Source: Parcubacteria group bacterium LiPW_41 (GTDB lineage: Bacteria > Patescibacteriota > Minisyncoccia > UBA6257 > GWB1-50-10). Taken from it: 64,000 nucleotides of DNA. Below are positions 1 to 64,000 of this stretch, in pieces (the stretch's first letter is position 1; each line of letters opens with the position of its first letter). Under the pieces are notes generated by a model. The model was not told the origin of the DNA. It was given only the letters and a program-made list of their open reading frames with translations, and ran no database searches. The position numbers and the translations under genes were made by a program. The stretch spans positions 39,462 to 103,461 of the forward strand of contig VMEM01000001.1 of NCBI GenBank assembly GCA_007375535.1, read 5' to 3'.

Positions 1-48
1 ATAAGCCATCCTCAGAAACAAGTTTGCCATTTAAAAAATGAATCTGCT

Positions 49-747
49 TCATATTTGCTTATATTTTGAATCAAAGTCCCTTTTACACTTCATTAATCCC
101 CAACTAATAGTTGAATCAAATATCTCGTAAAAGACGTCAATATCCATTTCTCTACTAAAAATATTTGGTGGTAGACTTGGAGTTCCGAGAACGCGCATAT
201 TCCTTTCAACATCTTCTTTTTTTAAATTGTTAACAAAAGCATTATCGCCAATTCCTTGTAATATTAATATATTTCTTGATATACGAAGAAAATATTTTTC
301 AATATATGCGCGCTTGTCTTGCGATGAAAGTGTATTCAGAAAAAAATTTTGCCTGACTATTTGCAATCTTTCAATTGATCGAATTAACATGCTCTGCTCA
401 TACTCAAATCTTGTTACTTCGGAAAATTTCTCTTTAAAGATGTTGATTCCAATAATGCATAACCCATCAGCCAAATATTCAAGCTTAAACTCTCTCGTAA
501 AATACGAAAGATTATTTTCTACCTCGTCTTGTGTATATAAATTAATATCAAGTTTTTTGTGTTTCGTAGCAAGTAATCTAAACAATTCTCTGATATTTTT
601 ATCGATTTTTTCTACAATAACCACCGCATCAAAATCATTCACACTCTCTTTGTTCAAAATAGAACCATAGAGCAAAAAACATTTTATGTTTTTAGCACAA
701 GAAAGACCAGACACCTCTTTCTTTAATTTTTTAGCGACTTCAATCAT
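49..747 (-). CDS. Pol-beta superfamily nucleotidyltransferase, N-terminal NTase domain plus a C-terminal helical domain of unclear affinity
   Basis: Motif GS-x10-DFD (LYGSILNKESVNDFDAVVIV) fits the minimal NTase fold. The start lies 22 bp after the stop of the upstream helicase on the same strand. Confidence 0.6.
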   Translation of the reverse strand: MIEVAKKLKKEVSGLSCAKNIKCFLLYGSILNKESVNDFDAVVIVEKIDKNIRELFRLLATKHKKLDINLYTQDEVENNLSYFTREFKLEYLADGLCIIGINIFKEKFSEVTRFEYEQSMLIRSIERLQIVRQNFFLNTLSSQDKRAYIEKYFLRISRNILILQGIGDNAFVNNLKKEDVERNMRVLGTPSLPPNIFSREMDIDVFYEIFDSTISWGLMKCKRDFDSKYKQI

Positions 748-768
748 TATTGTATCTATATTGACACA

Positions 769-2544
769 TCAAGATAATTCTGGGAATCCCTCTTTTCCAA
801 AAACATAAAGCTTTGAAATTGCGCGCGTAAGTGCAATATATAACCCATCCTTTTTTATTTTCTTTAACTCTTTAACACGTTCCTCGTTTTCACAAATGTG
901 AGCACAGTCAAACATGCTTCTATTAACTCCAATAATACATACCACATCAAATTCCAATCCTTGCGATTGAACAAATGAAAGAATATGGATTCGCCCATCC
1001 TCACCAAATTTTTGCAACAATACATTCAATAATTTTTCATCGGTATAAAGTACCCCAAGCGTCTGCTCTCCCAAATTTTTTATCACACCTTCAAGACGTT
1101 GTATTTGTTCATCTTCCGATCCAAAGAATTCTTCTACCGACTCCCCTATTTCAACATAATCAGGAATATCCATGGAAAAACCAAGATCTTTTATATAATT
1201 TAAAATACTTCCAGTATTTCGATATGTTTTACCAAGTATAAAATTCGCCTCTTCGGGAATAACCTCTTGTATCTCATTCCACGAACGGATAGTGCCGATG
1301 CGAACCTGTTGTGAATAATCCCCAATATACACCATCGCGCTTGTTTTAACGCTTAAAAAACTTTTTAAGATTTTTAATTGCTCAGGAAGATAGTTTTGAA
1401 ACTCATCAACAACAATGAGGGAATACAAGACTTTTAATATTCTTTCTCTATCGTTAATTGAACACTTATTCAGATATGAACCCAACAAAATAGTTAGATC
1501 AAAACGATCAAGAAACCGGGCTCTCTTTTGTTCTAAAAACAGACCATACATTTTTTTTGAAAGATTTTTTTTATAAATTTCTGTAAGTAAGAGAAATGGA
1601 TTTTTTTTATAAACACCGTATTCCCCAAGCCTAAGCACCGAAAGCTTTTCGTATTCAAAGAGATCTTTTTCCTTTTCATTTTTTCCAAATCGATCGATAT
1701 ATTTATATTCCTTTATTTTCAATATATTAAATGCCCAACTAGAAAATGTAGTAATGAGGACATTCCGAATTCCAAGTTCCGGCAAAAGACTTGAGAAATA
1801 TTTCTTTGTGCCAACATCTTGAATAAAAATGACAATTGAATTTCCAGGAAACATTGGCGCAGTATTTGGAGCAAGTGCAAGATACGCAACGCGATGAAAA
1901 GCGAGCGTAGTTTTTCCGGAACCTGCCGGACCAGAGATAAGCGTAGAACACTTGTAATTCGCACGTATAATCGCATCTTGTCGCTTTTCCATTTTTTCTA
2001 CAATCTCAACAAGCGAAAAACTGCTTTTTCTTTTTGTAATTTTTTCCTGATAAATAAGTTGTTTCGGGGTTTCGATAGTTTCACGGGAAAAATATAAAAC
2101 ACGCCCATCAACGATAGTATAGTGCTCAACCGAAAGCATTGATGCCTTTATCATCTCCCCGCTTGGCAATGTATAACTTACATTTCCTGGTGGTTCAAAT
2201 CGAATTGATGCTATTGGAGAAACCCAAGAACTAATACCCTCCTCGATAAAATGAAATTTCGCAAAATAACAAATAAATGGTGCTCCATCATCTATTGTTA
2301 ACTCACATCGAGCAAAATAAAATGACCTATTTAATTCATTCAACTCATCAATACGCTCCCTTCGTTGTTGTCGAATATTAAACTGGACAAGTTGATCACC
2401 AGAACGAAGTTTAAGAATCTCACTGTCTTTCTGGGTTCGGGACTCTACCTTGCTCTTTTCTTCTTGAATTCGCCCACGAATATACTCAACGTGCTCACAA
2501 AGGCGCTTCATTAAAACTTCTTTTTGATCGCTCATAGCTTCCAC
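769..2544 (-). CDS. UvrD/REP superfamily-1 helicase with a ~190-aa N-terminal extension, similar in layout to HelD / DNA helicase IV
   Basis: Walker A GPAGSGKTT, DExx-like VVDEFQNY, and a C-terminal UvrD_C-like motif LYIALTRAISKLYV. No 2B insertion. The N-terminal part appears coiled-coil rich. Confidence 0.65.
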   Translation of the reverse strand: MEAMSDQKEVLMKRLCEHVEYIRGRIQEEKSKVESRTQKDSEILKLRSGDQLVQFNIRQQRRERIDELNELNRSFYFARCELTIDDGAPFICYFAKFHFIEEGISSWVSPIASIRFEPPGNVSYTLPSGEMIKASMLSVEHYTIVDGRVLYFSRETIETPKQLIYQEKITKRKSSFSLVEIVEKMEKRQDAIIRANYKCSTLISGPAGSGKTTLAFHRVAYLALAPNTAPMFPGNSIVIFIQDVGTKKYFSSLLPELGIRNVLITTFSSWAFNILKIKEYKYIDRFGKNEKEKDLFEYEKLSVLRLGEYGVYKKNPFLLLTEIYKKNLSKKMYGLFLEQKRARFLDRFDLTILLGSYLNKCSINDRERILKVLYSLIVVDEFQNYLPEQLKILKSFLSVKTSAMVYIGDYSQQVRIGTIRSWNEIQEVIPEEANFILGKTYRNTGSILNYIKDLGFSMDIPDYVEIGESVEEFFGSEDEQIQRLEGVIKNLGEQTLGVLYTDEKLLNVLLQKFGEDGRIHILSFVQSQGLEFDVVCIIGVNRSMFDCAHICENEERVKELKKIKKDGLYIALTRAISKLYVFGKEGFPELS

Positions 2545-2580
2545 AATTTCAAAATAGTAGCATATATTTTAACATTAAAA

Positions 2581-2610
2581 AACCACCTTTTATTAGGTGG
2601 TTTTTTTTAG
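2581..2610. terminator. Bidirectional intrinsic terminator hairpin (ACCACCT/AGGTGGT) flanked by A and T runs
   Basis: Perfect 7-bp stem with AT flanks, lying between the stop of the 2607-3071 gene and the helicase start. Confidence 0.6.
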
Positions 2611-3071
2611 TACTGAATTGCCTCTAACTCAGTCGCTTCTATTGTTTTTGCGTCTCTGATGTTTGACTTACTTTTCACCGTCACCATCATTCCTGCCTTT
2701 ATTGCATTCACGTCCAACGTCTCTTGTTTCATATTTCCCTTAGAATCAATCGAAGCGGGATACAATGCAGTAATTTTTGTTTCTCCACTAACAAACACTT
2801 CTCGATCTATCTTTTTTGCTGGCGTTCCGTCGGCATGTGGAAGATAGTCACTAAAATCTGCTGTTTCAATAATAAGTCTTGCACCCACCGCCTCTTTTAC
2901 CAACCCCGATACTGCAAAAATTTCTTTTGGTGGTTCTGGAAATACTAAACTTATTACATCACGTAAATTTTTTGTTCCTTTGGTGTTGCCCCAATAATAC
3001 CCCCCTACCGCGCCAACAACCAATCCAATGACGAGTGCAAGAATGATTAAGATGAGAATTTTTTTCTCCAT
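2607..3071 (-). CDS. Hypothetical membrane-anchored protein with an N-terminal TM helix
   Basis: The ORF runs 2607-3113. The likely start is MEKKILILIIL at 3071, followed by a hydrophobic helix. Confidence 0.45.
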   Translation of the reverse strand: MEKKILILIILALVIGLVVGAVGGYYWGNTKGTKNLRDVISLVFPEPPKEIFAVSGLVKEAVGARLIIETADFSDYLPHADGTPAKKIDREVFVSGETKITALYPASIDSKGNMKQETLDVNAIKAGMMVTVKSKSNIRDAKTIEATELEAIQY

Positions 3072-3085
3072 ATGTAAATTATAGC

Positions 3086-3385
3086 AAACGGAGAGAGCGA
3101 AATGAATATGCAAAGTATATTCATTTCCGAACGAAGTGAAGATAAAAGCGAAGCTTTATAGCAAATGGAATGAGGAAATGGACACTATGTGTACATTTCC
3201 GAATGAAATGCAGTTACAAGCAAAGCTTTATAGCAAACGGAGAGAGCGAAATGAATATGCAAAGTATATTCATTTCCGAACGAGTGCAGCTGCACGAAGT
3301 GCTATAGCAAGTGAAGAGAGGAAAATGAATACGAAGAAATTTATTTTCCGAACGAACGTAGCTGCACGAAGTGCTATACACTATT
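3086..3385. repeat. Tandem array of four ~74-bp units, each carrying a GGAAATG...CATTTCC hairpin
   Basis: Units start at about 3086, 3164, 3236 and 3310 and each begins TATAGCAAA. Units 1 and 3 are identical over 56 nt and include GAAATGAATAT-gcaaagt-ATATTCATTTC. Confidence 0.7.
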
Positions 3386-3389
3386 AAAT

Positions 3390-4622
3390 TTATACAATTT
3401 CAAAAAAACGGTGTTTACCAATACGGAGAATATCCCCTTTTTTTGTCGCTATCATTTCCTTCTCATCCTTCTTTTGCTCATCATTTATTTTTATTGCTCC
3501 TTGAATAATGAGACGTCGTGCCTCACCCCTACTCTCAACTCCCGCCTCAATAAGTAAATCAATAAGTGGAAGTGTCTTTGTGATTTTTAATTTTGGCGCA
3601 TCTTCTGGGCGCTCTTTCTTTGAAAACACTCGAACAAACTCTTCACGCGCCTCAGTTGCTGCTTTTGTTGAGTGATACAATTTCACCAATTCTTCTGCAA
3701 CATACAATTTTATATCCCGAGGATTTATTCCTTTCTTTAGTGCAATTTTTATTTCCTCAACATTTTTTTGTGGAATGAGTGTTGCAAGCTCCGCAATTGG
3801 AACAATAAGTTCGTCAGGTGCTGCCATCATCTTTCCAAACATCGCAGTTGGAACATCATCAAGATTGATAAGCGTCCCTTCGGTTTTACTCATTTTCTTT
3901 CCTGTTGCAGGATCTTCGAGTAAACGATTAGTGATAACAAATTTTTCTTTATTTCGATATATTCGCTGTACGTCACGTCCTACAAGCATATTAAATGTTT
4001 GATCAGTGCCACCAATTTCCAAATCAACATCCATTGCATATGAATCGTATCCTTGCATTAATGGATAAAAAAATTCATGCAAATGAATTGGCTTCCCTGC
4101 TTGCAAACGCTCCTGAAACATACTCCGTTCAATCATTTGTTGAACGGTGAAATGAGAAGAAAATTCTATAACCTCTTCAAATGTTAATTTTGATAACCAC
4201 TTTGCATTGAATTTTACCTGTGCTGCATTTTGACCAGAAAACCGCAACACTTTTGATGCTTGAGTTTTAAATGTTTTTAAATTTTCTTTTACTTGCGCAC
4301 TAGTGAGTGAAACGCGTGCAGCGAGCTTGTCAGTTGGATCTCCGATTCTTCCAGTAAAATCACCAAAAAGTACAAACACCTCATGTCCTAAATCCTGAAA
4401 CCTGCGGAGCATAATTAAATTCTCTGCATGTCCTAAATGTAAATGTGGACTCGTTGGGTCAATTCCTAAATACAAACGAATCTTTTTTCCTGAAAATAAC
4501 ACTTTCTCGAGTGCTCCCCTTGTTGGATATATTGAGTCAACTGAACGGGTAAGCAATTCTTCAATTGCTGACTTATCCGTTGATACTTTTACAACGCCTT
4601 TCATATCTACCCATACTATCAC
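3390..4622 (-). CDS. tyrS: Tyrosyl-tRNA synthetase
   Basis: HIGH-type motif HLGH, KMSKT motif (KKMSKTEGT), and a C-terminal S4-like domain. Confidence 0.9.
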   Translation of the reverse strand: MIVWVDMKGVVKVSTDKSAIEELLTRSVDSIYPTRGALEKVLFSGKKIRLYLGIDPTSPHLHLGHAENLIMLRRFQDLGHEVFVLFGDFTGRIGDPTDKLAARVSLTSAQVKENLKTFKTQASKVLRFSGQNAAQVKFNAKWLSKLTFEEVIEFSSHFTVQQMIERSMFQERLQAGKPIHLHEFFYPLMQGYDSYAMDVDLEIGGTDQTFNMLVGRDVQRIYRNKEKFVITNRLLEDPATGKKMSKTEGTLINLDDVPTAMFGKMMAAPDELIVPIAELATLIPQKNVEEIKIALKKGINPRDIKLYVAEELVKLYHSTKAATEAREEFVRVFSKKERPEDAPKLKITKTLPLIDLLIEAGVESRGEARRLIIQGAIKINDEQKKDEKEMIATKKGDILRIGKHRFFEIV

Positions 4623-4635
4623 GCTTTTTTGATTA

Positions 4636-4668
4636 AAAAAATCCCGCTTACTGCGAGATTTTTTAATC
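4636..4668 (-). terminator. Hairpin plus U-run downstream of clpP
   Basis: AATCCCGC ttact GCGAGATT followed by a T-run. Confidence 0.4.
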
Positions 4669-4695
4669 CTAAACTCTAGTTACTAAATCCTATTT

Positions 4696-5280
4696 CTATT
4701 TTTTTGTTTTTATAATCTCATCCACAATCCCATACCGCTTTGCCTCGTCAGCGCTCAACCAGAAATCACGGTCAGCATCTTCCTCAATTTTTTCATATTT
4801 CTGTCCCGTGTGTTTTGCGAGAATCTGATTGATTCGCTCCTTGATACGCAAGATATGCTTTGCAGAAATTTCAATGTCTGATGCCTGCCCCTCTACTCCA
4901 CTCATTGGCTGATGAATCATTATTTCAGAATTTGGTAATGCAAATCGTTTTCCTTTTGCTCCCGCCGCAAGAAGCACAGACCCCATTGATGCCGCAATCC
5001 CCACACAAATAGTTGAAACAGGTGATTTCACGTGTTGCATCGTGTCATAAATCGCAAGCCCCGCATGCACTGATCCCCCAGGAGTATTGAGATAAAACTG
5101 AATTTCTTTTTTTGGATCTTCATGATCAAGAAAAAGGAACTGTGCAATAACACTGTTTGCTACCGTGTCATCAATCGGCCCACCTAAGAAGACAATGCGC
5201 TCTTTTAAAAGACGAGAGTAAATATCATAGGCGCGCTCGCCATAATTTGATTTTTCAATAACTGTCGGAATTAAGTTCAT
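4696..5280 (-). CDS. clpP: ATP-dependent Clp protease proteolytic subunit
   Basis: Full-length similarity to ClpP, including [18 protein letters not shown] and IMIHQP. Confidence 0.9.
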
Positions 5281-5296
5281 ATGAGCACTATATAAA

Positions 5297-5332
5297 AAAA
5301 CAGCCCAATATTCAAATTGGGCTGTTTTTTAC
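5297..5332 (-). terminator. Intrinsic terminator (CAGCCCAAT/ATTGGGCTG)
   Basis: Perfect 9-bp stem plus a T-run after the 5329-5940 gene. Confidence 0.6.
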
Positions 5333-5940
5333 TCAATTATCATTGTGCCAATCTCTCCCGCGTCCTCATGTCCTGGAAGATCACATCGAAACACAAATTC
5401 CCCCTTTCGGACCGCATAAAACTGAATTCCTCTTGATTCGTTAGGGCCCAAACTGATATTAACCGGGGAAAACAACTGGTCTTTAAATGCAAAGGAATGT
5501 GACTTTTTCCCACTATTTTCAAGTACAAACACCACCTGTTCCCCCTCTTTCACTGAAAATATTTTTGGAGAAAAACCTTTTTCATTAACCGTCATTTTTA
5601 CTACTCCATTTGGCAACTCTCCTTTTGGTAATGGAACCGAAGCTTGTGGTTGAGGAATATTTGTTGGATATGTTTGTATAGGCTCTCCATCTGAGGTTGG
5701 AGGAACATATGAATTTACTTCTTCCGAATTGTTTCCACTAATAAGGGCCTTAATTGGTGCAAAAAATGACAAATCAAACAAACTCTTTTTTTCCGTTGTT
5801 TGAGTTGATGAAAAATCTTTATTCTTTATTTTTGTAAGTTTGTCTTTGGGTACTACCGCAATAATGCTAAAAAACACAACACCAATAACAATGAGTCCGA
5901 CAAAAAGCAAAGTAATAATAAAACGAACTACATTTTGCAT
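5329..5940 (-). CDS. Hypothetical membrane-anchored protein, possibly with a cupredoxin-like C-terminal domain
   Basis: N-terminal TM helix. The C-terminal C-x4-H-x9-M spacing (FRCDLPGHEDAGEIGTM) is weakly type-1-copper-like. Confidence 0.4.
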   Translation of the reverse strand: MQNVVRFIITLLFVGLIVIGVVFFSIIAVVPKDKLTKIKNKDFSSTQTTEKKSLFDLSFFAPIKALISGNNSEEVNSYVPPTSDGEPIQTYPTNIPQPQASVPLPKGELPNGVVKMTVNEKGFSPKIFSVKEGEQVVFVLENSGKKSHSFAFKDQLFSPVNISLGPNESRGIQFYAVRKGEFVFRCDLPGHEDAGEIGTMIIE

Positions 5941-5997
5941 ACTATGTTTATTCTAACAAAATACACAATAACAAACTAATTTAATCTATTATTGTGT

Positions 5998-6267
5998 GCG
6001 CTCGGATACCCTTCGAGTCCTAAAATACAAATACAAAAAATCGCTCTTCGAGCGATATTTTGTATTTGTGCCCTCGTGAGGACTTTCCTCACCCGTCGCT
6101 TTCGCTCCTCCTTTGGAATCCTGGGTTCCTCGCTTCCGCTCATCCTCGACAAGCTCGGATTCGCTTTTCGCATTCGCGCGCTCGGATACCCTTCGAGTCC
6201 TAAAAATACAAATACAAAAAATCGCTCTTCGAGCGATATTTTGTATTTGTGCCCTCGTGAGGACTCG
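5998..6267 (-). repeat. tRNA-Arg trailer element, containing two 87-bp near-identical direct repeats
   Basis: The direct repeats are at 5998-6084 and 6178-6267. Each carries the last 17 nt of tRNA-Arg, a hairpin ACAAATACAAAA…TTTTGTATTTGT and an antisense T-arm (AGGACTCGAAGG). The 93-bp GC-rich spacer contains GAGCGAAAGCGACGG. Confidence 0.8.
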
Positions 6268-6321
6268 AACCTCAATTACGAGATCCGCAATCTCGCGTCC
6301 TATCCATTGAACGACGAGGGC
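6250..6321 (-). tRNA. tRNA-Arg, anticodon GCG as read
   Basis: Hand-folded cloverleaf with acceptor GCCCTCG/CGAGGGC, T-loop GGTTCGAGTCC and anticodon loop TTGCGGA. No encoded CCA. Confidence 0.75.
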
Positions 6322-6342
6322 GTAACATACACTTGTATGTTG

Positions 6343-6413
6343 TGCGGGCAAGGAGAATCGAACTCCTGTCTCAACCTTGGCAAGGTCGTGTTCTACCACT
6401 AAACCATGCCCGC
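6343..6413 (-). tRNA. tRNA-Gly(GCC)
   Basis: Cloverleaf with acceptor GCGGGCA/TGCCCGC, anticodon loop TTGCCAA and T-loop TTCGATT. Confidence 0.8.
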
Positions 6414-6458
6414 AAAACTATTTCTATTTAACACTAGAATACAAAAAAAATCCAGTTT

Positions 6459-6620
6459 TTATTGGGTAGGAGGTGGGCCGTACGGACCACGAACCGATGG
6501 TGGCCCAACTGGCCCCTTAAATGTCGTTTTTGGCTCCTCTGTTTTTTTAAAAACTGATGAAAAAATAAATAAAAGTATTATGCAAATACAAACAATAATC
6601 AAAAAAATAATTTTCTTCAT
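6459..6620 (-). CDS. Small secreted peptide with a signal peptide and a Gly/Pro-rich collagen-like tail (speculative)
   Basis: MKKIIFLIIVCICIILLFIFSSVF followed by KGPVGPPSVRGPYGPPPTQ. The competing plus-strand ORF overlaps tRNA-Gly. Confidence 0.3.
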   Translation of the reverse strand: MKKIIFLIIVCICIILLFIFSSVFKKTEEPKTTFKGPVGPPSVRGPYGPPPTQ

Positions 6621-6624
6621 ACAC

Positions 6625-7107
6625 TTAAAAACCAATAAAGTCTGCGAGAATACTCCCTGCAGTTTCTTCGTGTTCAATTTCAGGAAGATATTCCGCAAGA
6701 TATGGGCGAACTGACTTTAGTGTTATAACATCGATAGGGATATGAATATGTGGTTTTGTGTTTCCTCTCTGATGAATCACCAATTCATGGAGTTGGTTCA
6801 TACGCTCTCGAACAGAAAATGCAATAAGTTTTTCATATGGATATATTTTCTTTCCGATCCAAAGTCCTTGTTTATCCAAACGAAATTCATAAATAATAGG
6901 ACGTCGACGAGAAAAAGAAAAAAGTAAACCAGTTGCAGTAAGAATAAAAACAGCAAATAAAAAGTTTTTTTGCCACAAAGAAACAACAAAGAAGACGATT
7001 GCGACGAGACTGATGATAACATACCATCCAATTTCCTTTTCGCGATGTTCGTGTTCAGCGGCGCGCCACAACAATTCTTTTCGTTCTACTTTTTGTACTG
7101 GCTCCAT
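6625..7107 (-). CDS. Hypothetical membrane protein with 2 TM helices
   Basis: 160-aa ORF with two hydrophobic helices. No recognisable motif. Confidence 0.5.
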   Translation of the reverse strand: MEPVQKVERKELLWRAAEHEHREKEIGWYVIISLVAIVFFVVSLWQKNFLFAVFILTATGLLFSFSRRRPIIYEFRLDKQGLWIGKKIYPYEKLIAFSVRERMNQLHELVIHQRGNTKPHIHIPIDVITLKSVRPYLAEYLPEIEHEETAGSILADFIGF

Positions 7108-7124
7108 AATATATTTATTATAGT

Positions 7125-7156
7125 ATAAACCGCACAGTAATGTGCGGTTTATTTTG
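7125..7156. terminator. Hairpin AAACCGCACA/TGTGCGGTTT in the tRNA-Cys trailer
   Basis: Perfect 10-bp stem with a GTAA loop. Confidence 0.5.
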
Positions 7157-7228
<72 letters not shown>

Positions 7229-7242
7229 ATTATTATACTTTT

Positions 7243-7551
7243 TTATTTCGAATCTTCAGACTTCTCTGGTTCTACAATTTCAAATTTCAAATATGGCATC
7301 GGCTTTATATTGAGCTTTTTTAGGAGTTTAAACCTAATATCACTCGCCGCTCTTGAAACTATTTTATATACCTCCAAACTCTTTTCATACGGAATGATAC
7401 CAAGCTTTACATTCGCATGCAATAAATCCTTTTCAACTTCAGTCTCCATTATTGTTACTAAGGCTCCCTCAAAATTAAAATCACGAGAAAACATTTTTCC
7501 CAATTCTTCCGTGATTAATGACGATAGTTTTAGATCTCTAAATGGCCGCAT
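7243..7551 (-). CDS. rbfA: Ribosome-binding factor A
   Basis: RbfA-like sequence lying downstream of infB, as in the conserved gene order. Confidence 0.8.
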   Translation of the reverse strand: MRPFRDLKLSSLITEELGKMFSRDFNFEGALVTIMETEVEKDLLHANVKLGIIPYEKSLEVYKIVSRAASDIRFKLLKKLNIKPMPYLKFEIVEPEKSEDSK

Positions 7552-7568
7552 ATTTTGAATTAAATAAA

Positions 7569-9038
7569 TTAGTCTAGAAACACTAGATGATTTCCAATTC
7601 GTATATCTGATTCACACTCTACAAGCATTCCCACCTCCATGTCCTTCTCTGCTTCTGCAACATCCTTTTTATTTGATTGAAGATTGAGAATTCTTCCCTC
7701 TCCCGTTTTTCTCGTTCCATGCCACACTTCAAATGATTCATTTCTCAATATTGGACCACACAACACTTTTCCACCAATCACTCGCTCTTTTCCTTTTGGT
7801 TGTCCAAACACTCCAAGAATTTCAAGTGTTCTCTTTTCTTTTTCAATTGCGGTTTTTGCATATTCAGTAAGTGCATCAACAAGTTCATAAATAATATCTG
7901 AAGTAATAATATTTATTTTTTTTGTCTCACGCATGTTTTGAGCTGCTTTATCAATTTTTGTGTGAAACCCAATGATAGTTGCTTTCATCCCCTCTGCATC
8001 CTTTGTATCATTTTCAGTAATTGAACCAACAGAAGCTTTTATAATAATAATCGGAAGTGTAGTAACAAGTGATTCAATAGTATCTTTTAATACCTCAAGC
8101 GATCCAAGCTCATCTGCTTTCAAGAACAACGGAACCCTTTTTGATACATCATCTTCTGCAATCAAACTTTTTGTCACCTCGTGCTGTTCTCGTTCAAATT
8201 GTTCTAATGATGTACGGAGTACTTTCTCGTCTCTATGTGCACAAAATACCTCACCCACTTTTGGAGAATTTTCAAATCCAAATACAATTGCCGGTGCACT
8301 TGGAATTATTTCTTTTGCAGTTTTTCCTAAATAGTTTTCAAGTATTTTTACTTTTCCAATTGCAGTATGGGTTGCAATCATAGCTCCTTGCTCAAGTGAT
8401 CCATTTTTTACAATTACACTCGTCATCACACCACGTTTCGCATCCGATTTTACCGAAATGACAACGCCTGACGAAACATGATCTCCCGTACAATGGATAT
8501 CTTCAAGTTCTGATGCAAGAAGTAAAAGATCAAGTAGATCGGAAACACCCTCCCCTGTTTTTGCAGAAATTGCATGCCATGAAACATCCCCTCCTCGTCC
8601 CTCAAGATACACCCCTAATTGCATTAAATCATTAATTGCTTTATCAATATCTGCACCAGGTTTATCTATTTTGTTTATAGCAACAACAAATGGAACTTTT
8701 TCAGCAAGAATATATTTCAATGCATCTTTTGTTTGTGGTTTTACGCCATCATCTGCTGCTACAACTAAAATTGCTAAATCAGCAACACGTGCTCCACGAG
8801 CGCGCATCTTTGAAAATGCTTCATGTCCTGGTGTATCAATAAAAGTTATTTTTTGTCCCGCGTGTTCAATTTCGTATGCACCGATTGATTGAGTAATTCC
8901 TCCCGCCTCACGAAGTGCAACATTGGTACTTCGAATATAATCAAGTAATGTTGTTTTTCCATGATCAACATGACCCATAATAACCGCTATTGGCGGTCTT
9001 CGTTCTGGATTTTTTTGTTCTACTTTTTTGGGGGTCAT
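7569..9038 (-). CDS. infB: Translation initiation factor IF-2, short form without the long N-terminal region
   Basis: G-domain motif GHVDHGKTTLLD and a full IF-2 C-terminal domain architecture. Confidence 0.9.
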   Translation of the reverse strand: MTPKKVEQKNPERRPPIAVIMGHVDHGKTTLLDYIRSTNVALREAGGITQSIGAYEIEHAGQKITFIDTPGHEAFSKMRARGARVADLAILVVAADDGVKPQTKDALKYILAEKVPFVVAINKIDKPGADIDKAINDLMQLGVYLEGRGGDVSWHAISAKTGEGVSDLLDLLLLASELEDIHCTGDHVSSGVVISVKSDAKRGVMTSVIVKNGSLEQGAMIATHTAIGKVKILENYLGKTAKEIIPSAPAIVFGFENSPKVGEVFCAHRDEKVLRTSLEQFEREQHEVTKSLIAEDDVSKRVPLFLKADELGSLEVLKDTIESLVTTLPIIIIKASVGSITENDTKDAEGMKATIIGFHTKIDKAAQNMRETKKINIITSDIIYELVDALTEYAKTAIEKEKRTLEILGVFGQPKGKERVIGGKVLCGPILRNESFEVWHGTRKTGEGRILNLQSNKKDVAEAEKDMEVGMLVECESDIRIGNHLVFLD

Positions 9039-9059
9039 AATAATGGGAAAATACCTTCG

Positions 9060-9286
9060 AAAGTTGCTTCGCTTTGAAATAATTAAAAAATGTACATTTT
9101 TTAATATGTAGTCCCAAGGGGAATCCTTTCAACTAATCACTCGCCGTCGCTCGTGATTGTTTCAAGCCTGGGCTCACGGTGTATTCTACTGAATACACAT
9201 CGCTCCGCCCTTCGTTTCCCCACACGAAACAAGAAATTGTTTCGTTTTGGGATAATTAAAAAAATCTAAAAATTTTTTTAATCAGT
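9060..9286 (-). repeat. tRNA-Glu trailer element
   Basis: The distal end carries TAGTCCCAAGGGGAATC (9109-9125), a copy of the tRNA-Glu 3' end, with similar A/T hairpin flanks. The core contains GGGGAAACG, the hairpins GTGTATTC/GAATACAC and CGAAACAA/TTGTTTCG, and GAGCGACGGCGAG. Confidence 0.75.
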
Positions 9287-9356
9287 AGTCCCAAGGGGAA
9301 TCGAACCCCTATTTCCGCCGTGAAAGGGCGATGTCCTAACCGTTAGACGATGGGAC
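9287..9356 (-). tRNA. tRNA-Glu(UUC)
   Basis: Anticodon loop CTTTCAC and T-loop GGTTCGATTCC. Resembles canonical bacterial tRNA-Glu. Confidence 0.8.
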
Positions 9357-9367
9357 CAAACTGGGTG

Positions 9368-9454
9368 CGGAGGCGGAAGGATTCGAACCTTCGGAGGAGT
9401 TCCCCCCTCGACTTCTTAGCAGGAAGCCGCTTTCGACCGCTCAGCCACGCCTCC
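9368..9454 (-). tRNA. tRNA-Ser(GCU), type II
   Basis: Anticodon loop CTGCTAA, a long variable arm, discriminator G and acceptor GGAGGCG. Confidence 0.8.
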
Positions 9455-9571
9455 ACCCACATAACAGAGTGTACGATAAATATTCAATTTATTCAAGAAA
9501 CTAATACTTGGTAAACACATAATACTATCACGCTTTACGCGTCATCCTAATATAAGATATAATTTTTATAT

Positions 9572-10075
9572 ATGTCGAAGAGAAAGTGGACTCAAAAACA
9601 ACTCGAAGAAGCAATTAATTCTTCAACAAGCAATCGACAGGTTTTAAAAAAGTTGGGATTAAAGGAGGCGGGAGGAAATTATAGCCAAATAAAAAAATAC
9701 TCAAAAGAATTTAAAATCGATACTAGCCATTTCAAAGGTCAAGCGTGGAACAAAGGAAAGAAGGGACTAGGGAAGCCAAGAATCCCTTTATCAGAAATTT
9801 TGGTAGAAAATAGTAATTTCCAAAGTTTTAAATTAAAAAAAAGGTTATTTGCAGAAAAATTAAAATCTGAGTATTGTGAACACTGTGGGTGGGCAAAAAA
9901 ATCAAAAGATGGTAGGATTCCTCTTGAGCTCGATCATATAAATGGAAGAAGAAACGACAACAGAATAGAGAACCTTCGTATTCTTTGTCCAAATTGCCAC
10001 TCATTACAACCAACACATAGAGGTAAAAACATAAAGACTGCCCAGATGGCGGAACGGTATACGCGCAACACTTAA
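9572..10075 (+). CDS. HNH homing-endonuclease-like protein
   Basis: HNH motif CEHCGW…LELDHINGRRNDNRIENLRILCPNCHSL. The last 36 nt of the ORF overlap tRNA-Leu. Confidence 0.75.
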   Translation: MSKRKWTQKQLEEAINSSTSNRQVLKKLGLKEAGGNYSQIKKYSKEFKIDTSHFKGQAWNKGKKGLGKPRIPLSEILVENSNFQSFKLKKRLFAEKLKSEYCEHCGWAKKSKDGRIPLELDHINGRRNDNRIENLRILCPNCHSLQPTHRGKNIKTAQMAERYTRNT

Positions 10076-10122
10076 AATGTTGTGACCCAACGGTCTTGTG
10101 GGTTCGAATCCCACTCTGGGCA
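10040..10122 (+). tRNA. tRNA-Leu(UAA), type II
   Basis: Acceptor GCCCAGA/TCTGGGC, anticodon loop CTTAAAA and a long variable arm. Confidence 0.8.
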
Positions 10123-10350
10123 CAAATTCTACAACACCCTTCATGGGTGTTGTAGAATTTATTCATCAAGGGATTCGAAGGATATTCGAGCGCCCGAATG
10201 GGAAGAGTGAGTAAAATGAACGAAAGCGAGAAACCAAGGCTTCGGAGGAGGCACGAGAGTGCCGGAGGAGAAGAAATCCAACGTCGACCTACCAGTGAAT
10301 AAACCAAACACAAAACAATACCGCCAGTCCTTGGACTGGCGGTATTTTTA
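10123..10350 (+). repeat. tRNA-Leu trailer: terminator hairpin, a divergent GC-rich structured element, and a second terminator
   Basis: Hairpin TTCTACAACACCC/GGGTGTTGTAGAA, then the antisense T-arm AAGGGATTCGAAGG, GAACGAAAGCGAG, the hairpin GGCAC-GAGA-GTGCC, then ACCGCCAGTCC/GGACTGGCGGT with a T-run. Confidence 0.6.
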
Positions 10351-11001
10351 TTTTGCTTCTTTTTTTTCTTTCTTAAACAACTGATATGAATAAACAAAAA
10401 GTCCTATAATTCCGAAAATGAGTGGAATAAGAAACACAAGAAATGAGACAGTGGGAAATACAACACCAAGACATGCAACAACCCCTATAATTTTAAATAC
10501 TTTCCCTCCGAGTTTATGCGTTTTATCCCAAACCATTTCACTTGAAAGTGTCCATGGATTTCGAATACCCATAGTCCAATTCTGTTTTACCCGTTCAATA
10601 AGGAATCCCAATCCAATAAACAAGAAGCCAAAGAGAAACGGAAACACACGAGCGGGATCAATCCACGCTACAAGATTTGTTCCGATGATAAATAGTTGAA
10701 GGAGAAAAAAGAATGAACAGAGAAGAACAAGAAACGCATCATATATTCCCCTCATCTTTTCAATCACCTCTTTTTTTGGATCAAAATGGGGTACTGCAAC
10801 AAGAATTATGAGTAATACAAGTAAGATAATTGGAACAAATAAAATACCCCACAACTTCGACATGTATCCATTTACTTCCCCCATCGCCCCCCAGTGCGAC
10901 GCAATCTCGTCGGGAAGTACTGGGTAAAAATAAACCCCAACAAGTAGCGAGAGAACAATAATACCTAATGAAATTGCTACACCTTTAGTAAAAATCTTCA
11001 T
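10348..11001 (-). CDS. SdpI/YhfL-family membrane protein
   Basis: DUF1648-like YPVLPDEIASHW and the SdpI motif GIRNPWTLSSEMVWDKTH. Multi-TM. Confidence 0.7.
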   Translation of the reverse strand: MKIFTKGVAISLGIIVLSLLVGVYFYPVLPDEIASHWGAMGEVNGYMSKLWGILFVPIILLVLLIILVAVPHFDPKKEVIEKMRGIYDAFLVLLCSFFFLLQLFIIGTNLVAWIDPARVFPFLFGFLFIGLGFLIERVKQNWTMGIRNPWTLSSEMVWDKTHKLGGKVFKIIGVVACLGVVFPTVSFLVFLIPLIFGIIGLFVYSYQLFKKEKKEAK

Positions 11002-11063
11002 AATTTCTATTATAGTACCACCTACTACACAAAAATTAAATTGTCTGATATTCTAATCCAGTT

Positions 11064-11151
11064 GGAAGGTTGGCAGAGTGGTCGAATGCGCCGCACTTGA
11101 AATGCGGTATGCCGAAAGGCATCGGAGGTTCGAATCCTCCACCTTCCGCCA
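11064..11151 (+). tRNA. tRNA-Ser(UGA), type II, with encoded CCA
   Basis: Acceptor GGAAGGT/ACCTTCC, anticodon loop CTTGAAA, a long variable arm, and an encoded 3' GCCA. Confidence 0.8.
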
Positions 11152-11155
11152 ACAT

Positions 11156-11190
11156 AAAAAGTACACCACTTGGTGTACTTTTTATGTTTT
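11156..11190. terminator. Hairpin AGTACACCA/TGGTGTACT with A/T flanks
   Basis: Perfect 9-bp stem. Confidence 0.6.
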
Positions 11191-11372
11191 TGATGTGTGG
11201 ATTCGAACCGCAGGCTCCCTATTTTCTTAGTGAGCGAAGCGAGCTTAGAAAATAGCAGTGTCGCACATTGTGCGACCCGCAGTCATTATTTGAGAACGTA
11301 GGTCTCGAGTTCAGCAGAACGAGAGGAGAATCACTAACTTGTAAGCTCATTCATGCGATATATAATTGCTAG
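11186..11372 (+). repeat. Degenerate trailer-element copy after tRNA-Ser(UGA)
   Basis: Begins with the antisense T-arm GTGGATTCGAACC. Contains GTGAGCGAAGCGAGC, the hairpin GTCGCAC att GTGCGAC, and GGTCTCGAG. Confidence 0.45.
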
Positions 11373-11921
11373 GTGCAATACATAACATTTTTCTTTCTCA
11401 TTATCACACTCCTAGTTATTACTGGAGTCATTTATTCACTTTGGCGACTCTTGTTTAAAAAGAATCATGCTCCATTCATCCCAATCCCACATGACGCAAT
11501 TCCGTCACTTGTGGAACATGCTGACATAAATAAAGGAGATGTTGTGTATGATCTTGGGTGTGGAGATGCACGAATACTAAAAATATTAGCGAAAAAATAT
11601 TCTGATGCTCAATTCATAGGAATTGAAAAGGCATTATTCCCCTATATAATTGCAAAAATTTCTTCACTTCGATTTCCAAATATAACAATACGACGAAAAA
11701 ATTTCTTTAAGATACCAATTGCAAATGCAACAGTAGTGATAACCTATTTATTTCCAAGCGTTATGGATCTTTTGCTTCCAAAATTTGAAAAAGAACTTCA
11801 CAACACAAAACTCCTCTCATTTGATTTTCCCTTCTCAAAAAAAGAATATGAAACAATGTATGTAATAAAGGAGCGACAAGGGAAACTTGGATCAAAGATA
11901 TTTATATACCGATTTGAATAA
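11373..11921 (+). CDS. Class I SAM-dependent methyltransferase with an N-terminal TM anchor
   Basis: Motif I VVYDLGCGDARIL. Confidence 0.65.
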   Translation: MQYITFFFLIITLLVITGVIYSLWRLLFKKNHAPFIPIPHDAIPSLVEHADINKGDVVYDLGCGDARILKILAKKYSDAQFIGIEKALFPYIIAKISSLRFPNITIRRKNFFKIPIANATVVITYLFPSVMDLLLPKFEKELHNTKLLSFDFPFSKKEYETMYVIKERQGKLGSKIFIYRFE

Positions 11922-12070
11922 AAAATTGTTTTAGCGTATCATTTCACCATATAATATGAATAAGAAAAATAAACTTGCAAAAAAGAAACATTCGAAGAAA
12001 GCAGGAAAAAAGATAAATTTGCGCGCTCGATAAAACTTTATAAAAAACACCCCACAATTGTGGGATGTTT

Positions 12071-12676
12071 TTATTTATACAACTCACAGATCGCATCAAT
12101 CTGTTTATGCAAATATTCTCCGCGCCACTTATCCTTTTTAGGTAATCGTTTTGTGAGCAATGAAACAAGTGGTAATAAATGATTGCGCGTCTCCTCAATC
12201 TGAGTTTTTTGTTTTTCTCTTGTGCAGTTTTTCAATGTTCGAAGATTATGTAATCGATCACACAACTTCACTAAAATTGTTTTGTTGTCTCCATATATTG
12301 AAAGTCGCTTGAAATAACCTTCTTTTGGTTTCTTTGTAAGAAGTTTCAATCCAATAACTACTTCCTTTCCAAAATTTAACTCAATTCGATACGGAGAAAG
12401 GATGTGTGAATCCTCTAGCACGTCGTGTAACAATGCCATAATAATTGTCTGCGCATCATTCACCTTCAATTCTTCTATTAAAATATGAGCAACTGATTTT
12501 GGATGTTCAAAATATCGGGTCCCGTCGTCTCTCTCTTGGCCACGATGTCCATATTTTGAAAGAATATACGCAGTCTCAATTGCCTCAAGTTCTTTTGGAG
12601 ACATTATTGGCTCCAACTTTGCCATAAACTCCACACGACCAAGATCAATGTATCCATCAGTGTTTGGCTGCTTCAT
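12071..12676 (-). CDS. HD-domain hydrolase of the RelA/SpoT type, similar to the small alarmone hydrolases
   Basis: HD motif LLHDVLED and the downstream DRLHNLRTL. Confidence 0.65.
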   Translation of the reverse strand: MKQPNTDGYIDLGRVEFMAKLEPIMSPKELEAIETAYILSKYGHRGQERDDGTRYFEHPKSVAHILIEELKVNDAQTIIMALLHDVLEDSHILSPYRIELNFGKEVVIGLKLLTKKPKEGYFKRLSIYGDNKTILVKLCDRLHNLRTLKNCTREKQKTQIEETRNHLLPLVSLLTKRLPKKDKWRGEYLHKQIDAICELYK

Positions 12677-12700
12677 TGTTATTAGTATAATTGAGAACTA

Positions 12701-13885
12701 TTAATCAATCACCTCCCTTCTTAGCCGTTCAGGAATTCTAACGAGAATCTCATAAGGGATCGTTCCACACAAACCCGCTATAGAAGTGACAGAGTTTTTA
12801 TTTGATAACTCCTTACTTATCACACAGACCTCGTCTTCCTCTTTTATATTGAAAACTGAAGACACATCAACACTCACCATATTCATACTCACCCTCCCAA
12901 TAATTGAGCAAACGATATTTTGAATATAAATTGTACCAGAGTTAGAAAGTCGACGATCAATACCCTCAAAATATCCAACAGGAATTATTGCGATTTTCAT
13001 TTCTTGATTGGCGGAAAATGTTGCATTATATCCGACAAAATCACCTCGTTTTATTGTTTTAATTCCTACAACCACCGAAAACATCTCAAGCGCAGGAATG
13101 AGGTTTAATTTCCTTTCAGGAACCGGATCAAACCCATATAAACCAATCCCAAGACGAACAACATTTGCATCAAATTGCTTTATATATTGAGTTCCCGCTG
13201 TCGCGCTGATATGGAAATAGCGAATAGCATTAAACTTCGAACGAAATATTGGAACAACGGTGTTCCAAATAGTCTTTTGTCTCTCTACATGTAAGGAATT
13301 TTCAACATCAGCATCAGCAAGATGAGAACAGACTCCATCGATATTGATGTTTTTATTTGATTGAATAAGAGAAATGACATAATCAATATCTTCATATCGA
13401 ATTCCTTGCCGATTCATGCCGGTATCACACTTAATATGAAATATTTGTGGTTGTTTTAATGTTTCAGCAATTTCTCGTACTTGATGTGGAGTAGAAAGTG
13501 TAAAAATAATATTTTTATCGGTATTTTTTATAATATTTGATAAAAATGAATATCCTATCACTAGTATTGGTGTTTTAATATTTTCATTGCGAAGCATAAG
13601 TGCCTCATAGTATGAATCAACGACAAAAAATGGGACGCTTTTTTCGTCAAGAATTTTTGCAACAGGAATTAATCCATGTCCATACGCATTACTTTTTAAC
13701 ACTGGAGCAATCTTTATATCAGATTGTATATTTGAAAACACCTCATAATTATGAAGTAACGCTGATCGAGAAATCTTAATACGCACCAACGGCTCATAAT
13801 CAGTTAATGATTTTCTAAATTTACGAATAAAGTTTCGAAGAAAAACGAGCATATTATTATATATTATTTTCGCTCTCAAACTCAT
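12701..13885 (-). CDS. alr: Alanine racemase
   Basis: PLP-lysine motif VLKSNAYGHG. Confidence 0.85.
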   Translation of the reverse strand: MSLRAKIIYNNMLVFLRNFIRKFRKSLTDYEPLVRIKISRSALLHNYEVFSNIQSDIKIAPVLKSNAYGHGLIPVAKILDEKSVPFFVVDSYYEALMLRNENIKTPILVIGYSFLSNIIKNTDKNIIFTLSTPHQVREIAETLKQPQIFHIKCDTGMNRQGIRYEDIDYVISLIQSNKNINIDGVCSHLADADVENSLHVERQKTIWNTVVPIFRSKFNAIRYFHISATAGTQYIKQFDANVVRLGIGLYGFDPVPERKLNLIPALEMFSVVVGIKTIKRGDFVGYNATFSANQEMKIAIIPVGYFEGIDRRLSNSGTIYIQNIVCSIIGRVSMNMVSVDVSSVFNIKEEDEVCVISKELSNKNSVTSIAGLCGTIPYEILVRIPERLRREVID

Positions 13886-14660
13886 GATATTCTAAATCAA
13901 ACTGGAAATTATTTTTAAAGTATTCTTTTGTCTCCTCAATGGTTGTAAATCCCAACTCATTTTTTCCACTAAACAAATCAAAATAGGCATCTCTATATTT
14001 TTGCAACTTAAACGGGATTTTTTTTGGATCTACATCCCCGCACCGATTCATCTCAATCCATCCATTTTTCGAATATATTCTTTCTCTATTTTTTCCACTA
14101 ACACTCTCATTTATTTGGTTTTCACTTAAAAATATCTGAAGATCTCCCTCACTCGGCAAAACTCCTTTATTAAAAAGAATAGGAAGATTTTCTTGCTTTT
14201 CTTTATCAAGCTCAAACGCATCAAGAAAATCTGGATGCGAGTGCGCATAAAAAAATCCATTATTCTTTTTACCAACACCATGAGTACGCGCCCCAACAGA
14301 AAAAAAGAAAACAGAGTCGCCAACTTTTTCAACTGCTAATTCATATTGATTTTTTTTCCTAACAAACTCTTCAAAAATAGTATTCACCAATAAATTTTCT
14401 TTTGTCTCGACAAAAAAACCAACTTGGTCTTTTGTATAATTTGGAACATTTGGTAGTAAGGCCCAAATATCTTCTACATTTTTCTCCCTAAGTGGGCCTT
14501 CAATACTTGAAACGGGAAGTTTTTGTTTCCACAAATCAAACTCATTTTTTTCTTCTTCTGAATATTTTCCTAATCCAGATTTTTCCATGAGTTTCTTTAC
14601 TTGAACTTCTTTTTCAATATTAGGAGGAAACATTGGAAACTGATCAAACTTTTGTTTCAT
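13857..14660 (-). CDS. Hypothetical protein
   Basis: 267-aa ORF whose stop overlaps the alr start. No recognisable motif. Confidence 0.45.
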   Translation of the reverse strand: MKQKFDQFPMFPPNIEKEVQVKKLMEKSGLGKYSEEEKNEFDLWKQKLPVSSIEGPLREKNVEDIWALLPNVPNYTKDQVGFFVETKENLLVNTIFEEFVRKKNQYELAVEKVGDSVFFFSVGARTHGVGKKNNGFFYAHSHPDFLDAFELDKEKQENLPILFNKGVLPSEGDLQIFLSENQINESVSGKNRERIYSKNGWIEMNRCGDVDPKKIPFKLQKYRDAYFDLFSGKNELGFTTIEETKEYFKNNFQFDLEYHEFESENNI

Positions 14661-14782
14661 TATTCAATAATAGAAGAACCTGTGAATTTAGCCAACGAAA
14701 TAGGTTGTGGTGTTCTATCAGGTGTAAAACCCTAAAAAAGTAAAATGACCTACTGGGATTGCACAGATGCTCATTGTTTTTG

Positions 14783-14853
14783 TGGACCTACGGGGAGTCG
14801 AACCCCGACTTAGCGCATGCCATGCGCTTATTCTACCATTGAATTATAGGCCC
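14783..14853 (-). tRNA. tRNA-Ala(GGC)
   Basis: G3:U70 in the acceptor (GGGCCTA/TAGGTCC), anticodon loop ATGGCAT and T-loop GGTTCGACTCC. Confidence 0.8.
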
Positions 14854-15530
14854 ATATTTTTTCTTAATATTTCAAAGATAACTAAAAATTCATTAAAAAT
14901 ATTAGCAGAAAAATAATCTATTCGACACACGCCTTTATAATTCATTTTTCGTGATTTTTTATTAATAGAACGAGGATCAACTCGCGCTTTATAAAAACAA
15001 GATAAAGGAATATTAGTCAGCTTCGACCAAAAAATTTCCAACTTTTCGATGTTTTGATCATCCCTACACTGTAGGGTACACCTAAACTTACTCTCGTCAA
15101 CCTCATAACAACTCCTTAAAAGATTTAGAAATAATTTAATAATTAATGGATCAGAGTTGCCAATGGTAATACTCCCCTTTTTTGTTTTAGATCCCTCAGC
15201 TAAATAAAGCATAGCAAGAGTAATTTTTTTTGTTTTTTTGTCGTTTAATTCACCAATAACCCACTTATTTTCATTTAATAAATTTTCTAGGTATTTTTTT
15301 CTTTTCTCTTTTTTTACTTCCAGTGCTTTCTGTCTCGCCACCTTCAAATCTTTTACTCGTTTTGTTTCTAATTTTTGTTTTTGAAGATTTGAAAGTTCTA
15401 TACCTTTTAACCAAAATGAAATCGTACTTTTTGGAATGTTGGAACCAAGTGCTCTATTAATTTGCAGAAATGAATAACCCTTTTTTCTCAGGGCTATCAC
15501 ACGTTCTCTCATATTTTTTTGGGTGCTCAC
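14844..15530 (-). CDS. LAGLIDADG-family homing-endonuclease-like protein with an N-terminal HTH
   Basis: Single LAGLIDADG motif LAMLYLAEGSK. Its stop overlaps the 5' end of tRNA-Ala by 10 nt. Confidence 0.7.
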   Translation of the reverse strand: MSTQKNMRERVIALRKKGYSFLQINRALGSNIPKSTISFWLKGIELSNLQKQKLETKRVKDLKVARQKALEVKKEKRKKYLENLLNENKWVIGELNDKKTKKITLAMLYLAEGSKTKKGSITIGNSDPLIIKLFLNLLRSCYEVDESKFRCTLQCRDDQNIEKLEIFWSKLTNIPLSCFYKARVDPRSINKKSRKMNYKGVCRIDYFSANIFNEFLVIFEILRKNMGL

Positions 15531-15569
15531 TATTCAATTGTACCACAGAAGTCATCCATGTCCAAAAAT

Positions 15570-15755
15570 TTTGTGGGCGATAAGGAATCGAACGTCGTCT
15601 CATCAGAATGAGACTCCCACGAACCCAGCGGTTCGTGCGCTCCGCCACTGGGAAACTCCCGTTTCCCCGACCCCTTTCCCAGTTCGAGTCCTGTATATCA
15701 CAAGATATAAAAACAACGCATTTGCTTTAGAAATAGTGCATTGTTTTTATCTATG
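15570..15755 (-). repeat. tRNA-Val(GAC) trailer element
   Basis: In tRNA orientation: a terminator hairpin, the antisense T-arm ATACAGGACTCGAAC, GGGAAAGGGGTCGGGGAAACGGGAGTTTCCC, the hairpins CACGAACC/GGTTCGTG and GTCTCAT/ATGAGAC, and a sense end GTTCGATTCCTTATCGCCCAC. Confidence 0.75.
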
Positions 15756-15829
15756 TGGGCGATACAGGACTCGAACCTGTGACCTTTACAATGTCAATGT
15801 AACGCTCTAACCAGCTGAGCTAATCGCCC
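15756..15829 (-). tRNA. tRNA-Val(GAC)
   Basis: Acceptor GGGCGAT, anticodon loop TTGACAT and T-loop GGTTCGAGTCC. Confidence 0.8.
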
Positions 15830-15834
15830 TTATA

Positions 15835-16155
15835 TTATTTTTCCTTCTTTTCTTTTTTCAATTCTTTCACCGCTTCAGTAAGTGAAACATCAGGATGTTT
15901 TGCAACCGCCTCAAGCATATCTGCAAGCTTCACATATCCGTCATTGAGTGGAAGCTCTTTAGCCTTCATAAACCAATGCTTCTTTTTTCCTCCATCGGCT
16001 TTTTCCAGCTCCAACGCAATCATATCTGGCGTCTCATCATTCTTTAATTTCCTCCCGAGATCTGCCTCTGTTTTTTCAAAGCGTTTATATACTTCTTTTT
16101 TATCCTCCTTCTTCAATTTGTCCATGCCAAAGCTGAAGTGATCAAACATAATCAC
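15835..16155 (-). CDS. Hypothetical small charged protein
   Basis: 106-aa ORF, Lys/Glu-rich. Confidence 0.4.
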   Translation of the reverse strand: MIMFDHFSFGMDKLKKEDKKEVYKRFEKTEADLGRKLKNDETPDMIALELEKADGGKKKHWFMKAKELPLNDGYVKLADMLEAVAKHPDVSLTEAVKELKKEKKEK

Positions 16156-16224
16156 ATAATACCTGAGACATAAAAAAATACAAATCTTTACTCTAATCTA
16201 AGATTAATCTATAAATAGACAGAA

Positions 16225-16296
16225 GCCCTTGTAGTTCAACGGATAGAACAGTGCCGTCCTAAGGCGAAGATGGGAGTTCGATTCTCTCCAAGGGCA
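16225..16296 (+). tRNA. tRNA-Arg(CCU)
   Basis: Acceptor GCCCTTG/CAAGGGC, anticodon loop GTCCTAA and T-loop GTTCGATTC. Confidence 0.75.
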
Positions 16297-16300
16297 CATA

Positions 16301-16387
16301 GGAGGGGTGGCTGAGTGGTCGAAGGCACACGACTCGAAATCGTGCAGGGGTGAAAGCCCCTCGAGAGTTCAAATCTCTCCCCCTCCG
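16301..16387 (+). tRNA. tRNA-Ser(CGA), type II
   Basis: Acceptor GGAGGGG/CCCCTCC, anticodon loop CTCGAAA, a long variable arm and discriminator G. Confidence 0.8.
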
Positions 16388-16590
16388 CTAATATCAAAAC
16401 AATACACTTCATGTGTATTGTTTTATATTCGGAGAGATTTAAACGGGAAAGGGGTCGGGAAAACGGAAGTTTTCCCGTGGTGGAAGTACTGAAACCGCAA
16501 GGTGTCAGAAAATTTCGTCTGCGAAATTTTGTTCAATTCCCTCCCCCTCCACAAACAAAAAACACCATACAAAGTGGTGTTTTTAATTTT
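16388..16590 (+). repeat. tRNA-Ser(CGA) trailer element
   Basis: A terminator hairpin, the antisense T-arm GGAGAGATTTAAAC, GGGAAAGGGGTCGGGAAAACGGAAGTTTTCCCG, TGGTGGAAG, the hairpin CTGAAACC-GCAA-GGTGTCAG, a pseudo-anticodon arm ATTTCG-TCTG-CGAAAT, the sense end GTTCAATTCCCTCCCCCTCCAC, and a second terminator. Confidence 0.8.
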
Positions 16591-17257
16591 TTTCATTTTT
16601 CACAATATTTCCATCAAACAGTGTTATTACTCGATCAGTATACTGCACATATTCTGGTTCGTGGGTAACCATAATTATTGTTTGCCCATCTGCGTGCAAT
16701 TCTTTAAATGTTTTCAAAATAGAAATAGACGTGTCATTATCAAGATTTGCTGTTGGTTCGTCAGCAAATAATATTTTCGGATTGTGTCCCATTGCACGAG
16801 CAATAGAAACACGTTGTTGTTCTCCTCCGGAAAGCTGATTGGGAAGATTATTAAACTTTTCTTTTAGTTCAACGCGCTCTAACACTCTTGCTGATATTTT
16901 TCTTGCGTCAATTTTATTTATTCCTTGTTCCAAAAGTGGAATCATTACATTTTCAATCGCATTCAATTCTGGAATAAGTGCATAATCTTGAAACACATAT
17001 CCAAGTTGAAATAGTCGTAATATGGTCCGCTCCCTATCAGTTAATATGTCTGTGTTCTTCCCTCCAATCTCAATGGTTCCTGACGTTGGTCGATCAAGAA
17101 GACTCAACTGATACATAAGAGTACTTTTTCCAGAACCCGAACGCCCAATGATTGAAATAAATTCTCCGTCGTCAACATCAAAATCAACTCCTTTTAAAAC
17201 GGTGAGCTCTGAGTTTCCACTTTTGAATTTTTTTATGATTTTTCTTGCTTGTATCAT
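16583..17257 (-). CDS. ABC transporter ATP-binding protein of the FtsE/LolD/MacB type
   Basis: Walker A GRSGSGKST and ABC signature LSGGEQQR. Confidence 0.85.
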   Translation of the reverse strand: MIQARKIIKKFKSGNSELTVLKGVDFDVDDGEFISIIGRSGSGKSTLMYQLSLLDRPTSGTIEIGGKNTDILTDRERTILRLFQLGYVFQDYALIPELNAIENVMIPLLEQGINKIDARKISARVLERVELKEKFNNLPNQLSGGEQQRVSIARAMGHNPKILFADEPTANLDNDTSISILKTFKELHADGQTIIMVTHEPEYVQYTDRVITLFDGNIVKNEKN

Positions 17258-17259
17258 AG

Positions 17260-18540
17260 TTATCGATTTAATATCGCATCAAGTGTGTTTTGTCTGGTTA
17301 TAATTTTTACTGGAATATATCCCGCAACAAGTGTTGCTAAAAACAACACTGCGATTCTTATAATTGTCCCACTCGCAGTAGCTACCAATATCCCATCACT
17401 AAACGGGAAGTTTATTGGGTTCGCATCAAAATACGGTTTTAAAAACCCAAACACTAATACCAATCCTATGAGAGTTCCTGCAATCGCATAAAAAAATGCT
17501 TGAAAGATATACGCCCATTCGATAGTAGCTGGACGAATTCCTATTCCTTTCAATATCCCAATAAACTTCCTTCTTGTAACCGCATTAATAAAAATGACGA
17601 TAAAAATTGTTATTGCAGCAACAACCAACCCAATAGAGCTAATCGCAGTGCCAAGCATAGAAAATGTATTTCTTAAGTCTTGAATAAATTTTGGTTCTGC
17701 TTCGTTTCCTGCTTTTATTACTGCATATTCATCAAAATTATTTGCAAGAAGTGCTTGCTTTATAACAGACGGAGAAAATCCCTGTTTCGCCTTTATAGAA
17801 ATCTCACCCAAGTTATAATCATCTCTGCCTGCAAGTCCACGAAATTGTGAATCGACAAAAAATATACGTCGATCAATTTCATCCACTTTACTCTTCGTAA
17901 TCCCCTTAACCCAAACTTCGCGCACATTTCCATTTATTGTTATACGAATTTTGTCTCCAATATTCACATCAGCAAGCGCAGGAAATGTTGTAGAATCAAA
18001 ATCTAAATATTTTTTTAGAAGCATTCCACCAACAATTACCTGATCATAATCACTTCGATTTAAGTATTCGCCTTCAATAATTAGTTTCGACAATTCAGTA
18101 ACCTTATCCTCATCAACTGGATCTATTCCAGCAAACAGAGTACTTACCTCATTTCCCTTGTCGTTTGCATTCTTTTTTGCCTTTTTATAATCAGCTTCAA
18201 CGGTTCCCGAACCTAAATATCGCCCAGAAACTGCTTCAACACCAGGAATATTTCGAATGGTGTTCATTATAATTGCGCTTCGTTCAATGTTATTTTTTTC
18301 TTTAAGTGGGGTTATAAAAACATCACCAATATAATGCTTATACACTGCTTGTGTTGCGCCCTCAATAAGCCCAACAAGAATACCACTCACCACCACAAGA
18401 TTGAGAAAAGTAAGCACCATAACACACACCACAAGAACATTCGTCCAAATACTTGCACGTTTTATCTGTCGTACCGCTAGAAAAAATCCAACTCGAGCAG
18501 CAGAACCAAGACTCTCTTTGTGTCGTTTTTTCCGAAACAT
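17260..18540 (-). CDS. ABC transporter permease, FtsX/MacB-like, with a large extracytoplasmic domain
   Basis: FtsX-like C-terminal TM bundle lying upstream of the ATPase. The ORF extends to 18618; the likely start is MFRKKRH at 18540. Confidence 0.7.
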   Translation of the reverse strand: MFRKKRHKESLGSAARVGFFLAVRQIKRASIWTNVLVVCVMVLTFLNLVVVSGILVGLIEGATQAVYKHYIGDVFITPLKEKNNIERSAIIMNTIRNIPGVEAVSGRYLGSGTVEADYKKAKKNANDKGNEVSTLFAGIDPVDEDKVTELSKLIIEGEYLNRSDYDQVIVGGMLLKKYLDFDSTTFPALADVNIGDKIRITINGNVREVWVKGITKSKVDEIDRRIFFVDSQFRGLAGRDDYNLGEISIKAKQGFSPSVIKQALLANNFDEYAVIKAGNEAEPKFIQDLRNTFSMLGTAISSIGLVVAAITIFIVIFINAVTRRKFIGILKGIGIRPATIEWAYIFQAFFYAIAGTLIGLVLVFGFLKPYFDANPINFPFSDGILVATASGTIIRIAVLFLATLVAGYIPVKIITRQNTLDAILNR

Positions 18541-18580
18541 ATCTTGTTCCAGTATATCTGAGAGAACGAATTTTGAAAAA

Positions 18581-19258
18581 CTATATTTCGTCTGGACAGT
18601 CAGAAAACACCCCATCAACTCCCAAACTCTTCATTTTTTGAGCATCCTCTTTTGTATCAACAGTATATACATATACCTTTAGACCTATCCTATGTGCTCG
18701 ATCAATGAACCTTTTTTTTGCGTGTTTTATATTTGGATTAATAGAATGTGCATTTATTTTTTTTGCAAAATGGATAGAACCAAATATATTTGCATAAATA
18801 AGATAACCAACGGGAGTTTTTGTATCAATTCTTCTGAATGCACGAAGCTCTCTCCTTGAAAACGAGGAAACAACAAAATCACTATGCCTCCATCCCATTC
18901 CATAATACATTTGAAGCATTGTGGCGACAGCCCATCCAGTTCCTCTACCCTTCAATTCAATATTAAGTCGTGTTTCGCGATTGATAAGTTCAATAACATC
19001 TTGAAGTTTTGGAATGTGTTCTCCCATTCCGTCATCCAATTTCCTTAGTTCATCAAATGTCTTGTTGTGTATCTTCCCTTTTCCATTTGTCGTTCTGTCT
19101 ACTGTGTTGTCGTGCATCACCACTAATTCGCCAGTCTTACATAAATGAGCATCACACTCAATCATTGAAACATTCATCCGAAGCGCTCGGCGGAACGATC
19201 TCAATGTGTTTTCTGGTTCTTTTTTTGAAGCACCTCTATGAGCAATCTTTAAAAACAT
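18581..19258 (-). CDS. Glycerophosphodiester phosphodiesterase
   Basis: GDPD motifs HRG…ENT and ECDAHLCKTGELVVMHD. Confidence 0.8.
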   Translation of the reverse strand: MFLKIAHRGASKKEPENTLRSFRRALRMNVSMIECDAHLCKTGELVVMHDNTVDRTTNGKGKIHNKTFDELRKLDDGMGEHIPKLQDVIELINRETRLNIELKGRGTGWAVATMLQMYYGMGWRHSDFVVSSFSRRELRAFRRIDTKTPVGYLIYANIFGSIHFAKKINAHSINPNIKHAKKRFIDRAHRIGLKVYVYTVDTKEDAQKMKSLGVDGVFSDCPDEI

Positions 19259-19339
19259 ATCTTTTCTCTATTTATTATACATTCATATCCAAACCATCGG
19301 AATGAATTTAGTTTCTATGTCTGATACAATGAATAAAAG

Positions 19340-20386
19340 ATGTGGAATGAACATAATACCATCACTCGGACAATAAAGAAGGTTATGCCTTCAGTGGTTT
19401 CGATTACTTTAAAAAAACCAAAAGATTTGGTGATCGAACAGTTAAAAGAAGAACAAAAAGCGATTCACGAAAAATCACACATTGAAATTCCTGAAGATAA
19501 AATAGATGCACAGGGATTAGTAGATGTTGGAGGAGGAAGTGGTTTTATTATTGACGGATCGGGAATAATTCTCACGAATCGACACGTCATAGAAGAAAAA
19601 GAAGTATTGTATTTTGTCACCACACACGACAACCATACCTATGAAGCAGAACTTCTTGCAAAAGATCCAGTAGATGATATTGCAATCCTTCGAATCCAAC
19701 CAACGAGAAAATTACGCGCAGTAAAACTTGGAGATTCAGCAAAAGTGGAACTTGGGCAAACAGCAATTGCATTTGGAAATGCACTCGGTCTCTTTAAGGA
19801 CACTGTATCAATGGGGATTATCTCTGGTCTTTCTCGTGCAGTTTCTGCGCGAGAAAATGAAAATTCAGCAGTCCAAGAAATGCGCGGACTCATACAAACC
19901 GATGCCGCAATAAATCCAGGAAATTCTGGAGGACCACTTGTAAATATATATGGGAGAGTTGTGGGAATTAACGCCGCAGTAGTTGCAAGCGCAGAGAGTA
20001 TAAGTTTTGCAATTCCTATTAATACCGCAAAAAGAGATATAAAAGATTTGAAAAAATACGGAAAAATAAGACGTCCTCTTTTTGGTGTTCGTTATCTCGT
20101 TTTAAATCAAACACTAAAAGAAAAACTAAAAACGCCAGTGGACTACGGAGCATTAATAACAAAAGAACACACAATCGACGTAGCGGTCGCATCAGGAAGT
20201 CCAGCAGACAAAGCGGGAATAAAAGAAAATGATATACTTCTTCGTTGGAATGGAATCCCTATAACCGAAACGAGAAGTATTCAAGACTTTCTCGAATCCC
20301 ACGGAGTTGGAGATGAGGTAACGCTTGCAGTCCTTCGAAATGGAATAGAAATCGAGCGACGAGTAACTCTCGAAGAAAGAAAATAA
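19340..20386 (+). CDS. HtrA/DegP-family serine protease with a C-terminal PDZ domain
   Basis: Catalytic motif GNSGGPL and a PDZ-like C-terminus. Confidence 0.8.
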   Translation: MWNEHNTITRTIKKVMPSVVSITLKKPKDLVIEQLKEEQKAIHEKSHIEIPEDKIDAQGLVDVGGGSGFIIDGSGIILTNRHVIEEKEVLYFVTTHDNHTYEAELLAKDPVDDIAILRIQPTRKLRAVKLGDSAKVELGQTAIAFGNALGLFKDTVSMGIISGLSRAVSARENENSAVQEMRGLIQTDAAINPGNSGGPLVNIYGRVVGINAAVVASAESISFAIPINTAKRDIKDLKKYGKIRRPLFGVRYLVLNQTLKEKLKTPVDYGALITKEHTIDVAVASGSPADKAGIKENDILLRWNGIPITETRSIQDFLESHGVGDEVTLAVLRNGIEIERRVTLEERK

Positions 20387-20387
20387 A

Positions 20388-20420
20388 AAATACCCCACAC
20401 TTGTTGGGGTGTTTTTTATT
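20388..20420 (+). terminator. Intrinsic terminator ACCCCA/TGGGGT plus a T-run
   Basis: Hairpin followed by TTTTTTATTTT. Confidence 0.55.
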
Positions 20421-20423
20421 TTC

Positions 20424-21341
20424 TTAATATATATATTCATCCACAACCAAACCTTGTTTATCATAAAGGATCAAGCGGTCATGTTTTGGATCAAATTGCA
20501 TTCCTCCATTTAACCATGTTCTCCATTCTTTTGAGAAAAAATCAGGCTTCTCTCTATTGGTGTCATAACAATTTCCAAATGTATACTGATCAGCAATTCT
20601 ACGACACTCAACATCATTAGGCCCAGTATATCTATTTAAATCATTCGCGGAAGGAAGTTTACACGAAGGAAGTGATCGAAGAAAATCCTGACACGCACCG
20701 GTGAAGGTAATTATTCTTTTATCCTGTGCAATTGATGGACACTCTTCAGGAAGCGAAGGAGAAAAAGAAATCTGTTGATTCAAAAAACCCATACACTTAT
20801 TTAATCTAAAGTTTTTTCCGTTTGCACTCTTCCAAGAATACATTCGAATATATTCTCCAGGTTTAAGAATAATATCGCTTTCCCTGTTCACACCATATGG
20901 ACTAAAATCAGAAATTGCTCGAGGAATTTCAACAGATCCTCCAAGATTTGCTCGAATAATCCATTCAGTAACTAACACTGGAGATTTTAAATTGTCTGTC
21001 GAAATTGTAATTTCGGAATTAGTATCTCCAAAATAATCCGGTGGATTTACCCCAGAAATGCGGACTTGTTTATAAAATGGAGAAAGTTGTGATTCAACAA
21101 ATCCAAGCGGTGGCTCAACTTTTGGTTTTTGTGGCTCCTCTGGTTTTTCTGGTTGATTATTATTTCCTCCAGTTGGACCTACTGAAACGGGTTTCTGCCC
21201 AACATCAGTTCCAGTCATATCGAGATATCCAGGTTGAAAAAACGAAGCAATCGTTCCTGGCTTTGATTTTCCAGAAAAAATTTGAGACGCACCAAAAAGA
21301 ATGAGACCAAGAACAAAGAGAATAATTAAAATATTCTTCAT
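20424..21341 (-). CDS. Hypothetical secreted protein
   Basis: N-terminal signal/TM segment and a Pro-rich linker. Confidence 0.5.
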   Translation of the reverse strand: MKNILIILFVLGLILFGASQIFSGKSKPGTIASFFQPGYLDMTGTDVGQKPVSVGPTGGNNNQPEKPEEPQKPKVEPPLGFVESQLSPFYKQVRISGVNPPDYFGDTNSEITISTDNLKSPVLVTEWIIRANLGGSVEIPRAISDFSPYGVNRESDIILKPGEYIRMYSWKSANGKNFRLNKCMGFLNQQISFSPSLPEECPSIAQDKRIITFTGACQDFLRSLPSCKLPSANDLNRYTGPNDVECRRIADQYTFGNCYDTNREKPDFFSKEWRTWLNGGMQFDPKHDRLILYDKQGLVVDEYIY

Positions 21342-21345
21342 ATAG

Positions 21346-23790
21346 TTATATTACAAGATTTATAAGCCGGTTGGGAACAAAGATAATTTTTTTGATTTCA
21401 ATGCCGTTTATCATCTTTTTTATTCCGTCTTGGCTCATTGCAATCTTTTTTGCATCATTTTCAGAAATTCCACGTGGAACCTCAATGGTCGCGCGCACTT
21501 TCCCATTTATTTGAACAACTAACACAAAGTTTTCTTCAACTATTTTCTTTGGATCATACACTGGCCATTCAGAAATATGAATTGATTTTTTATTTCCAAG
21601 CCCAAACCATAACTCCTCCGTCATATGCGGAGCAAATGGAGCGAGTAACTGTAGAAACATTTGAAATTCAGCTACGGAAACCTCTTTATTTTCTATTTCA
21701 TTTAAACAAATCATTAGTGCGCTGATCGCGGTGTTATATTGAAGTGATTCAATGTCTTCGGTCACCTTTTTTATTGCTTTATGTATTGCGCGCTCACACG
21801 TTGGCTTTTTATTCTTATGCTCTATTACTGTTTGTCCCAATCTCCACACACGCTCAATAAATCGTGCAACCCCAACAATTCCCGCATCGCGAAAATCTCC
21901 ACCTTGCTCAAACGGAGCCAAAAACATCAAATTAGTTCGAAGCGTGTCCGCGCCAAATCGTTTTATATATTCATCGGGATTTACTACGTTTCCTTTTGAC
22001 TTTGACATCTTTGCGCCTTCTTTAATAAGAAGACCATGTGCACGAAATCGAGTAAACGGCTCTTCAAAATCAATAAGCCCAGCATCCTTAAACACCATTG
22101 TGATAAATCGTGAATATAACAAATGAAGAACAGAATGTTCTGCCCCACCAATGTACATATGCACTGGAAGCCATTTCTTTGTTATTTCATTATTCCAAGC
22201 ACTTTTCCTGTCTTGCACACTTGGATACCTTAAGAAATACCATGCAGAATCAAGAAATGTATCTGATACATCGGTTTCTCTTCGTGCCCCTCCACCGCAC
22301 ACAGGACACCCCACTTTATAAAACGATTTCACTGATGCAAGTGGCGATTCATCTTTTCCTTTTGGTCGAAACTCCTTCACCATCGGAAGTAGCACAGGAA
22401 GATTTTTTTCTTTTTCTGCATACCACCCAGGCATTTCCTTTTGTTCTCCCTTCCCCACACGTGCACACGCCTCGCAATACATCATTGGAATTGGAGGGCT
22501 CCAATATCGTTGACGAGAAACAATCCAATCTCTTAAACGAAACTGCGTAGTAAACGTTCCTCCAACATAATTAGTGATTTTCTTTTTTGCGTCCTCAACA
22601 CTCAATCCATTTAAAGGACCTGAATTTATTAACTCACCATCTCCAATATATGCTTCAGTAAGTGGTTCAACTGTTTTCCCATCTGAAATAACAACTACAA
22701 TTGGAAGTTTAAATTTCTTTGCAAAATCAAAATCGCGTTCATCATGAGCCGGAACAGCCATAATTGCTCCTGTTCCATACCCAGAAAGAACATAATCAGC
22801 AGCAAAAATAGGAATTTCTTTTTTATTTGCAGGATTGATTGCTTTAATTCCCTTCAATTCAATTCCTGTCTTCTCTTTGTTTTCAACGCGCTCTTCCTCG
22901 CTTTTCTCTTTAGAAATTTTTACATATTTCTCCACTTCGCTATAATTTGAGATTTGAGATTTAAGTTTTGAAATTATTTCGTGTTCCGGAGCTACCACCA
23001 TATATGTCGCTCCAAATAATGTGTCCGGTCGAGTAGTAAACACCTTCAATACATGCTCTGAATTTGCAATTTTAAAATTAATTTCTGCTCCTTCAGATTT
23101 TCCAATCCAATTTCGCTGTGCAATTTTTACACGCTCTGACCAATCAATATGATCAAGATTTTTTAATAATCGATCTGCATAGCGCGTAATACGAAATGAC
23201 CACTGTTCTAACTCCTTTTTAATTACCACGCTTGAGCACCGTTCACATGCACCACCAACCACCTGTTCATCAGCAAGCACTGTTTTGCATGACGGGCACC
23301 AATTTACTGCCTGTTTCTTCCTGTATGCAAGTCCACGCTTCCACATTGCGATAAATACCCACTGTGTCCAACGATAATATTCTGGATCATATGTTTCCAA
23401 ATGTTCATTCCATGCAAATCCATTTCCAATCATCTCCAACTGCTTATAGAACCGTTTTTCAGAAACTTTCGATTGTTTTAATGGATGTGTTCCCACTTTA
23501 ATTGCATAGTTTTCAGAATGGATTCCGAAACCATCGAGTCCAATCGGTTCAAATACATCATACCCACCCATCCGCTTAAACCTCCCATATATATCACTCC
23601 CAACAAACGCATACATGTTTCCAACATGAAGCCCCTCTGCTGATGGATACGGAAACATCATAAGGTTATAAAATGGCTTCCTTTTTGCGGTTTTTGTTGA
23701 TTTTAGTGACGGTTCATAAATCCCCGTCTTTTTCCATTCGGTCTGCCATCGCTTCTCAATTTTTGAAAACTCGTATTTCTTCATAAACAA
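21346..23790 (-). CDS. leuS: Leucyl-tRNA synthetase
   Basis: Class I motifs HVGN and KMSKSKGN. Full-length, 814 aa. Confidence 0.9.
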   Translation of the reverse strand: MFMKKYEFSKIEKRWQTEWKKTGIYEPSLKSTKTAKRKPFYNLMMFPYPSAEGLHVGNMYAFVGSDIYGRFKRMGGYDVFEPIGLDGFGIHSENYAIKVGTHPLKQSKVSEKRFYKQLEMIGNGFAWNEHLETYDPEYYRWTQWVFIAMWKRGLAYRKKQAVNWCPSCKTVLADEQVVGGACERCSSVVIKKELEQWSFRITRYADRLLKNLDHIDWSERVKIAQRNWIGKSEGAEINFKIANSEHVLKVFTTRPDTLFGATYMVVAPEHEIISKLKSQISNYSEVEKYVKISKEKSEEERVENKEKTGIELKGIKAINPANKKEIPIFAADYVLSGYGTGAIMAVPAHDERDFDFAKKFKLPIVVVISDGKTVEPLTEAYIGDGELINSGPLNGLSVEDAKKKITNYVGGTFTTQFRLRDWIVSRQRYWSPPIPMMYCEACARVGKGEQKEMPGWYAEKEKNLPVLLPMVKEFRPKGKDESPLASVKSFYKVGCPVCGGGARRETDVSDTFLDSAWYFLRYPSVQDRKSAWNNEITKKWLPVHMYIGGAEHSVLHLLYSRFITMVFKDAGLIDFEEPFTRFRAHGLLIKEGAKMSKSKGNVVNPDEYIKRFGADTLRTNLMFLAPFEQGGDFRDAGIVGVARFIERVWRLGQTVIEHKNKKPTCERAIHKAIKKVTEDIESLQYNTAISALMICLNEIENKEVSVAEFQMFLQLLAPFAPHMTEELWFGLGNKKSIHISEWPVYDPKKIVEENFVLVVQINGKVRATIEVPRGISENDAKKIAMSQDGIKKMINGIEIKKIIFVPNRLINLVI

Positions 23791-23815
23791 TTAATTCAAT
23801 TGTAATGCCAAATCA

Positions 23816-23852
23816 AAGAAAATAAAAACCCCGCCTTATCGGGCGGGGTAGT
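23816..23852 (-). terminator. Intrinsic terminator CCCCGCC/GGCGGGG
   Basis: GC hairpin plus a T-run on the minus strand, after the HAD hydrolase gene. Confidence 0.6.
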
Positions 23853-23862
23853 TTGGAAATAA

Positions 23863-24537
23863 TTAGAAAACAATATGTATAACTGTTGGGAAAATATCAA
23901 CTTCAAATTCTGCTGCATTTTTTAGTTCGTGTTTCTTTTTGAGTCCTGAGGTAACACCAAATGTTTTAACCCCAGCACCAACCCCACATTGGATATCAAC
24001 AATCTCATCACCAATATAGGCAATTTGATTTTTTTGAATTCCATAATTTTCCTCAATAAACTGCAAAAGACAGTTGAGAGAACGGGGGTCGGGCTTCCGA
24101 AATCCCGATCTTGGGATATCTATACCACCATCAGTGCCCACAACATCTTCAAAAAAATGAATCACATTAAATTGTTTCAAAACATTTCGTGCGCTTCGTT
24201 TTTTTCGAGAAGTAAAAACAAAATTAATAATCCCATTATCTATATTCCTTTGAAGAAGTTCTGGAACTCCTTTCACTAGAGGAATTGGGTCAATTTTATC
24301 TGCCTCAACCCATTGTCTATGAATTTCTCTTGCAAATTTTTTTGTGATTTCAAATCCTGTTGCAATGAGTTCAATGGGAGGAAGTCCCCACTCTTTTTTT
24401 AGCCGTCTCTTTACCTTTGGATTTAAATTTATTCCATTTTTTTCTGCTAAACCGCATAAACGAATGAATCCCTCCTTACCCGAATTTAAAAGAGTTCCAT
24501 CTAAGTCATAGATGGCCGCTCGTGTGTTCGTTTTCAT
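23863..24537 (-). CDS. HAD-superfamily hydrolase
   Basis: Motif I DLDGTLL and a motif III-like GDEIVD. Confidence 0.7.
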   Translation of the reverse strand: MKTNTRAAIYDLDGTLLNSGKEGFIRLCGLAEKNGINLNPKVKRRLKKEWGLPPIELIATGFEITKKFAREIHRQWVEADKIDPIPLVKGVPELLQRNIDNGIINFVFTSRKKRSARNVLKQFNVIHFFEDVVGTDGGIDIPRSGFRKPDPRSLNCLLQFIEENYGIQKNQIAYIGDEIVDIQCGVGAGVKTFGVTSGLKKKHELKNAAEFEVDIFPTVIHIVF

Positions 24538-24559
24538 TAAAACCTCCTTTTTTTATTGT

Positions 24560-24962
24560 TTATGTGCTTGACTCTACCCTACTGTGTATTTGAGAATTGT
24601 GCAACTATTGATGAATTTTACTTATTATGTATAATCAGCATAGATTCTTTTAAATACTGACGTGACTGTCGTAATTGTAGAACGATAAAATCCTTGTTTG
24701 ATAATACAGTCACACGACAGACCTATCGGTCTGGTTTATGGGCGTGATTCCCCAATGAAGGATCATACAACGCCCACACTATTATGTAGGAATAGTTTGC
24801 TCTTGCCTGCATTGTATTAAGCAATATTCGCATTGACATGGATATGCATTGCGCCATATCCACATTGCGTGCGCCGAGACCTTACCAGAAGGGTATACAA
24901 AAGAAACCCGCGGCAGATGCCGTGAAGGAATTCCCGCACCCCCTCGCTTTATGCGAGGGATT
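24560..24962 (+). ncRNA. Candidate structured ncRNA of unknown class, ending in an intrinsic terminator
   Basis: Nested stems CGTGACTGT…ACAGTCACACG, CAGACC/GGTCTG, GGGCGT…ACGCCC and ATGGATATG/CATATCCA. The terminator CCCTCGC-tttat-GCGAGGG plus T6 is at 24936-24962. No credible ORF. Confidence 0.3.
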
Positions 24963-24964
24963 TT

Positions 24965-25807
24965 TTATATACCAAAAACTTCTTTTGCATTTTTTAGAAC
25001 CTGAGAAGCAACACCTTCTTGTGAAACACCTTTAATTTCTGCGATTTTTTTCTCAACTTCAAGAACATATATTGGCTCATTCCTTTTTCCACGATATGGA
25101 ACTGGCGCAACGTACGGCGCGTCAGTTTCGCAAAATATTTTTTCTATCGGAATCATCTTTATTACTTCTTCATAATCAGTTCCTCCTTTACGCATTGGGT
25201 ATGTTATTGCACCACCAAATGTAAAATAGAAACCGAGATTTAGTAATTCTCTTGCTCCATCTGTTGTACCGCAAAAGAAATGAATAACCCCAGGCCTACT
25301 ATTAAGTAAATGTTTCTTTGATTGCAATATCTGAATTAGGTCACCATACGCATCCCTACAATGGATCATCAATGGTTTCTTTAATTTATGAGCAAGACTA
25401 ATGTGTCGAATAAAAACCTCTTTTTGCACTATTTTATCTTCTTCATTTTTCAAATGAAAATAATCCAACCCACACTCCCCAATTCCCACAACTTTTTTGT
25501 TTGCTGCGATTCTTTCAAACTCTTCTACATCAAAGGTTTCTGATTCCTCCACACCCTCATTTTCATCATGAAACGAGTCTCCAGTGTGTATTGGATGAAG
25601 TCCTACGCACGCCCACATACAATCAGAATTTTTTTCAGCAAGAACAACCGCATCTTTTGAAGTCTTTAAACTACTCCCAATCTGGATCATCCCAATCCCC
25701 TCACTTCTTGCCCGCTCAATAACCACATCTCTATCCGCATCATATGCAGGAAAATGAGTGTGGGTGTGTGCGTCTAAGTGTTTAAAACTAAATTCGCTTG
25801 CATTCAT
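24965..25807 (-). CDS. TatD-family metal-dependent hydrolase / DNase
   Basis: Motifs HTHTH…, and HCRDA. Confidence 0.8.
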   Translation of the reverse strand: MNASEFSFKHLDAHTHTHFPAYDADRDVVIERARSEGIGMIQIGSSLKTSKDAVVLAEKNSDCMWACVGLHPIHTGDSFHDENEGVEESETFDVEEFERIAANKKVVGIGECGLDYFHLKNEEDKIVQKEVFIRHISLAHKLKKPLMIHCRDAYGDLIQILQSKKHLLNSRPGVIHFFCGTTDGARELLNLGFYFTFGGAITYPMRKGGTDYEEVIKMIPIEKIFCETDAPYVAPVPYRGKRNEPIYVLEVEKKIAEIKGVSQEGVASQVLKNAKEVFGI

Positions 25808-25821
25808 AAATATTCAACGGT

Positions 25822-26445
25822 ATGATGCCAGCATACATTAAAAACAAAATACGGAGAAGTAGCATGAAGAAAAAATTGTATATCGGAATCGTGGCAGAAA
25901 TCGGCGCCGGAAAAGACGCCGTTGCAAAATATCTTGAGGTTTTCTATCAAGCAAGGGTCCTTAGAAGCTCGGACCTTTTGGGGGAAATTTTAAGGATGCT
26001 CAAACTAGATTCCAAAAAACGAAAAAATCTCCAAAAACTCCCGATTGCAATCAGGAATACTTTTGGAGCACACACGATAAGTAAAGCAATGGTGCATTGG
26101 ATGAGAGAACAAAAAAACGCAAACATCGTTATTTGGAATGGTATCCGCTATCCGTCAGACGTAGAAGAATTTAAAAAGCTTCCAAACTCAGTACTTATAG
26201 GAATTTCTGCAGATCTTCTCAAAAGATTCAAATGGATAAAAAAACGGAAGGAGAAGTCAGGGGAAGAAAAAATAACATATGCAAAATTCCTTGAAGAAGC
26301 GGGACAAGACACAGAAAAAAATGTTGCAAAAATAATTGAAAAAAATGCAACCTATGTCATTCAAAACAACAAAACAATAACATCTCTTTATAAAAAGATT
26401 GCAAAAATAATTGAAGAAGAACAAGCGCGATTAAACATGAACTAA
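25822..26445 (+). CDS. P-loop nucleotide kinase-like protein (dNMP kinase / dephospho-CoA kinase-like)
   Basis: P-loop IGIVAEIGAGKDAVA. Confidence 0.4.
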   Translation: MMPAYIKNKIRRSSMKKKLYIGIVAEIGAGKDAVAKYLEVFYQARVLRSSDLLGEILRMLKLDSKKRKNLQKLPIAIRNTFGAHTISKAMVHWMREQKNANIVIWNGIRYPSDVEEFKKLPNSVLIGISADLLKRFKWIKKRKEKSGEEKITYAKFLEEAGQDTEKNVAKIIEKNATYVIQNNKTITSLYKKIAKIIEEEQARLNMN

Positions 26446-26446
26446 T

Positions 26447-26477
26447 TAAAACCCCTCACTAGGAGGGGTTCTTTTTA
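26447..26477. terminator. Bidirectional terminator ACCCCTC/GAGGGGT
   Basis: GC stem between two convergent genes. Confidence 0.55.
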
Positions 26478-27929
26478 TCCAATTCGTGGAAACAATGGTG
26501 ATATTGGGTCGGATGGATTTTTGAGAATAATGCGAATCTTTTCTGCGGTTTCAGGAAGAAATGGGCGAAGCATCAATTCAATATCCCACAATTCATTTAC
26601 TAATTCAGAAAGTATCTCCTTTGCTTTTGCTTCATCGGTTTTTATTAACTTAAATGGTTCCGTCTCTTGAATCTTTTTGTCACACATGGAAATTTTGTTC
26701 CAAATCTCCTCTGCTGCCTTCTTTATTTCATATCTATCAAGCAATTCACGATAACTAACAAAGACTTCATCGTGAATGGAAACATTTTTTTGTATACTCA
26801 ATCCCGCATTTTGTGCCATCTTCATCGTTCTACTTACCAAATTTCCAAGACCATTTGAAAGTCCACTTGTATAATTCTCTGCACATTTTTCATCGGTAAA
26901 ATCTCCATCTTCAAACGTATTCATCTCTTTTGTTAGCCAAAATCGCAATCCATCTGTTCCAAATTTTTCAATTACTTCATAAGGATCAATAACATTTCCA
27001 AGAGATTTTGCCATCTTCTGTCCCGCGCTCACAATAAATCCATGAATAATAATTTGCTTTGAAGTTGGAACACCAGCGGACATCAACATCGCCTGCCACA
27101 TCGCTGATTGCTGTCTCAAATTATCTTTTCCAGCAATCTGAATAGCATTTAACAAATCTTTTGTCCCCCAATACCTATCAAACTGTTCCTTGTCCTCGGG
27201 CCATCCAAGTGTAGAAATATAATTTATAAGCGCATCAAACCACACATACATCACCTGATCCTCGTCATTAGGGACCGAGACACCCCATGGCATTTTTGAT
27301 TTAAGTCTCGAAATACTAAAATCAGAAAGTCCATTTTTCACAAAACTTTTTATTTCATTAAATCGAAAATCTGGAACAACAAAATCTGGATGTTTTTCAT
27401 AGAATTCGAGAAGCGCCTTTTCATAATTTGAAAATTTGAAAAAATAATTTTCCTCTTCACGATCCTCAAGCGTGAGATTTGGATGATCAGGACACACACC
27501 GTCTTGTAACTCGGAATCAGTTTTTTCAAGCTCACACCCAACGCAATATTTTACTTTGTATGTTTTTTTGTAAATATCCCCTTTCTCCTTACAAACGTTC
27601 CAAAAATATTGTGCCGCTTTTTTATGATGTGCGTCAGTTGTTCGGATAAAATGTATGTCTTTAGAAATATTTAATTTATCAAGAATCACCTTAAATTTTT
27701 CTGCATACTCATCTGCGTATGCTTGTGGGTCCATTCTCGCTTCTTTTGCTTTTGTATATATCTTTTGTCCATGCTCATCAGTGCCAGTATTAAAAAATAC
27801 CTCTTTTCCTAAAAGTTTTTGATATCGAGCTATGACATCTGCCTGTACAAATTCAAGTGCGTGCCCCATATGTGGCTTTGCATTCACATACGGCAATGTT
27901 GTTGTTATGTAAAAATATTTCTTTTCCAT
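26475..27929 (-). CDS. metG: Methionyl-tRNA synthetase, short form
   Basis: [11 protein letters not shown] (HIGH motif), KMAKSLGN and a zinc knuckle CVGC…CPDH. Confidence 0.85.
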
Positions 27930-27974
27930 ATATTTAAAATGCTCCGAAACATTCGGAGCACTAGTTTAATACTA

Positions 27975-28988
27975 TTAGTTCTCCAAAGATTTTCGTTTCT
28001 CTCCCACGTAGGTTACCACCTCTTCTGTTAATACTGCAATAGGAACTGCTAAAAGAACCCCAACAAACCCCGCAATCTGTCCACCAGCAAGTATCGAAAG
28101 AATTACCATAAGTGGGTGGACGCGCATCGCCTTTCCCATAACAAGTGGAATAAAAATGTGATTCTCTAATTGTTGTAATATCATAAAAAATACCAACGCA
28201 TATATTCCAAGAGAAAACGATTCAGAAACTGCAATAAGGAATGCAGCAGCACCAACAATGACCGGACCAATCATAGGAACAAGTTCAAAAATTGCTGCAA
28301 GAATTCCAATTACGAATGCATATGGAACCCCAAGCAACCACATCCCCCCTCCCGCTACAATACCCATAACCAAACAAAGAAGTAGTTGAGCAGAAAACCA
28401 TTTCCTAATTCTCTTTTTGAAATTATTAAACAGCGAAAGAGCTCCTTTTTCTTGTGCGTCAGGAACTAACGCTTTAATGACGCGCTCTAAAACTGCTGGA
28501 TCATAAGTTAAATAAAAAGAGGAAACAATTGTTGCAACAACAAGAAATCCTTGAAAAAACACCGAACTTACTGCGGAACCAATAGATGCCCCAGACAAAC
28601 CAATTGCTCCAAGCGCCTCTTGCCAATGTTGACTTATCGATTCAAATGGAAGCGATGGAATTTGAATCCCAAACAATGAATAAGAAACAGAACTAAAATA
28701 CGAAACAAAATTCTGAAATTCGCTTAATAAAATTGGAACAACAAAATATGCGGCAGTCGTAAGAATTATTATTCCAAATACAAACACTACAAAAGTTCCA
28801 AGAATTCGAGGAATCTTTCCTTTCTCAAGAAACGAAACAAAAGGATCAAGTCCGAGAGAAATAACCGCAGAGACAAGAAATACCGCGACCGCTGACCGAG
28901 CAATAATAAGAAAATAAATGATGGCAATAAATGCAGCAATTCGCCACATCGTCCCCCATCCTATTTCAAGTTTTCGTGTGTCTATCAT
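27975..28988 (-). CDS. AI-2E (PerM/YhhT) family transporter
   Basis: About 8 TM helices with family-typical topology. Confidence 0.6.
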   Translation of the reverse strand: MIDTRKLEIGWGTMWRIAAFIAIIYFLIIARSAVAVFLVSAVISLGLDPFVSFLEKGKIPRILGTFVVFVFGIIILTTAAYFVVPILLSEFQNFVSYFSSVSYSLFGIQIPSLPFESISQHWQEALGAIGLSGASIGSAVSSVFFQGFLVVATIVSSFYLTYDPAVLERVIKALVPDAQEKGALSLFNNFKKRIRKWFSAQLLLCLVMGIVAGGGMWLLGVPYAFVIGILAAIFELVPMIGPVIVGAAAFLIAVSESFSLGIYALVFFMILQQLENHIFIPLVMGKAMRVHPLMVILSILAGGQIAGFVGVLLAVPIAVLTEEVVTYVGEKRKSLEN

Positions 28989-30259
28989 TACACTTTTAGT
29001 ATATCACCAAAGGTTACATCCTTATAAGGACCAACCAAAGCTAAATTAAGTGTTTTATTCATGAAAAGTTCTTTTGCTAATGCCTGCACATCGCTCGCCT
29101 TCACTGCACGTATTTTCCTTGCAAGCGCCTCTGGTGTCTGTATTCCCGATTTCATAAGTGCCTGCATTCCATAATACATACAAAGCTGATCAGACGTCTC
29201 GATAGAAAGATAAAAATTTCCGATAAGATGTTCCTTCGCTCGATCGAGTTCTTCCTTGGTCACTAATTCTTTTTTAAGGCGACCGAATTCTTCAAGTGAA
29301 GCAGAAATAACTGCTCTGAGCTTTTCATGATTCACCCCAGCAGACATTGCAATATATCCATGATCAGTAAATAAATTTGCAAATGCTTGTATATAATATG
29401 CTGCACCAAGTTCTTCGCGTACTCGAGTAAATAATCGGGAGGCCATACCTCCACCTAAAATGTCTGCGAGTACTTGAAGTGTAAATCTTCGTTTGTCATA
29501 CATATCAAATGCCCGAAATCCTAGCATAAGATATGTCTGATCTGAATTATTAAAAGAAATAAGTTCTCTTGGTTTTCCTTGAAGTTCAGTTACAGGTTTT
29601 TTGTCAGCCTTTTTCCCTTTCTTCATCTCACCAAAAATTGCTTCAACTTTTTTATCAATGTTTTTGAAGTTTGCACCACCCGCAACAATAATAGTAGTTG
29701 CGCTTGGTACATAGTGTTGCGATCGATAAGAAATAAAATCTTCCCGTGTTATTTTTTGGATTATCTCTTTTTTACCAGCAATAGATCTTCCCGCTGGTTG
29801 ATCTCCATATAAAACCTCCATAAATACATTCGGAACTTTTCGCGGAGCAATATCCTCATACATATTTATTTCTTCAATAATCACCCCTTTCTCGCGCTCA
29901 AGTTCTTCAGAGTCAATAACTGGATTGAGATATAAGTCAGTAATAATATCTAAAGCATCACCAAATGATTCATTTTTTACTTTTGCATAATATCCAGTAT
30001 ATTCTTCTGCGGTAAACGCATTATAGTCTGCACCAAGTTGCTCAAGTTCACGCGCAATAGTAATTGGCTTTGGTCGCTTCGTTGTTCCTTTAAAACACAT
30101 ATGCTCCAAAAAATGAGAAATTCCATTTAAATTTTTCTCTTCATATTTTGATCCAGCTTCAACAAGCACCGCAACTGTTGTTGCCATATTTCCTTTTTGA
30201 GGAACAACTACTAAACGAATTCCATTTGAAAGTTTTTTCTGAATTACTTCGTGTGTCAT
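28988..30259 (-). CDS. M16-family zinc peptidase (insulinase-like)
   Basis: Inverted zinc motif HFLEHMCF (HxxEH). Confidence 0.8.
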   Translation of the reverse strand: MTHEVIQKKLSNGIRLVVVPQKGNMATTVAVLVEAGSKYEEKNLNGISHFLEHMCFKGTTKRPKPITIARELEQLGADYNAFTAEEYTGYYAKVKNESFGDALDIITDLYLNPVIDSEELEREKGVIIEEINMYEDIAPRKVPNVFMEVLYGDQPAGRSIAGKKEIIQKITREDFISYRSQHYVPSATTIIVAGGANFKNIDKKVEAIFGEMKKGKKADKKPVTELQGKPRELISFNNSDQTYLMLGFRAFDMYDKRRFTLQVLADILGGGMASRLFTRVREELGAAYYIQAFANLFTDHGYIAMSAGVNHEKLRAVISASLEEFGRLKKELVTKEELDRAKEHLIGNFYLSIETSDQLCMYYGMQALMKSGIQTPEALARKIRAVKASDVQALAKELFMNKTLNLALVGPYKDVTFGDILKV

Positions 30260-30329
30260 GAAGATAGTATATAAGGGTTAATGACTAGGGTCTAGTTTTT
30301 TTGAAAAACTTGCACTTTTCTTAGATATA

Positions 30330-30719
30330 TTGCATAGTTTATATATCATTCACAATTTAAAGAGGTGGCAAATGGAAACGAAAATTTCACTTAGCAAACT
30401 CGCCGCCATGCTTTACGGAGAAGAAGAATTAAAACAATCTGGTCTTACCGAAGCAGGGATCATTGAAAAAATAGGCGAAACATATAAAAACACTAGTGAT
30501 CCCGCAGAAAAAAAAGAAGCAGAGCGGATCCTTGTTGGGCTACTTGAAGATAAACGAATTACCAACAAAACAGAAATTCTTTTTTACCTTATGGTATGCG
30601 AACCTATTGAAGGCCATAAACAAATCATCAAAGACTATCTCCGACGACACAATAAAATTGCACAAACAATTCAAGACCTCATCATCGAGAGAGATGAATT
30701 GCCATGGCTCACACGATAA
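30330..30719 (+). CDS. Hypothetical protein
   Basis: 129-aa ORF. The likely start is METKISL at 30373. Confidence 0.4.
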   Translation: MHSLYIIHNLKRWQMETKISLSKLAAMLYGEEELKQSGLTEAGIIEKIGETYKNTSDPAEKKEAERILVGLLEDKRITNKTEILFYLMVCEPIEGHKQIIKDYLRRHNKIAQTIQDLIIERDELPWLTR

Positions 30720-30749
30720 AAATCCCCCGCTTTGCGGGGGTAATTATTT
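30719..30749. terminator. Terminator CCCCCGC/GCGGGGG
   Basis: GC hairpin with A/T flanks. Confidence 0.55.
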
Positions 30750-30978
30750 ATCCAACTGTTATATGAGGATTTCCGCCACACTTACTACACCTTGGTACAA
30801 ATACACCACCACCTCCATACTCAATATCAGCTCCACAACAACCGCTTTTTTCCATTATTACCCCACCCCGAAATTTCCTTGGATTACTTTTGATGTGGTC
30901 TGATAAAATTTGCCCCATTCTGGACCGCTCTCCTTTTTTCTTTAGTCCTCTTTTACTCTTTGAAATCTTTTTAGACAT
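30748..30978 (-). CDS. Small basic Cys-rich protein, possibly a zinc ribbon
   Basis: 76 aa with CC…C-x2-C at the C-terminus. Confidence 0.35.
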   Translation of the reverse strand: MSKKISKSKRGLKKKGERSRMGQILSDHIKSNPRKFRGGVIMEKSGCCGADIEYGGGGVFVPRCSKCGGNPHITVG

Positions 30979-31096
30979 ACCAACCTCACTATGTTAATGA
31001 TGTACTACTTATAATGTCTAAACACAAAAAAACAAGATTATTGAAATATTATTTGTTATAGATATAGTATTAGAAGAACATAAAAAAGAGGCGTTT

Positions 31097-31279
31097 ATGG
31101 AAAAGAAAAGAAGCAAAGAAGAAATTTTAAAATCTGCGAGAGAGCGTATAAAAAACGGAGAATTTCTGAAAGCACTAAAAGAAGAGACAAAGGGCGTAAA
31201 ATTATTTATAAAGTTTCTACACAACAAACGGACCCATGCTCGCCAAACAAAGCGCAGAGATATACCAATAGGAAACTAA
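31097..31279 (+). CDS. Small basic hypothetical protein
   Basis: 60-aa ORF followed by the terminator at 31281-31312. Confidence 0.3.
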   Translation: MEKKRSKEEILKSARERIKNGEFLKALKEETKGVKLFIKFLHNKRTHARQTKRRDIPIGN

Positions 31280-31318
31280 AAAAACCCCACTGATAGTGGG
31301 GTTTTTATTAACAATTAT

Positions 31319-32659
31319 TTACTGCAACTTATTTTTAATAAAATCGTGAATCTCCGAAATTTTTATTCGTTCTTGAGTCATTGCATCTCTATCACGAACA
31401 GTTACAGTGTCGTTTTCTAATGTTTCAAAATCCACTGTGAAACAAAATGGAGTTCCCGCCTCGTCCTGTGCACGGTATCGCTTTCCAATATTCCCACGTT
31501 CATCCCACGCAATCATCCACTCTTTTCGCAACTCATTGTAAATACCTCGAGCTTTTTCTACTAATTCTGGTTTGTTCGCAAGTAATGGAAATACTGCTGC
31601 CTTCATTGGAGCAAGTTTTGGATGAAGTTTTAAAACAATTCTCGTATCTCCTTCTTTCACTTCTTCCTCTCTATACGCATCCATTAAGAAGAAAAGAGTT
31701 GCACGGTCAACACCGCCTGAAGTCTCAATTACCATTGGCGTGTACCGCTCTTTCGCTTCTTCATCAAAATATGTCATGTCCTGCTTTGAATACTGTTCAT
31801 GACGAGACAAATCCCATGTTCCCCGATGATGAATTCCTTCCATCTCCCACCATTCATCACGCGCTTTATATTCAATATCAAATGCAGCCTTTGCATAATG
31901 CGCTAATTTCACATGCCCTTTAAATTGCAAATTTTCTTCGCGCATACCAAGTGACAAGTACCACTTTCTGCGCTCCTCCTTCCAATATTCAAACCACTTC
32001 ATTGATTCTTCATCATTTGGTTTTACATAAAACTGTAATTCCATTTGTTCGAATTCACGTGAACGAAAAGTAAAGTCACCAGGAGTGATTTCATTTCGGA
32101 ATGCCTTTCCAATTTGAGCAATACCAAAAGGAAGTTTCACTCGTGATGATGAAAGTACGTTTTTAAAATTCACATGCACACCTTGTGTAATTTCTCCACG
32201 TAAATATGTTTTTAATTTTTCCCCTTCGATAACCCCAAGATATGTTTCCACAAGCGTACTAAACCGCTTTGGCTCGGTTAATTCTCCACCACAATCAGGA
32301 CATTTGTATTCCGCAATATTAAAATTATTTGAGTTTAAAATTTCTTCAGGAATAATTTTGTCAGCACGAAATCGATGATGACATTTTTTACATTCAGAAA
32401 GTGGATCAGCAAACGACTCAGTATGTCCAGATGCCTCCCACACCTTTGGGTTCATAACAATTGCAGCATCAACTCCAACCACATCGTTGCGTATCTGCAC
32501 CATAGTCTTCCAATATTCATTTTTGAGATTTCGTTTTAGCTCAACGCCAAGTGGCCCGTAATCCCAAGTTCCTGCAAGCCCTCCATAGATTTCAGATCCT
32601 TGATAGATAAACCCTCTTCGCTTTGCGAGTGATGAAATTTTCTCGAAAATATCCATGGG
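31319..32659 (-). CDS. glyQS: Glycyl-tRNA synthetase, alpha2 type
   Basis: Class II GlyRS N-terminus MPMDIFEKISSLAKRRGF…WDYGPLG. The ORF extends to 32734. Confidence 0.85.
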   Translation of the reverse strand, partial: PMDIFEKISSLAKRRGFIYQGSEIYGGLAGTWDYGPLGVELKRNLKNEYWKTMVQIRNDVVGVDAAIVMNPKVWEASGHTESFADPLSECKKCHHRFRADKIIPEEILNSNNFNIAEYKCPDCGGELTEPKRFSTLVETYLGVIEGEKLKTYLRGEITQGVHVNFKNVLSSSRVKLPFGIAQIGKAFRNEITPGDFTFRSREFEQMELQFYVKPNDEESMKWFEYWKEERRKWYLSLGMREENLQFKGHVKLAHYAKAAFDIEYKARDEWWEMEGIHHRGTWDLSRHEQYSKQDMTYFDEEAKERYTPMVIETSGGVDRATLFFLMDAYREEEVKEGDTRIVLKLHPKLAPMKAAVFPLLANKPELVEKARGIYNELRKEWMIAWDERGNIGKRYRAQDEAGTPFCFTVDFETLENDTVTVRDRDAMTQERIKISEIHDFIKNKLQ

Positions 32660-32726
32660 CATAGTATAAAGTATAAATTCGTAAGTATAAAGTATAAAAA
32701 GACCCCCTATAATATGGGGGGTCAAA

Positions 32727-33083
32727 CTAATCATTTACCGTAATATCAATACCATTCATCCAATGTCCAGAAGAAACATCGATTTTCTCTATTGGATAAG
32801 CGTGGTACTTTCCGTCTTCAGAACGGCGAACTATCATTGTGAGAGTTCCTTCAGATTCTGGAAAAACTTCATAGCTTGGATTAATTTTGTACGTCTTCTT
32901 TCCAAACTCTTCAACACAACTCATTGCCCACGGAACGGTATATCCTGCGGTACTCATTCCCATATCAACTATTTTTGTTGGATACAAAACTTTTTTACTA
33001 TCTTCAAATGGATCTTTGCTTGTCGCATTAAAATAAATACCATATGAAATGATAGCAATAAATACAAAAATGAATAAATACAA
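32727..33083 (-). CDS. Hypothetical membrane-anchored protein
   Basis: N-terminal TM helix. Confidence 0.45.
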   Translation of the reverse strand: MYLFIFVFIAIISYGIYFNATSKDPFEDSKKVLYPTKIVDMGMSTAGYTVPWAMSCVEEFGKKTYKINPSYEVFPESEGTLTMIVRRSEDGKYHAYPIEKIDVSSGHWMNGIDITVND

Positions 33084-33259
33084 AGAAAATCAATATAATT
33101 TTGCCGCGTTCATTATTGTTCCTTTTTAATTGTTAATGCTTATATTATACACCCAAATTATAAAAAAGTCAATATTGCACAGAGGGACCAGTATTTCAGA
33201 AAAACCCTTTTAAAATGAGGGTTTTTCGCAAATCTATACATAATACCCACTACTTCATA

Positions 33260-35050
33260 CTATTGAACCACTTTTCCTCCTCCTGCCCCAACGGTAGAAT
33301 CGTCAGGAAGTGAGGTTGAGAGAGCAACATCACGAGCTAATAACTCCATATTGGTAAACTCATCAATTCCTTTCGCAATTGTTTCTTTCATAATCGGCAT
33401 AAATTGTTTCACTTGATCTTGTCTCGGAGTTGCGCGAACCTGAAATGTCGCTTCTAACATATCACTAATTACCCCGCGCCCCGATGGAATTCGTGGAATC
33501 TTCCACTTCATTGATCCCGAAACAGGATCAAATTCTGGTTTTGTTTCAATATTTGATTTTGAAGTTCCAGAAAACTGAACGCCACCTTCCAGTTCTCCAA
33601 CAATTTCAACATCTTTTATATCAGTCGCACCAGTCTCAAGTATCCAATGAATTGTGTACTCCGTTGGTTGTCCCGCTTTAGGAGGAAATGGACCGGTGTT
33701 TGCAATTCCAGAATCAGGATCTCGATATCGAAGTTCTGAGGCAACCCAAAGTGATCCGCCAATCTTTGTCTCTTTATTCGCAGACACTGAAGTTTTAAGC
33801 GTATTCATATATGGAGGAACCGAAGATGATTCTAATTTTGCCTGAGCAACTACAGAAAAATTTTTATCGCTCGCTTTTTTTATTGGAAATATATCTTTTA
33901 ATTTTATCGTTGCAGAAAGTTCTCCGCTTGCTCCAGCGCTTAAATATGCAAACGTTGGCACGTTTTTTGTACTCCACTCAATACTTCTTTCACGTTTATT
34001 AATAACCCCATCACCAGAAAGAGTTGCAGTATCGGCCATTACACCAGAAAAGGAAAGAGAAATAATAGTGTCTTTTAAAGCGATACCTGTCCGATTTTCA
34101 TACTGAATTGAATAGGTAAGTGTGTCTCCAAGTTTTGCAATATAATCTTGCACACCATTTACTGAGACGTTTAATGTTACTGGAGATGGTTGTGGTTCTT
34201 TTGAAGATTTTGATGAGGCAATTACATAATCTCTATCACCTAAAGAAACAACAAGAGATGCGGGGATGGTAAGTGGAGATGAATCATCTCCCTCATATGT
34301 CCCAGTTATCTCAATACTCCCTACTTCTCCTTTTTTTATTTTCGAAATTTTCCATCGATTATTTAATGAATCAGGATCTTGAGACGCATTATCAAAATGG
34401 AATGTATTTGGATATTCCACAGCAAGCCAAACATCATTTACATCAACTGGAGAAGAGTTTGAATATTGCAACTCAAGCGAAAACGGCGAACCGCGGACAA
34501 TCGAGTCTGGAAGTGCTACCGCAACACTTAACGGCTCACTATTTGTTTCAATTGAATATTTCGTTCCTGTTGGCTCAAATCGACTACCGCCCGCTCCCAC
34601 ATATGAAATTTTTGTTTCGATATCTCTCTTACTTCCCTTTTCATTTGTTGAAATAAGTGAAAAAGTTTTTTTTACAGACGTCCCACCTTGGATTATTCCA
34701 ATTGGTTCAGCAATAAGAGATCCCCCAGTGTTTACCTCTCGTATTCCATCGGGAAGTACAAGTGAAAGTTTTGACTCTGAAATCGCAATGTCTTGATCGT
34801 TTGAGACAACCGCAGTGACCGTAAATGGAATCCCCCGCATAATAGTCTTTTCTACCTGTAGTTCGACTCCAACAAAATTTGATTCCTTAAAAAGAAGAGA
34901 CCAAATAAGAAATCCACCACCAATAATTACTACACAAAAACAGGTTATAAAAAATATAAGTATCCACTTTATTATTGGGTGTTCCTCGCGATCTCTATCT
35001 TTCTGCTTTGTCGACTCGGCAAGTTCTTTTTCTAATTGCTCAAGTGCCAT
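33260..35050 (-). CDS. Large membrane-anchored extracytoplasmic beta-rich protein
   Basis: N-terminal TM helix and a repetitive Thr/Ser/Val-rich region. Confidence 0.55.
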   Translation of the reverse strand: MALEQLEKELAESTKQKDRDREEHPIIKWILIFFITCFCVVIIGGGFLIWSLLFKESNFVGVELQVEKTIMRGIPFTVTAVVSNDQDIAISESKLSLVLPDGIREVNTGGSLIAEPIGIIQGGTSVKKTFSLISTNEKGSKRDIETKISYVGAGGSRFEPTGTKYSIETNSEPLSVAVALPDSIVRGSPFSLELQYSNSSPVDVNDVWLAVEYPNTFHFDNASQDPDSLNNRWKISKIKKGEVGSIEITGTYEGDDSSPLTIPASLVVSLGDRDYVIASSKSSKEPQPSPVTLNVSVNGVQDYIAKLGDTLTYSIQYENRTGIALKDTIISLSFSGVMADTATLSGDGVINKRERSIEWSTKNVPTFAYLSAGASGELSATIKLKDIFPIKKASDKNFSVVAQAKLESSSVPPYMNTLKTSVSANKETKIGGSLWVASELRYRDPDSGIANTGPFPPKAGQPTEYTIHWILETGATDIKDVEIVGELEGGVQFSGTSKSNIETKPEFDPVSGSMKWKIPRIPSGRGVISDMLEATFQVRATPRQDQVKQFMPIMKETIAKGIDEFTNMELLARDVALSTSLPDDSTVGAGGGKVVQ

Positions 35051-35100
35051 ATATATCGATTATAACCCAAAGACAAGAATTCAAACATTTGGATAGAAAA

Positions 35101-35634
35101 CTACAATACAATAATATGTGACTCTGGTGTTTTTTCTCCACACTCAAAACATATAAATGAATGATTTTTTACATTAAATCCCACAACAAATGGTGCTGAA
35201 CATACATCACACTGCGCGTGATGTATGTCGTATCCCAATTGTGCAAGAGTCTCTTTTGGTGAAATGTTTCCTGTGTGCGCCATCTCTTCTAGCAGGCCCC
35301 ATAATCCATCATCGCGAACTTCTCGTGGTGTCAAAATATAAATCAAAGAAAGTGCACGCATTCCTGCACTCCACAAATTTGAATTTTTTCTTACAAGAGA
35401 GCAATGTGTGTGAGTTAATACATCAGTTACAGTGAAACCACTTCGCTTTGCAAGCCGAACAGTAACTTTCTGTAGCGGTTCAAGATGTGGAGCAAACTTC
35501 GAAAGTGGCTTTCTTCCACTTACCACGCGCGCCTCAATGCGTCCAAATTCCTCCGTAAACAAATGTGCGGTTTTATCAAAATCACGCGACGGAGTCACGC
35601 GAAGTGTGTATGCATTTGTCACAAAATCTTTCAT
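35101..35634 (-). CDS. recO: DNA repair protein RecO, short form
   Basis: OB-fold N-terminus and C-terminal zinc motif CDVC…CFEC. Confidence 0.6.
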   Translation of the reverse strand: MKDFVTNAYTLRVTPSRDFDKTAHLFTEEFGRIEARVVSGRKPLSKFAPHLEPLQKVTVRLAKRSGFTVTDVLTHTHCSLVRKNSNLWSAGMRALSLIYILTPREVRDDGLWGLLEEMAHTGNISPKETLAQLGYDIHHAQCDVCSAPFVVGFNVKNHSFICFECGEKTPESHIIVL

Positions 35635-35670
35635 TGCGTATTAATAATGGTAGTATAAATCAAGAAGTAT

Positions 35671-36414
35671 ATGAATGCATCTATTGTAATAAAAGCAAAA
35701 AACGAGGCTGACAAATTAGAAAAACTTTTTCGCATTCTCAAAAATCAAACGTATAATAATTTTGAAATTATTGTTATTGATAACGAATCAATTGATGACA
35801 CAAAAGAAATATGTAAACAATTTGATGCACAATTTGTAACAATATTAAATAAAGATTTTTCATATCCAAACGCGGCAAACCTTGGCGCGTCAATCGCAAA
35901 AGGAAAATTTATTGTTTTTCTCTCGGCCCACTCGTTTCCTCCAACAAAAACATGGCTTGCTGATGGATTAAAACATTTTGATGATAAAAGTGTAGCGGGT
36001 GTATATGGTCCAACATTTTTTTATAAAGACTCACCTTTTATCGAAAAATATATATGGTCTAAAAATTGGTTACAATGGAAGCTTCGTTTTTTCATTAAAT
36101 CCAAAAAAATTCGAAAGGGAGGAATGGGGGTTCTCGGAATGACAAATGCAATTATTAGAAAAGATTTGTGGAATGTACATCATTTTAATGAGGCATATGG
36201 AGCAGGAGGAGAAGATGGAGAATGGGCACAATATTTTTTTGACAAAGGATATGAGGTAGTATGGGATCCAAAATTTGCCGTCCGACATGCACACTATATA
36301 AAAACATGGAAACTAATGAAAAAACAATTTGAAGAATGGGGAAAAATGGGATCGCCCCAACCATTCAAAACTACCAACTTTGATTTTAGAGGAGATAAAG
36401 AAAAATTTTTATAA
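35671..36414 (+). CDS. Family 2 glycosyltransferase
   Basis: GT2 motif IVIDNESIDDT. Confidence 0.75.
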   Translation: MNASIVIKAKNEADKLEKLFRILKNQTYNNFEIIVIDNESIDDTKEICKQFDAQFVTILNKDFSYPNAANLGASIAKGKFIVFLSAHSFPPTKTWLADGLKHFDDKSVAGVYGPTFFYKDSPFIEKYIWSKNWLQWKLRFFIKSKKIRKGGMGVLGMTNAIIRKDLWNVHHFNEAYGAGGEDGEWAQYFFDKGYEVVWDPKFAVRHAHYIKTWKLMKKQFEEWGKMGSPQPFKTTNFDFRGDKEKFL

Positions 36415-37974
36415 CTATTTTTTTTGCGCAACACCTTTTGGTGTCACCCAAAATCCGAGTTTGAATTTTCCTCCTAACATCATGCGCGTTTGAGATTCAA
36501 GTGCGGGGATTGCGCTGAAAAAAATAAAAGTAACAGGAATCAAAAACCACTGAGCAAGATAATATATTACCTCATACCATTTATGTTTTTGGTTGTCCCG
36601 TGGAGGAAGAAGTCTAACGCTCAAAAACGCAGACGTTATAATTCCAAAAGTACTTAAGTTAATAATAAATCCAGTTATTTTTGGAAGATTATACGAAGTT
36701 ACCGTCTGATGAAATACTGCGCCGCCAAGCACATTAGGAAGGAAACCAAATAAAAATATAATAAACGAACTTGTTGCCCACGAATGAAATCCATCCAACA
36801 ACGTAAACGTCCAAAATATTTTTTTACGGAGCGACATTGTTTTGCTCTTCCAAAAATTTTTTAATACGTATGGAATATTTTCAATCCCCCATGCCCATCG
36901 TCGCTGCTGTTTGTAGAGATTTTTCATCGCTTGAAAAATTGTCTCTCCCTCAACAAGATCCATGTATACAGGATATAAAAGAGGAACCACTCGCCAATCA
37001 CCTTTATAGTGCTCAAAGCACTGGAAAAAGATGCGAGAATCTTCTGAAACAATATCAGTATGCCAAAACCCAATTTCTTGAAGCGCCTTTAATGGCATAC
37101 TATGTGAAGAAAAAGTTACCAGCTGTTCAGGACGTGCTTGCTGCATGAGCTGCCAAAACGTTGAACTGAATCCAATAAGTCGTGCAAATATTGGAACTTT
37201 ATGGATATTACTTGTAAAAACAGGAATTGGCTGATAACTCGATCGATCTGGATGTGGAGCAACACAGTATGAGTGTGTAAGTATTCCCAAATATTCCTTC
37301 CCAGGTCTAGTATCAATATCGAATACCGAAACAAGAAAATGTTCTATTGGAATTCCAGATGGCAACACAAGCTCAGAAATTGCTTTTCGAACTGCAAACG
37401 TTTCGTTTGATCCCTTTCCTGGAAGCTCACCGGGAATTCCTGCTGGATGTTCAACAACTGCAAATCCACCAAATTTTTCTTTAAACTCTTCGCGAACTCT
37501 TTCTGCTCCATCTTTCATTCCCCCGCGCTCTTCTGGAGCAAGTAAAATAAATATTTTCTCTGTTGGATAATTTATTTCAGTAAATGAAACAATTGTTTCA
37601 CGAATAACGTCATATGACTCTTTATATATCGGAAGAACAATTAAGTGCCGAATGTGTTCCCAAGAACACTTTTCTTCATTTAATTTTTCCACCCAATTCG
37701 TCGCAATATTTTTTTTCATCCGAGAAAACGAATATCGAAGATGAAAAAATAAATACACCGTTTTTAAGAACCAAAAAAGATCGTAAAGTACTATAAAAAT
37801 CGCTACTGCAAACGGCACCTTCCATGAAAGAAAAAGGAGCCCCAAGAGGGTTCCCCACGAAAGAATACCAATTAACATCTCTAAAAACCGATTCATAGAT
37901 ACAATAAATCCCCCAAGAGGAGACAACCCACAAGATACAATAAATATTCTTTTTTGTCTAATAAAAATCCCCAT
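36415..37974 (-). CDS. Integral-membrane processive GT2 glycosyltransferase (cellulose-synthase-like)
   Basis: DxD-like FDIDTRP and QxxRW motif YKQQRRWAWG, with multiple TM helices. Confidence 0.65.
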   Translation of the reverse strand: MGIFIRQKRIFIVSCGLSPLGGFIVSMNRFLEMLIGILSWGTLLGLLFLSWKVPFAVAIFIVLYDLFWFLKTVYLFFHLRYSFSRMKKNIATNWVEKLNEEKCSWEHIRHLIVLPIYKESYDVIRETIVSFTEINYPTEKIFILLAPEERGGMKDGAERVREEFKEKFGGFAVVEHPAGIPGELPGKGSNETFAVRKAISELVLPSGIPIEHFLVSVFDIDTRPGKEYLGILTHSYCVAPHPDRSSYQPIPVFTSNIHKVPIFARLIGFSSTFWQLMQQARPEQLVTFSSHSMPLKALQEIGFWHTDIVSEDSRIFFQCFEHYKGDWRVVPLLYPVYMDLVEGETIFQAMKNLYKQQRRWAWGIENIPYVLKNFWKSKTMSLRKKIFWTFTLLDGFHSWATSSFIIFLFGFLPNVLGGAVFHQTVTSYNLPKITGFIINLSTFGIITSAFLSVRLLPPRDNQKHKWYEVIYYLAQWFLIPVTFIFFSAIPALESQTRMMLGGKFKLGFWVTPKGVAQKK

Positions 37975-38267
37975 TACTTTGGGGATTTATTTTTTCCAAT
38001 AACAATGGTTATTCCTTCGTCGGGCAGTTTTATAATCAAGAGTCCACTAATAAAACTTACCAAAAGGATAAAAACAATTACTAAAACAACCCACTGTGGA
38101 ACCATTAGAGAATTATTTGAAGTCAGAGAAGTCGTGCAGCTCATTCCCATAGAATAAACAATGAAACCAACCACGAGAGCAATAGGGATAACAACCATCC
38201 AAAATCCTATTCTTTCATTCTTTGAATCAAACATGGGCATATCACACCTCTTAAAATGTTCTACCAA
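37974..38267 (-). CDS. Small membrane protein
   Basis: 97 aa with 2-3 TM helices. Confidence 0.4.
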   Translation of the reverse strand: MVEHFKRCDMPMFDSKNERIGFWMVVIPIALVVGFIVYSMGMSCTTSLTSNNSLMVPQWVVLVIVFILLVSFISGLLIIKLPDEGITIVIGKNKSPK

Positions 38268-38339
38268 GATTAAACACCCAAATTACTTATCTGTAAATAA
38301 AAAAATTACAGTGGACAATTTACTTATTAAATCAATATA

Positions 38340-39392
38340 ATGCAAATGATGCGAATACTGGCAATCGAGACATCATGTGATGAGACCGCATTTTCACTTG
38401 TTGAAGCAAGTGGTGGACTTTTGCGTCCAACATTTTCTGTTTTAGAAAACCTCGTGACATCTCAAATCGCCATTCATCGCCCCTTCGGCGGAGTTGTTCC
38501 CAACTTGGCGAAACGAGAACATTTAGTTAACCTTCCAATTCTTTTTGAACAGATAAAAGAAAAAATTGGGAAAAAGAAAATCGATATTGTTGCAGTAACC
38601 GTTGGTCCAGGACTCGAACCAGCGTTATGGACTGGGGTTGGTTTTGCAAAAGAAATTCATAAAAAATATTTTCCAAAATCAAAACTAATTGGAGTAAATC
38701 ACATGGAGGGACACCTTTACAGTTTTTTGCTTTCGCAAAAAACTGAAAAATCAAATTTCAAATTTCAAATTTCAAAACTAAAAGAGTTATTTCCCGCAAT
38801 TGCACTTGTGGTAAGTGGTGGACACACAATAATTATTCGAATGGATTCACTCACAAAAAGAAAGAAACTTGGAGAAACACGAGACGATGCAGTCGGAGAA
38901 GCATTTGATAAGGTTGCCCGACTTTTAAATCTCCCTTACCCGGGAGGTCCAGAAATCGAACGGTGTGCAAAAGAAGGAAATCCTCACGCAATAGAATTTC
39001 CTCGTCCAATGATGCACGATAAAAATTATGAATTTAGTTTCTCAGGACTCAAAACCTCAGCACTCTATTATATGAGAGATCACAAAACTGCAAATATTAA
39101 TGATGTGGCAGCAAGTTTTCAAGAAGCAGCTATTGATGTACTAAGACACAAAGCAACACGAGCTATAAAAGAATTTAATGCACACTCACTACTTCTTTCT
39201 GGTGGCGTTGCAGCAAGCAAAGCACTCCGCACAGCACTCGAAGAACGATGTAAAGAATTGAACATAAGATTCTTTGCTCCATCAATTCAATACAACACCG
39301 ACAATGCAACCATGATTGCAGTCGCGGCATATATAAATTTTCTAGAAAAGAAAAACAGGGCCCTACGAGCAAATGGAAATATGGCGCTATAA
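38340..39392 (+). CDS. tsaD: tRNA N6-adenosine threonylcarbamoyltransferase
   Basis: N-terminus MRILAIETSCDETAFSLVE and Kae1/TsaD fold motifs. Confidence 0.85.
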   Translation: MQMMRILAIETSCDETAFSLVEASGGLLRPTFSVLENLVTSQIAIHRPFGGVVPNLAKREHLVNLPILFEQIKEKIGKKKIDIVAVTVGPGLEPALWTGVGFAKEIHKKYFPKSKLIGVNHMEGHLYSFLLSQKTEKSNFKFQISKLKELFPAIALVVSGGHTIIIRMDSLTKRKKLGETRDDAVGEAFDKVARLLNLPYPGGPEIERCAKEGNPHAIEFPRPMMHDKNYEFSFSGLKTSALYYMRDHKTANINDVAASFQEAAIDVLRHKATRAIKEFNAHSLLLSGGVAASKALRTALEERCKELNIRFFAPSIQYNTDNATMIAVAAYINFLEKKNRALRANGNMAL

Positions 39393-39403
39393 AAAAATCC
39401 CCA

Positions 39404-40138
39404 TTATATCTGGGGATTTTCAACTATTTCTTTTAATCTTTCAAAATGATTTCTTGAGACATCAAGTAAAAAACGAAACTGTTTTCCATATTCTGGACCA
39501 ACTGACGTTGTAATAAGCGCCAAAAAGAAACTTTGCATCTCTTCATTGGTTATTTTTACATCAACAACGCGTTTTTCTGTGCTGATGGTCCTTGAAATTA
39601 ATTCAAGTGATTTTCCGACACTCTCAATTCCAACACCAAAAGACAAAAGCCACAATAAAATTTCTTTGCCTTTTTTCCCGATCCTTTGAGGAACAATACA
39701 AAGAGGATGAACCGGATCAAGATATCGCGCAATACCATTGAAGCTACCACGAATAATTTCAAACCTATTAACGTCATCCTTAAAAAATTCAAGAAGACTA
39801 ATTTTTTCAGATGTAGCCGCTTCAGCGATCGCCTTATCAAAAAAATCTTCGAGAATCTCAATGAATTCCTTTTCGCAAGCAAGAAGTCTTTTTTCTGCTC
39901 TTTCTTTTGTTTGAGCTTGTTCAACTGTCTGAACATAAGGCCCCAAGGAATTTAGAATTGACTCATCAATTTTAATTTCTTTGAGAACCTCTTCCTTTGT
40001 TCTTGTTGGCGGCTTCCATTTCTCTTCTTCCTTTTTTGGAGAGGAAAAGAAATCAAAAATTCTCTTAACTAAACTCATTTTTTCCTCTTCTGTTATTAAT
40101 GTTAAAAACATTATATAATCTTTATTATAATGTGTCAA
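39404..40138 (-). CDS. Hypothetical protein
   Basis: 244-aa ORF with no motif. Confidence 0.45.
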   Translation of the reverse strand: MTHYNKDYIMFLTLITEEEKMSLVKRIFDFFSSPKKEEEKWKPPTRTKEEVLKEIKIDESILNSLGPYVQTVEQAQTKERAEKRLLACEKEFIEILEDFFDKAIAEAATSEKISLLEFFKDDVNRFEIIRGSFNGIARYLDPVHPLCIVPQRIGKKGKEILLWLLSFGVGIESVGKSLELISRTISTEKRVVDVKITNEEMQSFFLALITTSVGPEYGKQFRFLLDVSRNHFERLKEIVENPQI

Positions 40139-40185
40139 TATTCACAAAAATAGTAAATATGGTATACTTTTATTGTTAGGTTGAT

Positions 40186-41454
40186 GTGACCGTCCCCGAA
40201 AGGACGGACCATTTTTTAAAAAGGCCTAACAAAAAACAACTAAATATGATGAACCTAAAAGAGTTAGGTGCGGCGGTTGAACAGATAGCGAAAGAAAAAG
40301 GGCTACAACCAGAACGCGTGCTTCTCGCAATTGAAACTGCAATTGCAGCAGCATATAAAAAAGAATATCGAAAGAGAACCGAAGTAGTTCGGGCTCAGTT
40401 TGATATGAAGACGGGCGATATTAAATTTGTACAAGTAAAAACGGTAGTTGATCCAAACGAAGTAAGAATTGTTGAAGAAGTTCCAGAAGAAGAGAAAGAA
40501 GAAAAGAAACACGAATTCCGAGGACCACGACGAGAAGAAGAGCAGGTTGAAGAAGAAGGACTTCTCCCACGATATAACCCAGACAGACATATTTTTCTTG
40601 AAGAGGCAAAAATGATTAAGCCAGATGCAGTTGTTGGTGAAGAACTTGAGTTCCCTCTTGAATCACATTCCGATTTTGGACGTATTGCAGCACAAACTGC
40701 AAAGCAGGTTGTTTTACAAGGACTAAGAGACGCAGAACGCGCATCAGTACACGAGGAATATGCAGACAAACAAGGAGAAATCGTAAGCGGTATTATTCAA
40801 CGTTTTGACCGAGGAAATGTATTTGTAGATCTCGGACGAGCAATTGGCGCAATGTTCCGAAGTGAAAGTATCCCTGGAGAACACTATCGCGCAGGAGAAC
40901 GTATGCGTTTTTATGTGCTCGCAGTACAAGACGATCCACGTCACCCAGGTATTATGCTTTCTCGATCACATCCAAAATTTGTTCAAAAATTATTTGAACT
41001 CGAAGTTCCTGAAATTGCCGACGGAACAGTAGAAATAAAAGGTGTAGCACGAGAAGCGGGGAGCAGAACGAAAATAGCAGTGTACTCAAAAGAAGAGGGA
41101 GTCGATCCAGTCGGATCAGCAGTAGGACAACGAGGGACACGTGTTATGGCAGTCACCAACGAACTTGGAAATGAGAAAATTGATATTATTGAGTGGTCAG
41201 AAAAACCAGAAGAATTTCTTGCACACGCAATTTCACCAGCAAAAGCAACTCGCGTAGAAGTAAATGAATATCACGAAGCAAAAATTCTTGTTGCTGATGA
41301 CCAGCTTTCACTCGCAATCGGAAAGGGAGGACAAAACGTTCGCCTTGCAGTCCGACTTACTGGATGGAAAATAGACATTCGCGCAGAATCAAATCCTGAA
41401 GCAGTGCAAGAACACGGCACCGCTGACACAGAAGAAGAAAAAGTAGAGGAGTAA
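40186..41454 (+). CDS. nusA: Transcription termination/antitermination factor NusA
   Basis: S1 domain and two KH domains (IGKGGQNVRLA). The likely start is MMNLKEL near 40246. Confidence 0.85.
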   Translation: MTVPERTDHFLKRPNKKQLNMMNLKELGAAVEQIAKEKGLQPERVLLAIETAIAAAYKKEYRKRTEVVRAQFDMKTGDIKFVQVKTVVDPNEVRIVEEVPEEEKEEKKHEFRGPRREEEQVEEEGLLPRYNPDRHIFLEEAKMIKPDAVVGEELEFPLESHSDFGRIAAQTAKQVVLQGLRDAERASVHEEYADKQGEIVSGIIQRFDRGNVFVDLGRAIGAMFRSESIPGEHYRAGERMRFYVLAVQDDPRHPGIMLSRSHPKFVQKLFELEVPEIADGTVEIKGVAREAGSRTKIAVYSKEEGVDPVGSAVGQRGTRVMAVTNELGNEKIDIIEWSEKPEEFLAHAISPAKATRVEVNEYHEAKILVADDQLSLAIGKGGQNVRLAVRLTGWKIDIRAESNPEAVQEHGTADTEEEKVEE

Positions 41455-41492
41455 AAATAAAAATCCCCGCAAAAAACGGGGATTTTTTTAAT
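41455..41492. terminator. Bidirectional terminator CCCCGC/GCGGGG hairpin
   Basis: aaaaatccccgcaaaaaacggggattttttt. Confidence 0.6.
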
Positions 41493-41802
41493 CAACGTGA
41501 GTCGGAATATATACAAACGCATCAATATCACTTTCGAGTCGAACTCTTTTTCTATCGTATCGCCCACCCTCATACTGATCAAGAAGCGTTAATTCTTCAG
41601 GATAGACATCATACACAACACCCTCAACCGACAACTCACTACACTCTTCTATTCCAGGATATGTGTCTCCGCCATCAACAACTGCTTCGTCTTTATATTG
41701 ATATCCAGCCAACTTATCTGGTGTAGCAATCGCCATACGCCCGATAACAGATTTTAATAATTCCGGATCAACAAGTGTTCCATATACAAACAAGTGTTCC
41801 AT
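41488..41802 (-). CDS. Gamma-glutamyl cyclotransferase-like (AIG2/GGCT family) protein
   Basis: N-terminal YGTL motif (LFVYGTL). Confidence 0.6.
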   Translation of the reverse strand: MEHLFVYGTLVDPELLKSVIGRMAIATPDKLAGYQYKDEAVVDGGDTYPGIEECSELSVEGVVYDVYPEELTLLDQYEGGRYDRKRVRLESDIDAFVYIPTHVD

Positions 41803-41837
41803 ATAAATAGTATATCGTATTTTGTTATAAGTATAAA

Positions 41838-41873
41838 AATCCCGCCCCTCTCAGAGGGGCGGGGTATATTTTA
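41838..41873 (-). terminator. Terminator CCCGCCCCTC/GAGGGGCGGG
   Basis: 10-bp GC stem plus a T-run on the minus strand after the Hsp20 gene. Confidence 0.65.
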
Positions 41874-42344
41874 GTCTGCTTTAACCTTTACCTTTTTTCC
41901 TTTCTGTCGATTGAGTCGAGGCATTCGAACAGTAAGAACTCCATTTTTTACTATTGCAGTTGATTTCTCTGGATCAACCTCAACAGGTAAAATTACTGAA
42001 CGAGAAAATCTTCCCCAAAAACATTCCTGATAAAAATAGTCTTTGTCTTCAATTTTTTGTGACTTCTCTCGGGAACCCTTCACCGTTACCGATTCTGGAG
42101 TTATATGAATATCCAAATCATCAGGAGAAACTCCCGCAACCGTAGATTGGACCACAATATCATCTCCATCTTGATAGACGTCTACAGTAAGTTGTCCCTC
42201 TATCTCATCGCTTTGCTCATCCATCGCTGGTGCTTTTGGATCACTCTCAACGACAATTTTTGCTGGCGAAGACTTTACTTTTGCAAGTTCAACAAAAATA
42301 TCTTCTGGTTCGTGTTGTGTTTCTTTTTCTTCAAAATACTCCAT
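41871..42344 (-). CDS. Hsp20/alpha-crystallin small heat-shock protein
   Basis: Alpha-crystallin domain …GVLTVRMP. Confidence 0.8.
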   Translation of the reverse strand: MEYFEEKETQHEPEDIFVELAKVKSSPAKIVVESDPKAPAMDEQSDEIEGQLTVDVYQDGDDIVVQSTVAGVSPDDLDIHITPESVTVKGSREKSQKIEDKDYFYQECFWGRFSRSVILPVEVDPEKSTAIVKNGVLTVRMPRLNRQKGKKVKVKAD

Positions 42345-42372
42345 ATAAAGGTATTATATCACACAAAAATTT

Positions 42373-43056
42373 CTATTTCAGTTTTTCAAAATCTCGAAAT
42401 ACAAAAAATGAAACTGCAATCAAGAACAAAGTTGGAATAAGAAAATTGATTTCCTGAAACTGGTACACTAATAAATTAAAAATCGCATGAACAAATGTTC
42501 CTATTACTAATCCCAAAAAAACAAACTTTTTTACATTTCCCCTTACTAATCCCTTAGCCCAAAAATATCCAATAATTGCCGAGGCTAGTGTGTGTAGTAA
42601 TGTTGCACCAATAAATCTTAAAATAAGCGCGGCCCCAACTGCGGTAAATGCGAAAATGAATTTATATTGAAACATTACCGACGCAATCACAAAAAAATTT
42701 TCAATTGTAGCGAACCCAAGCCCGGCAACAACCATATAAATCATTGCATCAACTGGCTCTTCAAATTCTGGCGCTTTGTGAATTGCAAAATATGCACCAA
42801 AAAATTTAAATAACTCTTCAATTGTTGCGAGTATTATCGCCATCAAGAAAAAACTTGAAATTTGAGAAGAAAAAAGTGTTTCCGAAATTGTTTGAAAAAA
42901 CAGTACCGGAATACTCATGAGGGCACCAAATATAAATGTTTTTAAAATGAGTCTTGGTGGTGCGGGTTTTTTATCTTCATGCAGAAAGAAAAGAAGCCAT
43001 ACAATCGTAGGAAAAAGTGCCAACAACATATATCCAATAACCGTAGAAATTACCAT
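42373..43056 (-). CDS. PrsW-family intramembrane metalloprotease
   Basis: Motifs EELFK, FATIEN and H-x7-G (LHTLASAIIG). Confidence 0.65.
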   Translation of the reverse strand: MVISTVIGYMLLALFPTIVWLLFFLHEDKKPAPPRLILKTFIFGALMSIPVLFFQTISETLFSSQISSFFLMAIILATIEELFKFFGAYFAIHKAPEFEEPVDAMIYMVVAGLGFATIENFFVIASVMFQYKFIFAFTAVGAALILRFIGATLLHTLASAIIGYFWAKGLVRGNVKKFVFLGLVIGTFVHAIFNLLVYQFQEINFLIPTLFLIAVSFFVFRDFEKLK

Positions 43057-45158
43057 TGATGAATAATAAGAGGTGTCTTATCTTTTATCCCCTCTTTCCA
43101 TAATACCTCAGTAATAAAAGGAATAAATGGATGAAGCATAATGAGTGATTCTCTTAATGCATACATTAAAATTTCTTGAGTCCCCTCTTTCTGTCCTTCG
43201 TTCTGCATCTGTGTTTTTGCAACCTCTATATACTCATCACAAAACGAATGCCAGAAAAATTCATAAATGTCATGAAGTGCTTTTGAAAACTCAAACGTTT
43301 CAATGTCTTGTGTAACACCTTGTTTTAATTGCTTTATTCCTTCAAGAATTTTTTTGTCAGCCTCAGTGTTTCCTTCTGGAACGTTTTTCTCATCCCCCTC
43401 CTTTTTGTTTGCTAGAACAAACTTTGTTGCATTCCAAATTTTGTTTAAAAATTTCTTCCCTCCAATGACAGCTGTTTCGTCCCATCGAATATCTTGTCCG
43501 GTCGCCTGCCACACTACCGCAAATCGAGTTACGTCTGCACCATACTGTTCTATATATTGAAGTGGATCAATTCCAGTCCCCAAACTCTTTGACATTCGCT
43601 TTCCATCTTTTGTCATAATAGTCCCATGAATCAACACGTCTTTAAATGGAATTGCATTTTTAAATTCAATCCCTGAATAGATCATTCGAGCAACCCAAAG
43701 ATTTAAAATATCGCGAGCAGTGATGAGAGTGTTTCCTGGATAATAATTTTTCTTATCTTCTTCTTTTATTCCAGCAAATGGCCAAAGCGCAGAAGAAAAC
43801 CAGGTATCTAAGACATCTGGAGCCTGCTCCATTTCACATGAGTGACAAAATGAACACTCACTCGGTTTTTCTTTTGTAACAACAAATTTTTCTTTCTTTT
43901 CGTCGTTCGCGCAAAACCATACAGGAAGTCTGTGTCCCCACCAGATCTGACGAGAGACTGTCCAATCTCGGATATTTGAAAGCCAATCGAAATATGGTTT
44001 TTCGAATCGCTCCGGATGAATCTTTACATCTCCAGATTTAACTGCGCTAATTGCAGAATCGGCAAGCTCCCTCATCTTCAAAAACCATTGCGCTGATGGA
44101 ATCGGTTCAATAACTGAATTGCAACGATAACATACCGCAACATTATGTTTGTATGGTTCGGTCTTTACTAACATTCCCCCTTCTTCAAGTTTTTTCACAA
44201 CCTCTTCCCGTGCTTCATTTGCTTTTTTCCCTTCATAAACCCCCGCATCTTTTGTCATTCTCCCGCGCCCGTCAATAACTTGAATCATAGGAAGCTTGTG
44301 TCGCTCACCAATTTCAAAATCAACACTGTCATGAGCTGGAGTAACTTTTACCATCCCTGTTCCAAATTCTTTATCAATCATTTCATCTCCAACAATTGGA
44401 ATCTCTCGATTCATCAGTGGAAGCATCACCTTCTTTCCGATTAAGTGTTTATATCGCTCATCACTTGGATTTACCGCAATTGCAGTATCTCCCAACATTG
44501 TTTCAGGACGTGTTGTCGCGACAATGACGTCATCACTATATTTGATGTGCCATAATTTTGTTTCCTCTTCTTTATACTCAAGTTCAAGTTCAGACAAACT
44601 AGTTCCGCATCGAGTGCACCAATTTACTGTTCGAAATCCACGATACAAAAGTCCTTTTTCAAAATAGTGAATGAATGCGTCCTGAACGTCACGAGCATAT
44701 TCAGGGTCCATTGTAAATCGTGTACGAGACCAATCAGCAGAACATCCAAGTTTCTGAAGCTGAGACAAAATAATTCCCCCATATTCTTTTTTCCACTCCC
44801 ACACTCTTTCAATAAATTTTTCCCGACCTAATTCAAATCGATTAATCCCCTCTTTTTTTAATTGTTTTTCAACCACATATTGTGTCGCAATTCCTGCATG
44901 GTCAGTTCCTGGAAGCCACAATGTTTTGTATCCACGCATTCGATGATAGCGAATAACGAGATCTTGAAATGTATTATCAAGCGTATGCCCCATATGAAGA
45001 GAACCCGTCACGTTCGGCAATGGCATATATACGATATAATTTTCTTTTCGGTTTCCAGGGAGATTATCAGGATTAAAATATCCCGACTTCATCCACTCTT
45101 CATATATATATGATTCGTATAATTTTGGGTCGCACGCTCCCTCAATCTTCATTTCCAT
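43050..45158 (-). CDS. valS: Valyl-tRNA synthetase, C-terminally short
   Basis: PNVTGSLHMGH, GTDHAGIATQ and KMSKSLGTG. Confidence 0.85.
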   Translation of the reverse strand: MEMKIEGACDPKLYESYIYEEWMKSGYFNPDNLPGNRKENYIVYMPLPNVTGSLHMGHTLDNTFQDLVIRYHRMRGYKTLWLPGTDHAGIATQYVVEKQLKKEGINRFELGREKFIERVWEWKKEYGGIILSQLQKLGCSADWSRTRFTMDPEYARDVQDAFIHYFEKGLLYRGFRTVNWCTRCGTSLSELELEYKEEETKLWHIKYSDDVIVATTRPETMLGDTAIAVNPSDERYKHLIGKKVMLPLMNREIPIVGDEMIDKEFGTGMVKVTPAHDSVDFEIGERHKLPMIQVIDGRGRMTKDAGVYEGKKANEAREEVVKKLEEGGMLVKTEPYKHNVAVCYRCNSVIEPIPSAQWFLKMRELADSAISAVKSGDVKIHPERFEKPYFDWLSNIRDWTVSRQIWWGHRLPVWFCANDEKKEKFVVTKEKPSECSFCHSCEMEQAPDVLDTWFSSALWPFAGIKEEDKKNYYPGNTLITARDILNLWVARMIYSGIEFKNAIPFKDVLIHGTIMTKDGKRMSKSLGTGIDPLQYIEQYGADVTRFAVVWQATGQDIRWDETAVIGGKKFLNKIWNATKFVLANKKEGDEKNVPEGNTEADKKILEGIKQLKQGVTQDIETFEFSKALHDIYEFFWHSFCDEYIEVAKTQMQNEGQKEGTQEILMYALRESLIMLHPFIPFITEVLWKEGIKDKTPLIIHQW

Positions 45159-45206
45159 AATAATCCAATTCTATATCGATTTTTTCTATTAATAAAGAGG
45201 AGACTT

Positions 45207-45677
45207 TTGACAGAACACACCAAGACGCAGTATGGTGTACACAACATTAAAAAGGATAGTGAAATGAATCGAAAAAGAATGAAGAGAATGGAAAATTTTC
45301 TGGCATATTTTATTGCAGTAATTCATTTTGGAATTAAATATGAGTGCAAGTGCTATTGGTATAAAGACCTCAGAAACCCAAAAAATAATCGTCGGTTGGA
45401 CGGAACCTACGACCCAAAAGAAAATGGAAGGTCAAAAATCTTGATTGATGACCATGTAATAAAAAAACCACTGCGAGCAGCAAAAACTCTTTTTCATGAA
45501 GGCATACACCACGCATTCTTATTGCGAGGAAAAATCTCTGATGAAGACATGACGCTGCAATTTGAAGAGATGTGTTGGAGTTTAATGTCTCAAAAACAAA
45601 AACATTTTTTTATTAAATTACTTCCCAAAAAGTATCACCCAATTTCAAGAAAATATTCAAAAAGACCCCGCGCATAG
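45207..45677 (+). CDS. HExxH-motif putative zinc hydrolase / peptidase
   Basis: LFHEGIHHAF. Confidence 0.4.
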   Translation: MTEHTKTQYGVHNIKKDSEMNRKRMKRMENFLAYFIAVIHFGIKYECKCYWYKDLRNPKNNRRLDGTYDPKENGRSKILIDDHVIKKPLRAAKTLFHEGIHHAFLLRGKISDEDMTLQFEEMCWSLMSQKQKHFFIKLLPKKYHPISRKYSKRPRA

Positions 45678-45721
45678 CGGGATTATTTTTTAATAGGAAA
45701 ATAAAAAAAATTTAGCAATTC

Positions 45722-46123
45722 TTAAGAAATTATTTGTTTGTAGTGATTTATTTGGTATGTATCCCCTATTTTTCTTAACGCGACACAATCAATGCGCCAT
45801 CCAATTTTTTCATTAACTAATTTTGGAAAATGATTTGCATACCACTCCCCCGCTCGCATACATTTTTTTATCTTTGTGGAAGTCATTTGATCTTCAGGTT
45901 TTAAATAATTTCCAGTAACCGTTTTAACCTCAATAAATACAAGTGTGCCATCTATGTCTCGCGCAACAATATCAATTTCGTCATTCCATGGAAGCCTCAC
46001 ATTAGTATCTAAAATTTTCCACTTTTCTTGTTTCAAAAAATTTTGTGCAAAATATTCTCCATCATTTCCCACTTTTTTTCTTGTGGTCTCCATATATATA
46101 GTATACACCACGACACTTGACAA
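45722..46123 (-). CDS. YraN/UPF0102-family endonuclease-like protein
   Basis: GNDGEYFAQNFL…DEIDIVARDIDGTLVFIEVKT. Confidence 0.65.
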   Translation of the reverse strand: MSSVVVYTIYMETTRKKVGNDGEYFAQNFLKQEKWKILDTNVRLPWNDEIDIVARDIDGTLVFIEVKTVTGNYLKPEDQMTSTKIKKCMRAGEWYANHFPKLVNEKIGWRIDCVALRKIGDTYQINHYKQIIS

Positions 46124-46180
46124 AACAGTAATAATATATTTATATTAATCTATTCTTTCACAAATCTAAAAAGGAGTTTT

Positions 46181-47038
46181 ATGATGCGTTCATATTTCGG
46201 AGTCACAGGATTTATGTCGCAATCAGAAATGGTTGCACTTAATGAATTGCTTTCGCGAAAGATCGGCGAAACGACTATTCGAGAAAAAATTAAATCACTT
46301 AACAAAAAAGTAATGATTGGAGTTCTTGTTAACAAAAACACTCTGATGGGATTCCTCCCCTCAAATCCGTCTCGATATCCACTTATTGAAGATGCGAAAT
46401 CGATTTTTATTTCAGATGATCTTTTCCTTAATGCGGTCCACTATAATTCAGATGATTGGCGCATGCTTTCTCAACAGTTGTGCAAAATTGCAGAAACGTT
46501 TGAAAATCTTAACGCAATTCAATTGAACCTTGCATGGCCGGATTCTGAGCACATTATTCGCTTCCGAGACCAGTTTCCAAATATTGAGATTATACTCCAG
46601 GTCGGAAGCAGTGCGTTCTATGAAGTCGGTAATTCACCGCGCTCACTCTATGCTCGCCTCGAAGAATACTCGAAATGCATTAATCATGTCTTATTTGACA
46701 TGAGTGGTGGCGGAGGAAAGCTCATTGATGTTAATAATGAACTTATCAAAATTGTTGTTGACCTGCACGCAAAGTTTCCACAAATGTCGATCGGAATTGC
46801 TGGTGGTTTATGCTCAAGTGCGCTTCTTGGCGAGCAATACCAAACCAAGGAACCAGATGGTACCACAAAATCACAAGTTGGAGATGGGATAAATCGACTA
46901 ACTGAGTGTCTCTCGTCTTCAGAGTCTGACTTAAGTAGGCTGTCGTTAGATGCCGAAGCAAAATTAAGAATCGATGATGCGCTCTATCTGCCCGAAGTTA
47001 TTAAATATTTAATTGCATCAATCGCTACATTCTCCTAA
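46181..47038 (+). CDS. TIM-barrel protein similar to phosphoribosylanthranilate isomerase (TrpF-like), uncertain
   Basis: VLFDMSGGGGKLID (compare TrpF DSxSGGxGxxFDW) and IGIAGGL (compare LAGGL). GC content is noticeably above the window average. Confidence 0.35.
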   Translation: MMRSYFGVTGFMSQSEMVALNELLSRKIGETTIREKIKSLNKKVMIGVLVNKNTLMGFLPSNPSRYPLIEDAKSIFISDDLFLNAVHYNSDDWRMLSQQLCKIAETFENLNAIQLNLAWPDSEHIIRFRDQFPNIEIILQVGSSAFYEVGNSPRSLYARLEEYSKCINHVLFDMSGGGGKLIDVNNELIKIVVDLHAKFPQMSIGIAGGLCSSALLGEQYQTKEPDGTTKSQVGDGINRLTECLSSSESDLSRLSLDAEAKLRIDDALYLPEVIKYLIASIATFS

Positions 47039-47041
47039 ATT

Positions 47042-47077
47042 TCAAAGCCCGCCAAACATTGGCGGGATTTTTTATTC
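47042..47077 (+). terminator. Intrinsic terminator CCCGCCAA/TTGGCGGG plus T6
   Basis: After the TrpF-like gene. Confidence 0.6.
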
Positions 47078-47078
47078 A

Positions 47079-47310
47079 AAAATGTTTCACGTGAAACATT
47101 TTTGAATGTTTGTTGATAAACATTTTTTTAACGATGTAGGCCTAGCTTGACTATCAGATTGTCAAAAAATGAAGCAGGTTTTCCTGGTTTTTCGGGTTTT
47201 TCCATTTTTTTAATAAAACCAACTAAACACACCCTGAAAATGTTTCACGTGAAACAATATTGTGCGACATATCAAAATTATGTAGGCCTGGCTTGACTAT
47301 CAGCTTTTGA
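47079..47310. repeat. Two ~78-bp units, each with a TGTTTCACGTGAAACA palindrome and a 24-bp direct repeat ATGTAGGCCTRGCTTGACTATCAG
   Basis: Perfect 26-bp palindrome AAAAATGTTTCACGTGAAACATTTTT at 47079-47105; a second copy of GTTTCACGTGAAAC at 47240-47258; the direct repeats are at 47133-47156 and 47281-47304. Confidence 0.7.
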
Positions 47311-47386
47311 AACGATGGAATATAAATGTTTATTTATATTTCCAAAATGAGAAAGCTAACAAGTAAGGCGCCATCAGCTTTTGAGT

Positions 47387-48115
47387 TTATTCAACCTCCT
47401 TAATTTCTATCTTATCATGACCAATAGAAATATATGTCGAAGGAATATCAGTCCAACAACCAGAATTATAATAGTGAATTCCTCTTAACTGCTTTTCCAT
47501 CGCCTTGTGAGTATGTCCACAAAATACAATATCGGCCCTCTTTAAAAGTCCATATAAGACAGCTCCACGCGCAACCTTTTCTGACACCCGAAGCCATGAC
47601 TTACTTGCTCGCTTTAAGAAGCGACTGATAAATTGTCGTTCGGTGTCCAGCTTCTGTATTCCAAGATATAACCAAGAGGCGATAGTACTAACAATTGGAT
47701 TTTGTGTCATAAACCTATCAAATTGATGACCGTGAATAACAAGACATCTCTTCTTGTTCCACTCAAATATATATTCGTTACGAACCGTGACTCCAATTAA
47801 ACGCGAAAGAATCTGTGCAGCACCATCGTGGTTTCCCGCAATCCAAATAACTTCAACCCCATACTTTGGGTCAGACAACTGTCTTACTTTTGACAGCAAC
47901 TCCCAGTGATCGTGCTGAAGTCGTGTAAAATCAAGATCATCAAAAATATCACCATTTAATATCAGGGTTTTATATTCTTCGGTATTAAGCAGTTCAAGAA
48001 GCTTGTTTGCTCGACTCACGCTTGAACCAAGATGTATATCAGAAACAATAAGTGTGTGCATAGTTTGGGAATTGCGTAAATCCCGCAGTTCATCTTTAAT
48101 ATAACAAGATGGCAC
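47387..48115 (-). CDS. Calcineurin-like metallophosphoesterase
   Basis: DIHLG, GDIFD and GNHD motifs. Confidence 0.75.
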   Translation of the reverse strand: MPSCYIKDELRDLRNSQTMHTLIVSDIHLGSSVSRANKLLELLNTEEYKTLILNGDIFDDLDFTRLQHDHWELLSKVRQLSDPKYGVEVIWIAGNHDGAAQILSRLIGVTVRNEYIFEWNKKRCLVIHGHQFDRFMTQNPIVSTIASWLYLGIQKLDTERQFISRFLKRASKSWLRVSEKVARGAVLYGLLKRADIVFCGHTHKAMEKQLRGIHYYNSGCWTDIPSTYISIGHDKIEIKEVE

Positions 48116-50268
48116 AAAAGAAACAAAAAAAGAAAAGTAAATCAGAAGTCACAAAATCAGTCTCCCAATCAAAGAAGCAAAAAGAAATTTCGCGTGGACC
48201 AAAAATAGATCTACATCCTGATGTCCGACGATATGTTCTTGTTATTGTTTTTTTTGGTGTTGCACTTATTTTACTTTTAGCATCAGCAAATCAAGCTGGC
48301 CCAGTCGGAGAATTTATTTATCAAATATTTTTTAAATTATTCGGATGGGGATACTTTCTTCTCCCATTTGTTTCAATCATTCTTGGTGTTGCATTTCTTT
48401 CTCCTGATGACAAACAGTTTTTCGGATTACCACTTATTGGAGGAATTGGATTTGTTCTTTCGTGTTTGGGATTTATGGATTTGGTTGCAAGTCAGAGCGG
48501 GGGATGGGTTGGAAATTTTATTGGAATGCTTGAGCAACCATTTGGAATTGTTGCAGCAATAATTATTACGCTTTTAGGAATTGTTATTTCGTTTCTTGTC
48601 ACACTCAATCGACCACTTCACACATTTTCATGGTTTAACAAAAATGAAGATGATGATGAGATCGATGAAACCCCTATTATCGCACCGCTTGAAATAAAAA
48701 CACCAATTGGTGCTCCAATTGAAGAACCAATAAAAGATGAGATTAAAAAACCTGAGCGAGCAGAAAAACGAAAACAAGAAGAGGACGCAATTCGTGAAGC
48801 CGAAGGTATTGGATTTGAGGTTCCAAAAGCATCTGCACAAAAAGTAATAAAAAATTATACACCACCACCACTTGATCTTCTTTCTTCGAACGTTGAAAAA
48901 CCAACAATAGGGGATTTGCGCGCAAATGCAAATATTATAAAGCGAACACTCGAAAGTTTTGGTATTCCAGTTGAGATGGGAGAAATCAATGTTGGGCCAA
49001 CTGTTACGCGATACACACTAAAACCAGCAGAGGGCGTAAAGATTGCAAAAATCACTACACTCAACCAAGATCTTGCACTTGCGCTCGCCGCACATCCAAT
49101 TCGTATTGAAGCTCCAATTCCTGGAATGTCACTAGTGGGAATTGAAGTCCCAAATAAATCCGCGGCAATTGTTCGATTGGGAAGTTTGTTGTTATATCCA
49201 GACTTTCAAAAATCAGATGGACTATCTTTTGCATTAGGAAGAAATGTAAATGGAGATCCAATGTTTCCAAGTATTGCAAAAATGCCACACATGCTTGTTG
49301 CTGGTGCAACTGGATCTGGAAAATCAATTGCAATTCATTCGATACTTATTTCGTTGCTTTATAGAAATTCTCCTGACATGTTGAAGTTGATTCTCATCGA
49401 TCCAAAACGTGTTGAGCTTTCTATATATAACAACCTTCCACATCTTATTGCTCCCGTAGTCACCGAAAACAAAAAAGCGATCGGCGCATTGCGCTGGGTA
49501 ATTCAAGAAATGGATCGAAGATATCAAACACTTCTCGAAGCAGGATCACGCGATATAAAAAGTTATAACAAGAGCGCTGCCGAACCAATGTATTACATTC
49601 TTGTTGTAATTGATGAACTTGCCGATCTTATGCAAACATATGGACGAGAAGTTGAAGGGTCAATCATTCGTCTCGCACAGATGGCGCGTGCAACCGGAAT
49701 TCATATGGTTGTATCAACTCAGCGTCCTTCTGTTGAAGTTATCACCGGACTTATTAAAGCAAACATCACAACACGCGTTGCACTTCAAGTTGCAAGTCAG
49801 ATTGATTCACGCACAATACTTGATACTGCGGGCGCAGAAAAACTTTTAGGTCGTGGAGATCTCTTATATCAATCTTCTGATTCTCAAAAACCAAAACGCT
49901 TACAAGGTGCATTTATTAGTGAGGAAGAAATTAAAAAGGTTATTCGTTTCATTATTGAAAATAACGATGTATCAGTAACTGGCGCATCAATTGAAAACGC
50001 AGCAGAGCCAGAAGCAACTCATATATTTGAAAGCTTTGGATCAAATGACGAAAGTGGAGATGAACTTCTTGAAGAGGCAATTGAGGTGGTTCGATCCGCA
50101 GGAAAAGCCTCTGCATCACTTCTACAAAGACGTCTAAAGGTTGGGTATGCCCGTGCCGCTCGACTACTCGACATTATGGAGGAACGAGGAATTATCGGAC
50201 CAGGAGATGGAGCAAAACCAAGAGAGATACTCATTGATACAGACCAACCTCCAACCGAATCATTTTAA
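48109..50268 (+). CDS. ftsK: DNA translocase FtsK/SpoIIIE
   Basis: N-terminal TM helices, Walker A GATGSGKS and a gamma winged-helix domain (LLQRRLKVGYARAARLLD). Confidence 0.9.
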   Translation: MAQKKQKKKSKSEVTKSVSQSKKQKEISRGPKIDLHPDVRRYVLVIVFFGVALILLLASANQAGPVGEFIYQIFFKLFGWGYFLLPFVSIILGVAFLSPDDKQFFGLPLIGGIGFVLSCLGFMDLVASQSGGWVGNFIGMLEQPFGIVAAIIITLLGIVISFLVTLNRPLHTFSWFNKNEDDDEIDETPIIAPLEIKTPIGAPIEEPIKDEIKKPERAEKRKQEEDAIREAEGIGFEVPKASAQKVIKNYTPPPLDLLSSNVEKPTIGDLRANANIIKRTLESFGIPVEMGEINVGPTVTRYTLKPAEGVKIAKITTLNQDLALALAAHPIRIEAPIPGMSLVGIEVPNKSAAIVRLGSLLLYPDFQKSDGLSFALGRNVNGDPMFPSIAKMPHMLVAGATGSGKSIAIHSILISLLYRNSPDMLKLILIDPKRVELSIYNNLPHLIAPVVTENKKAIGALRWVIQEMDRRYQTLLEAGSRDIKSYNKSAAEPMYYILVVIDELADLMQTYGREVEGSIIRLAQMARATGIHMVVSTQRPSVEVITGLIKANITTRVALQVASQIDSRTILDTAGAEKLLGRGDLLYQSSDSQKPKRLQGAFISEEEIKKVIRFIIENNDVSVTGASIENAAEPEATHIFESFGSNDESGDELLEEAIEVVRSAGKASASLLQRRLKVGYARAARLLDIMEERGIIGPGDGAKPREILIDTDQPPTESF

Positions 50269-50369
50269 TTGTTTTAATCATGAGTCCCGCCAGTCCACGG
50301 ATTGGCGGGATTAAGCTATCCAAAAAGACAAATGAGTGATATAAAGAGAGAGCAAAATATATAAAAAAT

Positions 50370-51071
50370 ATGGAAGAAATTACTACAAAATCCATATCGG
50401 CACTTCTCACTGATGCAATGCGGATAAAAAATATGTCAGTGGAAAAACTTTCGCAAGTAACAGGAATCTCAGACAGATTTCTCGGACTACTTTTAGAAGA
50501 ACGTTTTAACAAACTTCCATCAACACCATATGTACGTGGCTATGTGCTAAAGATTGGAGAGGTTCTTTCTATTGATGGAAATGAGCTCTGGGAAATAATA
50601 AAATCACACCACACACAAACCGTTGCAAAATCAGGAGAAAAAGACATACTTCCAAAAAACAGATTTAAGGTTGAAGCATTAAATATAAAAATAATTATTG
50701 GGGGAGTCATTGGAATTATCTTTTTCATATTTTTATTATTCAGAATCCCTGCACTACTTGGAAAACCAAAATTCGAACTCTATGACATTCAAGATGGAAT
50801 GAAGGTGACAACGTCAACGCTGTCAATTCGTGGTACAATAAATCCGTCGGATGAATTATTTATCAACGACGAACAAATCGTCGCCAATGAAAAAGGAGAT
50901 TTTGAAAAAACAATTGAATTAACTCCAGACTTCAACACACTTCATTTCACGGTAAAAGGACTTCTCGGAAAAGAACTACAAGAAACAAAACAAATTTTCT
51001 ACGAGGCTCCAAAAGTTGAAGCAAAGAAAAAAGTAAATGAATCATCAACCGAACCAATAAATATCGAATAA
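50370..51071 (+). CDS. HTH-domain membrane protein, RodZ-like
   Basis: N-terminal XRE-type HTH, a central TM helix and an extracytoplasmic C-terminus. Confidence 0.5.
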
Positions 51072-51075
51072 AATT

Positions 51076-52107
51076 ATGCCAGCAAAAAAACAAAAAGAAG
51101 AGGGAACAAAAGATTTAGAGTCGTTAATGGAGGCTCTCCAATCACGTTTTGGAGAAGGATCTATAATGACACTCGGCGAAGCAGGAGGATTAAAAAAAGT
51201 TGAAGCAATTTCTACGGGATCATTTTCACTTGATCTTGCACTTGGAGTTGGTGGCTTTCCAAAAGGAAGAGTAATCGAAATATTTGGTCCAGAAAGTTCT
51301 GGAAAGACAACACTTGCGCTTCACGTAGTTGCAGAGGCACAAAAGGCAGGAGGAAAAACTGCATATATCGACGCAGAACACGCACTCGATCCAGTATATG
51401 CATCAAAGATTGGAGTAAAAATAAAAGAACTTCTCATATCACAACCAGATAATGGAGAAGAAGCACTAAATATTTTGGAGAGTTTGGTGCGCTCAAACAT
51501 TATTGATGTGGTTGTTGTCGATTCGGTTGCGGCACTCACCCCACGAGCAGAGATTGAAGGAGAGATGGGGGATTCGCACATGGGACTTCAAGCACGTTTA
51601 ATGTCTCAAGCGCTCCGCAAACTTACCGCAATTGCAGCGAAATCAAACACAATTGTTATATTCATAAATCAAACTCGAATGAAGATTGGGTTGGTATTTG
51701 GAAACCCAGAGACAACCCCTGGAGGAATGGCATTAAAATTCTACGCATCGGTTCGTATTGATATTCGAAGAATTGCACAGGTGAAGAAAGGGGATGCGGT
51801 TGTAGGAAATCGAACAAAAGCAAAGGTAGTAAAAAATAAAGTTGCACCACCATTTCGAGTTGCAGAATTCGATATTATGTATGGCGAGGGAATTTCATAC
51901 GAAGCAGACGTTCTAACGACAGCAGTAAAATATGATGTCGTAAAAAAGAATGGTGCAAGTTATAGTTTTGAAAATGAAAAACTTGGAGTGGGATTTGATA
52001 ATATCCGAGAGAAACTAAAGGCTGACAAAAAATTACTTAAAGCAATCGAAAAAAGAACAACAGAAGTTGCAGAAAAAAAAGGAGTAGTAGTAGAAACAGA
52101 AGAATAA
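51076..52107 (+). CDS. recA: Recombinase RecA
   Basis: [12 protein letters not shown] plus full-length RecA similarity. Confidence 0.95.
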
Positions 52108-52140
52108 ATAAAAAAGTCCCCGCTATTCGCGGGGGTTTTG
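52108..52140 (+). terminator. Terminator CCCCGC/GCGGGGG plus a T-run
   Basis: After recA. Confidence 0.6.
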
Positions 52141-52168
52141 CTAAAATAATGATTAATCTTTTTATTTC

Positions 52169-52495
52169 CTATAATTTGTATTTTGGTTTGTGTTGAATAA
52201 AAATTCCAAAAATAAACTCGAAAGAATCTCGTGTAAATTGTTGTTTTTCTATCTTCCAACTAACAACCTCAAGTTTTGGATTGCATTCCTCAAAATTTTT
52301 TATAATCCAGAGAATCGTCAAAGCTTTATTACCTGGATTATCTTTCAAACCCAATTTGATATAGGTATTATTTCCAACCGTCGTCGCGTTAGCAACACGC
52401 TGTTTCACAAAATCACTTTGTGCTTTTGAATCTTTTGGAAAAATTACCAAAAAGAAAGTAACCAACAACACGATAAACAAACCAATCTTTTTCAC
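52169..52495 (-). CDS. Hypothetical secreted protein
   Basis: Signal-peptide-like N-terminus. Confidence 0.4.
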   Translation of the reverse strand: MKKIGLFIVLLVTFFLVIFPKDSKAQSDFVKQRVANATTVGNNTYIKLGLKDNPGNKALTILWIIKNFEECNPKLEVVSWKIEKQQFTRDSFEFIFGIFIQHKPKYKL

Positions 52496-52540
52496 TTCTA
52501 CTCCTTATTTAGTTAATTAAAGAATAAATAATTTATAGAA

Positions 52541-53359
52541 CTAAATGACATTTTCGTCAACATTATTACATTTATAAAAGTTTTCAAATAATTTTGCCAC
52601 AAGTATTGGTCCGGTTCCCCCTGGGGTCGGCGTATAGAAAAAATTATCCGTTGTTGGTTTGAGTAGATCTCCACATAATTTCCCGTCGATAAACGAACAT
52701 CCAAAATCAATAACGAGCACACCGTTTTTTATCATTCCCTCATTCACAATATTTGGAACACCAGTTCCGAGTATAACTACGTCAGCATCTTTTATCTTTG
52801 ATAAATCATCTCCTTTGTCGAGAATTACCAATTGTTTTCCTTGCAATCGTAAATAATCAGAAATTGGCTTTCCCACTAAAAAACCGTTTCCCACAACCAC
52901 AAATGTTTCATGTGAAACATTTCCAAGAACCTGGTAGTGCGATAAAACCTCACAAAACGTGGATACTGACGGCGGAAGAATCCTCTGATCAGTTAAGAAC
53001 TGCCCATATGCAGACTCCGACAATACATCTAGATCCTTCTCTTTTGGCATAGAGTTTACTATTCGCCTTCTATCCAAATGAGAGGGAAGTGGAAGCTGAA
53101 CAATCAAGCCACCACACGTTTTTCCATGTCCAATTATTCCAATTTTTTTTCTTAATTCATCAACTTCTATCGATTCAGCAAATTGATAGGCTCGAAAATC
53201 AATATTAAGAACTTCTGCTATTTTCCTTTTCTGCTCCACAAATTTCTTTGATGCAGCATTCTCTCCAACAATAATAACCCCAAGGAATCTCTTTGGTGTT
53301 GGATGCTTTACTAATCTATCAATAATTTCTTTTGCAATTTTTCTTCCGTCTATAATCAC
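52541..53359 (-). CDS. folD: Bifunctional methylene-THF dehydrogenase / methenyl-THF cyclohydrolase
   Basis: N-terminus IIDGRKIA, and the motifs VVILGTG and PGGTGP. Confidence 0.8.
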   Translation of the reverse strand: MIIDGRKIAKEIIDRLVKHPTPKRFLGVIIVGENAASKKFVEQKRKIAEVLNIDFRAYQFAESIEVDELRKKIGIIGHGKTCGGLIVQLPLPSHLDRRRIVNSMPKEKDLDVLSESAYGQFLTDQRILPPSVSTFCEVLSHYQVLGNVSHETFVVVGNGFLVGKPISDYLRLQGKQLVILDKGDDLSKIKDADVVILGTGVPNIVNEGMIKNGVLVIDFGCSFIDGKLCGDLLKPTTDNFFYTPTPGGTGPILVAKLFENFYKCNNVDENVI

Positions 53360-53404
53360 CCGGTTATAGTATCGTTTAATAAAAAACTCCGCAAATGCGG
53401 AGTG

Positions 53405-53776
53405 TTAAACACATAAATTAATCCCACAAATCTTTGCAGATTTTTCAATTTTTTCTCTCTCAAGCGCAACACCCAAACCGGTAATCGCGTATGCTTGTCG
53501 AATTCTACCCTCATTCAAACCAAGATTTAAATAGCGTAAGTGCTTCTCTTGAGTGTTCTTTTTATTTTCAATATAGAGAGAAAATAATCTAAAGACTTTT
53601 TTTATGTCCTGATCAAAAGTTTCACTATTTGTTTCTTTATCAAGATATTTATAGATAATTTTATCCAACTTTTTTTTGTGGTGTGCCTTCCGCGCTTCTT
53701 TAAAATCAAAAAGAACAACAAACCAACACAAAAAAACAAACACCGACGAAATGATGTTAGTTAAACTAAATCTCAT
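53405..53776 (-). CDS. Hypothetical membrane-anchored protein
   Basis: N-terminal TM helix. Confidence 0.4.
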   Translation of the reverse strand: MRFSLTNIISSVFVFLCWFVVLFDFKEARKAHHKKKLDKIIYKYLDKETNSETFDQDIKKVFRLFSLYIENKKNTQEKHLRYLNLGLNEGRIRQAYAITGLGVALEREKIEKSAKICGINLCV

Positions 53777-53968
53777 ACAAACCTCATATTTATTAATATT
53801 AATGTATGAAAATATTATACCGCTATTTTATTGTGTTTGCAAGTCCTATACAAAAAGGAGGGGGACATACGTCATTATGAGTCCCAATATAAGAAGTGAA
53901 ACGAAAACAATAACCACTACTCTGTGCTTTTTTGCGTTAAACATATTTTCTTAATTATAAAATATTTT

Positions 53969-54541
53969 TTAAAACAGTTGTGCTGGTGGGGGAGTTGGCT
54001 CTACAAAATCATTAAACTCAAGTCTTGTCATTTGCGGTTTAAATTTTTCTGGAATCCAAAGATATTTTTGATCTTTCATTTGATCATATACCATCTTTGT
54101 TACTCGAACATCTTGAGTACAATAATCTTTTAGTTTTTGCATTTCTCCATTTCGATAAAAATCGATTGCATCAAGCCCGTGCGCGCTCTTTCCTACCCCA
54201 ACATTTGCTTCTGCGAGCACTCCCAATCCGATACGTCGTCCAAGACGCTTCTCAATCTCCTCAAGAATATCAACGTGTTGAATTGCTGCAATATTAAACG
54301 AGTAATATTTTTCAAGGACCGGAATATCAAACTTCTTACTATAAAACCCAATCAACATATATGCATTTTGAAAATACTTTCCCGCCTTATCAAACTCTGT
54401 CTCATCAAAACAATAATATGCATCCTCATTATAGGAGTAGAGCCCAATGACAGACGTTTCAAGTTTCTTTATATTTTCTTGACCACCAACATCGGCAAAT
54501 GTGTTTTTTGTCTCAATATCAAATACAATTTTATCTCTCAT
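53969..54541 (-). CDS. RNase H-like 3'-5' exonuclease (PolB-exonuclease-related / YprB-like)
   Basis: Exo I-like VFDIETKNT and YCTQDVRVTKMVY. Confidence 0.5.
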   Translation of the reverse strand: MRDKIVFDIETKNTFADVGGQENIKKLETSVIGLYSYNEDAYYCFDETEFDKAGKYFQNAYMLIGFYSKKFDIPVLEKYYSFNIAAIQHVDILEEIEKRLGRRIGLGVLAEANVGVGKSAHGLDAIDFYRNGEMQKLKDYCTQDVRVTKMVYDQMKDQKYLWIPEKFKPQMTRLEFNDFVEPTPPPAQLF

Positions 54542-54567
54542 TTTGGTTATAAGTCCCCATTATACAG

Positions 54568-55062
54568 TTAGGTATACATGTCGGCAACATGTGAGGCGGC
54601 AAAGCTTTCTGGTTTTGTTTTAACCTCATAATTCGACGCCCGAATCATTCCGACAATCTCTTGAATTAAAACGTTCGTTGGACCGTTTACTCCAACATCT
54701 GCATGAATTTCAAATGTCCATTTTGGTATTGGAAATGTATGTTCTGTTTTTTCAATCTCCTTCAAAAGTGTTTCTGCGATTTCAAGTGACAACAAAACTT
54801 CTCGGATAATTCTATCTCGTAATGTATAAAATTTTCCCAACTCAGTTCTTCTCCAAAAATATCTTCCGCCATTACCCACACGGTGCACAACGATCGCTGT
54901 CACAAAATCCGCCATTTTATTGTGAAACCCCATTGAATCAGTTCCAATAATTATCTTATATTCTTTTCTAGTGTCCTCACGCATATATCTCAAAATCTCT
55001 CGTACTACTGACGAGATATCAAATTCAACACCTATTGAACTTCGAAATAATAATGGCGACAT
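54568..55062 (-). CDS. DUF458/YkuK-like RNase H-fold protein
   Basis: IIIGTDS and HADVG motifs. The family assignment is tentative. Confidence 0.4.
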   Translation of the reverse strand: MSPLLFRSSIGVEFDISSVVREILRYMREDTRKEYKIIIGTDSMGFHNKMADFVTAIVVHRVGNGGRYFWRRTELGKFYTLRDRIIREVLLSLEIAETLLKEIEKTEHTFPIPKWTFEIHADVGVNGPTNVLIQEIVGMIRASNYEVKTKPESFAASHVADMYT

Positions 55063-55109
55063 AGTTCCAACCTAACCCTGAAGGCATAATATGTCAATTT
55101 TTCATTCAT

Positions 55110-55165
55110 AAATACATATTCCACACAGACTTAGGGATTTAGTCTGCGTGGAATATGTATTTACT
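55110..55165. promoter_or_regulatory. Near-perfect 22-bp inverted repeat in a divergent intergenic region, a candidate operator
   Basis: AATACATATTCCACACAGACTA…TAGTCTGCGTGGAATATGTATT matches at 21 of 22 positions. Confidence 0.45.
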
Positions 55166-55249
55166 CATTTTTACGGTAGATAGAAAAAAATCTTGAGTTT
55201 TCTTTGACTCTAGTGTACAACCAATACAGAACATAAAAATGGAGGAAAA

Positions 55250-55609
55250 GTGAATTTTTTTGATAATGACGAAAACGAGGTGATATTAAAGACGGGAGAT
55301 TTTGTTGCTTTTTATTTCAAACCTGACGAATATCTTGCGGCAGCAATTCAAACCGCAGAGAAAAAGATGTTGAATTTTTTTGAAAATTCAAAAAAACAGG
55401 AATATTTCTTTTTTAATCTACCAATTTCACTTGAAGAAGGTAAAAGGGTAATTGAAAAGAGAATCGGATTTACACTTGATTCACTCGAAGGCGAGGAGAA
55501 AAAACACAAAGAAAACAATCTTGCGCAATTTGCTTATATATTCATCCCCGCAAAGAATAAAGGAAAAAATATTATCACCACCGTATTCAAAATTGGAAAC
55601 CCCGTATAA
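55250..55609 (+). CDS. Hypothetical protein
   Basis: 119-aa ORF followed by a terminator. Confidence 0.45.
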   Translation: MNFFDNDENEVILKTGDFVAFYFKPDEYLAAAIQTAEKKMLNFFENSKKQEYFFFNLPISLEEGKRVIEKRIGFTLDSLEGEEKKHKENNLAQFAYIFIPAKNKGKNIITTVFKIGNPV

Positions 55610-55628
55610 TTCGGGGTTTTTTCTTGAG
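55596..55628 (+). terminator. Terminator AAACCCCG/CGGGGTTT plus a T-run
   Basis: After the 55250-55609 gene. Confidence 0.6.
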
Positions 55629-55670
55629 TTTTTTTAGATATCTGATATGCTTGTTGTAGAAGTTTTGGAA

Positions 55671-55743
55671 GGGCCAGTAGCTTAGTGGCTAAAGCACCGA
55701 GCTTATACCTCGGCGACCGAAGGTTCGAGTCCTTCCTGGCCCA
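55671..55743 (+). tRNA. tRNA-Ile, anticodon UAU as read
   Basis: Acceptor GGGCCAG/CTGGCCC and anticodon stem-loop CCGAG-CTTATAC-CTCGG. Confidence 0.7.
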
Positions 55744-55769
55744 CAGAACGGGCATTACAAACAAAATAT

Positions 55770-55841
55770 GGGCGTTTAGCTTAGTGGTAGAGCGTCTCGT
55801 TTACACCGAGAAGGTCGGGGGTTCAATCCCCTCAACGCCCA
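55770..55841 (+). tRNA. tRNA-Val(UAC)
   Basis: Acceptor GGGCGTT/AACGCCC and anticodon loop TTTACAC. Confidence 0.8.
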
Positions 55842-56058
55842 CACAATAAAACATCATATTTCTCAATATGATGTTTTTGTATGAGGGGATTGAACAAGAA
55901 GGGGTGTTGGGGAAACGTTTGTTTCCCCATGGAGGAAGTATTGAAACCGAGTGGTTTCAAAGCGCAGTCTCGCCCGCAAGACGAGCAGTGAAATTTCCCC
56001 TCAACGCCCACACAAAAACAAAAACATCCTTTTCTAGGATGTTTTTGTTTTCTATTTT
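55842..56058 (+). repeat. tRNA-Val(UAC) trailer element
   Basis: Terminator AAAACATCATAT/ATATGATGTTTT, the perfect antisense T-arm GAGGGGATTGAAC, GGGGAAACGTTTGTTTCCCC, TGGAGGAAG, the hairpin TTGAAACC-GAGT-GGTTTCAA, GTCTCG…CGAG, a 20-nt copy of the tRNA 3' end TCCCCTCAACGCCCACACAA (56004-56023), and a second similar terminator. Confidence 0.8.
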
Positions 56059-57914
56059 GCAGTTACTGAATCAGCAGATACCCCCAAATCTTTAAGTAGT
56101 TTATAAAACTCTTCTTGTTCGAGTGTTTCTTTTTCAATAAGTGCCGCTGCAACCCCATCAAGTGCCTTGCGGTATGTGGTCATTATTTTCTTTGCAGTTT
56201 GAAGTCCTTTCTGAATATATTCATTGATCTCTCCATCAATCGTCGTCCCAACCGTTTCAGAATAATCTTTATCATTTCCAAATCCACGTCCCAAGAACGT
56301 CATCTCTTGTCCCTTTCCGTATGCACGTGGACCAAGCTTCTCACTCATTCCATACTTCGTTACCAATAACTCAGCCATATCAGTTGCTTGTTGAATATCA
56401 CTCGATGAACCAGTAGTAATATCTTTAAATACTGCTTGTTCTGCCGCATATCCTCCCAACGAAACTGCAATATCTCCAACAAAATCTGATTTTGTTCTTA
56501 ATCGTTTTTCTTCCATTGGAAGTTTTAATGTGTATCCTCCCGCCATTCCGCGACTTACCACTGAAACCTTGTGCACTGGATCCGAATTTTTAATAATTGC
56601 AGCGACAATTGCATGACCAGCTTCGTGATATGCAGTTACCTGTTTTTCATGATCATTAATAATTCGATTCTTTCGAGCTGGACCAAGTAACACTTTTTCT
56701 ATTGAGTCTAATAAATCTTCTTGTTCAATAAACTTACGATTGTTTCGTGCCGCAAGAATTGCTGCCTCATTCATCAAGTTTGCTAACTCAGCCCCTGCAA
56801 ATCCTGGAGTTCTGAGCGCCACCATATGGAGATCTGCCTTTTTTGAAAGTGGTTTCCCTTTTGCATGAATATTTAAAATTTCTTCTCTATCTTTTATATC
56901 AGGCATATCAAGCATCACACGTCTATCAAAACGTCCTGGACGGAGAAGTGCTTGATCAAGTACATCTGGTCTATTTGTTGCCGCAACAACAATCACGCTT
57001 GTATCTCTTTCAAATCCATCCATCTCTACAAGAATCTGGTTGAGTGTTTGTTCACGTTCGTCGTGTCCACCACCCATCCCTGTTCCACGCTCGCGACCCA
57101 CCGCATCAATTTCATCAATAAAAATAATTGCTGGCGCAGATTTTTTTGCAACTTGAAACAAGTCACGAACACGAGACGCTCCAACACCAACAAACATTTC
57201 AACAAACTCGGATGCGGAAATGTGAAAAAATGGAACATCAGATTCTCCCGCAACTGCACGAGCAAGCATTGTCTTTCCTGTTCCGGGAGAACCCATAAGC
57301 AACACACCGCGAGGAATTTTTGCTCCCATTGCATGAAACTTTTTTGGATTCTTCAAAAACTCAACAACTTCCCATAGTTCTTCTTTTGCTTCCTTAAGAC
57401 CGGCAACATCTTTAAAGAGAATCCTATCTTTTAGAGGGGAGAATAAACGAATATTTACTCTACCAAATGAAAACGCTTGGTTTGCTCCTCCTTTTGCTTG
57501 ACGAAGCATCCACCACAAGATGAGCCCCATAATAACAAGAGGAATAAGTGTTGGAAGAAGGACCCCCATCCAATATTTTGACCCTCCCTGATCTTCAATT
57601 TTTATTTCAATTTTTCCTAATGTGCTTGAAGTTATTCCATAACTTGAAAGCGTTTCCAATAATCCAACTCCTTGTTCTTTTTTTGATTCAGTTTTTGTTC
57701 CATCGTTTAGCTCTAAAGAGAGATTGCTTTCTTGTACAACGATTGCTTTTACTTCATTGTTCGATATTTTTTTTGCAACATCGCTGATGCTTATTTCTTT
57801 TGGTCCGTTTGATTGTGTGTCGATAATCGCACCAAATAGAAGTGCTGTAATTATGAGAAAAATGACCGCATAAATAATATTTTTTCCAAGTGATTTCATA
57901 ATGATAATACGCAA
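56052..57914 (-). CDS. ftsH: ATP-dependent zinc metalloprotease FtsH
   Basis: AAA Walker A GSPGTGKT, the SRH, and M41 motif HEAGHAIV. Confidence 0.95.
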
Positions 57915-57968
57915 TTTACTATACCTGAAAATACAAAAAAAGAAACTCCGCCAAAAAGGCGGAGAGAA

Positions 57969-58568
57969 TTAATTTGTTTTATTTTTTACACCAAGACAAT
58001 ATAGAGGGGTTGGCGATCCATACACTCCATGATCATGAATTGAAAGATACGTTTTTTTATCTTTACAGAAAGTTGCCATAGGAGAAATTATTCCTTCTTT
58101 CTTATCTGGTTTAGCAAAAGAACCTTTTGCAACAACTTCAATATCGTTACCTTGAAAACATTTTTCAAAAACAAGGTGAAGTAATTCACACCCTGTTCCA
58201 TGTCGGTATCCTAAAGATTCCATTTCTCTTTTCATTTTAGACTCTCTCGAATTAAGTCCTTCAGAGAGAAGAAATAAACGAACTTGATACTTTTTAAGTC
58301 CATCACTTTTATGAGGAAAATATCCTATTTCTTCCTGATCTAATGAATGATAGACAAACTTCGAATCTTTTGCTCTTCCAACAAGTTCTTCAAATGTTCC
58401 TTGTTGAGAATTTACAAGCGCATTGATCCACGCCTCTTGTTCCATCGTCTCCCAAAATTTATCTCGTTGCCACGGTTCATACGCAATGAGTGTTGGTATA
58501 ACAATCGAACTCACAAAACTTGATACCTGTTTCGCTTTTTCTTTTTTCGATCGATCAGCCATAAACAT
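57969..58568 (-). CDS. Hypothetical protein, possibly a Cys/His/Asp triad enzyme
   Basis: No clear family. The candidate triad rests on HGTGCELLH and SIHDHG and is weak. Confidence 0.35.
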   Translation of the reverse strand: MFMADRSKKEKAKQVSSFVSSIVIPTLIAYEPWQRDKFWETMEQEAWINALVNSQQGTFEELVGRAKDSKFVYHSLDQEEIGYFPHKSDGLKKYQVRLFLLSEGLNSRESKMKREMESLGYRHGTGCELLHLVFEKCFQGNDIEVVAKGSFAKPDKKEGIISPMATFCKDKKTYLSIHDHGVYGSPTPLYCLGVKNKTN

Positions 58569-58625
58569 TCTCCAATTATTTTTAATGAATATATTTGTTG
58601 TATCGCATTATAACAATAAACACAA

Positions 58626-58662
58626 GAAAAACCCCGCTAGTCCATGGACTAGCGGGGATAAT
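58626..58662 (-). terminator. Terminator CCCCGCTAGTCC/GGACTAGCGGGG
   Basis: 12-bp stem after rpsA. Confidence 0.65.
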
Positions 58663-58670
58663 TTGAATAA

Positions 58671-59762
58671 TTATTCTTTTACTAATTTCAAATTAATTCT
58701 TTTTTCTTCTGTTTTTATACTATCAATAACAAATGTGTACTCCTTCTGAAGTGAAAGCTCTTTTTTCATCTCGTCTGCCCCTCCAAAATCAGTAACGTGT
58801 ACATATCCCTGTGTTTCCGAATCAATATTTACTACCGCACCAAATGCATTAAACAAATATACCGTACCACGAATAGTTGCCCCTTCTTTATATCGCTCTA
58901 CGCTTGTAGTCCATGGATCTTCCTTTAACACTTTTAGAGAAAGAGAAATTTTACCATCTTTAATTTCTGTAATCTTTGCCTTGATAACTTCATCAATTTT
59001 TACAATCTCTTTTGGATTTTCAACAACTCGATAATCAAGTTCTGAAACATGAATTAATCCTTCAACTGCTGGATTATCAACAAATTTTACAAAAACTCCA
59101 AAATCAGCAACACCAGAAACAATAACCTCAACGATTTGTCCCACTGAATAATTTTTTACTAACTCACGTGAAGAAACTTCTACCGCTTCTTTTTCTGAAA
59201 CAATGAGTTTTCCATTTCGTTGGTTTGCATCAATTACTTTTACAGTAATTTCTTCTCCGACGAGCTTCTGAAGTGCTGAAGCAATATCAGTTCTATCTCC
59301 AACACCAATTTTTGGATAATGATCCTGAGATAATTGAGATACTGGAAGAAATGCGCCAACTCCACGAACACTCACAATAAGTCCACCTTTGTTATAACCG
59401 GTTGGCTTTACTACAAACGACTCGTCTTTTCCTTTTAACTCATCAATTTCAAGCCATGCTTTTTGACGTCCTGCTTCAGTAAGTGAAAGTTCAACGTATC
59501 CTTCTTCATTATCAATTTCAACAACTTTTCCATTGATCACCCCACCACATTCAACAGATTTCACGAGATCGCGTGCATTTTGCAATTCACCACGATATAC
59601 AACACCAGTTCCGTTCTTTCCAAGATCAACAAGAAGACGGTTTGAACTCTTTTCTATTATTTTTCCCTCAACAAGGTCTCCAACCTTCAAAGGGGAGAAT
59701 AGCTGTGGCGCTGTTTTTACTAATTGCGCAAGCATCAGCATTCCATTCTTTACTATATTCAT
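58671..59762 (-). CDS. rpsA: 30S ribosomal protein S1, with four S1 repeats
   Basis: Repeated S1/OB modules. Confidence 0.8.
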   Translation of the reverse strand: MNIVKNGMLMLAQLVKTAPQLFSPLKVGDLVEGKIIEKSSNRLLVDLGKNGTGVVYRGELQNARDLVKSVECGGVINGKVVEIDNEEGYVELSLTEAGRQKAWLEIDELKGKDESFVVKPTGYNKGGLIVSVRGVGAFLPVSQLSQDHYPKIGVGDRTDIASALQKLVGEEITVKVIDANQRNGKLIVSEKEAVEVSSRELVKNYSVGQIVEVIVSGVADFGVFVKFVDNPAVEGLIHVSELDYRVVENPKEIVKIDEVIKAKITEIKDGKISLSLKVLKEDPWTTSVERYKEGATIRGTVYLFNAFGAVVNIDSETQGYVHVTDFGGADEMKKELSLQKEYTFVIDSIKTEEKRINLKLVKE

Positions 59763-59857
59763 ACCGCATTAGAATACGTGTTTTAGTAAAAAAAAGCAAT
59801 ATTCCAAAATAGAATAAACAACAAAAAAGATTAGAGACTATTCAAAAAATCATTTTT

Positions 59858-60457
59858 TTGACCTATACTACTATGGATATGGTTATTACGCATCAAGGAG
59901 GAAACTATTTTAAGATCCAGTCTGGAGACTATACAGTGCTTATTGATCCTGAAAATCAGAGATCTTTTAAGGGGGCGCAAGTGGTAATTAATACCGTAAA
60001 ACCGACGTTCGCAGAACCACAAGAAGGCGAAGGATCTCCGGTTTGGATTGAGCACCAAGGAGAATATGAAATTGGGGGAGTGCGAATTCATGGATATTCA
60101 TGTGGATGGAACGAAAAAGCAAAATGTGAGAGTACTGCATATCATATCTTTTTTGACGATATTACTATCGCGGTGTTGGGACATCTTTATAAAGAACTTG
60201 ATCCAAAAACCGCTGGAGTGTTAACCGATGCAGATATTGCAATTGTTCCAGCAGCAGGATCGCCATTTCTTGAAATCACAAAAGTTGCAAAACTTATCAG
60301 ACAACTCGAGCCAGGAATTGTTATTCCATCGCTTACCGAAAAACCACAACCACTTCTTAAAGAACTAAATAGAGAAGCAAAAGCGGAAGAAAAACTTACT
60401 ATAAAGAAAAAAGAAATAGAACCAAAGGCCATAAAGGTTGTTTGGCTACAATCGTAA
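59858..60457 (+). CDS. MBL-fold / UPF0173-like metal-dependent hydrolase (tentative)
   Basis: Sequence resembles a metallo-beta-lactamase fold. Confidence 0.35.
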   Translation: MTYTTMDMVITHQGGNYFKIQSGDYTVLIDPENQRSFKGAQVVINTVKPTFAEPQEGEGSPVWIEHQGEYEIGGVRIHGYSCGWNEKAKCESTAYHIFFDDITIAVLGHLYKELDPKTAGVLTDADIAIVPAAGSPFLEITKVAKLIRQLEPGIVIPSLTEKPQPLLKELNREAKAEEKLTIKKKEIEPKAIKVVWLQS

Positions 60458-60884
60458 TAGAAAAACTATGAAACAGGTGGTCACAAGTCATATCGAAAAA
60501 ATTCGCCACTCTGATGAACACACAAAGCGTTGGTGGGTGATAGGAGCAACAACAATTGTTATGTGTGCTGTTATTGTTTTGTGGGTTATGTATCTTACTG
60601 CGACACTTCCGAAAACAAGCGAACAAAAAACATCAACTGAAGTTGTACAAATAGAAACAGAAAAAACTTCTTTTTTAGGGACATTAATTGAAGGAGTAAA
60701 AATCACTTCAAATAATTTATGGAATTCGTTTCGTTCAATAGGAACAGGATTTTCAAAAGGAGTAGAAAATGCAATGCAATACACATCAAAAAAGAAAGAA
60801 ATAATAATACAAAAAGCACCATCAGAAACGCCTTTCATACCAAATAATCCAGAACCATTAGAACCAATACAACTACCACAATAA
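60438..60884 (+). CDS. Hypothetical membrane protein
   Basis: Single TM helix. Confidence 0.4.
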   Translation: MFGYNRNRKTMKQVVTSHIEKIRHSDEHTKRWWVIGATTIVMCAVIVLWVMYLTATLPKTSEQKTSTEVVQIETEKTSFLGTLIEGVKITSNNLWNSFRSIGTGFSKGVENAMQYTSKKKEIIIQKAPSETPFIPNNPEPLEPIQLPQ

Positions 60885-60887
60885 TCT

Positions 60888-63362
60888 ATGAAAAAAGAAG
60901 AAAAGAAAATTGAAATAATAGAAGAGTCAATTCAACCACAAGAAATCACAGAAGAAATGCAGAAGTCGTATTTGAGTTACGCGATGTCTGTTATTGTTTC
61001 TCGTGCTCTTCCTGACGTGCGTGATGGACTCAAGCCTGTACAACGAAGAATATTGTGGGGAATGTGGGATATGGGACTCACCCATACGGTAAAATTTAAA
61101 AAATCTGCAAACGTCGTTGGAGAGGTTATGGGAAAATATCATCCACATGGAGATCAAGCAATTTATGACTCAATGGCTCGCATGGCACAAGACTTTTCTC
61201 TTCGTTATACACTCGTTGATGGACAAGGAAACTGGGGATCGATAGATGGAGATGCGCCTGCTGCAATGCGTTATACCGAAGCACGACTTACGAAAATCTC
61301 TGCAGAGCTTCTTACTGATATCGAAAAGGGAACTGTTGATTGGAATCAAAATTATGATAACTCTCGCGTTGAGCCTGCGTTTCTTCCAGCAAAACTTCCA
61401 CATCTTCTATTAAATGGAACGGTTGGTATTGCGGTTGGTATGGCGACATCAATCCCACCTCATAATTTACACGAGATAATCAATGCAACAATGCATCTCG
61501 CGAAGCACCCCGATTCTTCAACAAAAGATCTAATGCAGTTTGTTCCGGGTCCTGATTTTCCAACTGGTGGTGTAATCTTTGATAAAAAAGCGCTCGAAGA
61601 AGCATATGCAACAGGACGTGGATCAGTGACTATTCGCGCAGTAGCAGAGGTTGAGGAACGAAAAAATGGAAGCTTCCAAATTGTTATCACAGAAATTCCT
61701 TATCAGGTAAACAAATCTGATCTCATCACAAAGATGGCAGAACTCGCGCAAGAAAAACGCATTGAAGGAATTAGAGATCTTCGCGACGAGTCAGATAGAG
61801 ACGGACTCCGTATTGTTGTTGAAATTAAGAACGACGCAACACCACAAAAAGTATTAAATCAATTATTCCAATATACTGAGTTGCAAAAGAATTTCTATTT
61901 CAATATGTTGGCACTTGAAAATGGAATTTCACCTCGTATCTTCTCATTAAAGGATATTCTTTCTGCATATCTTGATCACCGAAAAATTATTGTAAGAAGG
62001 AGAACGGAGTTTGACCTCAAAAAAGCAGAAGATCGCGCACACATTCTTGAGGGACTCGCCACCGCACTCGATGTAATCGATAAAATTATCGAGACGATCA
62101 AAAAATCAAAAGACAAAGATGAGGCGCGCACAAATTTGATGAAGAAATTCAAACTTTCTGAACTTCAAGCAAATGCAATTCTTGAAATGCGCCTACAATC
62201 GCTTGCTGCTCTCGAAAGAATTAAGATTGAGGAGGAATTAAAAGAAAAGAAAAAATTCATTGCAGAATGTAAGGCGATTTTGAAATCTGAAGAACGAATT
62301 CTTGGAATTATTACTGATGAATTGAGTGGTCTCAAAACCACCTATCCAAGCGAAAGGAAAACAAAACTTGTTTCTTCTGGAATAAAAGAATTTAAAGAAG
62401 AGGATTTAATTCAAAACGAAGAGGTTATTGTGACCCTAAGCCAAGATGGATATATAAAGCGAATGCCCCCAACGGTATTCAAGGCACAACGAAGGGGTGG
62501 AAAGGGACTTATTGGGTTTGAATTAAAAGAAGAAGATCAAATCCATAAAATTATCACCGCAAACACACACGATAATATACTTTTCTTCACCGATAAGGGA
62601 CGCGTATTTCAAACAAAGGTATACGAGATTCCTATTGCCTCTCGCACCTCAAAAGGAAAGTCGGTACACAATTTCCTCACACTTCCACCAAATGAAAAAA
62701 TCTGCTCAGTGGTGAATTACGAAGGAATTGAAGGTGGAAAGCGAGGGGAAGGAAGTGGATTCCTTGTTATGGCAACACGCGATGGCATTATAAAGAAAAC
62801 AGACTTTAAAGATTTTTCTAGCGTACGAAGAACAGGAATTATTGCTATTACACTAAAGGATGACGACGTTCTTCAGTGGGCTGACCGATCTTCTGGAGAG
62901 GACGAAATAATTCTCGTAACAGCAAATGGGCAATCAATTCGATTTAAAGAAAAAGATGTGCGCGCAATGGGAAGAACCGCATCAGGAATCAAAGCAATAA
63001 ACTTAAAAAATAAAGATGTTGTTGCAGGATTTTCTATAATCGGAAAGGGAACTAAATCGGATACACAATTCCTAGTTATTATGGGAAATGGATATGCGAA
63101 ACAGACACCAATAAAAGAATATAAGGTACAAAAAAGAGGTGGAAGTGGAATTCGAACCGCAAAAACAACAGATAAAACAGGAAAAGTAGTTGCAGCACAC
63201 GTGATTGATCCTGAAGCAGAAGAAGTCATTGTTTTTTCTTCAAAAGGACAAGTAATTCGAACAAAACTCTCTGATATACGCGTTGCAGGACGAGCTACAC
63301 AAGGAGTACGAATGATGAATCTTGATAAAGGAGATTCGATTATGGGAATTGTAGCTTTATAA
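60888..63362 (+). CDS. gyrA: DNA gyrase subunit A
   Basis: Active-site region AMRYTEARL, the YHPHGD motif, and GyrA-box QRRGGKG. Confidence 0.9.
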
Positions 63363-63367
63363 GATAA

Positions 63368-63408
63368 GAGAATAAAAAACACCCCACTAACTATTTAGTG
63401 GGGTGTTG
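63368..63408 (+). terminator. Terminator CACCCCACTA/TAGTGGGGTG
   Basis: After gyrA. Confidence 0.6.
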
Positions 63409-63423
63409 CGTTATAATTAATTC

Positions 63424-64000
63424 AATGAATAAATCTCGGTCACTTATCATTGGTGCGGTCGCAATTGGAATATCACTTTTTATACTTATTCTCATTGGAA
63501 TACTCCCAGGGCTTAATAGTAATGAACCAAAAAATAATCCAATTTCTATCTCAGTTTGGGGAATAGAAAATGATAAAAACTTCTTTTCTCAATCTGCAGA
63601 CATATTAAAGACCGAATATCCAAACTTCTCAATACAATATAGAAACTTCCCAGACGAAGAAACATATATTTATGCGCTCAATGAAGCATTTTCAATCGGG
63701 AATGCACCAGACATCATCATGGTTTCAAATGCTGATGTCCCAAAAATGAAAACAAAAATTGCCCAAATACCAGAACAATACATCACACAACTTCAACTCC
63801 AACAAGCATTCCCAGAAACAGTGTGGAGATATGATTTTGCGGATAAAAACGGAGTCTATGCACTTCCATTCACAATCGACACGCTCGTTCTTTATTACAA
63901 TCGAGATATTTTGGGAAATGCTGGGATTGTTTATCCACCAGAAACATGGGAGTCACTCGAAGAAATGGTTCCAAAACTCACAAAAAAGAACGCCACAGGA
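63424..64000 (+). CDS. ABC transporter substrate-binding protein (family 1, sugar-type), 5' partial within the window
   Basis: Start MNKSRSLIIGAVAIG followed by a TM/signal segment. The ORF runs off the window end. Confidence 0.55.

Follow-up and report, generated by a model that had tools for sequence, protein, structure and literature searches.

A compact HelD-like ATPase gene abuts a nucleotidyltransferase cluster in a Parcubacteria genome

Near one end of a 64,000-nt stretch of DNA from a Parcubacteria MAG (hereafter the window), a gene for an SF1 helicase is followed on the same strand by a gene for a small Pol-beta-type nucleotidyltransferase (NTase). Do the two genes encode one functional or defence system, as the first-pass annotation of this DNA had suggested, or do they merely lie side by side? 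The reading we favour, with a probability of roughly 0.7, is that they are two independent functional units that abut at nt 748-768, each of them mildly new, and that local gene order accounts for most of the appearance of a helicase-NTase system.

Gene order at the locus

The two ORFs are genuine and are both encoded on the minus strand (Table 1). The length of 232 aa given for the NTase in the first-pass annotation holds. The helicase is shortened from 591 to 588 aa with its start placed at ATG 2535, based on the N-terminus common to the family (MxxxKxxLL) and on gene callers. The spacer between the two genes, previously given as 22 bp, measures 21 nt, and folding of this spacer showed no terminator-like structure. 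With such a short, hairpin-free spacer, co-transcription of the two genes in the source genome, also proposed earlier, is plausible.

Both genes had further been described as bracketed by terminators. This is correct on the upstream side, where a bidirectional terminator-like hairpin separates the helicase gene from an upstream membrane-protein gene. (A simple terminator scanner missed this hairpin.) Downstream of the NTase gene there is no terminator, because its stop codon overlaps the start codon of a class IV aminotransferase gene (ATGA, nt 49-52) and the transcript would run on into that gene. The window edge cuts the aminotransferase gene; on the source contig it is complete (L001:10696-11538; Pfam Aminotran_4, 4.2e-42). 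The flanks of the locus consist of housekeeping genes (ClpP, TyrRS, IF-2 and tRNAs) and genes for metabolic enzymes, and the GC composition shows no shift at the locus.

Table 1. Features of the helicase-NTase locus (window coordinates).
Feature	Position	Strand	Basis
Compact HelD-like SF1 ATPase, 588 aa	769..2535	-	ORF; homology to HelD
Longer mechanical helicase ORF, 591 aa from GTG	769..2544	-	ORF listing
N-terminal domain (aa 1-175), equivalent of HelD secondary-channel arm	2011..2535	-	AF2, profile match
S-W-V-S-P (aa 103-107), counterpart of HelD motif III DWR[A/S]P	2215..2229	-	Alignment to 'DWRAP'
Walker A GPAGSGKT (aa 202-209)	1909..1932	-	Invariant in 44/44 homologues
Insert splitting domain 1A (aa 257-372), four helices	1420..1767	-	Position of HelD clamp arm
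Walker B D-E-F-Q (aa 377-380)	1396..1407	-	D, E and F invariant
Terminator-like bidirectional hairpin, 12 bp + U-tract	2578..2608	.	dG -18.2 kcal/mol, z -2.97
Spacer from helicase stop to NTase start, 21 nt	748..768	-	Boundary between two synteny blocks
Two-domain nucleotidyltransferase, 232 aa	49..747	-	ORF, AF2 model, Foldseek, conserved residues
NTase DFD motif	628-636	-	Read from sequence
Class IV aminotransferase gene, first 17 codons (rest cut by window edge)	1..52	-	ATG overlaps NTase TGA

The helicase is HelD-like and compact

The Walker A motif, the VVDEFQ segment and the UvrD_C-like tail that had been read in the sequence agree with the Pfam matches of the protein (UvrD-helicase, AAA_19 and UvrD_C). 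Its best NCBIfam model is HelD_BACSU (2.9e-26, covering aa 59-286), and its best sequence match in the PDB is B. subtilis HelD (6wvk_H, 2e-23). Employing the AF2 model as a Foldseek query against the PDB, we found HelD chains in all of the top seven positions (2e-22 to 9e-17), although the superpositions were globally poor (TM 0.39-0.49, rmsd about 18 A). The family profile of aa 1-175 matched only aa 39-179 of B. subtilis HelD in the PDB (E 6.5e-10); a single-sequence PDB search with the same segment gave no match.

In the AF2 model, two antiparallel helices (aa 2-42 and 45-70) form a hairpin whose tip has the consensus P-E-D-Q, and this hairpin makes up the N-terminal domain together with a beta-rich domain at aa 75-163. 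Domain 2A is contiguous (aa ~436-588), and neither 1B nor 2B is present in the model or the motif alignment. The earlier description of a HelD-like layout, with an N-terminal extension (about 175-200 aa in the model) and without a 2B insertion, is thereby borne out by sequence and fold. The insert that splits domain 1A is 116 aa long in this protein, within a family range of 114-134 aa.

All of the 12 HelD motifs published by Newing et al. 2020 (Suppl. Table 2, PMC7749167) could be located in the protein. Motifs I and IV-XII fit with 0-4 substitutions, motif IV deviating most; in motif II, G is replaced with A, and in motif III, DWR is replaced with SWV. DWR[A/S]P is the Trp-cage motif III, termed 'absolutely conserved' in HelD (PMC8655204, PMC7749167). 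Its Trp and [A/S]P are kept here and its Asp and Arg exchanged; 44 of 44 homologues keep S103, W104 and P107, and the family pattern reads S W V/I/F [A/S] P. The model has a pLDDT below 50 in this segment. More than 1000 homologues align over the full length at 42-66% identity; they are uniform in length (586-620 aa) and widespread in Patescibacteria. The JGI product names of these relatives are 'DNA helicase IV' or 'PcrA'.

These results identify the 588-aa protein as a compact HelD-like SF1 ATPase. Its membership in HelD proper is incomplete, because SWV takes the place of DWR, the clamp-arm region has under half the size and the score against HelD_BACSU (91.6 bits) is far under the curated NCBIfam equivalog cut-off of 419. 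The scores against the HelD_MYCSM and HelR models (35.1 and 48.1 bits) stand against cut-offs of 1051 and 750, respectively.

Could the protein instead be an ordinary repair or replication helicase, of the UvrD/PcrA/Rep type or like E. coli helicase IV? The Pfam matches and the JGI names are those of such enzymes, the DWR motif and a full-size HelD clamp arm are absent, and PcrA, UvrD and Rep structures also gave strong Foldseek matches (about 1e-15). However, these structures rank behind HelD; by sequence, DNA helicases in the PDB reach 3e-7 compared to 2e-23 for HelD, and the NCBIfam helicase IV model reaches only 5e-5. The N-terminal domain on its own is specifically homologous to the secondary-channel arm of HelD, and the 1B and 2B domains required for unwinding by UvrD, PcrA and Rep are lacking. 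A DNA helicase of this kind is quite unlikely.

By analogy with HelD of B. subtilis and M. smegmatis, we infer that the protein is an RNA polymerase (RNAP)-associated motor. The acidic-tipped N-terminal hairpin would enter the secondary channel of RNAP, the 1A/2A ATPase 'torso and head' would sit on its downstream face, and ATP turnover may help to free stalled RNAP from nucleic acids. The small insert in 1A would imply a weaker or different prying of the clamp.

The NTase belongs to a conserved enzyme cluster

The NTase was modelled by AF2 with a pLDDT of 90.5 as a Pol-beta-type domain (aa 1-~110, with G28-S29, D38xD40 and D67) with a C-terminal helical bundle (aa ~113-229). G28, D38, D40 and D67 are invariant across 30 sequences (the NTase and 29 homologues), confirming that the N-terminal half, as first proposed, is a genuine Pol-beta-type NTase domain. 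Invariant residues of the C-terminal half are R123, E126, R132, K151, Y152 and R155. This half had been left between a KNTase/ANT-like and a HEPN-like domain. The former alternative stands, as the fold is an ANT-type helical bundle; the latter was rejected, with neither an invariant His nor an Rx4-6H motif in the domain. There is no HEPN gene adjacent to the NTase gene.

At the sequence level, the NTase itself has no match in Pfam (Polbeta 0.24) or NCBIfam, and none in the PDB even when the family profile is used. Among the distant relatives collected with the family profile, 31 of 67 match Pfam Polbeta (best 7.6e-13) and 18 of 67 match NTP_transf_2. The family is very small, with 107 representatives among 1.84 billion, and is confined to a few Parcubacteria lineages.

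By structure, the best PDB matches are ANT(9) (6xz0, 1.4e-5, TMq 0.52) and AadA, an ANT(3'')(9) (5lpa, 2.6e-5); ANT(4'), LinB, MNT antitoxins and the NTase of Hailong HalB are further neighbours. An antibiotic resistance enzyme of the aminoglycoside/lincosamide type, an assignment raised in the first-pass annotation, is nevertheless very unlikely. It is true that some relatives carry a fused GNAT acetyltransferase domain, that NT-GNAT fusions are reminiscent of bifunctional ANT/AAC enzymes, and that an APH-family kinase gene adjoins the NTase cluster at one locus. But the NTase shares with the resistance enzymes a fold only (12-14% identity, TM about 0.5, rmsd about 8 A), its few lineages carry it in a tight, vertically conserved operon, and operon partners and NUDIX or phosphatase fusions such as those described below are foreign to resistance cassettes.

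In the source genome, the NTase gene is the first of a five-gene cluster: NTase, class IV aminotransferase, peptidase S51-like protein, NUDIX hydrolase and a divergent histidine-phosphatase-like protein (p284). We distinguished 18 NTase lineages. The same five components are clustered in nearly all of those with readable flanks, most of them in the order S51-NUDIX-p284-NT-AT4 with gaps of 0-40 nt or overlaps, and the aminotransferase gene adjoins the NTase gene in 15. Fused forms were also found: NUDIX-NT (four 50%-identity cluster representatives), NT-GNAT and His_Phos_1-NT (hhalign 93%, 3e-7). None of the NTase relatives is fused to a helicase. The core partners of the NTase are the NUDIX hydrolase and the histidine-phosphatase-like protein.

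A firm assignment of p284 as a histidine phosphatase was dropped (Pfam 4e-4, below the cut-off; PDB 0.04; hhalign probability 8.5%); from its motifs and these weak scores, the protein is tentatively called histidine-phosphatase-like. Readings of the cluster as a folate (PabC/NudB), cobalamin, peptidoglycan-recycling or alarmone pathway were likewise given up, none of them having the support of the partner genes that it would call for. From the partners and fusions we infer that the NTase nucleotidylates a small metabolite, probably one bearing a nucleotide or a phospho or amino group, which the NUDIX and phosphatase enzymes would then process.

Pair or neighbours, and comparison with known systems

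Conservation of the two genes as neighbours was the check proposed along with the pair, and the outcome speaks against it. The helicase gene adjoins the NTase gene in 2 of the 18 NTase lineages; in the other 16 no helicase gene is adjacent, and none lies within 6-8 kb where the contig reaches that far. Five helicase neighbourhoods were sampled. The closest relative of the helicase (66% identity, locus L011) keeps the upstream order cupredoxin-ClpP-TyrRS-p154-helicase but has unrelated genes and no NTase downstream, synteny breaking at the 21-nt spacer; two further helicase loci lack the NTase as well. In size, the helicase family exceeds the NTase family more than 30-fold. In the source genome, the NTase cluster would have landed directly downstream of the helicase gene, and it is probably read through from the helicase promoter.

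The second case of adjacency is in a non-sister lineage (L012), where p284, NUDIX and NTase genes are followed by the helicase gene with an 8-nt overlap, in an order reversed relative to that in the source genome. The NTase gene lies at the edge of its cluster in about 5 lineages, and the helicase gene is the outer neighbour in 2 of them, for which we estimated a rough chance of about 1-2%. This leaves a weak residual signal of linkage above naive chance. Together with the shared strand and the short spacer without a terminator in the source genome, it speaks for a functional pair, such as a HelD-type RNAP rescue factor with an accessory NTase. In one variant of this explanation, an antibiotic, whether directed at RNAP or not, would call on both proteins, with the drug modified by the ANT-fold enzyme and the polymerase released by HelD: the closest folds of the NTase are antibiotic adenylyltransferases, and HelD/HelR proteins of other phyla are linked to rifamycin resistance and co-regulated with drug-modifying enzymes (PMC12802891). 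Against the 16 lineages without an adjacent helicase, the downstream divergence at the sampled helicase loci, the disparity in family size and fusions that join the NTase to NUDIX, histidine-phosphatase or GNAT domains and never to a helicase, we regard such a pair as unlikely. It is similarly doubtful that the NTase, NUDIX and histidine-phosphatase-like proteins form an undescribed nucleotide-based system of a few Parcubacteria that is truly coupled to RNAP rescue. Such a system would often be extended by the class IV aminotransferase and S51 proteins, and its fused forms would be NUDIX-NT, His_Phos-NT and NT-GNAT. It might act as a synthase/hydrolase pair on a nucleotide that serves as a signal or carrier, or as a salvage route by metabolite nucleotidylation, and the translationally tight but differently arranged linkage to the HelD-like protein in two non-sister lineages would reflect real coupling.

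An anti-phage defence or abortive-infection module, for instance with a Gabija-like GajB or DRT/Nhi-like helicase and the NTase as effector or signal generator, has been largely refuted and is highly improbable. PADLOC did return GajB, RTasHel, AbiO and Nhi for the helicase (best 6.7e-14), and MNT antitoxins and the HalB NTase are among the structures similar to the NTase. Yet the PADLOC and PHROGs matches of the helicase are generic, those in PADLOC covering only UvrD-type segments and being far weaker than the match to HelD, and the NTase falls into no PADLOC or PHROG family (best 0.013, to one PADLOC candidate). No GajA/OLD-type partner, reverse transcriptase, HEPN or mobile-element gene was found nearby; the flanking genes and base composition are ordinary, and no NTase relatives occur in viral contigs. 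Defence genes are patchy, whereas the helicase family occurs widely across Patescibacteria at a uniform length, and the sampled loci lie among ordinary chromosomal genes. Seeing the adjacency as local gene order averts a false annotation as a 'new defence pair'.

If the two units are taken separately, as we prefer, each has its own interest. HelD has so far been described in Firmicutes, Actinobacteria, Bacteroidia and Deltaproteobacteria, in classes that all measure 654-939 aa and all keep DWR (PMC8655204); no Patescibacteria members are described in the literature searched. The Patescibacteria family, of about 600 aa and present by hundreds, keeps the secondary-channel arm and reduces the clamp arm to a stub. 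It would define a minimal HelD and would point to RNAP recycling as a function that is kept even when genomes are reduced to an extreme degree. For enzyme chemistry in uncultivated Parcubacteria, a concrete and testable handle comes from the NTase cluster with its domain fusions.

Like the helicase, B. subtilis HelD (Class I; 6WVK/6ZCA) has an SF1 1A/2A core with Walker A and B motifs and without 1B and 2B, an N-terminal antiparallel hairpin with a globular domain that is homologous at the profile level, and a 1A domain split at the same place, by the clamp arm. It differs in length (774 aa vs 588 aa; overall identity 18%) and in the region between motifs VII and VIII, which takes 257 aa (motif positions from PMC7749167, Suppl. 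Table 2) compared to 116 aa, in four helices, here. In B. subtilis HelD, the secondary-channel arm spans aa 1-203, and the clamp arm, which pries open the primary channel, spans aa 292-538. The hairpin of the helicase is about 27 aa shorter, and SWV[A/S]P stands in place of DWRAP. M. smegmatis HelD/HelR (Class II; 6YYS, 8Q3I) gave the second-best fold matches (5.6e-21), and both it and the Class III deltaproteobacterial HelD (PMC8655204) have the same overall four-part plan; the arm of the helicase is shorter than in Class I, as it is in Classes II and III. The helicase lacks the primary-channel (PCh) loop insertion of M. smegmatis HelD, and by sequence the two match only in the Walker A segment (aa 176-222, E 3.9e-4).

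ANT(9) and AadA (6XZ0, 5LPA) resemble the NTase in size and in having a Pol-beta domain that carries GS, DxD and a third carboxylate, with a helical bundle C-terminal to it, whereas they are encoded in resistance cassettes and the NTase in a conserved enzyme operon. For the NUDIX and p284 partners, and for the NUDIX-NT and His_Phos-NT fusions, there is an architectural parallel in mycobacterial MutT1, a NUDIX domain fused to a histidine-phosphatase domain. In MutT1, a NUDIX hydrolase and an RHG-type histidine phosphatase can act as a single nucleotide-processing unit (PMC11784022), without the nucleotidyltransferase, aminotransferase or S51 component of the cluster described here.

Layout of the helicase-NTase locus

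An exact match assigned the window to a contig of 170 kb from Parcubacteria group bacterium LiPW_41. The first-pass annotation had described a helicase gene and a nucleotidyltransferase (NTase) gene as an apparently co-transcribed pair bracketed by terminators, and the motifs it quoted are present (for their sites, see table). The spacer between the two genes is 21 nt (not 22 bp, as had been proposed) and showed no terminator-like structure when scanned, so that co-transcription in this genome is plausible. Of the two terminators, a candidate exists only on the upstream side, as a hairpin ahead of the helicase gene. The stop codon of the NTase gene (TGA) shares bases with the start codon (ATG) of a gene for a class IV aminotransferase of 280 aa, as ATGA at window 49-52, and the gene run continues; therefore, no terminator follows the NTase gene. 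Downstream of the aminotransferase gene, the contig carries, tightly spaced, genes for a peptidase S51-like protein (S51), a NUDIX hydrolase and a 284-aa histidine-phosphatase-like protein (p284), then three small ORFs. At the other end, the preferred start of the helicase agrees with the N-terminal consensus of its family, MxxxKxxLL.

Features of the helicase-NTase locus (window nucleotides)
Feature	Position	Strand	Remarks
Helicase ORF	769..2544	minus	591 aa from GTG
Helicase, preferred start	ATG at 2535	minus	588 aa; family N-terminus and independent gene calls on source contig
NTase ORF	49..747	minus	232 aa
Helicase motif GPAGSGKT	1909-1932	minus	read from sequence
Helicase motif DEFQ	1396-1407	minus	read from sequence
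NTase motif D-F-D	628-636	minus	read from sequence
Helicase-NTase spacer	748-768		21 nt
Terminator-like hairpin upstream of helicase	2578-2608		12 bp and U-tract; z -2.97

Other features were seen further into the window. Between the TyrRS gene and the membrane protein gene p154, a spacer of 276 nt (3100-3390) contains roughly four degenerate direct repeats, each ~72 nt long (62-83% identity), and has no Rfam match. A sequence of ~88 nt is present twice with 100% identity (5998-6084 and 6178-6265); the copies lie 180 nt apart, and each contains a 20-bp hairpin. The second extends into the 3' end of tRNA-Arg(gcg) (6249-6321), and the pair might represent a duplication either of a tRNA 3' end (att-like) or of a terminator. 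The region 6249-16388 is unusually rich in tRNA genes, with 11 in ~10 kb on both strands, mixed with genes for IF-2, RbfA and small ORFs.

The NTase and its gene cluster

The NTase gave no significant match in Pfam, NCBIfam or PDB sequence searches. It has 29 close homologues, and a family profile run against 1.84 billion cluster representatives gave 107 matches. G28, D38, D40, D67 and the motif TREFKLEY are invariant across the homologues, and among the remote relatives there are matches to Pfam Polbeta or NTP_transf_2. By these residues and matches, the protein is a genuine Pol-beta-type nucleotidyltransferase. The structure model (pLDDT 90.5) consists of an NTase domain and a helical bundle. 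In PDB, the model comes closest to the adenylyltransferases ANT(9) and AadA (E ~1e-5, TM ~0.52, 12-14% identity), followed by ANT(4'), LinB, MNT antitoxins and HalB. The C-terminal half had been suggested as possibly KNTase/ANT-like or HEPN-like; the fold search bears out the ANT type, and HEPN was rejected because no invariant histidine is found in this half among the homologues. An antibiotic-resistance ANT is very unlikely, the likeness being confined to the fold level.

We compared the neighbourhoods of the NTase gene in 18 distinct lineages (defined at 90% identity). The aminotransferase gene adjoins it in 15 of them. Most often the genes run S51-NUDIX-p284-NTase-aminotransferase, overlapping or separated by 0-40 nt, and the order in the window genome, NTase-aminotransferase-S51-NUDIX-p284, is a circular permutation of it. 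The five-gene cluster was seen in ~15 Parcubacteria lineages in three gene orders (window 1-747 and beyond; L001:10001-13526 on the source contig; L006-L010 and L015-L031 in relatives) and is an orphan NTase cluster. Relatives of the NTase are fused to NUDIX (four 50%-identity cluster representatives), to histidine phosphatase (His_Phos_1; hhalign 93%, 3e-7) and to GNAT; none of the fusions includes a helicase. Ion channel-NT and NT-alpha/beta hydrolase fusions also occur. p284 has invariant H16, R70, E171 and H205 and the motifs 'SSKxRAxET' and 'AHG'; its sequence suggests, with weak statistics, a divergent histidine phosphatase. Loci L012 and L016 contain p284, NUDIX and NTase only, which suggests NTase, NUDIX and phosphatase as the core module. 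Mycobacterial MutT1 is a known case of NUDIX partnered with histidine phosphatase (PMC11784022).

In some lineages, the cluster is flanked by genes for an APH-family kinase (L008:9829-10770) or a CYTH triphosphatase and an EamA transporter (L010:3473-4957), genes that perhaps point to a small-molecule substrate that is phosphorylated or a nucleotide. Downstream of the cluster in the window genome (L001:13540-14111), there are two tandem overlapping ORFs of 98 and 95 aa, probably paralogues in view of their common N-terminal motif 'I-x-WRDA-x-YS'. They have no family match and were found only in this version of the operon.

Origin of the helicase-NTase adjacency

A lack of conserved adjacency in other genomes had been named as what would refute the pair, and such adjacency is scarce: the helicase gene adjoins the NTase gene in only 2 of the 18 lineages, the window genome and L012. 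From the helicase side, five neighbourhoods were compared. The closest helicase relative, L011 (66% identity), retains the upstream synteny cupredoxin-ClpP-TyrRS-p154-helicase, lacks the NTase gene and has unrelated genes downstream; the NTase gene is also absent from helicase loci L013 and L014. Taking the neighbourhoods on both sides together, synteny breaks precisely within the 21-nt spacer. The domain fusions of the NTase relatives, from which helicases are absent, lend independent weight to a separation of the two genes. L012 has its genes in the order p284-NUDIX-NTase-helicase, with 8 nt shared between the end of the NTase gene and the start of the helicase gene, an overlap that fits the helicase family N-terminus. 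By neighbour joining, the window helicase is sister to that of L011 and not to that of L012; therefore, the adjacency either has two origins or is old and has since been lost in most cases. The NTase gene lies at the cluster edge in ~5 lineages, two of which have the helicase as outer neighbour. By a rough estimate, the chance of this is ~1-2%, which is suggestive but far from decisive and is outweighed by the neighbourhoods and fusions described here. In the helicase-NTase 'operon', a compact HelD-like gene simply lies next to the first gene of a conserved enzyme cluster to which it is unrelated.

A defence or abortive-infection system was also considered and is very unlikely. PADLOC and PHROGs gave matches for the helicase, but only generic ones, and none for the NTase; the flanking genes are housekeeping or metabolic, GC is uniform, and no relatives were found in viral contigs.

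Upstream of the helicase gene, p154 (2607-3113, minus strand) encodes a predicted membrane-anchored protein of 154-168 aa that matches no family. In L011 (70% identity), p154 keeps its place beside the helicase gene and may be the true conserved neighbour of that gene.

Comparison of the helicase with HelD

The helicase had been likened to HelD, the RNAP recycling motor, in its layout, and this likeness held. Pfam recognized generic UvrD-type domains only. The best NCBIfam model was HelD_BACSU (2.9e-26), with an alignment that begins at aa 59, long before the ATPase core, and the best PDB sequence match was B. subtilis HelD (2e-23; PcrA, 3e-7). Because the helicase core could have driven these matches, we searched PDB with aa 1-175 alone. 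The single sequence gave no match; with a profile, a single match reached E<=1, to aa 39-179 of B. subtilis HelD (E 6.5e-10), within the secondary-channel arm. In the AF2 model (pLDDT 80.8), a hairpin of two antiparallel helices (aa 2-42 and 45-70) is followed by a beta-rich domain (aa 75-163), a small four-helix insert splits domain 1A, 2A is contiguous, and 1B and 2B are absent. The top seven PDB neighbours of the model were RNAP-bound HelD chains from B. subtilis and M. smegmatis (2e-22 to 9e-17), with UvrD, PcrA and Rep ranking behind (~1e-15). Global superposition was poor (TM 0.39-0.49), as expected from mobile arms. An ordinary DNA helicase, to which the UvrD-type matches would also point, is contradicted by the absent 1B/2B domains and the arm-specific homology.

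Domain limits and twelve motifs of HelD have been defined (PMC7749167; for further definition, see PMC8655204). All twelve motifs could be located in the helicase family, whose hairpin carries a conserved acidic tip (P-E-D-Q). The motif DWR[A/S]P, 'absolutely conserved' in described HelDs, is S-W-V-[A/S]-P in the helicase family, with Trp and Pro invariant and Asp and Arg substituted. The stretch between motifs VII and VIII, where the clamp arm is located, is 114-134 aa compared to 257 aa in B. subtilis HelD. Described HelDs have 654-939 aa (PMC8655204); the helicase family (>1000 members, named sources mostly Patescibacteria) has 586-620 aa. A literature search for HelD linked to Patescibacteria or CPR found no paper. 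We therefore call the helicase a compact HelD-like variant. It would act by insertion into the RNAP secondary channel and ATP-driven release. Relative to the described HelDs, the compact variant of ~600 aa is new, a modest novelty.

What the first reader, a model, noticed from the sequence alone, without database searches (positions are those of the whole stretch)
5998..6267. Arg-GCG locus carries an 87-bp near-perfect direct repeat that includes the tRNA 3' end
The two copies (5998-6084 and 6178-6267) each contain the last 17 nt of tRNA-Arg (GTGCCCTCGTGAGGACT on the plus strand), a long hairpin ACAAATACAAAA-AATCGCTCTTCGAGCGAT-ATTTTGTATTTGT, and the antisense T-arm AGGACTCGAAGG. They flank a 93-bp GC-rich spacer carrying GAGCGAAAGCGACGG and CCCAGG, motifs shared with the Glu copy. 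Near-identity of the two repeats implies recent duplication or active homogenisation. The distal repeat is followed by another antisense T-arm copy but no second core.
Basis: seen in the sequence. Interest (0 to 1): 0.7.

Follow-up and report, generated by a model that had tools for sequence, protein, structure and literature searches.

The report
Small structured insert duplicating tRNA ends
The repeat behind tRNA-Arg is real and marks a roughly 180-base, protein-less, folded element that sits behind about a third of the tRNA genes in this group of tiny-genome bacteria, comes and goes between close relatives, and each time carries its own copy of the host tRNA's 3' end and a terminator.

Summary
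Windows 5998-6084 and 6178-6265 are identical apart from a 1-nt indel. Each holds the last 17 nt of tRNA-Arg(GCG), a terminator hairpin and an antisense T-arm, around a 93-nt spacer of 57% GC.

It is not a one-off duplication. The same layout occurs at 7 of the 13 tRNA genes in the window and at about 33 of 104 tRNA genes in related Paceibacterota contigs. Read on the tRNA strand, the layout is: tRNA, terminator hairpin, inverted copy of that tRNA's T-arm (antiT), a GC-rich module X of 90-160 nt, a second copy of that tRNA's 3' end, then a terminator.

X comes in at least four or five types. Each folds into a 3- or 4-way junction with strong compensatory covariation, and no Rfam family matches. 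The same X type sits behind different tRNAs, and different types sit behind the same tRNA. Contigs 99.6-99.97% identical differ by one unit. Displaced original 3' ends decay.

Best reading (about 50%): a new family of miniature, non-autonomous elements that insert at tRNA 3' ends. The mobilising enzyme was not found, and the insertion mechanism is inferred. Main rivals are a host non-coding RNA and a guide-RNA-like element.

The parts
6250..6321 (-). tRNA-Arg(GCG), intact. Its last 17 nt (6249-6265) lie inside the proximal repeat.
   Evidence: ARAGORN; Rfam tRNA 60 bits.
6178..6265 (-). Proximal repeat copy (88 nt). It holds the tRNA 3' end from T-loop nt 58 to the discriminator plus one base (6249-6265), the terminator hairpin (6208-6248), the antisense T-arm (6192-6201) and the first 14 nt of module X (6178-6191).
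6085..6201 (-). Antisense T-arm plus folded GC-rich module X, type B. The helix P1 is formed by AGGACT (6196-6201) pairing with AGUCCU in the distal tRNA-end copy. The 93-nt 'spacer' 6085-6177 is the part of X that is not repeated.
   Evidence: Homologous type B modules sit at L013 tRNA-Arg and L008 tRNA-Ser(CGA).
5998..6084 (-). Distal repeat copy (87 nt). It holds a second copy of the tRNA 3' end (6068-6084), the terminator hairpin (6027-6067), the antisense T-arm (6012-6021) and 14 nt of a truncated second X (5998-6011).
   Evidence: The distal junction is reproduced in the independent assembly L019.
6221..6237 (-). Core of the intrinsic-terminator-like hairpin ATCGCUC-GAA-GAGCGAU followed by a U-run. 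An identical copy lies at 6040-6056.
9108..9302 (-). Sister element behind tRNA-Glu(UUC), type C. tRNA-end copies at 9285-9302 and 9108-9125; antisense T-arm plus X at 9126-9221.
15573..15694 (-). Sister element behind tRNA-Val(GAC), type A: antisense T-arm (15682-15694), X, and a diverged copy of the tRNA 3' end.
16431..16552 (+). Sister element behind tRNA-Ser(CGA), type A. The distal tRNA-end copy has 2 mismatches.
55883..56011 (+). Sister element behind tRNA-Val(UAC), type A-like.
10170..10289 (+). Degenerate type B element behind tRNA-Leu(UAA). The distal tRNA-end copy has decayed.
11195..11334 (+). Element of a further type (E) behind tRNA-Ser(UGA). The distal tRNA-end copy has decayed.

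Best explanation
The repeat is the junction signature of a small, protein-less element that lives at the 3' end of tRNA genes.

One unit is 150-180 bp. It consists of:
- a copy of the host tRNA's 3' end, from T-loop position about 57-61 to the discriminator;
- an intrinsic-terminator hairpin;
- an inverted copy of the tRNA T-arm (antiT);
- a GC-rich module X that folds into a conserved 3- or 4-way junction. The junction is closed by antiT pairing with the next copy of the tRNA end.

Behind tRNA-Arg(GCG) there is one complete unit and then a second unit truncated 14 nt into X. That arrangement makes the 87/88-nt repeat.

Shown here: the family, its fold, its exclusive link to tRNA genes, its gain and loss between near-identical genomes, and its turnover. 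The newest unit lies next to the tRNA, and the displaced original tRNA end and terminator lie distal and decay.

Inferred: the unit enters at the T-loop/3' end of the tRNA gene, so the tRNA continues into an element-borne 3' end and terminator. The insertion is therefore harmless, and is tolerated only behind the last tRNA of an operon. New units pick up the host's own 3' end and terminator. The antisense T-arm arises by hairpin (snap-back) copying of the tRNA end attached to X, which would explain why it always matches the local tRNA. Insertion is by recombination at the tRNA end, using enzymes supplied in trans. These could be host RecA-type homologous recombination after DNA uptake, or an unidentified recombinase or polymerase.
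For: Recurrence. The layout occurs at 7 of 13 tRNA genes in the window and about 33 of 104 in 12 related contigs. By my estimate, a chance 13-nt copy of the 3' end within 700 nt is expected at under 0.01 per tRNA. Every X copy in the DNA held is next to a tRNA gene.

Mobility and turnover.
- L005 and L006 are 99.6-99.97% identical but differ by one 175-nt unit flanked by a 64-nt repeat.
- Type B sits at Arg-GCG (window, L013), Ser-CGA (L008) and Leu-UAA (window). Type C sits at Glu, Cys, Ala and Val-GAC. Type A sits at eight different tRNAs. In each case antiT and the 3'-end copy match the local tRNA.
- At Ser-CGA, type A is present in the window and L007, but type B in L008.

Order of insertion.
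- In L001, tRNA-Cys is followed by two units and then a decayed 3' end (4 changes) joined to the terminator that directly follows tRNA-Cys in the window.
- In L008, Ser-CGA has a proximal type B unit, and then the terminator and antiT of the type A unit with X deleted.

Fold.
- Type C internal helices: 92% paired, 18 of 20 pairs compensatory, 0 of 500 shuffles as good, slid controls 31-47%.
- Type A: 94% paired, 10 of 20 compensatory.
- G-U pairs favour the tRNA strand, 22 against 8.

Constraint. X is 92.6-94.3% identical between the window and L007, against 73.9% for the IF2 coding sequence.

Operon position. Elements sit behind 7 of 9 operon-terminal tRNAs and 0 of 4 internal ones in the window.

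Inverted copy. It spans the whole tRNA 3' end in L016 Arg and Ser-GCU. One terminator hairpin is the exact reverse complement of its partner, 28/28.

The hairpins score as terminators.
Against: - No integrase, transposase, reverse transcriptase or RNA-guided nuclease was found in the 64-kb window or next to any element. The mobilising activity is therefore unknown.
- No free, circular or phage/plasmid-borne copy was found.
- 'Empty' sites could equally arise by deletion between the direct repeats, so gain was not observed directly.
- At Val-GAC the element looks vertically inherited: three genomes share the same deletion in the distal copy. Yet X stays 93% identical while the terminator has diverged to 78%. 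That fits a host-selected RNA at least as well as a selfish element.
- How a unit first acquires a new tRNA's end without breaking that tRNA is inferred, not shown.
Confidence: 0.5

Rival explanations
1. X is a host non-coding RNA family, a functional 3' external spacer of tRNA transcription units. It would be made by read-through or from a weak promoter, and spread among tRNA loci by occasional duplication and gene conversion. The repeat at tRNA-Arg would be a local tandem duplication of such a gene.
For: - Strong covariation and conserved single-stranded purine-rich joiners such as GGGAARGGGGUC and GUGGYGGAR.
- X is more conserved than the IF2 coding sequence while the adjacent terminator diverges.
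- G-U pairs favour the tRNA strand.
- In L001 and L007 tRNA-Ala follows X(Val-GAC) within about 12-20 nt, so X is probably co-transcribed there.
Against: - Presence or absence differs between 99.6-99.97% identical contigs.
- There are many copies of several unrelated-looking types per genome, and types replace each other at one locus.
- Tandem arrays and truncated remnants occur.
- A terminator precedes X and no sigma-70-like promoter was found at the Arg locus.
- L020 has 11 tRNAs and no element.
Confidence: 0.2
2. X plus the tRNA-end copy is a guide-type RNA. X would be the scaffold and the following 16-20 nt of host tRNA sequence the guide, as in the omega/right-end RNAs of IS200/IS605 transposons. 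The element would be a non-autonomous single-strand transposon that targets the universal T-loop motif GTTC, with its nuclease or transposase encoded elsewhere.
For: - The architecture is a structured scaffold of about 100 nt followed directly by 16-20 nt of flanking host sequence and a terminator.
- The insertion point is always just after the T-loop GTTC(R).
- Folding is strand-specific.
- An internal segment (antiT) is complementary to the flank. This recalls how IS200/IS605 ends recognise their cleavage sites (my own knowledge of IS608).
Against: - No TnpA, TnpB or IscB gene in the window.
- No Rfam omega-RNA-like family matched.
- The supposed guide decays in many resident copies.
- The guide's first bases are paired with antiT.
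- IS200/IS605 elements do not carry a copy of their flank at the other end.
Confidence: 0.1
3. The repeats are scars (attL/attR remnants) of repeated integration and excision or decay of ordinary integrase-encoding prophages or islands at tRNA genes. X would be a leftover attP arm.
For: Direct repeats covering the tRNA 3' end from the T-loop onward, an intact proximal tRNA and a displaced distal copy are the classical signature of integration at tRNA genes.
Against: - Inserts are uniformly 90-160 nt and fall into conserved folded families with covariation. Random deletion remnants would not look like this.
- No integrase fragments were found next to any copy.
- No match in IMG/VR, phage or plasmid collections.
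- The same X sits behind tRNAs of different identity.
Confidence: 0.07
4. The repeat is an assembly artefact, or a meaningless one-off tandem duplication.
For: The source is a short-read metagenome assembly. The independent contig L019 ends inside the repeat hairpin, as assemblers do at repeats.
Against: - The repeat (88 nt) is shorter than the k-mer implied by the contig name (inference).
- L019 reproduces the distal junction exactly.
- The same layout, including 2-unit arrays, occurs in independent assemblies from other samples and species.
Confidence: 0.03

Closest known systems
Integrative elements that target tRNA genes (tyrosine-integrase prophages, ICEs and genomic islands; T-loop sublocation class)
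   Same: A direct repeat spans the tRNA 3' end from the T-loop onward. The tRNA is rebuilt with an element-borne 3' end, and the original end is displaced to the far side. Tandem and nested arrays occur, with the newest element next to the tRNA.
   Different: The element is only 150-180 bp. It has no integrase or any other gene. It also carries a terminator, an inverted copy of the T-arm and a conserved folded module. The same module serves many different tRNAs.
Folded single-strand recombination sites (integron attC sites; the CTX-phi attP(+) hairpin used by host XerCD)
   Same: Structure is conserved rather than sequence. Folding is strand-specific. The stem is imperfect and mimics the duplex target. 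There is no enzyme gene inside the unit, and units form tandem arrays.
   Different: The target is a tRNA T-arm, not attI or dif. No IntI or Xer link was shown. The ends xTCGAAC...GTTCGAT only loosely resemble the attC R boxes (RYYYAAC...GTTRRRY).
MITEs and other miniature non-autonomous elements
   Same: Size is 100-200 bp. They are non-coding, have inverted terminal sequences, occur in many copies per genome and vary in presence between strains.
   Different: The 'terminal repeats' are copies of the local target, not of a parent IS. The duplication is 52-88 nt rather than 2-10 nt. No parent transposon is known.
Omega/right-end RNAs of IS200/IS605 (TnpB, IscB)
   Same: A structured scaffold of about 100-130 nt is followed by about 16-20 nt taken from the flanking host DNA.
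   Different: There is no nuclease or transposase gene nearby. The flank copy decays and is partly base-paired. No sequence or structure match was found.
[quoted passage not shown]
   Same: Structured, protein-less RNA-type inserts associated with tRNA genes in the same phylum.
   Different: Those lie in the anticodon loop (such as position 35/36) and must splice. X lies behind a complete tRNA and a terminator, has no group I core (no Rfam hit), and the distal tRNA end is dispensable.

Membership tests
tRNA-targeting integrative element (tyrosine-integrase type) | A direct repeat containing the 3' part of the tRNA gene flanks the insert, and the proximal tRNA is intact. | tested here: met
tRNA-targeting integrative element (tyrosine-integrase type) | An integrase gene lies inside the element, next to an att site. 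| tested here: not met
   The unit is 150-180 bp with no credible ORF. Neighbouring genes are housekeeping, and no integrase is present in the window.
tRNA-targeting integrative element (tyrosine-integrase type) | An extrachromosomal form (phage, plasmid or circle) carries attP. | tested here: not met
   No copy in IMG/VR, phage or plasmid collections. Circular forms cannot be tested without reads.
MITE | Terminal inverted repeats. | tested here: inconclusive
   antiT and the distal T-arm copy are inverted repeats, but they are target-specific rather than family-specific.
MITE | A short target-site duplication of fixed length (2-10 bp). | tested here: not met
   The duplications are 52-88 nt and variable.
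Integron attC / folded single-strand attP | An imperfect hairpin whose structure, not sequence, is conserved, on one strand. | tested here: met
Integron attC / folded single-strand attP | R''/R' boxes RYYYAAC...GTTRRRY, and a cognate IntI/attI or XerCD/dif partner. | tested here: inconclusive
   The ends read xTCGAAC...GTTCGAT in type A, which is only a partial fit. No IntI or Xer gene is in the window. The rest of the genome was not searched.
IS200/IS605 omega RNA (scaffold plus flank-derived guide) | A scaffold directly followed by 16-20 nt of flanking target sequence. | tested here: met
   (resemblance in architecture only)
IS200/IS605 omega RNA (scaffold plus flank-derived guide) | An adjacent tnpB/iscB (and tnpA) gene, or similarity to known omega-RNA families. 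| tested here: not met
   Rfam; proteins
Group I intron | A catalytic core detectable by the Rfam model, with the insertion interrupting the tRNA. | tested here: not met
   No Intron_gpI hit even at E up to 10. The tRNA is complete upstream of X.
Rho-independent terminator (hairpin part only) | A GC-containing stem-loop followed by a T-run. | tested here: met
Any Rfam 15 family (module X) | A match at or near the gathering score. | tested here: not met

The most novel reading that the evidence does not exclude
X elements are an RNA- or single-strand-based, protein-less mobile element of a new kind. The folded module becomes joined to the 3' end of a tRNA transcript or gene at the conserved, palindromic T-loop. 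It is then copied by a polymerase or reverse transcriptase that snaps back, writing an inverted copy of the target's T-arm. Finally it re-enters the tRNA gene by homology, retargeting itself to any tRNA while always rebuilding the tRNA's 3' end and terminator. A variant of this reading is that X plus the tRNA end is a guide RNA for a nuclease or recombinase encoded elsewhere. Two observations would be footprints of such copying: the excess of changes at the position opposite A58 in the inverted copy, and the flipped terminator hairpin in L013.
Probability: 0.15. Interest if true: 0.9.

Novelty: new variant of a known kind. Interest (0 to 1): 0.72.

Why it matters
Candidate-phyla-radiation bacteria have genomes of 0.5-1 Mb and are thought to carry few mobile elements. 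Here about a third of tRNA genes in one lineage carry a conserved, folded, non-coding insert that turns over between near-identical strains.

If it is a mobile element, it is unusually small and specific. It neutralises its own insertion by bringing a spare tRNA 3' end and a terminator, and it matches itself to each target tRNA. That raises a concrete and testable question about what copies and inserts it.

If it is a host RNA, it is an unrecognised family of structured RNAs, more conserved than a core translation gene.

Either way there are practical consequences. These units create partial-tRNA repeats that break assemblies, and they can be mistaken for prophage att sites by island-finding tools.

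Tried and rejected
- **Rfam.** Gathering thresholds on the whole window, and permissive E-values on the Arg, Val-GAC and 9000-16650 regions, returned only tRNAs and noise.
- **Known ribozymes and group I introns.** No support. A CUGAUGAG string in X(Val-GAC) is only the loop and stem of a hairpin, and it varies in L001.
- **RNase P-like GAGGAAAGUCC in the Arg spacer.** It arises from the junction of X with the tRNA T-loop copy and is absent in other members, so it is coincidence.
- **T-loop intron reading** (the tRNA using the distal 3' end). Rejected because distal copies decay (L001 Cys, L016 Arg, window Ser-CGA, Leu, Ser-UGA).
- **Simple long target-site duplication.** Rejected because proximal and distal terminators are unrelated at L001 Cys, L008 Ser-CGA and other loci.
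- **Viral origin.** Five IMG/VR pattern scans gave nothing or two chance hits in unrelated GC-rich contigs (L012, L023). blastn against phage and plasmid collections gave no match.
- **G-quadruplex in the purine-rich joiner.** The four G-tracts are not conserved.
- **Small ORF in X.** Not conserved, and compensatory changes argue for structure.
- **A T-loop-like 12-mer at 38609.** It lies inside the tsaD gene and is chance.
- **Covariance model of type C.** It finds only its own type strongly, and types D and A only at E of about 0.04-0.07. Common ancestry of the types therefore remains unproven.
- **Literature.** Six full-text searches and two papers read found no description of such elements. 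This is not proof that none exists.

Full report
**1. The observation**

On the tRNA (minus) strand the locus reads as follows:
- tRNA-Arg(GCG), 6321-6250;
- its last 17 nt AGUCCUCACGAGGGCAC (6265-6249), which open a repeat;
- a long hairpin with a terminator-like core, ATCGCUC-GAA-GAGCGAU, and a U-run (6248-6208);
- AGGACUCGAA (6201-6192), the exact reverse complement of the tRNA's own T-loop and 3' T-stem;
- a GC-rich segment running to 6085;
- the same 17 nt, hairpin and antisense T-arm again (6084-6012);
- 14 more nt of the GC-rich segment (to 5998);
- unrelated sequence.

The repeat finder gives exact blocks of 28 and 63 nt, offset by one base. Coordinates were checked by string search. 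The unrepeated 93 nt are 57% GC in a 37% GC window. The hairpins score as intrinsic terminators on both strands, and no sigma-70-like promoter is found. The only correction is that the second copy ends at 6265.

**2. It is one member of a family**

I searched for copies of each tRNA's own sequence elsewhere in the window. Second copies of the 3' end lie downstream of tRNA-Glu and tRNA-Val(UAC). Antisense T-arm copies lie downstream of both tRNA-Val genes. Reading these loci and a wider scan gives one common layout: tRNA, AT-rich terminator hairpin, antisense copy of that tRNA's T-arm ('antiT'), a GC-rich module 'X' of 90-160 nt, a copy of that tRNA's 3' end starting in the T-loop (position about 57-61), and usually a terminator again.

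In the window the layout is complete at Arg-GCG, Glu, Val-GAC, Val-UAC and Ser-CGA. It is degenerate at Leu-UAA and Ser-UGA. These are 7 of the 9 tRNAs that end a tRNA operon. None of the 4 internal tRNAs has it. That fits an insert that brings a terminator.

**3. Relatives**

The organism is a Candidatus Paceibacterota (candidate phyla radiation) bacterium. The flanking IF2 protein is 91% identical to that of MAG JBAZZD01 (L001). The window is part of ENA contig ERZ27284382 k139_334225.

Contigs carrying IF2 at 56-91% identity were fetched. The same layout recurs in them. In 12 clade contigs, about 33 of 104 tRNA genes carry it (after removing cross-matches between neighbouring tRNAs). One contig with 11 tRNAs has none (L020). 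Every sequence similar to any X in the DNA held lies beside a tRNA gene.

**4. Evidence that the units move and turn over**

(a) L005 and L006 are 99.6-99.97% identical. L005 has a 175-nt unit behind tRNA-Glu, bounded by a 64-nt direct repeat. L006 has a single copy of that repeat.

(b) X falls into types by sequence:
- Type B sits behind Arg-GCG (window and L013), Ser-CGA (L008) and Leu-UAA (window).
- Type C sits behind Glu, Cys, Ala-GGC and Val-GAC.
- Type A sits behind Ser-CGA, Leu-UAA, Val-GAC, Val-UAC, Ala-GGC, Arg-GCG, Ser-GCU and Gly-GCC.
- Type D sits behind Arg-GCG in L001 and L008.

In every case antiT and the 3'-end copy are those of the local tRNA.

(c) The same tRNA carries different types in different genomes. 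Ser-CGA has A, B or E. Arg-GCG has B, D, A or E-like.

(d) Arrays are ordered by age.
- In L001, tRNA-Cys is followed by two units. After them comes a 3'-end copy with four substitutions, joined to the terminator and promoter region that directly follow tRNA-Cys in the window.
- In L008, tRNA-Ser(CGA) is followed by a type B unit. After it come the terminator and antiT of the type A unit seen in the window and L007, with X deleted.
- L007 tRNA-Cys keeps only an element-type terminator and 8 nt of antiT.

The functional tRNA therefore uses the newest, element-associated 3' end and terminator, and the displaced originals decay. The Arg locus in the window fits this pattern: one full unit and then a unit truncated 14 nt into X. 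The near-identity of the two copies points to a recent second insertion or a tandem duplication of the unit.

**5. X is a conserved folded module**

RNAalifold on nine type A sequences gives a closing helix P1 (antiT paired with the T-arm copy) and three hairpins, forming a 4-way junction. Ten type C sequences give a 3-way junction, as do four type B sequences.

P1 covaries trivially with tRNA identity, so I left it out of the pair counts:
- Type C internal helices: 92% paired, compensatory changes at 18 of 20 pairs, 0 of 500 shuffles as good, and 31-47% paired when partners are slid.
- Type A internal helices: 94% paired, 10 of 20 compensatory.

G-U pairs on the tRNA strand outnumber A-C pairs, which would be G-U on the other strand, by 22 to 8. 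It is therefore the tRNA-sense strand that folds, whether as RNA or as single-stranded DNA.

Peripheral hairpins are swapped or resized between members. Purine-rich joiners such as GGGAARGGGGUC and GUGGYGGAR, and a hairpin with tandem G-A pairs (GAGC-loop-GCGA), are conserved.

Between the window and L007, X is 92.6% (Val-GAC) and 94.3% (Ser-CGA) identical. The IF2 coding sequence is 73.9% identical, the Val-GAC terminator 78%, and the sequence beyond the distal copy about 50%.

No Rfam family matches any type. A covariance model of type C detects the other types only marginally.

**6. The inverted copy**

In L016 (Arg-GCG, Ser-GCU) the inverted copy covers the whole tRNA 3' end, positions 53-76. 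Elsewhere the acceptor part is deleted or mutated and only the T-arm part remains. The tRNA end, the terminator and antiT thus form one long imperfect hairpin. antiT, X and the next tRNA end form another.

In L013 the proximal terminator hairpin is the exact reverse complement (28/28) of the distal one. This is a flip of the kind produced by hairpin-mediated copying or recombination.

Substitutions in antiT relative to the tRNA concentrate at the position opposite A58, with 4-5 independent changes, mostly T to G. This is a weak signal of unknown meaning.

**7. How it most likely works**

Shown:
- the unit structure;
- the exclusive tRNA association;
- polymorphism;
- the order of old and new copies;
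- the restriction to operon ends;
- the conserved strand-specific fold.

Inferred:
- A unit enters at the T-loop/3' end of a tRNA gene, so the tRNA reads into an element-borne 3' end and terminator.
- Where proximal and distal terminators are alike (Arg in the window and L013, Glu in L005, Cys in L013, Arg in L001/L008), the unit was formed from, or re-entered, the same locus.
- Where the terminators differ, the unit came from another genome's version of that tRNA locus.
- The target-matched antiT is most simply produced by snap-back copying of the tRNA end that is attached to X. The T-loop core TTCGAA/TCGA is palindromic and offers microhomology in both orientations.
- Insertion could use host homologous recombination. 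RecA and RecO are encoded in the window, and the tRNA provides a conserved arm. Alternatively it could use an unidentified recombinase acting on a folded single strand, as with integron attC sites or CTX-phi.

No integrase, transposase, reverse transcriptase or TnpB-like gene is present in the window. No free or viral copy was found. The helper therefore remains unknown, and my confidence in the mobile-element reading is about 0.5.

**8. Rivals**

- **Host non-coding RNA family.** This is the main alternative. It is favoured by the high conservation of X at the apparently orthologous Val-GAC site and by probable co-transcription with tRNA-Ala in L001 and L007. It is disfavoured by strain-level polymorphism, multiple types, replacement, arrays and remnants.
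- **Guide-RNA-like reading** (scaffold plus flank-derived guide, as in IS200/IS605 omega RNAs). The architecture fits, but there is no nuclease gene, and the supposed guide decays.
- **Ordinary prophage att scars.** These do not explain uniform, covarying modules of about 100 nt.
- **Assembly artefact.** This is unlikely, for the reasons given in section 1.

**9. Comparison with what is known**

The unit works like a tRNA-targeting integrative element: an att-like repeat, a rebuilt tRNA and a displaced original end. It fails the membership test for that family because it has no integrase and is 150-180 bp long. It also resembles MITEs, folded single-strand att sites and omega RNAs in single respects only (see the membership table).

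Group I introns are common in Patescibacteria tRNA genes (PMC13011429), but they are a different thing. My literature searches found no description of these units. I therefore rate the finding as a new variant of a known kind, a miniature non-autonomous tRNA-end insertion element, with a modest chance that it is something categorically new.

Noticed in passing
window 9572-10075 (+): A 167-aa ORF with HNH/HNH_3 endonuclease domains lies between the divergent tRNA-Ser(GCU) and tRNA-Leu(UAA) genes and overlaps the first 36 nt of tRNA-Leu. In L001 the two tRNAs are only about 107 nt apart, so the gene is an insertion here. It looks like a free-standing homing endonuclease. Any link to the tRNA-end elements is unknown.
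   Followed up: partly
window 14844-15530 (-): A 228-aa ORF has an N-terminal HTH (weak HTH_SB hit) and a LAGLIDADG-like motif (LAMLYLAEGSK). It is inserted between the distal tRNA-end copy of the Val-GAC element and tRNA-Ala(GGC). In L001 and L007 tRNA-Ala follows the element within about 12-20 nt. This is a second homing-endonuclease-like gene beside tRNA genes.
   Followed up: partly
window 3079-3178 and 3228-3324: A direct repeat of about 100 nt (86% identity, period about 149) lies in the intergenic region upstream of tyrS. Each copy contains a hairpin, GGAAATGAATAT..ATATTCATTTCC.
   Followed up: no
window 55671-55744 (+): A tRNA-Ile with anticodon UAU, which is an uncommon way for bacteria to read AUA. 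It lies directly upstream of tRNA-Val(UAC).
   Followed up: no
L008 about 12975-13010 and 13125-13145 (downstream of tRNA-Arg-GCG at 12859-12931): Two further small GC-rich hairpin insertions are absent from the otherwise near-identical L001 unit: TTTCCGTCCTAGGCGGATCAGCCTTGGGCTGACA in the terminator region, and CCTGCCTGCCGGTAGGCAGG inside the distal tRNA-end copy. They may be another class of miniature insert.
   Followed up: no
antisense T-arm copies in window 9211-9221 and in L001, L005, L008, L014: The base opposite tRNA position A58 is the most often changed loop position of the inverted copy (T to G four times, T to A once; 4-5 independent events, against 1-2 at other loop positions). This could be a misincorporation footprint at a modified A58, selection against the TCGA palindrome, or chance.
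   Followed up: partly
L013, about 7755-7795 and 7927-7967 (downstream of tRNA-Arg-GCG at 7682-7754): The terminator hairpin of the proximal repeat is the exact reverse complement (28/28) of the distal one, while the flanks are direct. This is a flip/flop inversion of a hairpin.
   Followed up: partly
L020 21300-21464: A reverse-transcriptase (RVT_1) gene starts at the edge of a related contig that has 11 tRNA genes and none of the elements.
   Followed up: no

Follow-up and report, generated by a model that had tools for sequence, protein, structure and literature searches.

Introduction

Several described systems bear on the short, structured repeats that we report here at the 3' ends of tRNA genes. 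Integron attC sites and the (+)ssDNA attP of CTX-phage (XerC/D) are recombination sites formed by a folded single strand, and MITEs, REP/BIME, Correia, RUP and BOX are small structured repeats of intergenic DNA. Structures that resemble tRNA are known from the tmRNA domain, the 3' TLS of plant viruses, the t-elements of plant mitochondria and the 3' tag of Mauriceville, while the class C group II introns of bacteria insert just after intrinsic terminators. Closest of all are the elements that integrate into tRNA genes: an intact tRNA followed by a displaced 3' fragment in the same orientation is the signature of integration under the Islander principle (PMC4383910), and crossover within the T-loop, at a T-loop attB, has been reported for mycobacteriophage Ms6 (PMC1762012).

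The DNA analysed here, referred to throughout as the window, is the whole stretch of 64,000 nt from Parcubacteria group bacterium LiPW_41. It is housekeeping DNA, with aaRS genes, RecA, FtsK, GyrA, NusA and FtsH. In this and related genomes the 5' ends of tRNA genes are adjoined by HNH and GIY-YIG genes and by a 228-aa ORF whose function is not known. Behind the tRNA-Glu gene, a displaced direct fragment of the tRNA is found whose start lies in the T-loop, as in the tRNA-gene islands, and no integrase gene lies within the unit.

The duplicated tRNA-Glu 3' end

The 17-mer TAGTCCCAAGGGGAATC occurs exactly twice in the window (9109-9125 and 9286-9302, plus strand) against a chance expectation of 0.01, and none of 100 shuffles gave two or more matches. 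The feature is best read on the minus strand, because tRNA-Glu(ttc) lies on that strand, and the duplicate of the tRNA-Glu 3' end, given as 17 nt in the initial annotation, is there 18 nt long (GATTCCCCTTGGGACTAC, at 9285-9302, X1, and 9108-9125, X2), with a spacing of 177 nt. The repeat begins at G57 of the T-loop, follows the 3' strands of T-stem and acceptor in turn, and ends one base past the discriminator. Both of the perfect 8-bp hairpins pointed out in that annotation, GTGTATTC/GAATACAC (9179-9198) and CGAAACAA/TTGTTTCG (9225-9244), are present, as are its A/T-rich hairpin flanks, which consist of A and T only (9083-9104 and 9256-9281). The 149-nt Glu unit folds at -58.8 kcal/mol (z = -6.3 against shuffles), and the 177-nt unit holds no ORF. 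Its parts are listed below, 5' to 3' on the minus strand.

9285-9357, minus: intact tRNA-Glu(ttc), the last 18 nt of which (9285-9302) are X1; placed by ARAGORN and the Rfam tRNA model (63.5 bits)
9256-9281, minus: A/T-only hairpin 1, TTAAAAAAATTTTTAGATTTTTTTAA, which separates X1 from the element as a spacer; weakly terminator-like, and nearly unchanged in a deletion derivative (relative L013, below)
9245-9253, minus: ATCCCAAAA, within which TCCCAA is an inverted copy of the acceptor 3' strand (TTGGGA), mimicking the acceptor 5' strand
9225-9244, minus: hairpin P0, CGAAACAA-TTTC-TTGTTTCG
9211-9221, minus: left arm, GGGGAAACGAA, the inverted T-stem 3' strand and T-loop of tRNA-Glu; 5' strand of the closing helix P1
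9170-9210, minus: core 5' domain, with P2 (GGGC:GCCC), a GGA/GA internal loop, P2b and the P3 hairpin at 9179-9198 (RNAalifold and pair counts)
9126-9166, minus: core 3' domain, with P4 (CUU:AAG; CCC:GGG in most copies) and P5, AAUCAC-GA-GC-GACG-GC-GA-GUGAUU
9108-9125, minus: X2, where the tRNA-Glu 3' end recurs; it supplies the 3' strand to P1 and to the acceptor-like helix
9083-9104, minus: A/T-only hairpin 2, TTAAAAAATGTACATTTTTTAA, homologous to hairpin 1 but diverged
9054-9079, minus: TTTCAAAGCGAAGCAACTTTCGAAGG, the degenerate start of a second unit, homologous to TCCCAAAACGAAACAATTTC
9038: start codon of infB, which adjoins the right flank of the Glu unit

That all of this should be a chance similarity or an artefact of assembly is scarcely credible. 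Nothing speaks for it beyond the short length of the individual motifs; besides the low expectation for the 17-mer, the locus recurs in an independent ENA assembly record of the same genome (L010), and orthologous copies are found in four other assemblies. The Glu repeat is one copy of a real, non-random and undescribed family.

The family in the window

Seven tRNA 3' ends of the window carry units (Glu, Arg-gcg, Leu-taa, Ser-tga, Val-gac, Ser-cga and Val-tac), and the general order of a unit is X1 (the tRNA 3' end), a hairpin spacer, a left arm (inverted T-loop/T-stem), a core in the form of a three-way junction, and X2. The elements measure approximately 110-150 nt, some 90 nt of which is core. 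Units are absent from the Cys tRNA, from the Ala tRNA, where a decayed mini-version is found, and from those tRNAs that are closely trailed by another tRNA gene. The cores are of at least four types, namely G (Glu), A (Val-gac, Ser-cga and Val-tac), B (Arg-gcg and Leu) and S (Ser-tga). The six further members are as follows.

6068-6201, minus: tRNA-Arg(gcg) member, core type B, with a 17-nt X2 at 6068-6084
10170-10295, plus: tRNA-Leu(taa) member, core type B; of its arms only the left one matches Leu
11197-11341, plus: tRNA-Ser(tga) member, core type S, with a decayed right arm
15573-15696, minus: tRNA-Val(gac) member, core type A (model R2, 105.8 bits)
16431-16552, plus: tRNA-Ser(cga) member, core type A (R2, 108.8 bits)
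55883-56011, plus: tRNA-Val(tac) member, core type A, with a 16-nt X2 (R2, 99 bits)

At tRNA-Arg(gcg) a partial second unit, comprising X, a terminator and 24 nt of core, extends to 5998. In every well-preserved copy the first base of X is C56, G57 or A58 of the T-loop, and the direct repeat, derived from the tRNA, is 17-78 nt long across copies.

The initial annotation had proposed a single family with modular parts, and the shared architecture and position of the seven units, together with a true exchange of core domains (see below), agree with it. It had further cast the Glu copy as a bridge between two sequence subtypes in the window, and this we do not uphold: the Glu core is a third type (G), blastn finds no significant similarity between it and the other units, and the motif GGGGAAACG, on which the bridge was partly built, is in the Glu copy the inverted T-arm of tRNA-Glu and in the Val copies the non-homologous 5' strand of an internal hairpin. 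This motif had been ascribed to both the Ser and the Val copies; it is indeed present at Val-gac and Val-tac, while the Ser copy reads GGGAAAACG. In all it occurs three times, against 0.35 expected. Similarly, GAGCGACGGCGAG, said to be shared with the Arg and Leu copies, is exact only in Glu and matches those copies at 10 of 13 positions, and all that types G and B have in common is a hairpin motif (GA-GC-tetraloop-GC-GA) and a CCCAG element. A search with a covariance model, suggested in the same annotation as a check on kinship, returned the Glu copy at 101 bits and nothing else above 10.3 bits over 5800-16800, an interval that holds five of the six other units, with Val-tac outside it.

Relatives and tRNA-matched arms

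Relatives were found through IF-2 homologs, as syntenic tRNA-rich loci of seven further genomes or strains (L011-L022, 96-65% identity); the IF-2 identity to the window is 91% for L001 and 96% for L013. By the infB gene next to the Glu unit, the organism of the window is a Candidatus Paceibacterota (CPR) bacterium, and the family belongs to one lineage of this group with tiny genomes. Two covariance models, R1 for type G and R2 for type A, were scanned over 198 kb of related DNA, and all matches to either lie at tRNA 3' ends. With a 13-nt probe consisting of each tRNA's own T-stem 3' strand, acceptor 3' strand and discriminator, a perfect cognate copy was found 129-174 nt downstream of 18 of the 81 tRNAs (8 genomes), and every one of the 23 non-cognate perfect matches is accounted for by a neighbouring tRNA gene. 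Altogether the same architecture occurs at more than 30 sites in 8 genomes. As regards larger islands, in no locus does a genuine cognate fragment lie more than about 320 nt from its tRNA; what was found beyond 320 nt comes from tRNAs with a common 3' end, apart from one match that is probably due to chance.

The same core is found behind different tRNAs. Type G lies behind Glu, Cys, Ala and Val tRNAs, its arms always matching the local tRNA (beyond Glu, at tRNA-Cys in L001, where two copies stand in tandem, L016 and L017, at tRNA-Ala in L014 and at tRNA-Val in L017), and in the L016 Cys copy the arms include the gene-encoded CCA. Type A lies behind Val, Ser, Leu, Arg, Ala and Gly tRNAs, again with locally matched arms.

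The left arm is particularly faithful, differing from the adjacent tRNA at no more than 3 of 12 positions in about 32 units. For Glu the exact complement would be GGGGAATCGAA, compared to the actual GGGGAAACGAA; GGGGAAACG in this arm pairs with TTCCCC of the repeat, and the orthologs read GGAGAATCG, GGGGGGTCG and GGGTGAATCG in its place, in step with their tRNAs. At Val-gac the left arm tracks the change of the T-stem from ACAGG/CCTGT in the window to ACTGG/CCAGT in L014, whereas X2 does not, and the match of the left arm is kept even where X2 has decayed or been lost (Leu and Ser-tga in the window, Glu and Cys in L014). As the left arm is faithful while X2 is not, it is reasonable to regard X1, the spacer and the left arm as one maintained module and X2 as a relic.

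Fold and strand

An alignment of eight type G cores yields a three-way junction of P1 (the arms), P2-P3 and P4-P5, in which 92.4% of cells are paired and 28 of the 34 pairs show a compensatory change; 0 of 500 shuffles attain these values, and slid controls are 33-50% paired. P2 occurs as GGGC:GCCC, CGCC:GGCG and CAGC:GCUG, P4 as CCC:GGG and CUU:AAG, and independent MFE folds of six copies arrive at the same architecture. Compensatory changes were also found in the hairpins of type A (12 of 27 pairs). The element is a structured single strand, either RNA or ssDNA, under selection for its fold.

In the fold predicted for the Glu copy X2 is fully paired. Its UUGGGA meets UCCCAA in an acceptor-like helix, and its UUCCCC meets GGGGAA in a T-stem-like helix that reaches into the former T-loop; P0, whose apical CAA-NNNN-TTG is common to the nine type G units compared, branches off at the position of the tRNA body. 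The pairing of the TCCCAA segment with X2 in the MFE fold has its like in the orthologs L014, L017 and L019. An acceptor-like helix coaxial with the T-stem-like helix and ending in the discriminator is predicted for the Glu copies of the window, L017 and L019, and the acceptor-like helix is absent from the folds predicted for non-Glu copies.

The folded strand is probably that of tRNA sense, since G.U cells outnumber A.C cells on it by 16 to 7, since its loops include GGAA, GGGA, GCAA and GAAA, and since two G.U pairs keep the L017 left arm, GUAGUUCCAA, paired with UUGGGGCUAC. On this strand the core displays GNRA-type loops and tandem G.A pairs. Only one good promoter-like site was found, upstream of tRNA-Ser(gct), and none was internal; in relatives that lack the element, tRNA-Glu and infB are separated by 24-49 nt that hold no terminator. 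Given the promoter-like site and the terminator-less relatives, the Glu copy probably lies inside a tRNA-Ser/tRNA-Glu/infB transcription unit and is most likely transcribed together with the tRNAs and infB.

These properties bear upon a serious rival to any explanation by mobility, namely that the element is a structured non-coding RNA which is transcribed along with the tRNA and depends on its tRNA-derived arms to function. The RNA might be a mimic of the tRNA top half that is processed by RNase P/Z and the CCA-adding enzyme, or its left arm might pair with the T-arm or 3' strand of its own pre-tRNA, with X2 acting as an internal competitor; its copies could then have arisen by local duplication and ordinary recombination, with no dedicated mobility enzyme. 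We consider such a function possible though doubtful. The strong covariation on the tRNA-sense strand, the GNRA-like loops and tandem G.A pairs found there, the L017 pairing preserved through two G.U pairs, the maintained complementarity of the left arm to the tRNA and the probable placement of the Glu copy in a tRNA-infB transcription unit, at a position where element-less relatives have no terminator, are each in keeping with it, as is the occupation of seven tRNA 3' ends in the window. Less easily accommodated are the several unrelated-looking cores (R1 misses types A and B), the confinement of the acceptor-like helix to the Glu lineage, the lack of an internal promoter and of any Rfam match, and much of the history of the units, to which we now turn.

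Gain, loss and mosaicism

The Glu element is old. Orthologs occupy the same site in the window, L014, L017 and L019, with the left arm split by P0 in all, and the element is kept there, with its full acceptor-like helix, down to an IF-2 identity of 65%, a retention that a functional RNA would readily explain. The tRNA-Glu genes of L001, L011, L016 and L021 are without it. In L013, the sequence reads tRNA-Glu, hairpin 1, CCCAAAACGAAACAAC and then TTTTGAAGG...ATG, which is the recombination product of the window repeats ...TATCCCAAAACGAAACAAT and ...TATTTCAAAGCGAAGCAAC, with TTTCAAAGCGAAGCAACTTTCGAAGG (9054-9079) as the right-hand partner in the event that removed the element. From the structure of this allele, the loss was repeat-mediated, and what stands at the right flank in the window is left over from a second unit. 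Among these genomes the Ser-gct/Glu pair has also undergone inversion and rearrangement.

Gain has a polarity. At tRNA-Ala of L014 and tRNA-Ser(cga) of L011 a new unit with its own spacer stands between the tRNA and the ancestral flank, and at the latter what remains of an older type A unit follows further out. Units also form tandem arrays (two at L001 Cys, at least three at L001 Arg, 1.4 at Arg in the window), and in some young copies the direct repeat also spans the hairpin that follows X, as in L016 Cys with 50 identical nt. The cores, for their part, are composite. The 3' domain of the Glu core in the window is 100% identical to the tRNA-Cys copies of L001 (a 91% relative) and its 5' domain 83% identical to the tRNA-Ala copy of L014 (a 74% relative), compared to an identity of only 45-71% with its own ortholog, the Glu copy of L014. 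The mosaic pattern suspected at the outset is therefore real at the level of domains, although the motifs on which it had been based are largely non-homologous.

For an RNA with a function at its tRNA, it is awkward that units are so often lost, decayed, truncated or tandemly duplicated and that a given tRNA may exchange one core type for another, behaviour that is more like that of selfish DNA; close relatives also manage without the element at the same tRNA. A further alternative would see in the duplicated ends and inverted arms only scars, formed around a passive sequence as by-products of repeated break repair or replication slippage at tRNA genes; homing endonucleases, which are numerous at these loci, might have made the initial cuts. 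The HNH and GIY-YIG genes and the 228-aa ORF at tRNA 5' ends, the rearranged Ser-gct/Glu pairs, the presence of RecA and RecO and the clearly repeat-mediated loss would all suit this account, which we nevertheless judge very unlikely: scarring would not yield conserved cores with compensatory base changes, nor would it repeat one architecture, at the narrow spacing of 129-174 nt, over more than 30 sites in 8 genomes.

Searches for known families and enzymes

A scan against Rfam 15 passes only tRNAs at the gathering score, and in a scan of 5900-16700 at a permissive E-value no core reaches half of a gathering score. Among the 37 window ORFs scanned with Pfam (mostly at least 110 aa) there is no integrase, RT or transposase, and none appears in the precomputed annotations of nine loci either, including precomputed Pfam for 1-20 kb on L010, which shows housekeeping genes. 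The 228-aa ORF, which adjoins the Val-gac element, has no match in PDB or PHROG. A search of viral contigs with four core motifs revealed no copy and no larger, gene-carrying version; a 14-mer used there had at least 120 chance matches, and none of the 80 loci screened scored with R1. Six matches to a pattern of the core 3' domain in metagenomes are apparently due to chance, the four inspected being GC-rich and unrelated. No description of such elements was found in the literature searched.

Several more specific candidates were considered and set aside. A ribozyme was suggested by the hammerhead-like CTGATGAG of the Val-gac copy, which proved to be one arm of a hairpin, and no Rfam ribozyme (hammerhead, HDV, twister) matches. 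A guide RNA, whether a TnpB/IscB-like scaffold with a 3' guide, an IS110 bridge RNA or a CAST homing crRNA, has no associated protein here, and its 'guide' would be base-paired to the left arm. An origin of the spacer by fold-back priming is at odds with the loops of the two spacer hairpins, which have the same rather than the inverted orientation (L016 and L001 Cys). Lastly, insertion in the T-loop with the T-stem 5' strand as left flank is contradicted by the left arm, which follows the 3' strand (CGGG rather than TGGG in L001 Cys), and by the loop, which is inverted.

A putative mechanism

We tentatively prefer to regard the units as miniature, non-autonomous and protein-less elements that insert by recombination in the segment from the T-loop to the 3' end of a tRNA gene and supply it with a new 3' end, an explanation that we hold to be quite possible without calling it probable. 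Recombination within X would bring a unit into the tRNA gene, the crossover falling in the T-loop or close to it, as in the integrative islands that target tRNA genes, and the element's own X would complete the tRNA. The original 3' end would thereby be pushed some 130-175 nt downstream, where it would stay as X2 and later decay; the X2 of the Glu unit would be such a displaced original fragment. Repeated insertion or unequal crossing-over could produce tandem units, recombination between repeats could delete them, and recombination between copies at different tRNAs or in different genomes could shuffle the core domains. The element would act as a folded single strand of tRNA sense, the fold presumably being recognised by an enzyme acting in trans. 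The architecture, the family, the tRNA-matched arms, the conserved fold, the polymorphism of gain and loss, the polarity of insertion and the mosaicism are observed; we infer here the crossover in X, the direction in which X is transferred, the existence and nature of the enzyme, and the active form as RNA or ssDNA.

What leads us to this integrative reading is, first, that an intact tRNA precedes a fragment in the same orientation that starts in the T-loop and, second, that new units adjoin the tRNA and older remnants lie outward. Tandem arrays, repeat-mediated loss and presence/absence polymorphism at tRNA-Glu point the same way, as does the residence of the same core at different tRNAs with locally matched arms. 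Furthermore, the left arm is kept matched and X2 decays, as is expected of a displaced fragment, the fold is conserved, and all type G and type A matches lie at tRNA 3' ends. There are difficulties, however. The ORFs scanned contain no integrase, RT or transposase, and no gene-carrying version was found. A simple crossover in the T-loop would give a new target the acceptor strand of the donor and so break the tRNA, and the matching of both arms to a new tRNA is left unexplained; as a conjecture, conversion templated by the hairpin or by the repeat may adjust the arms. The extension of the repeat through the hairpin in some young copies (L016 Cys) would need a second event. Finally, the core has RNA-like motifs and is better conserved than an attachment site requires, and this RNA-like character fits an RNA function at least equally well.

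The matched arms and the long young repeats invite comparison to a non-autonomous retroelement. An RT supplied from elsewhere would copy the core RNA, switch templates onto the pre-tRNA 3' end and stop in the T-loop, and the hybrid cDNA would integrate at that tRNA gene by homology, in a manner resembling variants of the Neurospora Mauriceville retroplasmid, which reportedly acquire tRNA sequences (for related work, see PMC9925561). If X were copied afresh from each target tRNA, the target-matched repeats would be explained; young repeats begin in the T-loop and stop where the terminator T-tract does, at the likely 3' end of the transcript (L016 Cys and L021 Gly), the gene-encoded CCA is included in the repeat of L016 Cys, the core has the character of RNA, and the 3' end of the Glu type is similar to a tRNA-like tag. 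We find the proposal improbable all the same: no RT is present in the ORFs scanned, the repeats follow the gene sequence and not the mature tRNA (no CCA is added where the gene is without one), the common orientation of the spacer-hairpin loops excludes a simple fold-back cDNA model, and the inverted left arm needs extra steps.

The unit may otherwise represent a new class of structured RNA element that mimics tRNA, either an RNA-based mobile element with a tRNA top-half tag that recopies the 3' end of its target at each insertion, or an RNA acting in cis or trans that pairs with the T-arm/3' strand of the neighbouring tRNA in order to sense or control its maturation in these ultra-small CPR bacteria, with no dedicated integrase in either case. 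We rate this as rather unlikely, though far from negligible.

Significance

If the integrative reading is true, a highly structured element without protein routinely sits at the tRNA genes of these reduced CPR genomes; to our knowledge, it would be the smallest tRNA-gene "island". As it may overwrite the 3' end and T-stem of a tRNA, such an element could drive the evolution of tRNA genes as well as local rearrangements. Neither Rfam nor the literature searched contains the family, whose covariation is unusually clear for only 8-10 sequences. It offers a tractable case in which to study either the retargeting of non-autonomous elements to new tRNAs or a new tRNA-linked RNA function, and it explains many of the GC-rich "orphan" intergenic blocks and partial-tRNA matches in MAGs of Patescibacteria.

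Comparison with known systems

With the islands and prophages that tyrosine integrases place in tRNA genes (PMC4383910, PMC1762012), the units share a regenerated tRNA and a displaced fragment of its 3' end, in the same orientation and from the T-loop onward, as well as new units that adjoin the tRNA with older ones pushed outward, tandem arrays, and loss by recombination between repeats. They differ in size (110-180 bp here against kilobases), in having neither an integrase nor other genes, in their inverted T-loop/T-stem copy and covarying three-way junction, and in that one core type serves many different tRNAs.

The attC sites and the CTX attP resemble the element in that imperfect inverted repeats approximately 60-140 nt apart fold so that the stem recreates a double-stranded target, in the conservation of structure above sequence and in cassette-like tandem arrays. 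The arms of the element, in contrast, are copies of the tRNA T-arm and not R''/R' (GTTRRRY) or dif: they read (N)AATCGAAC...GTTCGAWT, where the C at the fourth position violates GTTRRRY. The element has a conserved branched fold in place of a variable loop, and no integron integrase or attI is evident. An attC site would have the core sites RYYYAAC (R'')...GTTRRRY (R'), an adjacent cassette ORF and an intI/attI platform, and the window contains no cassette ORFs and no intI.

Like MITEs and REP-type repeats, the element is small, non-coding, multi-copy, bounded by terminal inverted repeats, strongly folded and dependent on functions in trans. Its terminal repeats are, however, derived from the target, so that the outer arms vary with the tRNA from site to site; a direct repeat of 17-78 nt stands in place of a short, fixed target-site duplication, the units lie strictly at tRNA 3' ends, and neither a transposase nor a related autonomous IS was found.

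Similarity to the tRNA-like structures is one of predicted fold. In the Glu lineage alone, an acceptor-like helix of 7-8 bp would stack on a T-stem-like helix with the discriminator kept; the T-loop is replaced by a domain of some 90 nt, and there is no anticodon or D arm. With class C group II introns the element has in common insertion just downstream of a terminator-like hairpin, tandem copies and a segment complementary to the upstream flank. Its core is 5-8 times too small and lacks both domain V/VI and the GUGYG...AY ends, and none of the introns in Rfam matches the element cores. Taken together, these comparisons describe the element as a kind of tRNA-gene-integrating element, with a substantial chance that its nature is a more novel one at the level of RNA.

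Variation within the trailer elements

In the type G copies, whose core is that of the window's Glu copy and which also lie behind Cys, Ala and Val tRNAs in related genomes, a hairpin (P0) stands directly upstream of the left arm, the inverted T-loop/T-stem copy; its apical motif CAA-NNNN-TTG is invariably present while the sequence of its stem varies (window, L001, L014, L016, L017 and L019). At tRNA-Cys, the P0 of the type G copies also serves as the terminator. The window and its relatives show several further features of the trailer elements and the adjacent tRNAs:

window 5998-6067, minus strand: truncated tandem second unit behind the Arg-gcg unit (71-nt repeat, 98.6% identical)
window 9103-9132, minus strand: promoter-like site (TTGAAA, 18 nt, CATATT) upstream of infB
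window 10270-10295, plus strand: GAAATCCAACGTCGACCTACCAG, the Leu unit's right arm
window 14746-14781, minus strand; L011 6860-6990; L017 downstream of 7629: decayed copy of the tRNA-Ala 3' end (..CCCAGTAGGTCA)
L001 6114-6186; L011 9898-9970: tRNA-Glu with T-loop TCCGATT (GGGGTCCGATTCCCC) rather than TTCGATT
L011 12931-13100; L014 9490-9530, minus strand: short GC-rich palindromic hairpins inserted within trailer elements

The promoter-like site covers the end of the Glu core together with X2, the downstream second copy of the tRNA 3' end, and A/T hairpin 2 comes next downstream. The Glu element might provide a promoter, with the hairpin that follows the site as a caveat. Position 55 of tRNA is normally invariant, and its change in the tRNA-Glu of L001 and L011 (TTC to TCC) is unusual.

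These elements, with the inverted repeats that they carry, are where rearrangements concentrate. In L014 (9687-9856), tRNA-Ser(gct) and tRNA-Glu are inverted as a pair with respect to infB; in L017 (734-1226) they point towards each other, and a remnant of a left arm follows Ser-gct. The second Arg-gcg unit is made up of the 3' end of the tRNA, the terminator and the opening 24 nt of the core. Behind tRNA-Ala, a GGAGCG..CGCGAC-like stub and the decayed copy of the gene's own 3' end follow within about 25 nt; the mini-trailers of L011 and L017 contain an additional repeat of some 65 nt, nested or in tandem. In the Leu unit, the right arm fails to match tRNA-Leu and resembles the 3' end of another tRNA, one with an encoded CCA.

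The inserted GC-rich hairpins, with loops CCTAGG, CCTTGGG and GCCGGT, appear to form a tiny insertion family of their own; one of them interrupts X2 of the L014 Glu copy.

Open reading frames at tRNA genes

Three ORFs adjoin tRNA genes:

window 9572-10075, plus strand: HNH homing-endonuclease-like ORF, 167 aa (Pfam HNH_3, 4.9e-6; PHROG 10822, 3e-46)
window 14844-15530, minus strand: ORF of unknown function, 228 aa, between the Val-gac element and tRNA-Ala
L001 2240-2550; L011 5847-6095: GIY-YIG ORF, 82 aa, an insertion that separates tRNA-Arg(cct) from tRNA-Ser(cga)

The 3' end of the HNH ORF lies within the first 36 nt of the window's tRNA-Leu(taa). L001, L011 and L014 lack this ORF, and because their tRNA-Leu is very unlike the window's in sequence, the comparison suggests that the tRNA-Leu allele was replaced jointly with the endonuclease gene.

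The 228-aa ORF overlaps the first 10 nt of tRNA-Ala in the window. A weak HTH was its sole match, and searches of PDB and PHROG returned none; it is missing from L001 and L014, where the Val-gac element directly adjoins tRNA-Ala.

Flanking the GIY-YIG ORF in L001 and L011 are a 16-nt duplicate, ATAGGAGGGGTGGCTG, of the 5' end of tRNA-Ser together with its 3-nt leader, and two small GC-rich hairpins. The insertion at tRNA-Ser(cga) is of the 5'-fragment type of tRNA-gene insertion.
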